The position numbers and the translations under genes were made by a program. The notes under the pieces are model-generated. The model was not told the DNA's origin. It did not search any database and saw only the letters and a list, made by a program, of their open reading frames with translations. Shown here piece after piece: positions 1 through 64,000 of a stretch of 64,000 nt of DNA. Numbering within the stretch: the first letter of the stretch is position 1; the number at the start of each line of letters is the position of its first letter. Origin of the DNA: Eledone cirrhosa (lineage: Eukaryota); NCBI GenBank assembly GCA_964016885.1, contig OZ024743.1, positions 221,216,001-221,280,000 on the forward strand, written 5' to 3'.

Positions 1-319
1 ATGATTTTTCTTAAGCTCTATTGTTGTTTGTCTATTCATTTATCTGCTAGCTTTTTTCGTATTATTTTCTCCCACTCCTATTGCAAGTATGGTGTATAGG
101 GCTCATAGAGAAAAGCGTTAATAGGAAAAGTGCACGGATGAAATTTAAACCGGAAATTGAACAAACCGTCAGTTAGAAAATATAAGAAGGAAACAGAAAG
201 TATTTCGTGTATGCCATTGCATGATAAATGGCGGCTGAAGGCCAGAATATCACAAACGATCAAAGGTTTCTTTTTTCCGCCAGTGTTACAATGTTACTCG
301 ACTTGAAGAGCAACACATT

Positions 320-740
320 TCTTTCACTTCTTTATCTTTCTCTCTCTCTCTAGAATACACATGCTCTCTCTTTTTCTCTCTCGAATACGCATACTCAAAC
401 ATTTTCTCTCTCTCTCTCTCTCCCTCTTCCCTTCTCCTTTTAGCCCTCTCGCTTACTCTTTCTCGAATGCAAACGCTCTCTCTTTCGCCTTTTCTCTATC
501 TGTCCCTCTATTTCCCGTACATATACAGACATTTACTCTCTCACGCAAACACACACACACACGCACAAATACACACCCATGTTCTCTCTCATGTCTACAC
601 ACCTAGTTAGATACATATTCTCCCGCATACACATACACACTTTTCTATCCCGCACACATAGGCACACACACACACATACACACTTTCTCTCTCTCTCACA
701 CACACTCTCTCTCACTCTCGCTCTTTCTCACTCTCTGCTC
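320..740. repeat. (CT)n/(CA)n low-complexity tract
   Basis: Interrupted CT and CA dinucleotide runs. Confidence 0.85.
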
Positions 741-894
741 TTGTTACTGCCGTGTGTGGCCATCCATGAACAAAGGGAAAATATTTTGTAAGGGCTGATG
801 ATGATGAAATGAGTCGAAATAAAATGTTGCTTGTTGATATGTTTGCCCTAACAGAACAAACCCCCACCACCCATCTCGTCAGTCTTATAATTAT

Positions 895-996
895 GGTCAT
901 TGTTATCATCATCATCATCATCATCACTATTATTACTAATTCTATTGATGTTGTTGGTGGTGTTGTTGTGGTTGTGGTTGTTGTTGTTGTTTGTAT

Positions 997-1061
<65 letters not shown>

Positions 1062-1115
1062 ACACCAACACAACACCAACACTACTAGTGTTACTACTAC
1101 TACTGCTACTACTTT
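895..1115. repeat. Compound trinucleotide microsatellite (CAT)n/(GTT)n/(ACT)n
   Basis: Directly visible runs. Confidence 0.9.
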
Positions 1116-1240
1116 GTTCAGAGGAAATACTGGGAGTTGATACTTCAAAAGCGTTTTGATTGTACTTTTACTGTTGTGTAGTTCGTATTATGCAGTGCTC
1201 TATTTGTCGTTTACGAGTCGCCTTTATTGTCCATGTATCT

Positions 1241-4200
1241 CTTGTTGTAGTTGCTGTTGATGTGATGCTGTTGTAGTTGCTGTGTTGTTGTTGTTACTGT
1301 TGTGTGATGCTGTTGTAGTTGCTGTGTTGTTGTAGTTGCTGTTGATGTGATGCTGTTGTAGTTGCTGTGTTGTTGTTACTGTTGTGTGATGCTGTTGTTG
1401 TTGATGTGTTGTTGTTGTTACTGTTGATGTGATGCTGTTGTAGTTGCTGTGTTGTTGTTGTTACTGTTGTGTGATGCTGTTGTAGTTGCTGTGTTGTTGT
1501 TGTTACTGTTGTGTGATGCTGTTGTAGTTGCTGTGTTGTTGTTGTTACTGTTGTGTGATGCTGTTGTAGTTGCTGTGTTGTTGTTACTGTTGTGTGATGC
1601 TGTTGTTGTTGATGTGTTGTTGTTGTTACTGTTGATGTGATGCTGTTGTAGTTGCTGTGTTGTTGTTGTTACTGTTGTGTGATGCTCTTGTAGTTGCTGT
1701 GTTGTTGTTGTTACTGTTGATGTGATGCTGTTGTAGTTGCTGTGTTGTTGTTGTTACTGTTGTGTGATGCTGTTGTAGTTGCTGTGTTGTTGTTGTTACT
1801 GTTGTTGTGATGTTGTTGTAGTTGCTGTGTTGTTGTTACTGTTGTGTGATGCTGTTGTTGTTGTTACTGTTGATGTGATGTTGTTGTAGTTGCTGTGTTG
1901 TTGTAGTTGCTGTGTTGTTGTTGTTACTGTTGTGTGATGCTGTTGTAGTTGCTGTGTTGTTGTTGTTGTTACTGTTGATGTGATGTTGTTGTAGTTGCTG
2001 TGTTGTTGTTGTTACTGTTGATGTGATGTTGTTGTAGTTGCTGTGTTGTTGTTGTTACTGTTGATGTGATGTTGTAGTTGCTGTGTTGTTGTTGTTACTG
2101 TTGATGTGATGCTGTTGTAGTTGCTGTGTTGTTGTTGTTACTGTTGATGTGATGTTGTAGTTGCTGTGTTGTTGTTGTTGTTGTTACTGTTGATGTGATG
2201 CTGTTACTGCTGTTGGTGTTATTGTTGTTACTGTTGATGTGATGCTGTTGGTGTTGTCGTTGATGTTGTTGCTGCTGTTGATGTTGTTGTTGTTACTGTT
2301 GATGTGATGTTGTTGTAGTTGCTGTGTTGTTGTTGTTACTGTTGTTGTGATGTTGTTGTAGTTGCTGTGTTGTTGTTGTTACTGTTGTGTGATGCTGTTG
2401 TAGTTGCTGTGTTGTTGTTGTTGTTACTGTTGATGTGATGTTGTTGTAGTTGCTGTGTTGTTGTTGTTACTGTTGATGTGATGTTGTAGTTGCTGTGTTG
2501 TTGTTGTTACTGTTGATGTGATGTTGTAGTTGCTGTGTTGTTGTTGTTACTGTTGATGTGATGCTGTTGCTGCTGTTGGTGTTATTGTTGTTACTGTTGA
2601 TGTGATGCTGTTGGTGTTGTCGTTGATGTTGTTGCTGCTGTTGATGTTGTTGTTGTTACTGTTGATGTGATGTTGTTGCTGCTGTTGGTGTTGTTGTTGT
2701 TACTGTTGATGTGATGTTGTTGTTACTGTTGGTGTTGTTGTTGTTACTGTTGATGTGATGTTGTTGTTACTGTTGATGTGATGTTGTTGCTGCTGTGGTG
2801 TTGTTGTTGTTACTGTTGATGTGATGTTGTTGCTGCTGTTGGTGTTGTTGTTGTTACTGTTGATGTGATGTTGTTGTTACTGTTGGTGTTGTTGTTGTTA
2901 CTGTTGATGTGATGTTGTTACTGCTGTTGGTGTTGTTGTTGTTACTGTTGATGTGATGTTGTTGTTACTGTTTATGTGATGTTGTTACTGCTGTTGGTGT
3001 TGTTGTTGTTACTGTTGATGTGATGTTGTTGTTACTGTTGATGTGATGTTGTTACTGCTGTTGGTGTTATTGTTGTTACTGTTGATGTGATGTTGTTGCT
3101 GCTGTTGGTGTTGTTGTTGTTACTGTTGATGTGATGTTGTTGTTACTGTTGATGTGATGTTGTTGGTGTTGTTGGTGTTGTTGTTGTTGTTACTGTTGAT
3201 GTGATGTTGTTGTTACTGTTGGTGTTGTTGTTGTTACTGTTGATGTGATGTTGTTGCTGCTGTTGGTGTTGTTGTTGTTACTGTTGATGTGATGTTGTTA
3301 CTGCTGTTGGTGTTGTTGTTGTTACTGTTGATGTGATGTTGTTGTTACTGTTGATGTGTTGTTGTTACTGCTGTTGGTGTTGTTGTTGTTACTGTTGATG
3401 TGATGTTGTTGCTGCTGTTGGTGTTGTTGTTGTTAGTGTTGATGTGATGCTGTTGCTGCTGTTGGTGTTGTTGTTGTTGTTACTGTTGATGTGATGCTGT
3501 TGCTGCTGTTGATGTTGTTGTTGTTACTGTTGATGTGATGTTGTTGCTGCTGTTGGTGTTGTTGTTGTTACTGTTGATGTGATGCTGTTGCTGCTGTTGG
3601 TGTTGTTGTTGTTGTTACTGTTGATGTGATGCTGTTGCTGCTGTTGATGTTGTTGTTGTTACTGTTGATGTGATGTTGTTGGTGTTGTTGGTGTTGTTGG
3701 TGTTGTTGTTGTTACTGTTGATGTGATGTTGTTGCTGCTGTTGATGTTGTTGTTGTTACTGTTGATGTGATGTTGTTGGTGTTGTTGGTGTTGTTGGTGT
3801 TGTTGTTGTTACTGTTGATGTGATGTTGTTGGTGTTGTTGGTGTTGTTGTTGTTACTGTTGATGTGATGTTGTTGTTGTTGTTGGTGTTGTTGTTGTTAC
3901 TGTTGATGTGATGTTGTTGGTGTTGTTGGTGTTGTTGTTGTTACTGTTGATGTGATGTTGTTGGTGTTGTTGGTGTTGTTGTTGTTACTGTTGGTGTGAT
4001 GTTGTTGGTGTTGTTGGTGTTGTTGTTGTTACTGTTGATGGTGTTGTTGGTGTTGTTGTTGTTACTGTTGATGTGATGTTGTTGGTGTTGTTGGTGTTGT
4101 TGTTGTTACTGTTGATGTGATGTTGTTGGTGTTGTTGGTGTTGTTGTTGTTACTGTTGATGTGATGTTGTTGTTGTTGTTGGTGTTGTTGTTGTTACTGT

Positions 4201-7200
4201 TGATGTGATGTTGTTGGTGTTGTTGGTGTTGTTGTTGTTACTGTTGATGTGATGTTGTTGTTGTTGTTGGTGTTGTTGTTGTTACTGTTGATGTGATGTT
4301 GTTGGTGTTGTTGGTGTTGTTGTTGTTACTGTTGATGTGATGTTGTTGGTGTTGTTGGTGTTGTTGTTGTTACTGTTGGTGTGATGTTGTTGGTGTTGTT
4401 GGTGTTGTTGTTGTTACTGTTGATGTGATGTTGTTGGTGTTGTTGGTGTTGTTGTTGTTACTGTTGATGTGATGTTGTTGGTGTTGTTGGTGTTGTTGTT
4501 GTTACTGTTGATGTGATGTTGTTGGTGTTGTTGGTGTTGTTGTTGTTACTGTTGATGTGATGTTGTTGGTGTTGTTGGTGTTGTTGTTGTTACTGTTGAT
4601 GTGATGTTGTTGTTGTTGTTGGTGTTGTTGTTGTTACTGTTGATGTGATGTTGTTGGTGTTGTTGGTGTTGTTGTTGTTACTGTTGATGTGATGTTGTTG
4701 GTGTTGTTGGTGTTGTTGTTGTTACTGTTGATGTGATGTTGTTGGTGTTGTTGGTGTTGTTGTTGTTACTGTTGATGTGATGTTGTTGGTGTTGTTGGTG
4801 TTGTTGTTGTTACTGTTGGTGTGATGTTGTTACTGCTGTTGGTGTTGTTGTTGTTACTGTTGATGTGATGTTGTTGTTACTGTTGATGTGTTGTTGTTAC
4901 TGCTGTTGGTGTTGTTGTTGTTACTGTTGATGTGATGTTGTGGCTGCTGTTGGTGTTGTTGTTGTTACTGTTGATGTGATGCTGTTGCTGCTGTTGGTGT
5001 TGTTGTTGTTGTTACTGTTGATGTGATGCTGTTGTTGCTGTTGGTGTTGTTGTTGTTGTTGTTACTGTTGATGTGATGTTGTTGCTGCTGTTGGTGTTGT
5101 TGTTGTTACTGTTGATGTGATGTTGTTGCTGCAGTTGGTGTTGTTGTTGTTACTGTTGATGTGATGTTGTTGGTGTTGTTGGTGTTGTTGTTGTTACTGT
5201 TGATGTGATGTTGTTGGTGTTGTTGGTGTTGTTGTTGTTACTGTTGATGTGATGTTGTTGGTGTTGTTGGTGTTGTTGTTGTTACTGTTGGTGTGATGTT
5301 GTTGGTGTTGTTGGTGTTGTTGTTGTTACTGTTGATGTGATGTTGTTACTGCTGTTGGTGTTGTTGTTGTTACTGTTGATGTGATGTTGTTGTTACTGTT
5401 GGTGTTGTTGTTGTTACTGTTGATGTGATGTTGTTGTTACTGTTGATGTGATGCTGTTACTGATGTTGGTGTTGTTGTTGTTACTGTTGATGTGATGTTG
5501 TTGCTGCTGTTGGTGTTGTTGTTGTTACTGTTGATGTGATGTTGTTGTTACTGTTGATGTGATGCTGTTACTGCTGTTGGTGTTGTTGTTGTTACTGTTG
5601 ATGTGATGCTGTTACTGCTGTTGGTGTTGTTGTTGTTACTGTTGATGTGATGTTGTTGCTGCTGTTGGTGTTGTTGTTGTTACTGTTGGTGTGATGTTGT
5701 TGCTGCTGTTGGTGCTGTTGTTGTTACTGTTGATGTGATGTTGTTGGTGTTGTTGGTGTTGTTGTTGTTACTGTTGATGTGATGTTGTTGTTACTGTTGA
5801 TGTGATGTTGTTGTTACTGTTGATGTGATGTTGTTGCTGCTGTTGGTGTTGTTGTTGTTACTGTTGGTGTGATGTTGTTGCTGCTGTTGGTGTTGTTGTT
5901 GTTACTGTTGATGTGATGTTGTTGCTACTGTTGATGTGATGTTGTTGTTACTGTTGATGTGATGTTGTTGGTGTTGTTGGTGTTGTTGTTGTTACTGTTG
6001 ATGTGATGTTGTTGCTGCTGTTGGTGTTGTTGTTGTTACTGTTGTTGTGATGTTGTTACTGCTGTTGGTGTTGTTGTTGTTACTGTTGATGTGATGTTGT
6101 TACTGTTGGTGTTGTTGTTGTTACTGTTGATGTGATGTTGTTGCTGCTGTTGGTGTTGTTGTTGTTACTGTTGTTGTGATGTTGTTGCTGCTGTTGGTGT
6201 TGTTGTTGTTACTGTTGATGTGATGTTGTTGGTGTTGTTGGTGTTGTTGTTGTTACTGTTGATGTGATGTTGTTGTTACTGTTGATGTGATGTTGTTGTT
6301 ACTGTTGATGTGATGTTGTTGGTGTTGTTGGTGTTGTTGTTGTTACTGTTGATGTGATGTTGTTGTTACTGTTGATGTGATGTTGTTGTTACTGTTGATG
6401 TGATGTTGTTGGTGTTGTTGGTGTTGTTGTTGTTACTGTTGATGTGATGTTGTTGTTACTGTTGATGTGATGTTGTTGCTGCTGTTGGTGTTGTTGTTGT
6501 TACTGTTGGTGTGATGTTGTTGTTACTGTTGATGTGATGTTGTTGTTACTGTTGATGTGATGTTGTTGGTGTTGTTGGTGTTGTTGTTGTTACTGTTGAT
6601 GTGATGTTGTTGTTACTGTTGATGTGATGTTGTTGTTACTGTTGATGTGATGTTGTTGCTGCTGTTGGTGTTGTTGTTGTTACTGTTGATGTGATGTTGT
6701 TGCTACTGTTGATGTGATGTTGTTGTTACTGTTGATGTGATGTTGTTGGTGTTGTTGGTGTTGTTGTTGTTACTGTTGATGTGATGTTGTTGTTACTGTT
6801 GATGTGATGTTGTTGTTACTGTTGATGTGATGTTGTTGGTGTTGTTGGTGTTGTTGTTGTTACTGTTGATGTGATGTTGTTGTTACTGTTGATGTGATGT
6901 TGTTGTTACTGTTGATGTGATGTTGTTGCTGCTGTTGGTGTTGTTGTTGTTACTGTTGATGTGATGTTGTTGCTACTGTTGATGTGATGTTGTTGTTACT
7001 GTTGATGTGATGTTGTTGGTGTTGTTGGTGTTGTTGTTGTTACTGTTGATGTGATGTTGTTGTTACTGTTGATGTGATGTTGTTGCTGCTGTTGGTGTTG
7101 TTGTTGTTACTGTTGGTGTGATGTTGTTGCTGCTGTTGGTGTTGTTGTTGTTACTGTTGATGTGATGTTGTTGCTACTGTTGATGTGATGTTGTTGTTAC

Positions 7201-10200
7201 TGTTGATGTGATGTTGTTGGTGTTGTTGGTGTTGTTGTTGTTACTGTTGATGTGATGTTGTTACTGCTGTTGGTGTTGTTGTTGTTACTGTTGATGTGAT
7301 GTTGTTACTGTTGGTGTTGTTGTTGTTACTGTTGATGTGATGTTGTTGCTGCTGTTGGTGTTGTTGTTGTTACTGTTGTTGTGATGTTGTTGCTGCTGTT
7401 GGTGTTGTTGTTGTTACTGTTGATGTGATGTTGTTGCTGCTGTTGGTGTTGTTGTTGTTACTGTTGATGTGATGTTGTTGCTGCTGTTGGTGTTATTGTT
7501 GTTACTGTTGATGTGATGTTGTTGCTGCTGTTGGTGTTGTTGTTGTTACTGTTGATGTGATGTTGTTGCTGCTGTTGGTGTTGTTGTTGTTACTGTTGAT
7601 GTGATGTTGTTGCTGCTGTTGGTGTTGTTGTTGTTACTGTTGATGTGATGTTGTTGCTGCTGTTGGTGTTGTTGTTGTTACTGTTGATGTGATGTTGTTA
7701 CTGTTGGTGTTGTTGTTGTTACTGTTGATGTGATGTTGTTGCTGCTGTTGGTGTTGTTGTTGTTACTGTTGATGTGATGTTGTTGCTGCTGTTGGTGTTG
7801 TTGTTGTTACTGTTGATGTGATGTTGTTGCTGCTGTTGGTGTTGTTGTTGTTACTGTTGGTGTGATGTTGTTGCTGCTGTTGGTGTTGTTGTTGTTACTG
7901 TTGATGTGATGTTGTTGCTACTGTTGATGTGATGTTGTTGTTACTATTGATGTGATGTTGTTGGTGTTGTTGGTGTTGTTGTTGTTACTGTTGATGTGAT
8001 GTTGTTACTGCTGTTGGTGTTGTTGTTGTTACTGTTGATGTGATGTTGTTGTTACTGTTGATGTGATGCTGTTACTGCTGTTGGTGTTGTTGTTGTTACT
8101 GTTGATGTGATGTTGTTGCTGCTGTTGATGTTGTTGTTGTTACTGTTGATGTGATGTTGTTGGTGTTGTTGGTGTTGTTGGTGTTGTTGTTGTTACTGTT
8201 GATGTGATGTTGTTGGTGTTGTTGGTGTTGTTGTTGTTACTGTTGATGTGATGTTGTTGTTGCTGTTGGTGTTGTTGTTGTTACTGTTGATGTGATGTTG
8301 TTGCTGCTGTTGGTGTTGTTGTTGTTACTGTTGATGTGATGTTGTTGCTGCTGTTGGTGTTGTTGTTGTTACTGTTGATGTGATGTTGTTGTTGCTGTTG
8401 GTGTTGTTGTTGTTACTGTTGATGTGATGTTGTTGCTGCTGTTGGTGTTGTTGTTGTTACTGTTGATGTGATGTTGTTGCTGCTGTTGGTGTTGTTGTTG
8501 TTACTGTTGATGTGATGTTGTTGGTGTTGTTGGTGTTGTTGTTGTTACTGATGTTGGTGTTGTTGTTGTTACTGTTGATGTGATGTTGTTGCTGCTGTTG
8601 GTGTTGTTGTTGTTACTGTTGGTGTGATGTTGTTGCTGCTGTTGGTGTTGTTGTTGTTACTGTTGATGTGATGTTGTTGGTGTTGTTGGTGTTGTTGTTG
8701 TTACTGATGTTGGTGTTGTTGTTGTTACTGTTGATGTGATGTTGTTGCTGCTGTTGGTGTTGTTGTTGTTACTGTTGGTGTGATGTTGTTGCTGCTGTTG
8801 GTGTTGTTGTTGTTACTGTTGATGTGATGTTGTTGCTGCTGTTGGTGTTGTTGTTGTTACTGTTGATGTGATGTTGTTGCTGCAGTTGGTGTTGTTGTTG
8901 TTACTGTTGATGTGATGTTGTTGCTGCTGTTGGTGTTGTTGTTGTTACTGTTGATGTGATGTTGTTGTTGCTGTTGGTGTTGTTGTTGTTACTGTTGATG
9001 TGATGTTGTTGGTGTTGTTGGTGTTGTTGTTGTTACTGTTGGTGTGATGTTGTTGCTGCTGTTGGTGTTGTTGTTGTTACTGTTGATGTGATGTTGTTGT
9101 TGCTGTTGGTGTTGTTGTTGTTACTGTTGATGTGATGTTGTTGGTGTTGTTGGTGTTGTTGTTGTTACTGTTGGTGTGATGTTGTTGCTGCTGTTGGTGT
9201 TGTTGTTGTTACTGTTGATGTGATGTTGTTGGTGTTGTTGGTGTTGTTGTTGTTACTGTTGATGTGATGTTGTTGGTGTTGTTGGTGTTGTTGTTGTTAC
9301 TGTTGTTGTGATGTTGTTGCTGCTGTTGGTGTTGTTGTTGTTACTGTTGATGTGATGTTGTTACTGTTGGTGTTGTTGTTGTTACTGTTGATGTGATGTT
9401 GTTGCTGCTGTTGGTGTTGTTGTTGTTACTGTTGATGTGATGTTGTTGCTGCTGTTGGTGTTGTTGTTACTGTTGATGTGATGTTGTTGCTGCTGTTGGT
9501 GTTGTTGTTGTTACTGTTGATGTGATGTTGCTGCTGTTGGTGTTGTTGTTGTTACTGTTGGTGTGATGTTGTTGCTGCTGTTGGTGTTGTTGTTGTTACT
9601 GTTGATGTGATGTTGTTGGTGTTGTTGGTGTTGTTGTTGTTGTTACTGTTGATGTGATGTTGTTGCTGCTGTTGGTGTTGTTGTTGTTACTGTTGATGTG
9701 ATGTTGTTGCTGCTGTTGGTGTTGTTGTTGTTACTGTTGGTGTGATGTTGCTGCTGTTGGTGTTGTTGTTGTTACTGTTGGTGTGATGTTGTTGCTGCTG
9801 TTGGTGTTGTTGTTGTTACTGTTGATGTGATGTTGTTGGTGTTGTTGGTGTTGTTGTTGTTACTGTTGATGTGATGTTGTTGCTGCTGTTGGTGTTGTTG
9901 TTGTTACTGTTGATGTGATGTTGTTGCTGCTGTTGGTGTTGTTGTTGTTACTGTTGATGTGATGTTGTTGCTGCTGTTGGTGTTGTTGTTGTTACTGTTG
10001 GTGTGATGTTGTTGCTGCTGTTGGTGTTGTTGTTGTTACTGTTGATGTGATGTTGTTGCTGCTGTTGGTGTTGTTGTTGTTACTGTTGGTGTGATGTTGT
10101 TGCTGCTGTTGGTGTTGTTGTTGTTACTGTTGATGTGATGTTGTTGCTGCTGTTGGTGTTGTTGTTGTTACTGTTGGTGTGATGTTGTTGCTGCTGTTGG

Positions 10201-12455
10201 TGTTGTTGTTGTTACTGTTGATGTGATGTTGTTGGTGTTGTTGGTGTTGTTGTTGTTGTTACTGTTGATGTGATGTTGTTGCTGCTGTTGGTGTTGTTGT
10301 TGTTACTGTTGATGTGATGTTGTTGCTGCTGTTGGTGTTGTTGTTGTTACTGTTGATGTGATGTTGTTGCTGCTGTTGGTGTTGTTGTTGTTACTGTTGG
10401 TGTGATGTTGTTGCTGCTGTTGGTGTTGTTGTTGTTACTGTTGGTGTGATGTTGTTGCTGCTGTTGGTGTTGTTGTTGTTACTGTTGGTGTGATGTTGTT
10501 GCTGCTGTTGGTGTTGTTGTTGTTGTTACTGTTGATGTGATGTTGTTGCTGCTGTTGGTGTTGTTGTTGTTGTTACTGTTGATGTGATGTTGTTGCTGCT
10601 GTTGGTGTTGTTGTTGTTATTGTTGGTGTGATGTTGTTGCTGCTGTTGGTGTTGTTGTTGTTACTGTTGATGTGATGTTGTTGGTGTTGTTGGTGTTGTT
10701 GTTGTTACTGTTGATGTGATGTTGTTGGTGTTGTTGGTGTTGTTGTTGTTACTGTTGATGTGATGTTGTTGGTGTTGTTGGTGTTGTTGTTGTTACTGTT
10801 GATGTGATGTTGTTGCTGCTGTTGGTGTTGTTGTTGTTATTGTTGGTGTGATGTTGTTGCTGCTGTTGGTGTTGTTGTTGTTACTGTTGATGTGATGTTG
10901 TTGGTGTTGTTGGTGTTGTTGTTGTTACTGTTGATGTGATGTTGTTGGTGTTGTTGGTGTTGTTGTTGTTACTGTTGATGTGATGTTGTTGGTGTTGTTG
11001 GTGTTGTTGTTGTTACTGTTGATGTGATGTTGTTGCTGCTGTTGGTGTTGTTGTTGTTATTGTTGGTGTGATGTTGTTGCTGCTGTTGGTGTTGTTGTTG
11101 TTATTGTTGGTGTGATGTTGTTGCTGCTGTTGGTGTTGTTGTTGTTACTGTTGATGTGATGTTGTTGGTGTTGTTGGTGTTGTTGTTGTTACTGTTGATG
11201 TGATGTTGTTGGTGTTGTTGGTGTTGTTGTTGTTACTGTTGATGTGATGTTGTTGGTGTTGTTGGTGTTGTTGTTGTTGTTACTGTTGATGTGATGTTGT
11301 TGCTGCTGTTGGTGTTGTTGTTGTTATTGTTGGTGTGATGTTGTTGCTGCTGTTGGTGTTGTTGTTGTTACTGTTGATGTGATGTTGTTGGTGTTGTTGG
11401 TGTTGTTGTTGTTACTGTTGATGTGATGTTGTTGGTGTTGTTGGTGTTGTTGTTGTTACTGTTGATGTGATGTTGTTGGTGTTGTTGGTGTTGTTGTTGT
11501 TACTGTTGATGTGATGTTGTTGCTGCTGTTGGTGTTGTTGTTGTTATTGTTGGTGTGATGTTGTTGCTGCTGTTGGTGTTGTTGTTGTTACTGTTGATGT
11601 GATGTTGTTGCTGCTGTTGGTGTTGTTGTTGTTACTGTTGGTGTGATGTTGTTGCTGCTGTTGGTGTTGTTGTTGTTACTGTTGATGTGATGTTGTTACT
11701 GCTGTTGGTGTTGTTACTGTTGATGTGATGTTGTTGCTGCTGTTGGTGTTGTTGTTGTTACTGTTGATGTGATGTTGTTGGTGTTGTTGGTGTTGTTGTT
11801 GTTGTTACTGTTGATGTGATGTTGTTGCTGCTGTTGGTGTTGTTGTTGTTACTGTTGATGTGATGTTGTTACTGTTGGTGTTGTTGTTGTTACTGTTGAT
11901 GTGATGTTGTTGCTGCTGTTGGTGTTGTTGTTGTTACTGTTGATGTGATGTTGTTACTGTTGGTGTTGTTGTTGTTACTGTTGATGTGATGTTGTTGCTG
12001 CTGTTGGTGTTGTTGTTGTTACTGTTGATGTGATGTTGTTGCTGCTGTTGGTGTTGTTGTTGTTACTGTTGGTGTGATGTTGTTGCTGCTGTTGGTGTTG
12101 TTGTTGTTACTGTTGATGTGATGTTGTTACTGCTGTTGGTGTTGTTGTTGTTACTGTTGATGTGATGTTGTTGCTGCTGTTGATGTTGTTGTTGTTACTG
12201 TTGATGTGATGTTGTTGGTGTTGTTGGTGTTGTTGTTGTTGCTGCTGTTGGTGTTGTTGTTGTTACTGTTGATGTGATGTTGTTGCTGCTGTTGATGTTG
12301 TTGTTGTTACTGTTGATGTGATGCTGTTGCTGCTGTTGGTGTTGTTGTTGTTACTGTTGATGTGATATTGTTGCTGCTGTTGGTGTTGTTGTTGTTACTG
12401 TTGATGTGATGCTGTTGCTGCTGTTGGTGTTGTTGTTGTTACTGTTGGTGTTGTT
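1241..12455. repeat. ~11.2 kb GTT-derived minisatellite; main unit 44 bp, with 42 bp and 23 bp variants
   Basis: Unit GTTACTGTTGATGTGATGTTGTTGCTGCTGTTGGTGTTGTTGTT repeated in tandem with regional variants. Confidence 0.97.
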
Positions 12456-13025
12456 GATGGTAGTGGTGGTCGTGGTGGTGGTGGTAGTACCGGTGGTGGT
12501 GGTGATGGTTCACTGGTAGTAGGGTAATTATAGTGTTGATGGTGGTGATGGTGATGGTGGCGGGGGTGTTGTTGATGGTAGTGGTGGTGGTAGTGACGGT
12601 GGTGGTGGTGATGGTTCACTGGTAGTAGGGTAATTATAGTGTTGATGGTGGTGATGGTGGTGTGGTGACGGTGTTGTTGATGGTAGTGGTGGTCGTTGTG
12701 GTAGTGGTGGTAGTGACGGTGGTGGTGGAGGTGATGGTGGTGGTGATGGCGGTGGGGGTAACGGTGGTGTTGATGGTAGTGGTGGTAGTGCTGATGGTGG
12801 TGACGGTGGTGGTGGTGATGGTGTAGGGGGTAGGGGTGGTAGTGGTGGTGATGGTGGTGGTGATGGTGGTGATGGTGGTGATGGTGGTGGTATTGGTGGC
12901 GGTGGTGGTGGTGGTGGTGGTGGTAGTGGTGATGGTGGTGGTGATGGTGGTGATGGTGGTGGTGGTGGTGATGGTGGTGATGATTGGCGTGGTGGTGATG
13001 ATGATGGGGGTGAAGGTGATGATGT
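12456..13025. repeat. (GGT/GAT)n low-complexity tract with an internal ~105 bp duplication
   Basis: GATGGTTCACTGGTAGTAGGGTAATTATAGTGTTGATGG occurs at ~12503 and ~12610. Confidence 0.9.
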
Positions 13026-13509
13026 AAGATGGCGTATTGAGGGAGTAATTAATGGAAGTTGTATACACACACATGCAGATAGATAAACACACCACACATA
13101 TACACGAACATTTATATACATGTATGTGTGTATGTATGCATATATATATATATCATAAATAATGTCTTTAGAATCACTAGATATAATATATACCATTTCC
13201 TCTCCCAATTAGCATAATTAACCATATAAAAAATCAATTAGACCAAGCTATAAGAATAAAGGCTCCTATGAAGAAATCTTCGACAAATAACCGAAAGCAG
13301 CCTCTGATTATTTAATTTATTAATTCTTCATTGAGCCAAAACGTGACAGGTTGCAAAACATATATATCTATGACTTTGTATATATGTAAACCTTTATATA
13401 TATATGTATATATATACATGCACACACAAACACAAATACACATACACACTCACACTCACACACACGTATATGTGTGTGTGTATATATATATATGTATATA
13501 TATACATCG

Positions 13510-13574
<65 letters not shown>

Positions 13575-14038
13575 TATTGAAGTTTGCTTGAAGCATTGTG
13601 GAATAATAGGTAAATATCTTTAAGTCGTTTAGAAGCCTCGACAATGCAAATGGGTAAATCTCCGGGTAACAAGATCCGGTGGTGGAGAGAGAGATGTAAG
13701 TGGGTGTACGTTGAGATGCGTGGTGTGTATAAGACGTGTAGAGGAATGAAGGAAAGAGTATAAAGGATAAAATAAAAATAACAACACGAGAGAGAGTTAC
13801 TTTGGGAGAGATTTAATTGTCCCTATATATTTCGGATTCACATCCATCAACTGGGGTTTTTTTCCGGGGTGGGGGAAAGGTTGTCTGTCGAAAAGGTGCA
13901 AAACGCGTCCTCCGCTGTTTGTTGTTTTGAATATATATATATATCTACGGTTCTTATATATTTGATATATATTTATCCTTATCGAGCCCTCTTTGGATTT
14001 TAGTCTTCAAATTTATTATTATTACTATATATATATAT

Positions 14039-14184
14039 GTGAAAAGATTCAGGTACGGATCTAGCAGTCGAAACGGCCGGAGCACTGCCGTCGGGGTCCT
14101 TAATCTTTTCATATTACCCACTCTACTACCTCATGTAGAACTCTGGTGGGTTATGGTCTAGCTGGTTTTTACCACACCCTATCA
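14039..14184 (+). mobile_element. (TA)n-embedded hairpin+tail element, degenerate copy A
   Basis: GTCGAAACGGCCGGAGC..GTCGGGGTCC..ATTACCCACTCTACTACCTC..TTATGGTC..TTACCACA matches the copy at 17057; left arm partly deleted; TA runs on both sides. Confidence 0.8.
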
Positions 14185-14211
14185 TATATATATATGTACA
14201 TATATGTGAGT

Positions 14212-14263
<52 letters not shown>

Positions 14264-14598
14264 TATACTTGGGGAGGGTCATATTTGTGTAATAGTATTG
14301 CCAGAATTAATAACAGAACACACTCACTGTTTGGTTGGTTTTCGCTTCTGTGTCTTTTATATCGGTTAATTTAATTTTTTTTTATTCGGTCCTCAATGTT
14401 ACCATTGACTGACCAACGGTCAAAAATACAGATATAATATAGACACAAACACATATATATATTCTAACAAAGTTCTTTCGTTGGACATCTGCAACATCGT
14501 CAGTGGTGCTATTATGTTTCCTCCCGTTGTATTGTATGCCTACGCCATCTTTATTTAGTATGTTTATTTATTTATTTTTATTTTATTTTTTTTTTTTT

Positions 14599-14760
14599 TC
14601 AGTACTATACGAACATGCCAGACAACAACACAACGGTAACATAGACAACATAGAAATTAGAATAATATCTAAACATAGAAATGACCCAGCAGATAGGAAA
14701 ATCAGAGAGGCCAGCCAAATAGAACTTAGAAGGCCAAGGCTAAACAGAAAAAATGAATAG
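14599..14760 (+). pseudogene. Penelope-type GIY-YIG endonuclease C-terminal fragment
   Basis: SVLYEHARQQHNGNIDNIEIRIISKHRNDPADRKIREASQIELRRPRLNRKNE* fits the PLE pattern H-x4-H...R-x-I-x-EA-x2-I-x4-P-x-LNR. Confidence 0.75.
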
Positions 14761-15060
14761 AATAACAACAACACCAAAACAAACAATACTGACCTAAGAG
14801 AAGTATAAATAAATAAATTCATACACAAGCACAATAACAACAAACACATATAAACACACACTAGTAAACTAAGATAGAATACAATAACCAATACACAGTC
14901 ACCCAAACACGAACACACATCAAACACTATACACACACGCAACGCATGCGCAGAGAAGACAAAAAATATATATAAATAAAAATAAAAATAAATAAATAAG
15001 TAAATAAACAAACTAAATAAAGATGGCGTAGGCATACAATACAACGGGAGGAAACATAAT

Positions 15061-15105
15061 AGCACCACTGAGGATGTTGCAGATGTGCAACGAAAGAACT
15101 TTGTT
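15061..15105 (+). ncRNA. Hammerhead-ribozyme-like core in pLTR (degenerate; mirror copy at 14466-14510 on the minus strand)
   Basis: CTGAGGA-t-GTTGC agatgt GCAAC-GAAA; mirror arm reads CTGACGA; stems I and III not clearly intact. Confidence 0.5.
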
Positions 15106-15352
15106 AGACTATATATATGTATTTGTGTCTATATTACATCTGTATTTTTGACCGTTGGTCAGTCAATGGTACATTGAGGACCGAATACAAAAAAAATTAA
15201 ATTAATCGATATAAAAGACACAGAAGCGAAAACCAACCAAACAGTGAGTGTGTTCTGTTATTAATTCTGGCAATACTATTATACAAATATGACCCTCCCC
15301 AAGTATAACAATATTTGTTTCGACACACGATTTCATATCAAAAACCTCTCAA

Positions 15353-15408
<56 letters not shown>

Positions 15409-16156
15409 ATGTATATGCATGGATATACATTTCTGTGTGCGTTGTCCGCCAGTTTATTCTCTATTGGAGCCACTTTTCTATGAACGAATCACTAAGATAT
15501 GCTCCGAAGTGAATTATCCACAAATGTTGCATTACTACCGTTTTATAGGAAGGAAGTTCGAAAATTTGCGTTGGCTTCTCTGCGTCTGGCATCAAATCTC
15601 TTCAAATTCCACAATATAATCTTACTCCCAGCACCACCACTTGGCCAGTTGAGTTACTTTTGATTGGCTGAACAAGCTACTGCTGTTTTTGGCCTCTTCC
15701 CATCAAAACACCCAGATAGCCCATTTCTTGTCAGAGACGTGCCAAAGGCAGTTGTACAACTCCCCTATATGTAAAGCAGAAAAGTTGGCTACCAGTAGGT
15801 GTACCTGTTGATATGTACCGCATAACCCTAATTTGTCAAAAATCAGTTTTCAATACTTGTGGTTGGCAAATTTTTCGGAGGTCGAAACCAGAATTTTTTG
15901 ATCCAGTTAACGGAAGTATAAGTTTCTCAACTCTTTCTTTGTGAAAATGTTGGAATTCTTAAATTTCTTTTATTGTTATCTGCCTGTTTGTTCTATATGG
16001 GTGCCGTTATTCAATGAACGAATCTCTATGATATGCTCTGAAGCGACTTATCCACCCACGTAACATTGCTACTGTTCAGTAGTTCTATAGAAGGTACGAT
16101 AGAAAATTTGCTTTGCCGTCTGTGACTCGTGCATCAAATCGATCCAAGTTCTCCGC

Positions 16157-16242
<86 letters not shown>

Positions 16243-16246
16243 CATT

Positions 16247-16343
<97 letters not shown>

Positions 16344-16814
16344 ACGCACGCGCACGCACATACATATATATATATATGTGTATATATATACACGCGCATA
16401 TATATATAAATCGACCAAACTTAAACAGCTCGATTTTCACATATTTCTTATTTTCACAATTACGTTCGTGTTTTCTGAAGTATTCTTCGGCTGAATATCA
16501 ACATCACCCCATTGCCTTCGTAAATCTTATTATATTGATGATATCTAGGTGGTGTTGGGAGATGATCTATCAAATATTTTCAAATATTATAATTTAGGGT
16601 TTTATTTTACATCGTACATAGCTCATAGGGAACCTGCAGAATAATCTCAGTAAACATGAATTACAAAACACATCAATTTAACCTTAATTAGATTTAACTA
16701 GATCAAACTAAATCTGAAAGTATGAAATAATATCTGAAAATCCAGGTGTATTTAAATTGGATTGACTAATATATTATCTGTGTACAATTTTCTGTGAAGT
16801 GTATATATATATAT

Positions 16815-16895
<81 letters not shown>

Positions 16896-16972
16896 CTTTT
16901 ATACTCTGCTATGTATTGAGTACCTTACTTACTGTGGTTACCTCCGATTCAACCCGGAATAACGTATATATA

Positions 16973-17024
<52 letters not shown>

Positions 17025-17056
17025 TATATAAAAATATATATATATATATATATATA

Positions 17057-17233
17057 GGAACCAGTAAGACCCCGACAGCTGAGCTCAAGCCGTTTCGACG
17101 GACAATTAGCCGTCGAAACGGCTTGAGCTCAGCTGTCGGGGTCTTACTGGTTCCTATTACCCACTCTACTACCTCAAGTATTGAGTACTTTGGCGCGTTA
17201 TGGTCCACCTGGTTCCTTACCACATTTCCTTCG

Positions 17234-17236
<3 letters not shown>
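17057..17236 (+). mobile_element. (TA)n-embedded hairpin+tail element, copy B (reference copy)
   Basis: Perfect 45 bp arms (17057-17101 and 17110-17154), 8 nt loop, ~82 bp tail, (TA)n on both sides. Confidence 0.92.
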
Positions 17237-17272
<36 letters not shown>

Positions 17273-17279
17273 CGTACAA

Positions 17280-17373
<94 letters not shown>

Positions 17374-17524
17374 CTCTGTGCTATAATATGTACATATAAA
17401 TATAATTATATAGTCATCGATTGATGCTTAGCTGAAAGTATTCAAAATGTAGTTTCAGTACATAATCGAAACTAGGTTACGTATTTTGACAGGTAAGGTA
17501 TTTATTTCAACTCTCATTCACTTG

Positions 17525-17528
17525 CAGC

Positions 17529-17569
<41 letters not shown>

Positions 17570-17583
17570 CAGTAGTGGTGGCG

Positions 17584-17614
<31 letters not shown>

Positions 17615-17658
17615 CAACTGCTGCAACAGGAGCAGCAGTAGTAGTAGTAGTAGTAGTG

Positions 17659-17718
<60 letters not shown>

Positions 17719-17765
17719 TAGGTAGTAGTAGCAGTAGTAGTAGCAGCAGTAGTAGTAGTGGCAGC

Positions 17766-17823
<58 letters not shown>

Positions 17824-17955
17824 ATGGTTGTAGTAGTAGTTGTAATGGTAGTAGTATTAATAGTAGTATCACCAGTGACAACACCATCAATAGTAACAAC
17901 ACCAACAACAACAGCAACAACAGCAACAACAAGAACATTAGAAACAACAGTAGTA
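17525..17955. repeat. (AGT)n/(AGC)n/(AAC)n microsatellite
   Basis: Directly visible. Confidence 0.92.
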
Positions 17956-18336
17956 TCAATTGTGTGAACAGCAAAAAGCTCTCCCAGAAGAAAATGTCAC
18001 TTTTTGCCCTCTCTCCATCTTCACATTTTTTATCTTATTTTTTCCTATATTATCCTACTTTTAATTTTTATATACATTTTTCTTTTTCCTACCAACTTTC
18101 ACTTTTCATATTCTGTTTTATTTCTTTTTGTTTTGTTTTGTTTTTGTATTCTTTTTTTTTTTTTTTGTTCATTTTCATTACTTTTATGTAAGAATGGGTT
18201 TCACGTTTGATAACGTTCTTTACGAGATTTCTGAATCCTTAAAGAAGAGATACAATACAAGTCACTTAAGTATTGTACTGCAATAAATAAAATGTCGAAC
18301 CTCGCAAATATTACACCAACAGTTACTCGACTTCGT

Positions 18337-18337
18337 T

Positions 18338-18426
<89 letters not shown>

Positions 18427-18465
18427 TAGTAGCAACTGCAGCAGCAGGAGCAGCAGCAGCAGCAA

Positions 18466-18540
<75 letters not shown>

Positions 18541-18597
18541 CAGCAGTTAGTAGCAACTGCAGCAGTAGTAGTAGTATTAGTAGTAGTAGTAGTAGTT
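18337..18597. repeat. (AGT)n microsatellite with internal duplication
   Basis: Directly visible; AGTTAGTAGCAACTGCAGCAG occurs twice. Confidence 0.9.
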
Positions 18598-19104
18598 GCT
18601 GATTTTGGTAATTGTTGCTATTTCTGTTGTTGCGATCGTTGTGCTAGTTGCCGCTCAAGTTGTACCTACTGTTCTTGTTGTTGCTGATGTGATAATGGTT
18701 GTTATTTTAATTATTTATTTTTTGTGGTGGTTTTTGTGGGTTCATGCTGTAGTAGTGGCTACTGTGGTAATGGATGTTGTTGTCATCGTTGTTGTGAATC
18801 ATGGTTGGTTTACGGTTTAGTCAAAGTGGGGAGAGTAGTGCCCATAGCCTTTTTCGTGGCCTTTTGTAATCGCTAGAGAGGGAAGAATGCATCCACAAAT
18901 CGGAAACCTGGTCCGAATACTTGTCATAAATACACGTACACACACAACACATACACAACACACACACAACACAACACACACATATTCCTTTCTTTCTATC
19001 TCTCTGTCTCTCTCTCTATATATATATACACATATATACACACATACATACATACATACATACATACATACATACATACATACATACATACATACATACA
19101 TACA

Positions 19105-19138
<34 letters not shown>

Positions 19139-19724
19139 CATACATACACATATATATAAAGAATATCGTAATTGAGGAAATGAGGAAAAGTAATTAGTAT
19201 TTACCAGAATACATAGTAGGAATATGAGGATGGCAGTAATAGATAACTGACGAATATACTGTGGAAGCAGAAACCAGTTTTATCTGTCATAATTATGAAA
19301 CGAAGGCTAACATTTTGATTTTCGCAACAAAAAACAGATTTGATCCAATAATTAAAGTAGATTATAATTTTCATTTCGACAAGATTAATGATATGGTAAT
19401 ATTTTCGTGGCTAGTTTGCTTTTGCCGTCAAAAATGATGCATATTTCCGTCATATTCTTTAGATGGATTTTCATTACAGCAATAAAATTTTCGAATTTTT
19501 CACTCTTTTCATTTTTAGTTTCTTTCGTTTCATCTGTGGGTTGTTCAATCCCCGTTTATCAACTATATAACAATTTTTCAAAATTTTCTCTGCGTTTTCA
19601 ACTGTTTAATCTATGCTCATAAAATAATTCTCATAAACTATCTTTCCTCCTACACAGTCATCCCTGGTCAAGTACGCCAAAGTGTTCAGATACTGTGTTG
19701 GATCTCCTTAGCTTCAAACAACAA

Positions 19725-19995
19725 GTGTTCTAGTTGTTCGAACAAGGGAACGACTTTTTCGTGAAATTAATGTGCAAGGGATTTCACAGACACATTTACC
19801 CATAACGAAGCCTCGGATAGATTTAGTGTGTCAAAGTCTGGCCCTTTGAATTACAGGTACAACTCATTTTTCTATCTGTGTCCACTGGAGTAATGTGAAA
19901 TATCGCGTCTTTCTCAAGGACACAAAACGCAAAAGAAACTCACAACCTTACTATTGTGATCCAATACTCTATCCACTAGGTCGCACGCCTTCACC
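19725..19995 (-). mobile_element. Old SINE, second family (degenerate)
   Basis: Shares blocks such as GGCCCTTTGAATTACAG and TTCACAGACACAT with 63770-64000 and, in reverse complement, with 33705, 47480, 54820 and 57920. Confidence 0.55.
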
Positions 19996-21106
19996 AATTG
20001 TATTAATATATCATAGTGAAATGAACGTAATTGTATCGATTTCAGTAGCTTGTTTAGAGCAAAACCAAAGCAGAATTTAAAAAGAATTTTCCAGAGTGGA
20101 AGTAGAACTAACTTAATCCCCTTGATACTAAACCCCCTGGTTCTTCAATATAAAGCAGCTTATATTTATCTAAAAAAAATAAAAATCCGTCATAATTTTG
20201 TGTAAGAACATTTGTTATGTTATGCTCCAAACACCAGCTTAATAATGAAAAAGTTAGGTATTTCAGGAAATCCTATTTAATCTTGATTATTTCAATCTTG
20301 ATTTGAAAATTAGAAGCTGTATCTTTCATTAGAAGTATTAAATCATACGTCGGTTGGAGCAGAGATAACCTAATGTTAAACAATAACTGTATCAACTATG
20401 CTCTAATCTACAAAATATTTGGCCATGAACCAAGTCAAATATTATCAATATGGCAAAGAACAGCATGTTGATAAAATAAAATAAAAAAACGGAAAACAAA
20501 CAGAACTCTGGAATACATATTTAACAACAGTTACTTTCGTGCTTTTACACTTCGACTTTAAATCCCGTTGATTTTTATCATTCATCACACGATTATATCG
20601 TAAAAGGAATATAAGATATTGACAAAGATAAGAGATTCTTTAATTGTAAGCATTCTTCTCCAACTTGGCATCTTGTTTCAGTTACACCACAACAAAGAAC
20701 CTAAAGCATATAACACATACATACATTTACTCCAGTTACACACTCCAGACATAAAACCTGTGATATTTCTCTTCGCTCGCTATATACAGAATTAATCGAT
20801 CGATACAGCAGAGATTAGCTGCCGGGAAGTATTCCATAAATATCAATTGCTTTTTCGATTGATTCTCTCTGTTATCTGAAGGTAAGCACAATGATGGATC
20901 ATCGTTTTAAGGAGAGTGTACAGAAATTTCTATAACACTATATTGGTGTCGACAGAAGATATATCGTTACTGTTACTATCCATAAGTCTTTTACCAACGT
21001 CTGTCTTCGGTTGCATGATAACACCGCTGCATACCCGCACAGAGACGTGTCATACAAACACAAATGTACTACGTCGCATACACTATGTATATATATACAT
21101 TAAATA

Positions 21107-21285
21107 TGGCAGTATCAGTAGAGGGTCGGACGCCATGCTTTGCAGCACAGTTACGTCCCTTTACGGACTGAGTTCAAATACCGCCGAGGTTAACTTTGCC
21201 TTTCATCCTTACGGGGTCGATAAAATAAAGTACCAGTAATACACTGGAATAATTGCTGGCCTTGTGCCAAAAGTAGAAACAATTA
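21107..21285 (+). mobile_element. tRNA-type SINE (family 1), near full length
   Basis: B-box-like GAGTTCAAAT; core GCCTTTCATCCTTACGGGGTCGATAAAATAAAGTACCAG; tail GGCCTTGTGCCAAAAGTAGAAACAATT; >8 similar copies in the window. Confidence 0.9.
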
Positions 21286-21359
21286 TATATATATACAATA
21301 TATATATATATATATATATATTAAATTTTAATAAAATAGATGTTCTTTTGATCAATTAC

Positions 21360-21412
21360 ATTTTATTATACATATTTCGGATGTACAACAGTACGTCTTC
21401 ATCAGACAAAAT
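21360..21412 (-). ncRNA. Mirror hammerhead motif in the left arm
   Basis: Reverse complement reads ATTTTGT-CTGATGA-AGACGTAC tgtt GTACATCC-GAAA-TATGTATA-ATAAAAT. Confidence 0.55.
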
Positions 21413-21495
21413 ATAATGATACATGACATACCCTGAGATGTTAAATGGTTAAGATTTAACCATTTAACATCTCAGGGTATGTCATGTATCATTAT

Positions 21496-21548
21496 ATTTT
21501 ATCTGATGAGGACGTACTGTTGTACATCCGAAATATGTATAATAAAAT
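21496..21548 (+). ncRNA. Minimal type I hammerhead ribozyme motif
   Basis: ATTTTAT-CTGATGA-GGACGTAC tgtt GTACATCC-GAAA-t atgt a-TA-ATAAAAT: 7 bp stem I, stem II with 1 mismatch, very short stem III. Confidence 0.7.
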
Positions 21549-21717
21549 GTAATTGATCAAAAGAACATCTATTTTATTAATATTTATATTTTAATATTAA
21601 TAACTCCGGAAAATTATTTTACCGTAGAGTGCTTCCAATCTACTGTAAAACTCATTCTTTGACATACTCATTGAATATCGTTTAACACTTTAATATATAT
21701 ATACATATATATATATA

Positions 21718-21906
21718 TAACAAAGAAAGTGTGGTAAGGAACCAGGGGACCATAACGGACAAGAGTATTCGATATTTAGGGTAGTAGAGTGGGTAATAGG
21801 AGTCAGGACCCCGATGGCTGAGCTCCGGCTGATTCGACAGCTAGATTCGTTCGAATTTAGCTGTCGAAACGACTGGAGCTCAGCCGTCGGGGTCCTGACT
21901 CTTTTG

Positions 21907-21907
<1 letters not shown>
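21718..21907 (-). mobile_element. (TA)n-embedded hairpin+tail element, copy C
   Basis: Tail GTGGTAAGGAACCAGGGGACCATAAC..GGTAGTAGAGTGGGTAAT, then a hairpin centred on CAGCTAGATTCG-TT-CGAATTTAGCTG. Confidence 0.88.
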
Positions 21908-21942
<35 letters not shown>

Positions 21943-21965
21943 GTGCTTACACACACTCACAAACC

Positions 21966-22017
<52 letters not shown>

Positions 22018-22086
22018 AAGTAATTCCGTCGGAAAAGTCCAGGAAAAAAGAGTGCTCTATGTAAGCAACAGAGCTTAATTATTAAT

Positions 22087-22155
<69 letters not shown>

Positions 22156-22283
22156 AAAGTTCTATTTAAATTGTTGGGATACAACAAGCAAATATTTTTA
22201 TAACTGATATAAAGCACTCAACAAATATTTGGAGTAAAAATACGATATTAACAAATGGAAACTATATTTATAAAACCATATTT

Positions 22284-22346
22284 ATTTCATTATACATATT
22301 TCAAGGACACCAAGTTAAATTATGGTTTGCTTTCATCAGATAAAAT
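22284..22346 (-). ncRNA. Degenerate hammerhead motif related to the 21328 element
   Basis: Reverse complement reads ATTTTAT-CTGATGA-aagcaaacca..tggtgtcctt-GAAA-TATGTATA-ATGAAAT; flanks match the 21496 motif but stem II differs. Confidence 0.5.
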
Positions 22347-22445
22347 ATAATATAGAGCAGTTTTATAAATAAATGTTGACATACCCTATTGGGAGCTCCC
22401 GGATAGTATCCGGGAGCTTCCAATAGTAATGATTGCATTGACCGC

Positions 22446-22662
22446 TGGTCAGTCAATGGCAACATTGAGGACCGAATAAATTAAATTAACCGATATAAAA
22501 GACACAGAAGCGAAAAGCGAAAACCAAACAAACAGTGAGTGTGTTCTGTTATTAATTCTGGCAATATTACACAAATATGACCCTCCCCAAGTATAACAAT
22601 ATTTGTTTCGACACATGATTTCATATAAAAAACCTCGCAAAACTAATTCATCGCCGTTATAT
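22446..22662 (+). mobile_element. 3' fragment of the Penelope-like family seen at 14263-15356
   Basis: Near identical to 15156-15356 (GGTCAGTCAATGG..GACCCTCCCCAAGTATAACAATATTTGTTTCGACAC..AAAAC). Confidence 0.85.
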
Positions 22663-22665
22663 ATA

Positions 22666-22804
22666 AGCATAGTTACGTCCCTTTACGATCTGAGTTCAAA
22701 TCCCGCCGAGGTTGACTTTGCCTTTCATCCTTACGGGGTCGATAAAATAAGGTACCAGTAATGCACTGGGTAATTGCTGGCCTTGTGCCTAAAGTAGAAA
22801 CAGT

Positions 22805-22806
<2 letters not shown>
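22666..22806 (+). mobile_element. SINE family 1, 5'-truncated
   Basis: Matches the 21107 copy. Confidence 0.9.
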
Positions 22807-22867
<61 letters not shown>

Positions 22868-23057
22868 ATTTATCGTGGGTCACAGAGCCATGCCAGTGCC
22901 TTGAGAGCAAGGAGTTTCGTGCTTAAATTAGGAAGGACATTTTTTACCCTAGGGTCACTAGTATAGCTTCACCAATATAATAAATTCTACTTCATTCTAC
23001 CAATAATTTCAGTCTCACCCATTTCTACAGCCTTTGTGTGTGTGTACACAGACACAC

Positions 23058-23112
23058 ATGTATGTATGTATGTATGTATGTATGTATGTATGTATGTATG
23101 TATGTATGTATG

Positions 23113-23143
<31 letters not shown>

Positions 23144-23220
23144 GTATGTATGTATGTAAGTATGTATGTATGTATGTAAGTATGTATGTATGTATGTAAG
23201 TAAGTATGTATGTATGTATG

Positions 23221-23251
<31 letters not shown>

Positions 23252-23296
23252 GTATGTATGTATGTATGTAAGTATGTATGTATGTATGTATGTATG

Positions 23297-23327
<31 letters not shown>

Positions 23328-23344
23328 GTAAGTATGTATGTATG
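23058..23344. repeat. (TATG)n microsatellite
   Basis: Directly visible. Confidence 0.95.
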
Positions 23345-23943
23345 GGAGAGATGACCCCTTAGCCTTTGTCAAGGCAGAATTCTAGGAGAAGGAAAACTCT
23401 GATATAACACCTGCAACCCTGATGGTATCCAATGATGTTGACTTGTTCTTCTTTTTGGTAAATATCATCTTGGTTAAGAGAGTGGGACTGGCTTTGTGCA
23501 GTGCCTTTGCTCACTATAAAAGCTTCACGGCACAGGCATTGCTTTATATCTGGAGATCTCTCTGCACTTGTCGTCACATGGTACTATGGGCCCAGCACTA
23601 TATGTCAATAATTGTCACAAGTGTAGTGTTTGTACCAGAGTTTTCAAGTCGTTGGATGGACTAAAAAGTCACACTCGTTCAGCGCATCGGTAGGGGTTCT
23701 CCTACATGGATATAAAGTAGTGGTCGTACTCGAAAACGAGTTGGCAGCCACCATGTATGTATATGTATATGTATGTGTGTATGTGTGCATGCATGTATGT
23801 ATGTATGTATGTGTGTATATGTGTATGTGTGCATGTATGTATGTATGTATGTGTGTATGTGTGTATGTATGCATTTTCTCATGTTTATCTGTTCCTTCCT
23901 CTTCCCACTTTTTATCTTTCTATTTCATATTTTATTTCTCATT

Positions 23944-23990
23944 CTATCTCCTGATGAAGGGCTAGGGTCCGAAACCTTAAGACTCTTATC
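23944..23990 (+). ncRNA. Hammerhead-like core, probably a PLE pLTR remnant
   Basis: CTGATGA-a-GGGC tagg GTCC-GAAA-CCTTAA; stem I uncertain. Confidence 0.5.
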
Positions 23991-24067
23991 CTATTATTTC
24001 CAGCGTTAAACTAATATATTTCTTCATTGTACTGTGACGTTTGCTTTGTTATTTCTGTTAACTTTTT

Positions 24068-24206
<139 letters not shown>

Positions 24207-24529
24207 TAAAGGGGAATCAACTGTATTGCGACGGTAATGTCGCATTATAAACTGTGTTCAAAAGATTTTGAGAAAAAATAATATGTAAGTTAAATAAATA
24301 TAAAATATCCTTAAATGCCTCACCTCAGCCATCACAGCAACATCTGAGAGGTTATGGTTATGTGCTCAGTAAGCTTGGTGCAATGATCTTTTCTGCGGGA
24401 TATATAAACTATCAATGTGTTCATTAGATAAGGGATCCTCATTTTTACATGCTTTTACTTTGCTGTTTCTCGCCAACACCTTCCCATCCGTTTCATTCTC
24501 AAAATCCCTCTAACCCTCTTTTCTGCCTA

Positions 24530-24570
24530 TTACCCCCCTCCCCCTCTCACTCTCTCTCTCTCTCTCTCAT

Positions 24571-24608
<38 letters not shown>

Positions 24609-25170
24609 TCTCATTCTCTCTCTCATTCTCTCTCTCATTCTCTATCTCTCATTCTCTCTCTCTCTGCCCCCCTCTCTCTCGTCTAATTCATACATTTATG
24701 ACTGTTTCCCCCCTCTATCCTTCCTTATATGGAATTCCCACTCATCTCCAACTCATTTTCTCGCCTTTTCTTCAGCACCTTCTCTTTCCCTCTATTTCCT
24801 TCTCCTTTCCCTCTATCCGTCTTTCCCTTTTTCTCTGTCTTTTTCTATACTTCTCTATTTGTAACACCCTCTCTTCTCCTACCTTTCACCTCCACCTTTC
24901 TCATATTTCCTTTCTCTCTTTCACTCCTTCTGTCTCTCACTCTCTTCCTTTCACTTCCGCTCTCTCTTTTCCACACTCTCTCTCTCTCTCTTTCCCTCAC
25001 ACATACACACAAGTCCCCCCCCCCTCTCCCTATCTCGCTCACTCACATTCACCGTCACTCAGAATTTTTCTGCATCTGAAACTCCTACTTTCTCTCCCCT
25101 CCCACTTTCTCATATTTCCTTTCTCTCTTTCTCTCCCATTCACTCTCCTCTCTCTCCCTTTCACTCCCAT

Positions 25171-25267
<97 letters not shown>

Positions 25268-25420
25268 CTCTCTCCCTCACACATATACACAAGTCCCCAC
25301 TCTCTCTCTCTCCCTCACACATACACACAAGTTCCCCCCTCTCTCTCTCTCTCTCTCTCTCCCCTCACACATACACACAAGTTCCCCCTCTCTCTCTCTC
25401 TCTCTCACACATACGCACAA

Positions 25421-25463
<43 letters not shown>

Positions 25464-26108
25464 TACACACAAGTTCCCCCTCTCTCTCTCTCTCACACAT
25501 ACGCACAAGTACCCTTTCTCTCTCTCTCTCTCTCCCTCACACATACACACAAGTTCTTCCACTCTCTCTCTCTCGCTCACACATACACACAAGTTCCTCC
25601 ACTCTCTCTCCCTCACACATACACGCAAGTTCCTCCACTCTCTCTCTCTCCCTCACACATACACGCAAGTTCCTCCACTCTCTCTCTCTCCTCACACATA
25701 CACGCAAGTTCCTCCACTCTCTCTCTCTCGCTCACACATACACGCAAGTTCCTCCACTCTCTCTCTCTCGCTCACACATACACACAAGTTCCTCCACTCT
25801 CTCTCTCTCGCTCACACATACACACAAGTTCCCCCTCTCTCTCTCTCACACATACACACAAGTTGCCCCTCTCTCTCTCTCTCTCTCCCTCACACATACA
25901 CACAAGTTCCTCCACTCTCTCTCTCCCTCACACATACACGCAAGTTCCTCCACTCTCTCTCTCTCTCGCTCGACACATACACGCAAGTTCCTCCACTCTC
26001 TCTCTCTCTCGCTCACACATACACGCAAGTTCCTCCACTCTCTCTCTCTCGCTCACACACATTCACCGTCACTCAGAATCATTCTGCATCTGTAATTCCT
26101 ACTTTCTC
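24530..26108. repeat. CT-rich tract with ~40 bp minisatellite (CTCACACATACACRCAAGTTCCTCCACT(CT)n)
   Basis: About 20 tandem units between 25270 and 26060 with variable CT length. Confidence 0.92.
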
Positions 26109-26279
26109 GTCTTTTCTTTCTCGATCTCAGCAGTTAAGAAGAGGTTGTTGCAGCACAGCGACTCTCCGTGGAGCGTAGTTCAAATTTAACTTAGACATAG
26201 AAATGGCCAACAGCTTTTCATGTCTTAGATTACTGTCAGTATTCTTTGTGTGTGTATATTGGTGGGGTATAATTACCTG

Positions 26280-27945
<1,666 letters not shown>

Positions 27946-28529
27946 AAGAGAGAGAAAGAGGGAGGGAGGGGGGGGGGTGAAGAGTGGGAGAGAGCCATGC
28001 TGAGAGATAGATGCGAAGGTAGTAGGAGTGATATAGATAGAGAGAGAGACGGAGAGAAGCCTACTTAGATGTAAGATAAAATGAGAAAGAGAGTGAAACA
28101 TTCAGATATAAATTGTGAGATAAAGTAAGTTATACAGATATACGGAGAGATAGAGAAAAAAAAGAAAGGTAACTGGGAGATAATAGTAGAGACATAACTA
28201 TACTGTGTTAGAGAAAGAGAAGGAGAGAGACATAGGTAGATGTGAGATAAATAGAATTATTGAGAGAAGAAAATGAGAGAAATTGGGGGAGAGTGGAAAC
28301 GAAAAAGTGGAAGAAACTCCATTAATACCACACTACATGTTGTACGTGTGTGCACTTCTATATTTGTATGCGGGTATATATTCACACATACATATACATA
28401 TAATGTATACATACATGCATAAATATATGCATACATACATAAATGAATATAAGTGGTTCCTTTTTTATCATATGGAACTTTGTCTTTCACACAGGCACGC
28501 GTACACACACACACGCACATATATAAGTA

Positions 28530-29545
<1,016 letters not shown>

Positions 29546-30794
29546 TAATTTATTTTTGAAGTACAAATATATATATATAAGTATATATATACATATTTAT
29601 ATATATGCTAAACAGAATGCGCACAGAACAAAGGCAACGGAAAAAAAATAACTGAAAAATGGACAGTCCTTTCTCATCAGTCAAAGGAAATTACTATAGA
29701 TTCCGTTCATCAAGGTTGGGACTTTTCATCCCAGTGTGTAAAGCAAAGTTGGATATGATAAAAAACATACAAAGTTTGGCCAAGACACCGAATATTAGTC
29801 ATTCTGTCCAGGGTTTATGTAGTGGCTTCACATAGAAACAAAGTGAGCGAGGCGCAACAGAAAACTGTATTTAGTTAATGACTGTAGCCCTCAGGAAGAC
29901 AACATGTACATTGTAGCGTATCCTGTCAGATTATTGAATAAGAATTTAATAATATGACGAGGAATGTAATACAGCAATTCCTGGTTTAATGATCAATTTC
30001 ATGTTGACCGATAATACTCGTAAAGGAATTGGTCGGTAAACGAATATTTCATTTAACGAATAGATTCCGTTCCAATGACATAGACGTTCCAATACCTTTA
30101 GATATAGTTTTCATGTCACGAGAAGTGTGATAAAGCCTATAAGAGAACAAAAAGTTAGCAAGTATCAATTATTTATTAAATGGATTATCTGAATAAATTC
30201 TTAAATGTCTAATGAAAACATCTTAGGAACTGTTTTATTTTACAAAACTTCACAAACCTAAAAATATTTTGAATCATAAAAACGTAGATTTAATGGATAA
30301 GGAACATATAAAAAATATGTAACATTAAAAAATTACATAAAAGAAATTAAAAAAGTACTTAACATAAATATGTGTACACAAAATATTTATGGACGTAAGC
30401 GTGAAAGATCATTAAACGAAACTGTCGTTAAGTGGGGAGTTACTGTATGTAATAAAACCTTTATTAGAAATTGTAAGCCTGTCTTTCTGTAAATCTGTCA
30501 ATAAGATGATTGCCATTCCAGCTCATAAAAACATCGAATTGTATAATATGATATAAATTAAATATAGATGATGACCACCCGTAAGGAGGAAACTGAGAGC
30601 AATGCAACATATTTGAAATAGAAATGAATTCTATAAGATTGTGAAATGCCTATTGCAATCCTAAATGAGAAGAATGCGAAGATTTCAGGATGCCCCTCAC
30701 AACTAAACACACACACCAGGCACATATATACATAAGTGTATGTATGTACGTATGTATGTATGTATGTATGTATGTATGTATGTGTATATATACA

Positions 30795-30886
<92 letters not shown>

Positions 30887-31311
30887 CATATATATTAGTA
30901 ATAAGGTTATAGGAAATATATTTACTATATTCTCGATTGCTCATATTACTCACTCAATGAGATTTGGTTTGAACGCATGGGTGTCCAAACGTCTCTCAGA
31001 GTGGTAACAAAATGTATATTTGTAATGAGGTCACACGTTAAATACACACACACAGACACACACACACATATAAATATATCTATATATATATATATATATA
31101 TCTATGTATATATATATATATATATAAATATGTATATATATATGTATATGGATATATATGTATATATATATATATATATACACACACACATATATATATA
31201 TATATATACATATATATACATATACATATATATATATATACATATTTATATATATATACATATACATATGTATATATATACATATTTATATATATATATA
31301 TACACATACAT

Positions 31312-31356
<45 letters not shown>

Positions 31357-31365
31357 CATACACAT

Positions 31366-31406
<41 letters not shown>

Positions 31407-31415
31407 CATACACAT

Positions 31416-31450
<35 letters not shown>

Positions 31451-31993
31451 ATCACACATACATATATATATATATCAGTTGAAATTTCTGTTATTCAACA
31501 TCTCGAAGTGAACTACATTATGCTGGTGGTCCCGTGTCGTCAATAATGACGACAATGGCGTTGAAGGTATTACGTTTTGAGGAATCTAGGATTAGTATAC
31601 TATATAACCACGATTACTGAAATATTGCATATGGACAATCATATGAAACAGGAAATGTTTGTTTTGATGTATTATTAGCATAACATAAAACATACTTTCT
31701 GTTATTATTGACACGTAGGGGTTGTTAAAGTTAACTATATTTTAATAATTCATTTCTAGGATTTACATGATATATTCCACAAATAAATAATTTCCAGATT
31801 GTATAAGTAAATAAATAATATGTTCAGCACATATGTAGAAATGACATAAAGGATTAAATACAAGAGTAGCTTTGGAGAAATAACAATTTCGAGTGACTGA
31901 TGTAGTGTCTGGTGAGTGGAATGGAAACTTCTTATTGAAACATTACACATCACGTTTATGTGTATGTACGTCTGTGTACAGTTTAAAGATTAA

Positions 31994-32132
<139 letters not shown>

Positions 32133-32599
32133 TAGACCTGTAGACGTTATGAGACGTGATATTTCTGTTATAAATACTTACTTATTCCATATATTTGTAA
32201 TATTTTATGTATTTAATCATACAATATATATAACGTTATATATATAACGTTATGTTGTATTTGTGCGCATGCGTATGTGTGTGTGTGTGTATTTATATAT
32301 ATTATATCATATGTGTGTACGTAATTGTGTATAGTATTATAACATATGTGTTTACGTGAGTGTGTAATATATTGTATTATATCACATATGTATGCATGTT
32401 TGCATGTATGTATGTGTATATAGGCATGCGTATATGTTGTTAACTGGGCTTTATTATAGACTTTACCATTAATACAGTAAACTATTTAATACACGCCATC
32501 CAGTGATAGAGCAGTGAACGTATAGTCGATCATTCAATTGCAGTCATGATGTCTGCTTGTGTAAATATTTGCAAATTATAGACTGAATTACCAATAATA

Positions 32600-33145
32600 A
32601 TTCTCTCTAGCATTGCTACAAGGCCAGCAATTTGAGAGAAGGGCAAAGTCCCTTATATCGACCCTAGTACTTAACTGGTACTTTATTTTGTCGACCTCAG
32701 AAAGATAAAAGGCAAAGGTGACTCGGCTGGACCTGAACTCAAACTGATACTTTATTTATCAACCACAGAACAATGAAAAAGAAAGATGACCCTGGTTGAA
32801 TTTAAACTCAGAAAAAATAATGATTTTGAATTTAGGCACAAGGCCGGCAATTTTACAGGAAGACGAATGTCGATTATAACGACTCCAGTATTCGAATGGT
32901 ACTAGATTTTGCCCTAGGTAAACTGAAAGACAAACTTGAGCCCAATGGGCTTTGAACTCAGCTATAATAATTGTTTCTACTTTTGACACAAAGCCAGCAA
33001 TTAAATCAGTGTATTACTGGTACTTTATGTTATCGACCCCGTAAGGATGAAAGGCAAAGTTAACCTCGGCGAATGATCTTTAATTTAGTCCTAAGCCAGG
33101 AATTTTGGCGAGAGGGTGTTGATTAAATCGACCCTAGTACTTAGA
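32600..33145 (-). mobile_element. Cluster of 3-4 degenerate SINE family 1-related copies
   Basis: Repeated ACAAGGCCAGCAATT and CTGGTACTTTATTTTxTCGACC..AAAGGCAAAG blocks. Confidence 0.75.
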
Positions 33146-33704
33146 CTGTCTAACGATTCAGCCTAGCTATCTATATCCATTTGTATTGATAAGAGGTCTA
33201 ATCCCTTATATCTATATATTACTGGTAATTCTATGAATCAATAAGAGAGCATTTACATGGTTGGTCAACATAGAAATAACGACCAAATCGCCCCTCAAGT
33301 AGCTTCTTCTCATTTACAAAAATTACACATTCGATAATGTAGGCTACAGTTGGTCTGGATAAAAGATGGGATGATCACGTCTGAAATGGCCAGTATGCTT
33401 TTGATAATATTTCTGCTAAATCAGAGCAGACTTGGAGGTAAACAACAACTGCAAAACCGATTTCAATTAAATAAAATTCGAATTTTAATTTTGTAAGATA
33501 TTGGTATAGCCCCGCAACTCCCCAGGGAGTGGCCGGGGCACCGTATTGACATAATTGTACGGCGTTTCCCATTTATGAGATATTAAAAGAAAAAAATAAC
33601 ACGAATAAAAATGTTGAAAAAATTGTAGAGGGTTCCAACTTGACATACGGCGTTACGTGAGCATTTACATCCAGCGGAGTACATGCTTACCCAGGTCTAG
33701 TCAT

Positions 33705-33945
33705 TGTGAAGGTGTAGGGTCTAGTGATTAAGGTGTTGGGCTTATGATCGTAATGCTGTGTATACAGATGCTGGATTGGGTGCCGCGTTTTGTTCCTTCA
33801 TTTCAGATTGTCTTGCAATGGACTGGGACCTGTCCAAGGGTATTAGGTGCATTATACTCTCGGTCATTTAAATCCAATGAAACTAGGATAAGTTCCGATC
33901 TGGTGAGTTACGGGACCAACAACCTGATTTGAGTATTACAGTTGA
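33705..33945 (+). mobile_element. Old SINE (second family), degenerate
   Basis: Head GTGAAGGTGTAGGGTCTAGTGATTAAGGTGTTGG resembles the reverse complement of 19950-19995. Confidence 0.45.
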
Positions 33946-33949
33946 AACT

Positions 33950-36120
33950 CTTAAAGGGCAGACCAAAAGCTAACCAACTGAAAATCACCAGGCTCAGATG
34001 GTGTGCAAGGGTATTGGATTAAAAATATAACATCCCTCCACTCGAAACTGACAACCATGTTCAATGGCTGCTTGATGTCGGGTGAGGTACCAGAGTGGTT
34101 GGCAAAAGGTACCACAGTTCTGGTAATGAAAGACCGAATCAAGGGTAATTATGTTGCCAACTATAGACCTATCACATGTCTGTCCGTAAGGTGGAAACTG
34201 TTAACAATAATTGTGTCTGAGGAAATCTACAATCCCCTCCACATAAAAAAACTTGTTACCAAACAGTTACTTATTGATAAGATGGTAAAGAGGAGACACA
34301 ATGTTCTTGCCATGGGATGGATAGATTACAAAAAGACATTCGACATGGTACCTCATTCTTGGATAACCAAAAGCCTATAGATCTTCAAGGTGGCAGATAA
34401 CATCAGACAGTTGTTGAGCAAAAGTATGAAGTCCTGGGAAACAGAGTTAACATCGGGTGGAGAATCCTTGGGAGGCGTGAACATCAAGAGAGGTATCTTC
34501 CAGGGAGATAGTTTGTCCCCTTTGCTGTTTGTCTTTGCCCTGATACCTCTGACTGTTATATTGCGAAAAGTGAGAGCAGGATACAAGTTGGGAAAAGGAG
34601 AGCTTACCATCAACCACCTCCTCTTCATGGACGATCTTAAACTCTTTGGGAAGAGTGAGAAGGATTTGGATGTACTTGTTGACACTGTCCGTATTTTCAG
34701 CAATGATATATGTATGGAATTTCGTATTAATAAGTGTGGAGTCCTAGTGATGAAGAGGGGTAAATTGAGCAGAAGCAACGGAATCCAGGTACCAACAGGT
34801 GAGATGATAAAGGAAATTGACAATGAAGAGGGATACAAATATTTTGGTGTTCTGGAGGCATATGACATCAAGAACAAAAAAATTAAGGAATTCATAAGAT
34901 CTGAGTACATAAGGAGAGTAAGGAGCGTCTTAAAATCACATCTAAATAGTAGGAATGTCATAAGTGCAGTGAATTCACGAGCTGTGTCTATTATTAGGTA
35001 CAGAGCGGGAATTCTGAAATGGAATGTTGATGAACAAAAAGAAATGGTAGGAAGACAAGGAGGCTATTGACTATCTACAACATGTTCCACAAGAGGAGTG
35101 ATGTCGATAGACTCTACTTAAGGAGATCTGAAGGTGGAAGAGGTCTTATCAGCATAGAAGACTGTGTTCAGATGGAGAAAAAGAACCTGCACAAATTTGT
35201 GACTGACAGTAGGGAGCCAATGCTCAAAATTGTACTGAAGGAGAAGACAATAAACCAGTGGATATCCAAGGAGGAAATAACAAGGAGGAAGAGCAGCCTT
35301 CATGAAAAGTCCCTTCATAGTACCTTCATTGAGAAAACTGAATTCAGAGATCCACAGACATGGAATTGGTTGAAAAGAGGAGACCTTAAAAAAACTACAG
35401 AAGAAATGCTAATGGCTGCGCAAGAGCAGGCCCTCAAAACACCATATTTACAAGGAGGAGGCTAGCCCACTGTGCAGGATCTGTGGAGAGAGAGAGGAGA
35501 CTGTGGCTCACATTGTATCCGAGTGTAAACACCTAGCCCAGACTCACTATAAAGGCTGGAGACATGATGTGATGGGCAGGGTGATCCACTGGCACCTATG
35601 CAAAGTAAACAATTTACCACATTCTGAGAAGTGGTATGAGCATAAGCCAGAGTCGGTGATAGAAAACGATCAAGAGAAGGTGCTGTGGGATTTTAGGATA
35701 CAGACGGACAAGAAACTGGAACACTATAGACCTGACCTGGTGGTTTTGGACAAGGAAAAAAGATCGTGCCTGATTGTGGATGTGGCCTGCCCATTCGACA
35801 CGAGAGTGCAAGAGAAGGAGAGGGAGAAAATTAACCGATACCAGGACTTAAAGTGGGAGGTAAAAAGGATTTGGAACTGCCATGAGGTCAAAGTGGTCCC
35901 GATTGTCATAGGCGCACTAGGTACTATCTCAAGGAGTTTCCAGGGTTTGTTAAAGAAAATTGACCACGCCCGGCTTTTTGGAACACTTCAAAAGGCATGC
36001 TTGCTGGGAACAGTAAGAACCCTCCGATACGTCCTGAATATCTGAGGCTGCAGGTAGTGGCTTGATATTCATTTCAACAAACTTTCCAGTTAACTAACAT
36101 CAATGACTGAGACTCAAAGA
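33950..36120 (+). mobile_element. R4/Dong-clade non-LTR retrotransposon (RT + CCHC + RLE), 5'-truncated and frameshifted
   Basis: KSPGSDG, NYRPITCL, WIDYKKTFDMVPH, GIFQGDSLSP, LFMDD, CRIC..H..C, RHD, WDF..TD..RPD..D..P, K..RY, IGALG; ends in (TAA)n. Confidence 0.93.
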
Positions 36121-36146
36121 ATAATAATAATAATAATAATAGTAAT

Positions 36147-36215
36147 GAATTCTTTATTGGCCACAAGGCCTGACATCAAGAAAAACATTACAGACGGCAT
36201 AGGACGGTACGATGT
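36147..36215 (-). mobile_element. Very short 3' end fragment of a Tx1-like LINE
   Basis: TCTTTATTGGCCACAAGG..ATAGGACGGTAC resembles the 3' terminus at 36264-36340; lies between TAA runs. Confidence 0.6.
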
Positions 36216-36216
36216 G

Positions 36217-36253
<37 letters not shown>

Positions 36254-36508
36254 TAATAATAATGCTTTCTTTATTAACCACAAGCGTTTACATAAAGTAG
36301 ACATTAAGGACAGTACAGGACAATATAGGACGGTACAAATGGGCATTGTACAAAAAACAGAGGATGTAATAAAAAATAACAATGAAAAATTCCCCAATAG
36401 AGGGGAGACTTCCGAGGGACATTTATGGAGAAAGCCCATTAAAAGGCCACAGTGAACTTGACCACCAGGGCAAGTGCCCTCTCCCAGTTTTCCACCTTTA
36501 ATTTACAG

Positions 36509-38708
36509 TCAGATACTCAGAGTAGGCCCATTCACACAGGCCATACTTGCTTCTCTCACCCATCTTTCAACAAAATGCTGGGAAGAGAGCACTTCCCTCT
36601 CTACCCTGATTTTCCTTTTCAAATGAAATTTGAAAAAGTTAATCAGGGCATCACCGAAGGGGTAAGTGCTCGTCTTCAGCCCTTTCAAACGTGCCCACCA
36701 TACTATATCTTTCGCAATGGCCACCAGACTGATAAAAACTTCCTGCCCTTCCCGGCTAAAGGAAGAGGGCGGGGCAATCCTCATGATGGACTCAGCTGAT
36801 AGCCGGATCCGCCCTACACGTGACAGCAGGTGTTCGACATAAACCCACAAGTCAGCAATGCTCGGACACTGGATGAGTGCGTGCAGGACGGTTTCGTCGC
36901 CCTGCGCGCATCTCGGACATTCCCGGCTGACGGCACCTCCATGCCTGTAGAGTTTATCCCGAACTGGCAAAGCTCCTCGGTAGCACTGCCAGGCCAGGGA
37001 TTTCTGGAAGTTGTCCATAGGCCCCGGCCCGAAAGTCCTTCCGAAGAGATTGGCTAGTTGATTTTCGTCGACGCCTCGAGTTTCTCCAAGTACGTCGTCG
37101 CTCTTCCCCTCCACTAATCCTCTATAGAACGCCAAAGTGGAGCTTCCACCGATCACATTGCCCGATTGGTCGAGGGCTGTGAGCGCCTGAAGACATTCCA
37201 GTCTCCAAGCGCTCCCTCTCGGTCTTCGCTTGACCCAGGACTGCAGCTCCGTCAAGGAGACGAGCTGGGGAAAGACGTGTCTAGCAAACGGCGACCACAC
37301 CTGATCACCGTCGAGGAAGAGGTGGAGATGTGGTAGCCTGAGCACGTGTCTGCGTATCATCAGCCACGGCATGCCAAGCCCTCCACGTTACGGGTGTTGA
37401 CAGCATATGGACCGCCTGACCATCGGAGCGCGACCCTTCCACAAAAAGCGAAAGAGCAAACGCTCCAGCGCAGTCAGGCGGGGATTAGGACAAGGTACGA
37501 CGGTCAGGCGGTAGTAGATGACGGATGCGATGTACGCATTCGCCACCTCCGCTCGACCTTTCAGGGATAGCTTCCTCTCCGCCCATTTCTGGGTGAGAGA
37601 AGCCACCCTGCTCGTCACCTCGTCCCAGTTTTTGTCCGTCTGGAGATCCGGACCGAACCAGACACCTAGCAATTTAACCGGTTCGTTCGTCCAGCACCCG
37701 ACGACGCTGTTGGACGGCATGGACCTGCCTCTCCAGGTGCCGAGCTGCAGGACCACTGACATTTCCTGGTTGATCATTGCTCTTGTCACCGCTTCGTATT
37801 CTCTTAGTGTAGTGCCGATCGCCTCGATGTGTTTGGGGTTCGACACCACTACGGTGACATCGTCGGCATTGGCTGATAAGATCTTCCGCATCCTAGTTCG
37901 CGCGGGATCCCCCTCAACGTCTCCAGTTTGAGCAGTAATGGCTCGAGAGTCAATACGTACAAGAGGGACGATAGGGGACATCCTTGGCGGACCGAGCGCA
38001 TGATGTTGAACGGTTCCAAAAGGTGACCGTTCACTCTCACCACAGAGCAGATATCGCTGTTCATGGCAGCGATCCAGCCCCAGAAGACGGGCCCAAAGCC
38101 AGCCGCCCTCACGACTGCCGCTAGGTAACGATGGTCGACCTTATCGAAAGCTTTCGACTGATCTAAATTGATCAAGGACCCACCCGTGCCAGGTTCCCTA
38201 GCTACCCTCTCTACGATGTATCGCATGAGGTGGAGGTTGTCGTGGATGGATCTGTCGGGAATGGCGCCACTCCCACCAGACTACCAACGACATGCGCCAA
38301 TCTCTTTGCTAGCACCTTGGCCAAAATCTTGAACTCTGTGTTTAGCAGAGTTATGGGCCTAAAATTATCTATGTTAGCCCCCTTGTTCGGATCCTTTCTC
38401 AGCAGCTCCACATCTCCTCGGCTCACAGAGCTGGGAATTCTCATGTTCTGTTGCCAATTGCAGTAGACGTCCGCCAAGAGGTCTCAGAACAAGTCTGGAA
38501 TCTGTACGTAAAGTTCATAGGGCAGACCATCCAAACCAGGCGATTTACGCCTTGTGCACCAAGTCATTGCCCGTGCTTCGGAGATTCTGATCTCGCTGAT
38601 GACCACTACATCTATGTTTAGTGACCTGAGGTCGTTGAGCAGGTGGCCCTGCTTCCATGAAGACTTCAAGCCACGCACATTTATGCTGCCTATTCTGAGT
38701 GTGGTCAT
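36509..38708 (-). pseudogene. Tx1-like ORF2 (APE start, RT, zf-RVT), disrupted
   Basis: MTTLRIGSINVRGL, KSPGLDGLPYELY, NFRPITLLNTEFKILAK, LDQSKAFD, VRQGCPLS, ADDVTV, CPRC..ETVLHALIQC. Confidence 0.92.
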
Positions 38709-38741
38709 GTTGAAATGGAGTGGAAAAATGGGAAAGACCAC

Positions 38742-40534
38742 TTACCTTACTTCTCGTAGAGGAAGGATGGTTTCTCCCTCCTTTTCACTGCTTGTGGCCT
38801 CCTTCGGAAGGATGTCCTTATAAATCCTCCTGGAGAGGGCTTGTCGGAAGTCTCCGATGTCTTTGGGGAATTTTTGTTTTAGTGTCGTGTACGTTTTCTG
38901 TGTGATGCGAGTGATTCGTATGTGTGGAGGTGGTGTGAACTTTTGGGTTGTTGTGTAGTCTTTTTCTGTGATGCTGGTGTTGTGTTGCATGTAGTGTAAT
39001 AATTGGTTGTTGTTCAAATTTAATGCTGTGTTGTGTGTATCGTTTTGGTTGTTTTGTTTTGTTTGCGTTTGTTGTGGGTTTGTTTCTGTTTCGCTTTTTG
39101 GTGACTTTTGTGGTGTTGGAGATGGTGGTGTTGGGGTTAATGATGGTGATGGTGTTGTTGTTTGTGGTGATGGGGTTGGTGATGCTGGTGTGGATGGTCG
39201 CATAGCTGTCCTAACTTTTTTGTTTCCCTCTGTATTTTGTTTTTGGAGGGGGAAGGAAGGGGATTTTTTTCTTATTTGGTTTCTTTTTCTTTTTTTCTTT
39301 TTTTCATTTTTTTATACCGTTTCCCACTCCTCGTCTTCACAATCTGTCTCCAGTTGCGATAAGTCGGGGAGTGGAAAATCCTCCACAGGCGTTGGTATTG
39401 GTTGTGGCGTGGTGGATGGTGTAGGCGCTGGTGCTAGTTCTGGTGCGTTGGGTGGTGATGGTGATGGTTTTGCTACTGTTGCTGGGGTTGTTGCTGTTAC
39501 AGTTGCTTCTGTTGTTGCTGCTACAGTTGTTGCTGCCATTTCTGCTGCTGGTGGTGTTGATGGTTGAGTCACTGGGGTGGGTAAGAGAGGTGGCCTCAAC
39601 CTTTTAGCCTGAGGGCAGAAATCCCTTAGGTGGGTTCCTTCACCACAAACGACACACCTAGGCCTTCTGCCCTCGACGATTACGGTGAGGTGGCTGCCGT
39701 CAGTGAGATTTATTACCTCTGGGATCTCCTCAATGCTTTTTGGGTCCGCTTGGATCAGGAGCTCCATCCCAGATCCGGACCAGTTCTCCTGCTTTTCTTT
39801 CGCTATTTCGATTATCTTGGTGTTGGCTTCGATGCCGGCGAGGACGGCAGCCATTAGCCAAGGAATTTCGATGGCCGGTGGAACGTGGGTCACCCTGTTC
39901 TTCACGAGTCTCTGGCCACAATAGCTTGGGACGAGTGTGAAGTCGTCACTTCTTAATGGGGCGATGGATTGTTCTCTGGCCTCCTGTGGTTTTTCAAAGA
40001 ATACGTCAACGATTCCATATTTCTGCCCACGTCTGATGTGGGTTTTTTTTTGCCCACACATATTCCAAAGGTTTTGGGATTTGGGACTCGGATGCCCGTT
40101 CCATTCGGCGTGATTTTATGTTAATCGTCCGATAAGACACGGTGCATAGGCGCCGATGCTCCATTTTATTAGATGTGTGTGTGTTGGGTAGGGGTCTGAG
40201 CCTGTACCCATCTTTCTTTACCATTCTTTTGGCTTCTTCTAATTCCTCCTGAGTTACCTGAAATGCTTCGCACTTTTTTGCTACTCTGGCAAAAGACAGG
40301 GTTGTTTTCTTAATTTCATTGTTGCTGTTGTTGTTATCGCTATTTTTGTTTTTGTTAATTTTAGTTTCAGTTGTGGTGGTGGTGGTGTCTGCCTGAGACT
40401 AAATTTAAAATAATGCTACTGCTTATATTTTTAGTGTTGGCAAACGTAGTAATATTTACAATGGTGGTGTCGGTGTGAGGTGTTAGTTTGTGAGGAAGGC
40501 TCTCAGCTACTGGGTTCTGCTGTGAGTCGGCCAT
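38742..40534 (-). pseudogene. Tx1-like ORF1 (gag-like), frameshifted
   Basis: ATG at 40534; zinc knuckle CVVCGEGTHLRDFC (CX2CX4HX4C); P/T-rich C-terminal region; split across several ORFs. Confidence 0.8.
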
Positions 40535-41004
40535 GATTTTTCAAATAATTTTTTTTTTGTTTGATAATTATAAAAGTTTAAATTTTGGGCTCAAGGCCGC
40601 AATCTTTTTGTGTGTCCTTTTCAGAAAACAATGTATGTGCACTTATATACAGTTAACAATAACATTTTTCCAATAATGACAATTTTAAACAACTGAAAAT
40701 AACAAACCTTTGCGGAGCTCACGATAATACGATTTACTACGTAGGTCGCCAATAATAATAATAATAATAATAAATATGAAACAAAATTAAGAAACAGAAA
40801 TTAAATAAAATTAACATAACCTTTTCTTTATCGTTATTATATTGTTATTATTTCGTTATTATTTCGTTATTGTTTCTATATTTTTTCTTCAACAGCTCAT
40901 TGTAGATTACACTAGAAAGTTCTATATAGCCATTGCCTTAGACATAATACGGTCGACTATAACATGAAAAGAGGTTTTTAAAAAAGCACTGAAACAATGT
41001 CCTC

Positions 41005-41545
41005 ATTATCATCATCATCATCACCACCACCGCAGCCACCTCAAACACGATCAATCCCATCATCAACATCATCATCACCATCCCCATCACTATCACTACC
41101 ACTACCACAACCACAACTCCCACCACAACCACCAGCACTCCCATCATCAACATCGTCATCATCATCACCATCATCATCACCATCGCCACCACTACCACTA
41201 CCACAACCAGCACCACAACCATCATCAACATCAACATCATCATCACCACCACAACCACCACAACCACCAGCATTCCCATCATCATCATCATCATCATCAC
41301 CATCACCATCATCACCACTACCCCTACCACAACCATCACCACAACCATCATCAACATCAACATCATCATCACCACCACAACCATAACCATCATAACCATC
41401 AGCACTCCCATCATCAACAGCATCATCACCACCACCACAACCACCACAAACACCAGCACACCTATCATCAACATCATCATCACCATCACCTACACTACCG
41501 CTACAACAACCACAACCCCCACCACAACCATCATGATCATCAATG
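41005..41545. repeat. (CAT/CAC/CAA)n low-complexity tract
   Basis: Directly visible. Confidence 0.9.
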
Positions 41546-41855
41546 TTATTATTTGTATCATTATAGCTATTGCTTTTACTAAGATTTAAGAAATTAAATT
41601 CCTCATTTCATTATTCACCCTCTATCACTACATTTTTTCATAAACAAAAAATAAATAAAAATAACAGCAACAACAACAACATGTATACTATATAACTAAT
41701 TAGTAATTTAAGATATTCAATAATTTGAAATGAAATGTCTAAAACAAGTTACATTATGATACAAAATAAACTAAAACAAAGTGAAAAAAAAGAATGAAAG
41801 TAGATCAGATTCTAAAATGATAACAACAACTACAACAACAATAATAATAATAATA

Positions 41856-42038
41856 ATTGTTTCTACTTTTGGCACAAGGCAAGCAATTACCCAGTGCATT
41901 ACTGGTACTTTATTTTATCGACCCCGTAAGGATGAAAAGCAAAGTTAACCTCGGTGGGATTTGAACTCAGAATGGCAAAGGGACGTAACTATGCTGGAAA
42001 GCATGGCGTCCGACCCTCTAGCGATACTGCCAATCCAC
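41856..42038 (-). mobile_element. SINE family 1, full length
   Basis: Reverse complement matches 21107; flanked by (TAA)n. Confidence 0.92.
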
Positions 42039-42048
42039 ATAATAATAA

Positions 42049-42229
42049 TGGTTTCTACTTTTGGCACAAGGCCAGCAATTACCCAGTACATTACTGGTAC
42101 TTTATTTTATCGACCCCGTAAGGATGAAAGGCAAAGTTAACCTCGACGGGATTTGAACTCAAACCGCAAAGGGACGTAACTATGCTGGAAAGCATGGCGT
42201 CCGGCCCTCTAGCGATACTGCCAATCCAC
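42049..42229 (-). mobile_element. SINE family 1, full length (tandem second copy)
   Basis: Near identical to the adjacent copy; separated by (TAA)3. Confidence 0.92.
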
Positions 42230-42240
42230 ATAATAATAAT

Positions 42241-42797
42241 GATTTCATTTATTAGCCACAAGGGTCGACATGTAGGGGACAGTACAAATACGGACAGTGG
42301 GGGTTTACAATAAGGTCGAGTAAAAGTGCACAATGACAAGACTAATTTAACAATGAAGATATCAAAAATATAAAATAGACTATGCATAAATATAACAAAA
42401 TAAATTCCCCTGGGTGGATGACCCAGGGGAGACTCAGGTACCCCACCAATCCTGAACCACCCTGCGCTTCTAGGGCACCCAGGGAGAGCACCCCCTCCTC
42501 AAGTTAGCTAGCCTATAGGTGCATGGTCAAGGTAGGCCCATTCACACGGGCTATTCTCGCCACATTCATGCACCTTTTACAAATGTACTGGTGAAACTTG
42601 ATGAGGGATTGGCCGAAGAGAAAAGTGCCTGTCTTCAGTCCTTTTAATCTAGTCCACCATATAACCTCTTTCGCAACGGCCACCAGACGGAGGAAAATTG
42701 CCTGCTCTTCCTGACCTAAGGAAAGCAGCGGGTCAATCTTCACTATGGACTCGGCCGATAGCCAGATCCGCTCCACACGTGACAGTAGCTGTTCGAC
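42241..42797 (-). mobile_element. Tx1-like LINE 3' fragment (different subfamily)
   Basis: VEQLLSRVERIWLSAESI..LVAVAKEVIWWTRLKGLKT..VNGPTL is homologous to the ORF2 C-terminus at 36509-36850; TAA flanks. Confidence 0.88.
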
Positions 42798-42810
42798 AAT
42801 AATAATAATA

Positions 42811-43346
42811 TCAACCACCTCCCGTTCTTGAAAAAGATCACATCTCAGTCTTGTGGAACTTTAGCATCCAAACAGACCGAAAAATAGATGCAAATACACC
42901 TGATATAATACTGAAGGACTTTAAAAAGAGGGTATGCCTGCTAATTGATATGTCCGTTCCAATAGACAAGAATGTATCTATAAAATCATTTGAATAAATT
43001 GAGCAAGTATAAGGACCTGGAGATATAAATTTGAAAAATGTGGAAATTGAAAACTAAAACAATACCAGTGGTTGTAGGCGCTCTAGGAATGATACCTAAG
43101 GGGTCTAATGATTACTTATCGCAAATCCCAGGAAACCCGTGTATAGAAGAAATACAAAAGATAGTACTAATGGGAACTGCCCATATACTAAGGAAGATTC
43201 TGTCAATATAAGTACATTACAAGTCTAAACACCTAAAGATGCATGTGTGTGTATGTATGTTCTTTCTTGAACATGGAGGACCTTGTTGTCTCTTGAGGTC
43301 ACTGGTTGTGACTTGGTGATAACTCGTATGAACATAAAACAAGATA
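42811..43346 (+). mobile_element. R4/Dong-like RLE domain and 3' UTR fragment
   Basis: QPPPVLEKDHISVLWNFSIQTDRKIDANTPDIILKDFKKRVCLLIDMSVP..KYKDL..IPVVVGALG..IQKIVLMGTAHILRKILS. Confidence 0.88.
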
Positions 43347-43600
43347 AATGGTCTGTTTGGATGCTAAAGTTCCACAAGATTGAGATATGATCTTTTTCAA
43401 GTACGGGAGGTGGTTGATGCTCCCACCAATTCTTTTGATGGGGCAGGTCAAAATGCTTACACATTATCCAATGTATATATTCTGCAGCTCTGTCGTGCCT
43501 GTTTAGGTATTCGGTTGGAGCTATAGGACTACACATTGAAATTATATGATCAATGGTCTCTGGTTGTTTTTTTACATACACGGCATAATGGGTTGCATCC
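43347..43600 (-). mobile_element. Inverted R4/Dong-like fragment (CCHC-RHD region)
   Basis: NPLCRVCKK..ETIDHIISMC..YLNRHDRAAEYIHW..WWEHQPPPVLEKDHISILWNFSIQTD. Confidence 0.88.
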
Positions 43601-43648
43601 CTTTTTTATTAGTTTTTTGTTGGCAGACACTGATCTTGTGCTGATAAA

Positions 43649-43705
<57 letters not shown>

Positions 43706-43886
43706 GTGGATTGGCAGTATCGGTAGAGGGTCGGACGCCAAGCATAGAGTTACGGCCCTTGTCATTCTGAGTTCAAATCCCGCCGAGGTTAACTTTGCCT
43801 TTCATCCTTACGGGGTCGATTAAATAAAGTACCAGTAATACATTGGATTAATTGATGGCCTTGTGCCAAAAGTAGAAACAATTATT
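43706..43886 (+). mobile_element. SINE family 1
   Basis: Full-length match; preceded by (TTA)n and followed by an ATT-rich run. Confidence 0.9.
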
Positions 43887-43904
43887 ATCATCATTATTAT
43901 TATA

Positions 43905-44600
43905 CAGACAGACCCATAATAGGTCTTTCTAAATCCTATAATATCGCAGGAACTGTTCAAGCATTTAAAACAAACCAACCTATTTCCAGAAGTGCATAAA
44001 GAATGCTGGAAAGGCTATAGATGTGCAAAGACCAATTACTAATCAACCGAGCCTTAACAGACGACAACAGAAAAATATAGAAATCTCAGCATGCCATATA
44101 TTGATTAGCAGAAGGCTTTTGACAATGTTCCCCATATGTGAATATTGAACACACTAGTCAGAAACAAAAGCGCCAACAACACAAATATTCATGAAATATG
44201 ACATGAATAAATATCAATCTATTCTGCAGATATAAACGAAAAATAAATATAAAATCTGAGCCTATCGAAATTAACAGGGTATAATTCAAAGGGACAGTCT
44301 TTCCTCCCTCCTCTTCTGGCTAGCATTGCCATTCCCTGGACGATCTACAGCTATACACTTTAGACAAAAGGTAACTTGAAACACTGCCGCAGACGGTACA
44401 CGGATTCACAAAAGAAGTTCTCCGCGACGCAATTTGAACCAAGAAAGTAAATGGATGGTACAAATGCTGCTAGGCATTTGTCCGATGCTCAAACCCAAAA
44501 TAAAAACTGTCGGAGAACTCGACAAACCCAATATGAGGATATTGATGAATAGTATGGAAGAACTTTATTAAGAGAATTGTCAAGAATGTCCGTTGTCAAG
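43905..44600 (+). mobile_element. Highly degraded R4/Dong-like RT fragment
   Basis: KDQLLINRA, NLSMPYID*QKAFDNVPH and IIQRDSLSSLLFWLAL are readable across frameshifts. Confidence 0.65.
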
Positions 44601-44669
44601 AATGTCCATTGTCAAGAATGTCCGTTGATAAACATAATAATGAGTTTTGTTGTGCTGAGGGTGGGGGGG

Positions 44670-44965
44670 GTCATCGATGAAATGTACCCCAGAGCTTGAC
44701 TGGTTCTTTATTCATCGACCCTGAAATAATGAAAGGTAAAGTTGACCAAGACGTAATTTGAAATGAGGAAGTAAATGGGTGGACGAAATCTGCGAGGTAT
44801 TTGTCCGATGCTCAAACGACTCTGAAAATCTAACCTCTCTGGTAACAGCAATAATAATAATATTTGTTTCTACATTTGGATCAAAGCCAGCAATTTGAAG
44901 GGAAAGTGGAGAAAATTGATTAAAACGACCCAGTACGTTACTGGTACTTTATTTTATCGACCCCA
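44670..44965 (-). mobile_element. Two degenerate SINE family 1-related copies
   Basis: CTGGTxCTTTATT..ATCGACCC..GAAAGGTAAAGTTGACC blocks. Confidence 0.7.
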
Positions 44966-45391
44966 ATACTACCAATGCACCAATAGAAAACGAAAATCAA
45001 ATACCAAAAATTAAACGAGGAAAGTGTAACCGCAAAAATGAAGAGAGAAAAACAAACAAACAGAGAAACACCAAAACGTTGACGTTTTGACTAAACGATG
45101 ACTTCAAAGATATGGTAGGTGGTAGGATAGGGAGGGTAGTGGTTTCATATCGATAATTAATAGTGAAATAAATGATTCATGCTTCAATTACACTGAATAA
45201 TCTAGAAATTAATTTTGGTGCTAACGACTGACCTATGTAAGGAGGTTTTGGCTGAGAAATGAAAATATAACGAAGTGCGTATTGGAAGTAAATTGTATTA
45301 GAAAATAAAATAAAAAACAACATATTTGCTACTATTTCTTTCGTTCGTAAAGTTCGACAATTTTCGCATCGCAGAGTAGATATAAACGTCA

Positions 45392-45498
45392 TTCTTCTTC
45401 TTCTTCTTCTTCTTCTTCTTCTTCTTCTTCTTCTTCTTCTTCTTCTTCTTCTTCTTCTCCTCCTCCTCCTCCTCCTCCTCCTCCTCCTCCTCCTCCTC
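45392..45498. repeat. (TTC)n(TCC)n microsatellite
   Basis: Directly visible. Confidence 0.95.
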
Positions 45499-45792
45499 AC
45501 TATCATTATCCCTATAGTAAATCACACATTAAGTCCATATATATATCAATACAAATATTCTTAATATAAAATGAAAACTTAGGCTGCTATTCCGAAATCT
45601 TGGTTTCCATTTGTTAATAAGTATTTATGTTGTGTAACTTTCACTGTCTTCAACTACAAGTGTCATAACACATTGCAGTACACCTTTCACTGGACTTCAT
45701 TCCTGCATGCTGGCGACTCTAATAACGTATTGAGTTTAATGCACCTTACTAAAAGTAGTAGAGGATTTTTCCAGCTTAGTTATGTCCATAAA

Positions 45793-46294
<502 letters not shown>

Positions 46295-46299
<5 letters not shown>

Positions 46300-46507
46300 C
46301 TCAGCAGAAAATTTCATAGGCTGACTATAAAGGATTGATGTCAGGGCTGTGAAATCTTGCATGCATTAATATCAACTCTTCTTATTAATAACTGCGTTGT
46401 TTCTTTTCAGGGACTATGTTGAAAATAGACCGCATTTGGCCATTCCATGAGAGTATCTTGGTCAGACTATGAACTTTTCAGCCTAGGAAACTTTCAGCCG
46501 ACCCTTG
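46295..46507 (+). mobile_element. Mariner-like MITE (~200 bp)
   Basis: TIRs approximating CGAGGGTCGGCTGAAAAGTTCATAGGCTGAC, TA flanks; homologous copies at 53743 and 54248. Confidence 0.75.
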
Positions 46508-46557
46508 TATCTGCGTGACGGCAAGTGCGTGTTTATTAGTTCCTTGCTTCTGTTGTG

Positions 46558-46745
46558 TGGGGATTGGCAGTATCGGTAGAGAGTCGGACGCCATGCTTTC
46601 CAGCATAGTTACGTCCCTTTACAGTCTGAGTTCAAATCCCCTCAAGGTTAACTTTGCCTTTCATCCTTACGGGGTCGATAAAATAAAGTACCAGTAATGC
46701 ACTGGGTGATTGCTGGCCTTGTGCCTAAATTAGAAACAATTATTA
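46558..46745 (+). mobile_element. SINE family 1
   Basis: Full-length match to other copies. Confidence 0.9.
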
Positions 46746-47247
46746 TATAAGACTGCATTATTTACCTCCATATTTATCCGGCCAACAACAGATGTGACGT
46801 TATCGCTAAAACCCCTCATAAATCTCATTCAATCGGAGACTGAGAGGCGACAACGTTAGACAGGGGTGTCATTGCTCACTTTTATCACGTACTTTACAAT
46901 TTCTACAGCTGTAATAGTGATTCTTTTTAGATATAAGATATCGAAAAAGCAAACCAAACCATTATAACTTGTTAGATTTCCTATAGATTTCATATTCTTC
47001 TTATTGGTTTTGTATGTTCTGTTACTGGTAATAATATATCGAGGAAGACTAAACTAGATTTCTTTTTCTATATTTGAGACTGATCTTTATGGATGATGGT
47101 GTGGATTCTTGATACACCATTGTTTAATTGCGTCACCAATGAAAACCGAGAAATTATTTAATGTGAATGCTGAGTGTTTCATACTGACAGAACATAGACA
47201 GATGCTAAAAGATATGCTGTTTGAAATGCACATTATTAAAATGAGTA

Positions 47248-47310
47248 TTAAAGTACCAGTAATGCACTGGGTAATTGCTGGCCTTGTGCCTAAAGTAGAA
47301 ACAATTATTA
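47248..47310 (+). mobile_element. SINE family 1 3' fragment
   Basis: TAAAGTACCAGTAATGCACTGGGTAATTGCTGGCCTTGTGCCTAAAGTAGAAACAATT. Confidence 0.85.
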
Positions 47311-48209
47311 AAATGAGTATTTATTTAACAATCTAAAATGCTATATATATAGTTGGCAGGGGTATCCAAGTGAACATTAATACACATCAGAATAGTAAAC
47401 AAAAATATTTAAAAAATCAATTATGGTAAATAGATGAATGCAAGGGACTTAGTGATAAGAGTGATCGAAATTCATTGGTTAGTTCATCAGTTTGATTCGT
47501 GGTGAGATGTCCTGCAGCAAGGCACTATATTTTGCCTTGCTCCAGTTCACTAATCTGGCAAAAATGGTTTGCACGTGTGTAATTCTAATATTCAGCCTAG
47601 TCACGCTTAAACCACCTGAGAATTACTTTAGAACATTAATCGTTGGAGCCGACAGAGGTCCAACAAAAATGTTAAGAACCAAAAAGTGGGTACAATTGAT
47701 ACCATTACTCACAGCCAAATAAATTTTAGTGAAAGAACTAGTGACTGTTCATTGATTTAATGATGGTGTTGCCTCATTACAATAGATATATCGACCATAT
47801 CTCTGGGCGGCTTATAGATAGAATACAAGTTCAATATATGTTAGACGGATCCGGGGACAAACTGAAAATGGATGAAAACCTACATTGTAATTTCTAAGTG
47901 CTCGAATTTCGTAATTGGAAGAGGCTGTGTTTCAAACATTCCGTTACCTAGTTCATTCACCTTCGAACTGTTGCACACTATCACAGATAACTCCCCCTCC
48001 ACCTATTTCGGTCTGGAGTGAGTCCTTCAAGATATTTGGCAGGAACTGAGCGGGCAGGGAGGATGTGATTCAATCTTATGGATTCGTAAGATCATCTTGA
48101 AACATTTAAAGCATTTAAACCTGATGGAGTCCTTTCCTCTCCAGGTCGGAGCACTAGCAATTTCTTCCAGAGACAAAGATAGAGAGACAATGACAGAGAC
48201 TGAATGAGG

Positions 48210-48360
48210 AAGAATCGACCTCAGTGTTAGACCGGCACTTTACTTATCGGCCTCGAAAAGATTAAAGGCAAAGTTGACCTCGGTATAATTTGCTATCAGA
48301 GAGCAGTGAGTCAGACCAAAAAGCGAAATATTCAATCCGATCCTCTAACGACTGTGCTAA
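48210..48360 (-). mobile_element. Degenerate SINE family 1-related copy
   Basis: AAAGGCAAAGTTGACCTCGG block plus flanking similarity. Confidence 0.6.
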
Positions 48361-49481
48361 TTTGAACTTTTCAATTGTATACTAAAGGGTTAACTTTTCA
48401 TGTATTCTATAAAGAAAGTACTAATTTATTTAACTCTTAGATAGACTCTTGAAATTGACTCCAAGCCATTATCACAAACTCAGTAAAGGATAAGACGTTT
48501 AGTAAATAACTATATATACTATATTGACTGTGACCTGCCAATTGAAAACGAATGACTGAGAACTAAATACAACGCTCAAATTGACTACTCTGACCTGCCA
48601 AAAACAAAACATGAATATTTTGCAACTTGAATCGCCAAAATATAAACGACAGTCTCGACAGTAAACAATATTTAAGACTTGGCTAGGACTTGAAGAGTGA
48701 GCTGTTTATATTTCTGAAATTGTTTTCCTGTCGAATATAGCACTACTTAAATAATTAGTAAATACTTAAAAACTGTCCATTGTCATTAATTGGGTTTTGG
48801 TAAAGGAGTGGACTATTTTGGTTAAAAACTTACATTTGGGGTAGGGAACCAATTTTAGTTCACGATGCTTGTTTTAGTGCCAATAAAAGGTCAGAGAAAA
48901 TTATATTTTTGTAACAAGTTATGTAAGGTTACTTTTGCTTGGCTGTATTCTGAATAGAAGCCAAATTCCTCCCATGCTGTATTGGGTATTTTTTTTCTTA
49001 TATTATCTATTAAGCAACTTTCTTATCAGTCAACCTCTAGATAATAGCATCCGGTTCTTTCTTTAAATGGAAATATCAATCTATATATCCAGCAGATGAT
49101 AAAAGGAATAGATAAGTGAGAGATGGGAAATAAATGAGTGATGGTAGATAATCTACTGGAGATTCTCTATTGGATGAAATCTAATAAAATTAAATGATAT
49201 TATATTTGGAATCATGCTATACAAGCCTGGCACAATCCAATTATTCTTTAGCTGTATTAGTTTCAGTATTTTGATATCCTATATAATACACCGAAAGGCT
49301 TATATTTTGGTAGCAGATATCAGATTGCCATGTTTTCTGGAAGTCATTAGAGACTCAAAACAAGTCACTTACTCGTTGGTAGATATTGAACCCGCATTAT
49401 GACCTTAACTAACGTAGAGGTATAATTCATGCTGTATATCGTACGCCATTTTTATAGAACGTAGCGCACTACGATATTAAT

Positions 49482-49546
<65 letters not shown>

Positions 49547-49625
49547 AGTAAGGTATTCAATACAAAGTAGAATATAAATATTTAATATAGAAAAGCTTCT
49601 ACAGGACTAGAACGGTTTCATTCGT

Positions 49626-49686
<61 letters not shown>

Positions 49687-49877
49687 ATACATGAATATAT
49701 ATATATTGATTTCTTATAGTATATATATATATATATTAAGTTGTAAGATAAATTCCCGCCATTGTTATAAGACTTCGTAATTATAAACGACGGGAATTTA
49801 TGTTACAACCCAATATATATATATACACACACACATACGTATATATATACACACACACACACACACATACACACACA

Positions 49878-49917
<40 letters not shown>

Positions 49918-49920
<3 letters not shown>

Positions 49921-50103
49921 CGAAGGAAATGTGGTAAGGAACCAGGTGTACCATAACGCACCAACGTACTCAATACTTAGGGTAGTAGAGTGGTTAATAG
50001 GAACGAGTAGGACCCCGTCGGCTGAGCTCAAGCCGTTTCGACGGCTAATTCTGGAATTAGCCGTCGAAACGGCTTGAGCTCAGCCGTTGGGGTCCTACTC
50101 GTT

Positions 50104-50105
<2 letters not shown>
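49918..50105 (-). mobile_element. (TA)n-embedded hairpin+tail element, copy D
   Basis: ~51 bp arms around a CTGG loop (50000-50105); tail matches copy B. Confidence 0.92.
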
Positions 50106-50174
<69 letters not shown>

Positions 50175-50913
50175 ATGTCAAAAGATCGGGATATAGATAA
50201 AGTGAAAAAGAGAGATGAAGAGATAGATAGATAGAGAGAGTGAGTGAGAAAAAGCGTGAGAGAGTCTGAACGGATAGAGAGGGGAAAAGATAATATAGAT
50301 GGATAGATGTATCCATTGAGCGTTCGATGTATGGATGAATGGATAGAAGGTTTGATAATTTGATAATGATATAATATGATATATAGATAATATGTAAGGC
50401 AGGCATAAGGGAGACAGGTAAACATACAGGTAAGTGTGCTAGAGCAGCTCATAGATAGGTCGGGAAGTAGATGGTGAGTGGATAAGGCAGGTAGGCTGAG
50501 AGCTATATAGAAACGTAGATGTGTATGCGGGAAAGAAGATTATATATTATATATTGAAATAGTTAGATTCAGAGATTATATATAAATTTAGTTGATAGGA
50601 AATTAAAGTGGTATGTCACAAACGCATTCACTCATTCATATGTAATTACACACATATAATTCGACATGCGCATCTGCACACTATTGCACACACTTATGTG
50701 CATATATATATAATAATATATATATATTTCGTTTCTGAATTTGTTTAGCAAGATTCATTATCTGAAATCGTGTGTTGAAACCGATATTGTTATACAACCA
50801 ACCAACCAGAAATTTATAAATTTGTAAATTTATAAATATATATTAAATTAAATTGAAGTGAAAGCAACTGGTGCGTGTGTTTCTTATTGGCAACATGACC
50901 CTCCCAAAGTATG

Positions 50914-50953
<40 letters not shown>

Positions 50954-50955
<2 letters not shown>

Positions 50956-51104
50956 AAAAAGCTCAAGCCGTTTCGACGGCTTTTTCTGTTGAAACAGCTT
51001 GAGCTCTGCCGCCGGGGTCATACTTTTTCCTATTACCCACTCTACTACCTCAAGTATTGAGTAATCTGGTGCGTTATGGTCCATCTGGTTCCTTACCACA
51101 ATTC

Positions 51105-51108
<4 letters not shown>
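50954..51108 (+). mobile_element. (TA)n-embedded hairpin+tail element, copy E
   Basis: Partially deleted left arm; tail matches copy B. Confidence 0.88.
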
Positions 51109-51170
<62 letters not shown>

Positions 51171-51173
<3 letters not shown>

Positions 51174-51286
51174 CGAAGGAAATGTGGTAAGGAACCAGGT
51201 GGACCATAACGCACCAAAGTACTCAATACTTGAGGTAGTAGAGTGGGTAATAGGAACCAGTAAGACCCCCAGGGGTCTTACTGGTT

Positions 51287-51288
<2 letters not shown>
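51171..51288 (-). mobile_element. (TA)n-embedded hairpin+tail element, copy F (collapsed hairpin)
   Basis: Tail nearly identical to copy B; hairpin reduced to GGAACCAGTAAGACCCC-CA-GGGGTCTTACTGGTTCC. Confidence 0.92.
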
Positions 51289-51337
<49 letters not shown>

Positions 51338-51439
51338 GTATGTATTTCTGCATGCTGCGTCTGTGGGAAAGTACATGTATATATACACACATATATATTC
51401 ACCTCCGCCCCATAATATATATATATATATTGTCTGTGC

Positions 51440-52051
<612 letters not shown>

Positions 52052-52513
52052 GGGGGTTTGGCTCGAAAATAGACATAGCTGGTTTTTCTCTTGCATTATT
52101 TACAGTATTTACTCTTTATAAAAACAACAACAACAATAACAAAACAAACAAACAACAAAACAAAAGACATCGTTGTTTCTTTCAATTCATTCATATTTTT
52201 TTTAATCAATGCGCAAAGCACATGATTTGTTTGTGTTCACCAACTAACCTCGATTTATAGCTCATCTTTTCTTTCAGCATTGTATTGGAAGTGAGATCAA
52301 TATACAAATCACAGAAACTAGATAGATGACCCAAAATAATGAGTTCAAACGGAATTATAAAAGGAACAATGAAAATTGAGAAGGAAGCAGTTTAAAAATC
52401 GATAAATAATTTTTTGTTATTTCCCTGAATTATCTAAATTTTTTTTTTTTCTGTTTCTTAACTGTGTTTTAGAGGTGGTGAGGGGAAGACATGGAGAGAG
52501 AGCGGGGGAGAGA

Positions 52514-52545
<32 letters not shown>

Positions 52546-52729
52546 AGGGGGCAGGGAAAGACAGAGAGAGATAGAGAGTGACAGAAAGATAGAGAGAGAT
52601 AGTGAGGGAGAGACACAAAGAGCGAGAAAGAAAGAAAGAGAAAGAGCTTTCAGCAGCAGGAATAACAGAGAAATATATATATATATATACATAACAATAT
52701 ATCAACATATGCCATCTGTTCAGTTTCGT

Positions 52730-52804
<75 letters not shown>

Positions 52805-52895
52805 TATATATATATATATATATAACGGTGGTGCCCCAGCATGGATTCAGCCTATCGGCTGGATCACGTAATAGAGTAATAGAGTAATAAAAAAA

Positions 52896-53002
<107 letters not shown>

Positions 53003-53062
53003 CGTATATATGTAAATATATATATATACATATATATGCATATAGTAATATATGTATATATA

Positions 53063-53178
<116 letters not shown>

Positions 53179-53598
53179 GCGCGTGTGTGTGCAATTTATG
53201 GGTCCCAAAGCAACTGACTATAATATCAATGGTAGTCAATCGCTAATATAATACCCGATAATTTCAAATTTTTCTGTTTCCTACACCAACAGGATATTAA
53301 CACTTGTAGCCAGAGGCTCATAATCCTCTAAAAGACGATAGTCAACAACCAAGATCCGCTTAGCGTAATGGTAATGCATTGATCAAGCGTTGTATCCGAA
53401 GGATACGATGTTCGAACTTTCACTTCCACACCTATCCCATTTTCCGTCTCTAGAGCGTTTCTTAGCTGATTACTTCAATAATTATTTATAGTGATTGATT
53501 ACTGCAATTATAATCATTTGCGTGTATTGTTTTATCAACTTCAGATAAAACAACACTCGCGCATTATATAAGCAAACTACTGGGAATAGGACTATATA

Positions 53599-53724
53599 CA
53601 GAGTGGCCCAAAATTCGCGATACATAAAAAATATAATTATGTTTTATAAGAAATAATTTATTCAAAACAAATAAATATGGAAACTTAAAAATTTCCTATG
53701 TATTGCAACTTTTGGGCCACCCTG
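53599..53724. mobile_element. Tc1/mariner-type MITE (126 bp)
   Basis: TA|CAGAGTGGCCCAAAATTCGCGATACATA ... TATGTATTGCAACTTTTGGGCCACCCTG|TA: ~28 bp imperfect TIRs with TA target duplication. Confidence 0.82.
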
Positions 53725-53742
53725 TATAACTTGTTTGCGGTA

Positions 53743-53955
53743 TGAAAGGTCCATTGAAAAGGTCCATTGAAAAATTCATAGGTTGACCAAGATAATCTCA
53801 TGGAATGACCAAATGAGGTTTATTTTTCAACATGGTCCTTGGAATGAAACAATTCAGTTAATTATAAGAAGAGTTGAAATTAATGCATACAAGATTTCAT
53901 AGTACTAGCATCACTACTTCATACTCAGCCTATAGACTTTTCAGCCGAATCCTCG
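53743..53955 (-). mobile_element. Mariner-like MITE (same family as 46295)
   Basis: Reverse-complement similarity to 46295-46507; TA flanks. Confidence 0.72.
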
Positions 53956-54247
53956 TAGTAATGTAAATAATTTTAAGATGGTGTTTGCAACATAACATAA
54001 ATGTTCTTTCATTAAATCCTTATAGGGATTTAGATAAATATTAACACTTAGTATGATATGCAGAACTAGAAATGGTTTCAAGCGGTTTGGTATCAAATGT
54101 GTTAAAAGTGCTTCAGACTTAACCACCCTGTATTATAAATAATTATCTAGAACAACATTATTTCGAATTATGTCCTTATCTAAGGCGATACAATGTAATT
54201 TGAGCGAGATTTGGCTGTTAATTTTAGTCGATCAACTCTCTTCTGTA

Positions 54248-54445
54248 TGAAAGTGGGCTGAAATGTTCATAGGCTGGCTATAAAAAGGTGATGCTAGTTC
54301 TGTGAAATTTCGCATGCATTCATTCCAATACTTCTTATTAATAAGTGCATCGTTTCTTTTCAGAGACTATGTTGAAAGATAAACCTCATTTGGCCATTTC
54401 ATGAGAATATCTTCGTCAGCCTATGAACTTTTCAGTCGACACTTT
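54248..54445 (+). mobile_element. Mariner-like MITE (same family as 46295)
   Basis: GGCTGAAATGTTCATAGGCTG ... CAGCCTATGAACTTTTCAGTC TIRs; internal sequence matches. Confidence 0.78.
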
Positions 54446-54819
54446 TACATCATATATACCTCAAACATGAGATATGTAGTCCTATACCCAGTAGTTTGCT
54501 TATAAAATATGGGTGTTTTCTCTGAAATAGACCTCAGAGCACTGACTTCCCATCCATGACCATCCTCATTATTTCCGGCATAATGTTTTAATGGCAATAT
54601 TGTTCAATGTGTTTCTTCTTTGTTGAAGATATTAAGTTCTGATTTTAAGGAGAATTCGATGCTAACTCTAACAAGTCGAACGACCACATATAGACCCTAT
54701 CATTGGCTCGTATTGTGTGTGCGTGTGTGTCTGTTAAAGTGTGTGATTGTGTATATGTGATTGTGTATGTGTGTGTTTGTGAAATTGTAATGTGTATGTG
54801 TGTGTGTGTGTGTATAACA

Positions 54820-55095
54820 GTTTAGAAGAAAGCTTTGCTTTCATTAGGTTTCGGGTCCCATATTGAACAAAGGTCACTTACCATAGTCTTCGGTTGATCC
54901 TCACTTTGTGCAGGAAATTGGGTAAACAGAAACTGTTTGTAGGCCCGACGGATGGAATTCTAAGGACCTGTCTTACTACACACCGTGGAAGTACATTAAG
55001 TATACACGTGTCTGTGGAATATTCAACTGCATGCAAGTTAATTTCACGAGTGGGATGTTCCGTTAATTGTATCAATACATTTCGTTGGAATGGAC
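54820..55095 (+). mobile_element. Old SINE (second family), degenerate
   Basis: CACGTGTCTGTGGAATATTCAAC..GTTAATTTCACGAG is the reverse complement of blocks at 19750-19800 and 63830-63880. Confidence 0.55.
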
Positions 55096-56114
55096 AAAGA
55101 TCCATTTCATGTCTTTGTATGTGTGCGCATGTGTATAGAATGCACGTACATCTATGTATATTCCTGTATCAGTATGTATGTAAATATGAATGTATACATG
55201 TATGTATGTATGTATGTATGTATGTATGTATGTATGTATGTATGTATGTATGTATGTATGTATGTATGAGTATGTATGTAAGTGAGTAGGTTAGTATGTG
55301 TATGTATCTGTTCATGTTTGTGTACATGTTTGTGTATATGTATATCCAAGAATTACTTCCTTCGGGGTTCTTTATATTGAATTACTTAATAATTATTAAA
55401 CTGCTTTCTCTAGCGTCTAATGACTATTCGTAGGTAGGAAAGGGAGATAACAAACAAACAAAATATCAACAGAAATATTTACTCCAGGGCGAATTCTTCA
55501 TGAAATGGTGCAACAAACTGATTGTCTATTAAAGAATAAACATATATATATATATAAATCCGACATTAGCCATTATCTGATGAGATTCCAAGCAAGAAGA
55601 TACATACAAATCCTCAGGCTGTATTTCTCATTAGATGATACACAGAGACCCTCCATTAAAAATGTTTAAACATTTGAAATAATAATAATAATAAAAATAA
55701 TAATGATGATAATAATATTAAGAATGTGATGATCATGATGATGGTGGTGAGAATAATGATGATGATGATGATGATGAGGATAATAATAAAATAAGCAAGC
55801 AATCATAGATCTGATTTTAAAGAAATTTTTTTATATATGAAATAGCCTGCATGAAAATATTCGACATGAAGAAATATATGATAAAATTTGATAGACAGCA
55901 TTGTTTCTTAAAGGAACCGAATGATAAAATGGACAAAATCGATATATGTAATATGCTTTTTGGATCTATTCCATGAAGAAACGAGAGAGAATGTTTTTAC
56001 CGTCTTCCGCTAAGAATTGGTCGTATTTTCCTCTTAACAAATTAACAATAAAACAGATTTATAGATGCTGAAAATTAGTCGGACTATACTGATTACATAT
56101 GCACAATAAACACA

Positions 56115-56166
<52 letters not shown>

Positions 56167-56283
56167 CACATATATATATACATATATATACATATATATA
56201 CATATATAAAAATATATATATATGTATATATATACATATGCATATATACATACATATATATACATATACATATATATATAAAT

Positions 56284-56364
<81 letters not shown>

Positions 56365-57664
56365 TATATTTATATACATATATGCCTTTATATATACGTA
56401 TATATATATATATATATATATTTCATTTACCTGTAAATCATTTCTAATGCAAATTGAGTTGGCTGCCTAAAACTAATTCATCGTTGAGAATAATGAAGTT
56501 TCACATCTTCAGACTAAATATATTGAAATTAGATTCCATTTGAGCAGTTTGGCTATTAGAAAATGGATGAGAAATTATATATTGCTCTTGAGAAGGAACG
56601 CCGTCCAAATGAGTAGAAAGCTCTTCTTCTTTGGCAACTTAATTTAAATTGCTACGGCCGTCATATACAATTGAATGGGACTTGGTAGCCTGGACCATGT
56701 TTTCGCTAATGGTTTTAGGTGTACATTTTAGATGTGCACAAGACAAATATATATCCATCATATCATATATTTCACACGTTTAGGGAGACATCTACATTTT
56801 ACAAACAATGCATCTCCTATATAGCCTTTAATCAGTGATGGTGTCGTAGGGTCGCTGTCGCGATGTAAAGCCTTTCTTACGCATTCAGGCCTGGTGGAGC
56901 CCATCTCACTCTAGGTCTGAGAAATAGTGAAAAAAATTGCGTGAGAAAGAGAAGTGATAAAGTACTATAGAGGAAGAATTAAGCCCATTATTGAACTGTT
57001 AAAATATTTATCGACTTCGAAACGATGGAAACAAAGATCACCTACCCGGAATTTAAAATCAGGACGCAGAAGGCTGCAACAAATGTTTAAAATCATTCGC
57101 CGACTTATCAAAGCATAAATAAACAATGTATATATTACAACAAACATATGCATCTTAAGGGTGTTTTCCTTGCTAAAACCAGTGTTAGCCTTCCGTGAAC
57201 CATAACAAGATTCTCCATTTTCCTTATCTTCTTCTACATCCTTCCTCAACCCTATGACCACCTGCAGTATATCACTGGTACTTACATTACTCAGGTGATA
57301 TGAGATACTACGTTAACGTGAAACATTACAACACACAACACACGAGAATTAAAATTGACCTTCCTGGATATAGAGATTACAATTCTAGGATGTAACTTTT
57401 TTCCTTAATTAAGAACATAAATTGCAATAATTGTAAATCATTAGGTAATTATTAGAGAAACATTCAAAAGAAAACAATTGTTGAGACGAGCTGAACAAAC
57501 AGAAAATTTATCGACGACAGAACAATGAAATATTACTAAGAGTAAATTTTTGAAATACGAGGAAGTTAAGAGATAAAGACTTGCAAATTATATTGTAATG
57601 ATCTACGTCGTATATTCAATATACTCACCTATCCGTTGTAATATGAAATTAATATGAAATTAAT

Positions 57665-57865
57665 GGTTTCTGAATTAGGTACAAGACCAGCAAGTCGACG
57701 AAATCGACTCTAGTGCGTCACTGGTACTTAATTTTTTCGACCACATAAGGATGAAACCCCAAAGCTTACCTAGGCCGGATTGGAATTCAGAAGGTAAAGG
57801 GACGTAACTCTATGGTGGAAAGGATGTTGCCCTTTGCTGTACAGATACTGCCAATCCACCGCCCT
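57665..57865 (-). mobile_element. SINE family 1-related full-length copy
   Basis: CTGGTACTT..TCGACC..AAGGATGAAA..AAAGGGACGTAACT..GATACTGCCAATCCAC. Confidence 0.8.
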
Positions 57866-59304
57866 TTCTAATATGAAGTTAATGTTATTGTTAATATCAT
57901 TATTGAGGTTTAATAGTTCGCTTCCAAATCATTAGGCTGCTGTTTCGATCCCATTGTGAGACATCTTAAGCAAGTATCAGTTATCGAAGCCTCGGGTCGA
58001 CCCATGTCTCAGGAATGACATTAAGTAGACGGAAATTGTTTAGAAGTTCGTTGGATGGACAGTACATATAATTCAAAGGGAAAACCTTGTCACATATTGT
58101 GTCAGGGTGAATCTCATTTAGAATTTGTATTGAATTCTGCAGCATTAGGTATCCACCAGTAATATTTCTCTGCTAAGTAAACTACATTTCAGTAGAGTCG
58201 AGTAATTCACTTCGATATCGAACAACAATAAACAATTGTTCAAACATTTCGAAAAGTAGGAACGTTACAATTCTGTATTGTATTTGTTTGGCAAGCGATT
58301 TGATTTAAGACAATGAGTTTAATCTAAATCAATTACATCGTGGGCGATTCCTTTTAGACATTCCAACGCCCCCAAAATGCATTAACTTCATTTTACATTC
58401 CAGAGATCAGGTCGCAAATAGGGCGATGTCAATTTTGAAGCCAAGAAATATACGATAAATGTAAAATGAAATTAAACGTTTTTGTGTATTTATAAATGAC
58501 TAAAATGATATTTCCACGCTGTAATTACAATACCTTTACGGCAAATCCAAATTATTTGAACCTCGTTCTTTAGTTCCGGAACTCAGTAAGCCGGATACAC
58601 ACCAGCTTCGTAAAACAGTGCAAGCTAATATCCTATTACGCTAAAAGACAACGTGATTCATCTCCCACTCCCCATTTTGTTTTTCAATTTATTAGTAAAT
58701 TACACACCCAGTTCAATTTGGTTTTCCTTTTATATGTATATTTTTTCTCTTTTTTTAGATGTATTATTTTTTGTTTGCGTTTTTCATTTTCGCTTTCACA
58801 ACGCACCCAAGTAGTTTACTAGTCATTAATGTGAGTGTGAAATTTGTAATATCTCAAAACCTACGCCATTAGTATACCAAATAAGCACCAAATCTCTCGT
58901 TTGAGTAATATGTTTGAATTGAAAAGGAAATACATAATAATAGACAAAAAATCTAAAATGGAGTTATTTTTTATTATTTTTATGATAGTTTTCATTATGG
59001 TGTATAAAAATAATTAAACGAAAATCAAAAATAAAACATTAACAACACTATTTTTTTTCTTCCTCTTCAATTACAACTTTTGACCACTTTCTCGTGAATC
59101 ATACATTCTACTTAAGACTAAGAACAGGATGCGGAATTTGTTTTCGAATATGAAAGAAAAAAATATTAGTACTTAACAGTTAAGTTGACCGTTTTGGTTG
59201 GTTCCACTTCTTAGTATATATACATTGCTGATGCGTTATATTTTTTTTAACTGTCTGTGTATGCATATGCGTCTATCACTCCCTCTATCGTTCTGTTTCT
59301 ATAA

Positions 59305-59363
<59 letters not shown>

Positions 59364-59385
59364 TATACATATATGTGTGTCTGTC

Positions 59386-59416
<31 letters not shown>

Positions 59417-59569
59417 GTTCGTGGTGTGTATCCAGTGAATTACATTTAGAATGTACTGTGGCAGCTTTCGGCCTCTCGATAAATATAAGAAAAACTGAAG
59501 ACGTGTAACAGTCGGAAAGTGGAATGACAGAACCTGAAACCCCGACCATACTGAAACCCTGGCCATAGC

Positions 59570-60220
59570 GAAACCACTTCTGAATGTAGTGAAGAATTCA
59601 CCTATTTAGGCAATACAAACACTGATGATAACAGCCTGGATGTGGAGAAGGATTGCTGCATCCAGTCAGTTGTGGTCGCTTTCGGAAAGTTCAACGAACA
59701 TCTGTGGAAACAATGAGGCATAAAACTGTCACCAAAAAATCCCAAATGTAACGAGCAATAGTACTATCTTGTACGTTGTACCTCTTTGAGATATACACAC
59801 TCTATCGTCGACACATTAAAAAGCTTATGAGCTGCCAAGTGTACCATCAATGATCCATAATCAATACCTCCTGGCGTGAACACATCTTGAACCACGTGGA
59901 TCTGCAGCGCACCGATATATCTATTGTTGAGTCCATTAGGATTTCCAAGGCCGTGCTCAACCCTGCCCCGAAATGTGGAAGCCGTTGAAAAGGATTCTCA
60001 AAATTCTCCTAAGTGAAGCATGTGGCCTGATTACAACAATATAACAGTGGACAGTGACTTAACGCAAGGAGAGAGCAAAAGGTGCAGAATCCAACTGATC
60101 CGAACAAAACGAAAGAGCGTAAAAAACCAAAGCAAAAAAAAAAAACAGCGAAAGATCTGCTACACTCGCACTACCAAGTCTATCTGTCAATGTTTGCGGC
60201 CGAAGTTACGTTAGTGATTT

Positions 60221-60225
<5 letters not shown>
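59570..60225 (+). mobile_element. Degraded RTE-clade LINE 3' fragment
   Basis: FTYLGNTNTDDNSLDVE..AFGKFNEHLWKQ*GIKLS..RAIVLSCTLYLFEIYTLYRRHIK resembles the RTE post-RT region; a terminal C..CGR..GL remnant lies near 60180-60225. Confidence 0.68.
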
Positions 60226-60312
<87 letters not shown>

Positions 60313-60376
60313 AGGCCAACACAGACACAAAGTGGTTTACCTGCATGGCCGCAGTCTACTGACTAAAACCAGAAAA

Positions 60377-60426
<50 letters not shown>

Positions 60427-60506
60427 ATAATAATAAAATTGAAGACTAAGATCCCGTTAAGGGTGAAAGCAGCGATTCTTTGCTTAAACTTTAATCTGTT
60501 ATTTTA

Positions 60507-60594
<88 letters not shown>

Positions 60595-60842
60595 ATATAT
60601 ATATATATATATACAAATTTTAGTACAGCATCAACGAAGCTTTTGGCAGCAGCCAAGCTAACGAATGCAGATTCGGTGTGCAGCTAAGCATTCAATGGTG
60701 GATATTACGCCAGAGTTATAACATTACGTTTAGATAGCTTTGCAAATCAAATACACCGACCGATAGTCGGGCCGCATTGCCATAGCGAGAGAAAAAAACT
60801 GAACTCAGGAAAAAAAAATATATATATATATATATATACATA

Positions 60843-61021
60843 GAATAAAGAAGCTGTGGTAATGTGCCAAGTGGACTATATCGCACTAGAGTACTCGATA
60901 CTTAGGGTAGTAGAGTGGGTAATATGAAAAGAGTCAGGACACCGACGGCTGAGCTGCGGCCGTTTCGGATCTAGCTGTCGAAACGACCGGAGCTCAGTCG
61001 TAGGGGTCCTGACTCTTTTCA
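60843..61021 (-). mobile_element. (TA)n-embedded hairpin+tail element, copy G
   Basis: GGTAGTAGAGTGGGTAAT, then arms TGAAAAGAGTCAGGAC..GTCCTGACTCTTTTCA. Confidence 0.87.
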
Positions 61022-61432
61022 TATATATATATAGAGAGAGAGATTTCGGCTTTCTACGGCCTTTATGATATATAGAGATAACGTAGAGAAGTCCGAAAGA
61101 CACTAGTGAATTATATATTAGACACGTCTACAATTATTATCGCGTAACACCCAGTCTAAAACACAATATTGATTTATTTACTGCTGTGCTTTGAGAAGAC
61201 TGTCTGTTTTACCTCCCATTTTCTCTTACTCTCATATTTAGTATCTAGAACCACTTCCGGTAGTTTTGCAATAAAACAAAAGGCCTTAGTTTGTAAAACG
61301 AAAATGAATTATACTAATGAGATCAAAAGAATATATATAAATATATACGTATATATATATATGTGTGTGTGTGTACACACATATAAGTGTGTGTATGTAT
61401 ATATGTGTATCTGTTCGTACACACACAGACAT

Positions 61433-61512
<80 letters not shown>

Positions 61513-61786
61513 AGAGAGAGAGGGACAGATAGGAAGACAAGTGGATAGATAATTATAGGTGTAGATATATGCATACACAATCACGACATTCATATACATA
61601 TATATGTATATATATATGTGTGTGTGTGTACGGATGTCTGAATTGATAAGCATAAATTACAGCGTGTATATATATATATATATATGTATATATACTTACA
61701 CAATTATACTTACATATATATCTATACATGTGTTTGTAACTATTTCTGTATAACCATAAATGACAACGGATATATATATATGTATA

Positions 61787-62133
<347 letters not shown>

Positions 62134-62588
62134 AGCAGAGTGAGAGGAGGGAGAGGAGAGAGAAAAACGGAGAGAGGAGATAGAGAGAAAGAGAGAAAGA
62201 AAGGAGAGAGAGACAGTGTGTTCGGGGAAAGATAGAGACATAAATTTAATTACATACACACACATATATATATATGTGTGTGTGTGTGTGTGTATACGCG
62301 TTTGTGTACGAGATTGTGTGTTATTTTATATCACTATATACAATAGTGTTTGCGTATATGTGATAGTGCATTGTGTATGAGTGAGCGTGTACATATGTGT
62401 GTGTGGGTGAGTGTGTTTGTGAAACTTCGTTGATATATTTAATTACCTAGGACAATTTAAATACTGCACACAAAATAAAGCAAATTAATAAAACCAAAGT
62501 AATCTGAACAATATTTGCACTCCCAATTATTTATATTGCTAACATACAGACTTATGCGTGTGTGTTTCTCTTCGTACGAGTATCTCTT

Positions 62589-62604
62589 TATATGTTTCCA
62601 TACT

Positions 62605-62670
<66 letters not shown>

Positions 62671-62690
62671 CCTTAGTATGGAAACATATA
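62589..62690. repeat. Short inverted repeat around (TA)n
   Basis: TATATGTTTCCATACTAAGGTA-(TA)n-TACCTTAGTATGGAAACATATA. Confidence 0.88.
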
Positions 62691-62725
62691 TAGATATATA
62701 TATATACATGTATATATATATAGAG

Positions 62726-62768
<43 letters not shown>

Positions 62769-62864
62769 TGTATAAAAACTTATGAAAGGAAAGGATCTGC
62801 GTGGTTACTAAATACATATATATAATAGTAATAGGGTTATAGTATATATATAGTATATATATAG

Positions 62865-62972
<108 letters not shown>

Positions 62973-63115
62973 TATATGTGTGTGTGTGTTTGTATGTGTG
63001 TTTATAGGTAGCTAGGTAGATTAATAGGTAGATATGTAGACAGATAGAGACATATAGAGAGAGAGATGGGCGCATGGAGATATATATATATATATATACG
63101 CACACACATACACAC

Positions 63116-63213
<98 letters not shown>

Positions 63214-63276
63214 AGAGAGTTGGGTTCATGGATAGATAGATAGGGAGATATAGGTTAGATTTTGAAGATTATAAAT

Positions 63277-63407
63277 ATTTGTTTCTACTTTTGGCACAGG
63301 GCCAGCAATTATCCAGTACATTACTGGTACTTTATTTTATCGACCCCGTAAGGATGAAAGGCAAAGTCAACCTCGGCGGGATTTGAACTCAGATCGTAAA
63401 GAGACGT
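63277..63407 (-). mobile_element. SINE family 1, 5'-truncated, with apparent target-site duplication
   Basis: Matches other copies; flanked by direct repeat TTGAAGATTATAAATA at ~63262 and ~63407. Confidence 0.9.
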
Positions 63408-63769
63408 TGAAGATTATAAATAATATTTGCGCAAACCACATTCAACAGTCGATATTATCACCGGATTTACGAGAAGATATGGACATATTGCGTAATAGAG
63501 GGTTGCCCATATATATATAAATATATCATTTATACTGTATCCATGAATACTTTATAGCTTGAATTTGCATGATGTCACAGCAATTAGCAGGTGTATTGCA
63601 GAAATGATCACTACGTAATAAATTGAAGTTTTCATTTTATAACTGTTTGCATTAACGTGTAAGATGTCAAGCATTCCTCAGAGATGCATATCGTTAACTT
63701 AATTCACAAGTAGTCGACTAAAGGAAAATATATCTTACAGACACAAACATGTACTCATGTATATTCACA

Positions 63770-64000
63770 GAATGGACCATCATCGCTTTCAGCAATCACT
63801 CTTCCAATTGTTCGAACAACTGAACGTCTGACTCGTTAATAAAATAAATGTGTAAATGGTTGAGTATTCCAGAGACACATCATAACGTAATTCCCAATGC
63901 TATTTATTGTATAACAGTATGTAGGAAGGCCGGTCCTTTGAATTACAGATACTTTCCATCCGATTGGTCTACCAATATTTCCCCTCTACTCAATTTCACT
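63770..64000 (-). mobile_element. Old SINE (second family), runs off the window end
   Basis: TTGTTCGAACAA..GAGTATTCCAGAGACACAT..GGTCCTTTGAATTACAG is similar to 19730-19860. Confidence 0.55.

What the first reader, a model, noticed from the sequence alone, without database searches (positions are those of the whole stretch)
17057..17236. Eight-copy family of hairpin+tail elements found only inside (TA)n, with arms that co-vary within each copy
Seen: copies at 14039, 17057, 21718, 49918, 50954, 51171, 60843 and 61827 all have (TA)n | fold-back hairpin | ~80 bp tail | (TA)n, in either orientation. The outer stem differs between copies but stays complementary within a copy: GGAACCAGTAAGAC/GTCTTACTGGTTCC (B, F), GGAACGAGTAGGAC/GTCCTACTCGTTCC (D), TGAAAAGAGTCAGGAC/GTCCTGACTCTTTTCA (G), GGAAAAC.TTAGAC/GTCTAACAGTTTTCC (H). 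The inverted repeat covers only one end, so this is not a TIR MITE, and I see no poly(A) or clear Pol III head. Inference: a non-autonomous, microsatellite-targeted element whose second arm is regenerated by fold-back synthesis at insertion, or whose RNA hairpin is structurally conserved. The architecture matches the two Penelope-type remnants in this window (inverted pLTR lacking the tail).
Basis: partly seen in the sequence, partly recalled or inferred. Interest (0 to 1): 0.8.

Follow-up and report, generated by a model that had tools for sequence, protein, structure and literature searches.

The report
Hairpin footprints of Penelope twin copying
These hairpins are the shortest insertions of a young Penelope-like jumping gene that inserts into TA repeats, and their junctions suggest it likely copies one RNA twice, from two start points, to the RNA's capped or ribozyme-cut end, a long-unsettled step for this class.

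Summary
All eight copies are real. They are not a separate non-autonomous family. Arm and tail match (100%, 98.7%) the unit junction of a young 3.54-kb Penelope-like element (PLE) with an intact reverse transcriptase/endonuclease frame, Hydra-clade motifs and a hammerhead ribozyme. Inverted copy plus tail in (TA)n is a known PLE layout, and this scan met similar hairpins in three other windows from other genomes.

The junctions add mechanism:
- Insertions pair one tail-less end with one tail end 80 nt further on (14 of 14 long two-armed, 37 of 40 short).
- Both ends abut TAT in the parent.
- Both arms share private variants.
- Short arms stop at two fixed points. At -57, an initiator-like A, 30 of 50 junctions carry an extra cap-like G, 11 of them on both arms. 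At -16, the predicted ribozyme cut, extra letters are mostly A/T (137 hairpins match this pattern; 2 match a shifted control).

Best reading: two target-primed cDNAs run off the 5' end of one sense RNA and are joined head to head. Fold-back fits worse. No RNA data were available.

The parts
17057..17234 (+). Copy B: minimal head-to-head insertion of the youngest subfamily (tail-less arm + tail-bearing arm), between (TA)n runs
   Evidence: L002 is this copy
17057..17101 (-). Tail-less arm of B: parent positions -44..0 (0 = tail-less end), inverted
17102..17103 (.). Two letters at the head-to-head joint of B that neither arm explains
17104..17154 (+). Tail-bearing arm of B, parent -50..0: 3' half of the hammerhead (stem II 3' strand, GAAA, stem III with palindromic loop, GUC, stem I 3' strand); predicted cut between 17137 and 17138
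17155..17234 (+). 80-nt tail = parent +1..+80, upstream of the first ATG (+174); both ends are followed by TAT in the parent
14040..14183 (+). Copy A, old subfamily (about 80% to parent), tail-less arm only about 15 nt
21720..21905 (-). Copy C, old subfamily (81%), small deletion at the arm/tail border
49920..50105 (-). Copy D (93%), arms reaching about -51 and -55
50954..51109 (+). Copy E (90%), deletion inside the tail-less arm
51173..51288 (-). Copy F (99%): both arms stop at -16, the predicted ribozyme cleavage site, with a 2-nt spacer
60845..61021 (-). Copy G, old subfamily (81%)
61829..62021 (-). Copy H (86%): tail-bearing arm reaches -57 and is preceded by G

Best explanation
The hairpin+tail copies are the shortest insertions of an autonomous Penelope-like retroelement with Hydra-clade motifs, likely made when two target-primed cDNAs start 80 nt apart on one sense RNA, run off its 5' end and are joined head to head.

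Shown: parent identity; (TA)n targets; one tail-less (0) and one tail (+80) end per insertion; TAT after both ends in the parent; both arms from one template sequence; arm stops piled at -57/-61 and at -16; an extra G at -57.

Inferred: the endonuclease nicks both strands of the self-complementary (TA)n. Each 3' end pairs with UAU at site 0 or +80 and primes. Transcription starts in the pseudo-LTR at initiator-like A-57 (and probably A-61), so priming in the 5' pseudo-LTR gives 57-nt and 137-nt run-off cDNAs whose extra C copies the cap. A minority of templates are hammerhead-cut RNAs starting at G-16. The two cDNA ends are joined nearly blunt, by end joining or an end-to-end template jump, often with a few bases trimmed. 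Priming in the 3' pseudo-LTR gives the long inverted and tandem copies.
For: Parent: tandem arrays of a 3542-bp unit with a 784-codon open frame; arm 100% and tail 98.7% identical to copy B. The RT search scored 150 hits at 97% or better, many in frames of 770-800 codons. Motifs LRWR, DKT, YRDD, CxCx5C, CxxC and CxH are present; DKG is absent and only one Cys lies in the GIY-YIG stretch. These match the Hydra definition in PMC8557442 section 11.

One of each end: 14 of 14 long two-armed insertions among 20 loci examined (the others had one arm, an unresolved end or an internal junction). Also 37 of 40 hairpins chosen only by their centre, the other 3 having a broken or deleted arm, none with two tails; and 14 of 15 at -16.

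One template: over 6831 sites covered three times in 12 insertions, 80 minority alleles are shared by all three segments and all 28 differences are private. Arm-to-arm distance is below the nearest other locus in 11 of 14.

Boundary: both arms lie within -61 in 25 of 25 young mini-hairpins. Summed contig depth falls about 6-fold across this point.

Cap-like G: 830 hairpins have both arms at -57 or slightly beyond. Of the first 50, 30 carry G at -58 on at least one arm and 11 on both, whereas read-through copies have T there in 73 of 74. Single-letter spacers are C/G 18: A/T 3 at -57 but 1: 13 at -16 (Fisher p = 5e-6). Untemplated 5' G is attributed to cap copying for L1/SVA (PMC3287187 passage).

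Ribozyme: the lowest-energy fold of the parent gives the three-way hammerhead junction. 137 hairpins match the -16 pattern, and 33 of the first 50 have a spacer of nothing or one A/T. The pattern shifted 3 nt inward gives 2; the outward one gives 25, mostly with one arm still at -16.

Long arms starting at -54/-56 or -17 exist (L300, L081, L301). In vitro, a Poseidon PLE nicks and extends both strands and starts at two internal sites that bound the tail (PMC11167929 parts 1-2).
Against: No RNA data: the start site, the cap and the cleavage are read from DNA only.

Single-ended copies joined straight to (TA)n give a weaker signal: G in 14, C in 11 and A in 4 of 79 distinct places among the first 100 rows (my hand count). 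About 11% of read depth at -58 has C, so a C-bearing subfamily exists and some single C/G spacers could be templated. The extra base might also depend on the last templated base rather than on a cap.

Most mini-hairpin arms stop at -50..-56, not exactly at -57, which needs trimming or stalling. Spacer tallies rest on the first 50 of 830 and of 137 hits. The inward control contains CpG sites that can decay. Zero-spacer -16 junctions can also be read as -17/-15.

The hammerhead fold is no more stable than shuffles (z = -0.03). In vitro, ribozyme cleavage was dispensable and no RNA-seq reads ended at the cut in the anole element. In 11 of the 14 long two-armed insertions the long arm starts further upstream than -61 of the preceding unit, so read-through or circular RNAs must also serve as templates. 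The site test found no derived allele shared by only two segments, so it cannot by itself separate twin priming from fold-back.
Confidence: 0.72

Rival explanations
1. Fold-back (self-priming): one cDNA is made, folds on itself and copies itself, and a later endonuclease cut leaves the tail on one side. PMC3846280 proposes self-priming on an antisense template.
For: Arms are near-identical and share all template variants. Some centres are short palindromes such as TCGA or AAATTT. Uneven arm lengths could come from later deletion at the hairpin centre.
Against: Centres with 0 or 1 nt between perfectly paired arms are the commonest class, too tight for a priming loop (established knowledge). The extra G sits on either arm or both. 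Both ends show TAT microhomology to the target. The tail-less arm holds ORF sequence missing from the tail arm in 6 of 14 long insertions. Stops at a sense-strand initiator-like A and at the sense ribozyme cut point to a sense template.
Confidence: 0.12
2. Twin priming is right, but the short arms come from reverse-transcriptase stalling at the ribozyme's stem II/loop 2, or from later deletion, not from running off an RNA end.
For: The stop zone (-50..-61) lies inside predicted loop 2. Stops are spread over about 12 nt. The single-ended G signal is weak.
Against: Sharp upper bound near -61. Base-specific extra G at -57, on both arms in 11 of 50, versus A/T at -16. Tandem derivatives also begin at -58/-60 (L298, L299).
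Confidence: 0.13
3. A self-propagating non-autonomous hairpin family (MITE- or SINE-like) whose RNA hairpin is kept by selection.
For: Uniform size and very high copy number (7247 exact tail-less ends of one subfamily, against 304 exact read-through junctions). For the oldest subfamilies (A, C, G types) I found no ORF-bearing parent. Non-autonomous tandem derivatives of this element do exist (L298).
Against: 25 of 25 young hairpins have different centres. Lengths run continuously from 17-nt arms to multi-unit arrays with the same two ends. ORF-bearing long copies carry the B- and D-type ends.
Confidence: 0.03

Closest known systems
Hydra-clade EN+ Penelope-like elements (Craig et al. 2021, PMC8557442; includes Hydra-1_Obim of Octopus bimaculoides)
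   Same: Single ORF with C-terminal GIY-YIG-type endonuclease; RW(K/R), DKT, CxCX5C, CxxC and CxH motifs, no CCHH; sense hammerhead at the 3' end; (TA)n targets; an inverted 5'-truncated copy is noted for Penelope-13_HM.
   Different: Unit of 3.54 kb (listed Hydra families are 1.1-3.0 kb); 80-nt tail rather than the 30-40 bp given for PLEs; U3-A8 ribozyme core and a sequence unlike the listed Hydra-1_Obim ribozyme; about 10^5 copies by extrapolation, mostly mini-hairpins.
Canonical PLE insertion layout: partial tandem, adjacent inverted 5'-truncated copy, tail at one end (PMC8557442 Fig. 2 legend; PMC3846280; PMC2377424)
   Same: The same layout at every length; transcription start inside the pseudo-LTR is known for Drosophila virilis Penelope.
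   Different: Here most insertions are the minimal form, with fixed stops at a putative start site and at the ribozyme cut. Those papers invoke endonuclease resolution or antisense self-priming.
Poseidon_Ac in vitro system (Frangieh et al. 2024, PMC11167929)
   Same: Two internal initiation sites bounding the tail just downstream of the hammerhead; both strands nicked and extended; AT-rich target.
   Different: Priming there was described as non-homologous, and here both sites abut TAT. No strand difference in start site was seen there, and here each insertion uses one of each. No sign of in vivo ribozyme cleavage was found there, and here there is a pile-up at the cut site.
Closely spaced opposite-strand minimal hammerheads and the U3-A8 variant in PLEs (Cervera and de la Pena 2014, PMC4209133)
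   Same: U3-A8 core, palindromic loop III, opposite-strand pairs attributed to truncated PLEs.
   Different: The hairpins here hold only the 3' half of the ribozyme; the 5' core (-100..-94) lies upstream of where they stop.
L1 twin priming and cap-derived 5' G (cap G: PMC3287187 passage; twin priming recalled)
   Same: Both target nicks prime on one RNA; an untemplated G marks run-off at a capped 5' end.
   Different: In L1 the two cDNAs copy mostly separate parts and the second site varies (recalled). Here both sites are fixed and the same stretch is copied twice.

Membership tests
EN+ Penelope-like element | Single ORF with RT and GIY-YIG endonuclease | tested here: met
   784-codon frame with FDI, YRDD and VIY..YIG. 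Pfam and PDB gave no direct hit. Atlas look-alikes at 0.96-0.99 include clusters with GIY-YIG and RVT_1 members; one listed homologue carries PF00078.
EN+ Penelope-like element | Tandem/partial-tandem units forming pseudo-LTRs, adjacent inverted truncated copy, tail at one end | tested here: met
EN+ Penelope-like element | Hammerhead motif in the pseudo-LTR | tested here: met
   Core UUGAGAA..GAAA..UC with stems I-III in the lowest-energy fold; activity not tested. The Rfam scan of the window listed no hammerhead among the 150 rows shown of 366.
EN+ Penelope-like element | RT placed with PLEs on a tree | not tested
Hydra clade | RWK and DKT in place of GxKF/Y and DKG | tested here: met
   LRWR and DKTGN present, DKG absent; 94 and 117 of 120 listed homologues share these motifs.
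Hydra clade | CxCX5C linker; CCHH absent; CxxC and CxH near the C end | tested here: met
   definition
Hydra clade | Insertion into (TA)n | tested here: met
   53 of 59 ends against 9.8% background
Hydra clade | Generally short (<3 kb) | tested here: not met
   The unit is 3542 bp; the paper gives this as a tendency, with one listed family at 3045 bp.
Neptune/Nematis clades | CX2-5CxxC linker and CCHH motif in the endonuclease | tested here: not met
   Linker is CxCx5C; one Cys in the GIY-YIG stretch.
MITE / non-autonomous self-copying hairpin family | Terminal inverted repeats at both ends; copies share internal structure by descent | tested here: not met
   The repeat covers one end only; 25 of 25 centres differ.
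Non-LTR retrozyme | Short tandem units each with a whole hammerhead | tested here: not met
   The window hairpins hold half a ribozyme and are not tandem; a 299-bp tandem derivative elsewhere (L298) does fit.

The most novel reading that the evidence does not exclude
This genome holds a natural record, in thousands of junctions, of how Penelope-like elements integrate. Both nicks prime at two fixed sites on a single capped sense RNA, always one site each, and a fraction of templates are ribozyme-cut in vivo. That would replace antisense self-priming as the origin of inverted pseudo-LTRs and tails, give in vivo evidence that a PLE hammerhead cleaves, and let start sites be read from DNA. Tandem units may come from ribozyme-made circles (lower odds, about 0.3).
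Probability: 0.6. Interest if true: 0.78.

Novelty: new member of a known kind. Interest (0 to 1): 0.6.

Why it matters
How PLEs, the sister group of telomerase, form their inverted repeats and tails, and whether their hammerheads act in vivo, are stated as open in PMC8557442, PMC3846280 and PMC11167929. A young family with intact ORFs and thousands of near-identical junctions makes both questions countable from the genome and testable in vitro. For annotation, such hairpins can be mistaken for MITEs, SINEs or microRNA precursors. At roughly 39 insertions per Mb in my sample they are also an abundant source of short perfect hairpins. The element class and layout themselves are known.

Tried and rejected
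Rfam scan: only microsatellite-driven microRNA matches below threshold among the rows shown. Pfam and PDB searches of the parent protein: no hits. A DNA search with the tail of copy F returned nothing because common words are skipped; uninformative. RNA runs: no RNA holder listed. Laying short-read contigs on a zero-spacer hairpin did not give a usable spacer spectrum. My first clade guess, Neptune, was dropped after the motif check. Arm-length asymmetry alone was not taken as proof against fold-back, since central deletions could cause it. An apparent pair of two tail-less ends (L090) looks like an inverted duplication of one site with its flanks. The test of whether the short arm follows the upstream or downstream unit had no power (8 vs 6 private changes). 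Empty alleles could not be tested: contigs break in (TA)n. A second start at -61 is only weakly supported, because C/G there can be templated. The look-ups of earlier findings by place and by sequence gave nothing relevant.

Full report
Observation. In 100 evenly spaced 10-kb stretches (80 from the four largest contigs) a BLAST found 59 element ends, about 39 insertions by my count. 53 of the 59 ends lie beside (TA)4, against 9.8% of random windows. That extrapolates roughly to 10^5 copies in the 3.0-Gb genome. In 14 of 18 parsed hairpins (21 given) the left arm matches its own right arm best.

Parent. Of 30 best genomic matches to the tail, several ran on into coding sequence. A search with that RT piece scored 150 of 37,897 candidates, all 97% or more identical, many in long open frames. 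Two tandem arrays gave the unit: 3542 bp with a 784-codon frame (717 aa from the first ATG). Copy B's arm (100%) and tail (98.7%) lie at the unit junction. The protein has LRWR, DKT, YRDD, CxCx5C, CxxC and CxH, and lacks DKG and CCHH. That is the Hydra-clade definition (PMC8557442, section 11 read). Its supplement lists Hydra-1_Obim from octopus with a different ribozyme (part 2 of 59 read). No tree was built. The junction folds as a type I hammerhead with a U3-A8 core and palindromic loop III. That variant, and close opposite-strand pairs attributed to truncated PLEs, are in PMC4209133 (part 1 of 4 read).

Two ends, one of each. Set 0 at the tail-less end; the tail end is +80. In the parent both are followed by TAT, matching the target. 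Among 20 long loci, 14 had two resolved arms, and all 14 paired a 0 end with a +80 end; the long arm was tail-less in 6 and tail-bearing in 8. Among 40 hairpins chosen only by their centre, 37 were one of each and 3 had a broken or deleted arm; none had two tails. At -16 it was 14 of 15. PMC11167929 (parts 1-2 of 4 read) showed in vitro that a Poseidon element nicks and extends both strands and starts at two internal sites bounding the tail.

One template. Arms within an insertion differ less than from the nearest other locus in 11 of 14 cases. At 6831 sites covered by short arm, upstream unit and downstream unit in 12 insertions, all three share 80 minority alleles and all 28 differences are private. 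This explains the co-variation without selection on the hairpin. It also shows tandem units within an insertion come from one sequence, which fits a reused or circular monomer or a very young tandem source.

Why so short. Of the first 29 distinct young insertions on contig C1, 25 are mini-hairpins. All have both arms within -61, nearly blunt joints and different centres. Position -57 is the A of TTAGT and -61 the A of TCATT, initiator-like motifs (consensus recalled). A transcription start inside the pseudo-LTR is known for Drosophila Penelope (PMC2377424 passages). Genome-wide, 830 hairpins have both arms at -57 or slightly beyond. In the first 50, 30 have an extra G on the sense strand of at least one arm and 11 on both. 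Read-through copies have T there in 73 of 74, duplicates between overlapping loci not fully removed. Forty of the 50 were fetched. Many belong to the youngest subfamily, whose read-through copies have T, and the G falls on either arm. Untemplated 5' G is attributed to copying of the cap in L1/SVA (PMC3287187 passage). Against this, single-ended copies show G in only 14 and C in 11 of 79 places (hand count). A C-bearing subfamily makes up about 11% of read depth at -58. Most arms end a few bases short of -57.

Ribozyme cut. Window copy F has both arms ending at -16, the predicted cleavage site. The genome holds 137 hairpins matching that pattern, about 2% of the 7247 exact tail-less ends; 33 of the first 50 have no spacer or one A/T. 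A pattern shifted 3 nt inward finds 2 and the outward one 25, mostly with one arm still at -16. Single spacers are C/G 18: A/T 3 at -57 and 1: 13 at -16 (p = 5e-6), as expected for a capped versus an uncapped end. Long copies starting at -54, -56 or -17 also exist. The in vitro paper found cleavage dispensable and no reads ending at the cut.

Mechanism. I infer twin target-primed synthesis on one sense RNA, one nick at each site, helped by 3-nt pairing. Priming in the 5' pseudo-LTR runs off after 57 and 137 nt and gives the hairpin; priming in the 3' pseudo-LTR gives long copies. The two cDNA ends are joined nearly blunt. Fold-back, proposed on an antisense template in PMC3846280 (passages), fits poorly with 0-1 nt centres, a G on both arms and sense-strand stop points, but DNA alone does not exclude it.

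Novelty. The class, the layout, the (TA)n bias and octopus Hydra elements are in print; PMC13282606 (passages) lists recently active Penelope-like families in Octopus vulgaris without such detail. My eight paper searches (mostly listings only) turned up no report of cap-like G at PLE inverted junctions, of arm stops at the ribozyme cut, or of the one-of-each rule. Subscription papers and Repbase were not searchable. Of the retrozyme preprint I saw only the abstract and outline; its supplements are closed. Three earlier notes of this scan describe similar hairpins in other genomes as ordinary truncated PLE copies; I did not check them. Verdict: a new member of a known kind, with junction evidence that bears on an open mechanism.

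Noticed in passing
L298 (G000:C2:356029300-356033300): 299-bp tandem array (six whole units and two partial ones) of an internally deleted unit with a whole, loop-shortened hammerhead, starting at -58 and ending at +80 in (TA)n: a retrozyme-like derivative of this PLE, as the preprint 10.64898/2026.07.22.740005 proposes.
   Followed up: partly
L299:348-1074: Head-to-head insertion whose tail arm repeats a -60..+196 unit twice with the same joint; suggests a small circular RNA or repeated end-to-end jumps.
   Followed up: partly
window 21322-21705: A second hairpin+tail family in (TA)n with about 130-bp arms and a canonical CTGATGA hammerhead core; likely another PLE family.
   Followed up: no
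window 14268-15355, 22386-22650, 50736-50915: A third family: 283-bp inverted repeats around a short endonuclease-like frame, with a tail on one side, plus two further fragments.
   Followed up: no
window 33982-36263: Broken non-LTR element resembling the R4/Dong clade (recalled motifs), followed by an (ATA)n run.
   Followed up: no
window 36509-40398, minus strand: Broken L1/Tx1-like element with ORF1- and ORF2-like pieces (assignment from recalled motifs).
   Followed up: no
window 1242-12456: 11-kb array of a 44-bp unit, about 255 copies.
   Followed up: no
window 51025-51258: Copies E and F sit tail to tail in one (TA)n run and mimic a microRNA precursor in Rfam, below threshold. New copies often land in the flank of older ones (L004, L070, L071, L074, L078).
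   Followed up: partly
L064, G000:C1 near 91.489-91.490 Mb: At the 5' end of the tandem array a 55-bp piece of the ORF is repeated more than 20 times.
   Followed up: no
L123, L089, L088, L086, L083: Other related PLE families at 40-53% amino-acid identity are common in the random sample.
   Followed up: no
window 21107, 22666, 32964, 41858, 43691, 46558, 57661, 63274: A dispersed repeat of about 190 bp with many copies, SINE-like.
   Followed up: no
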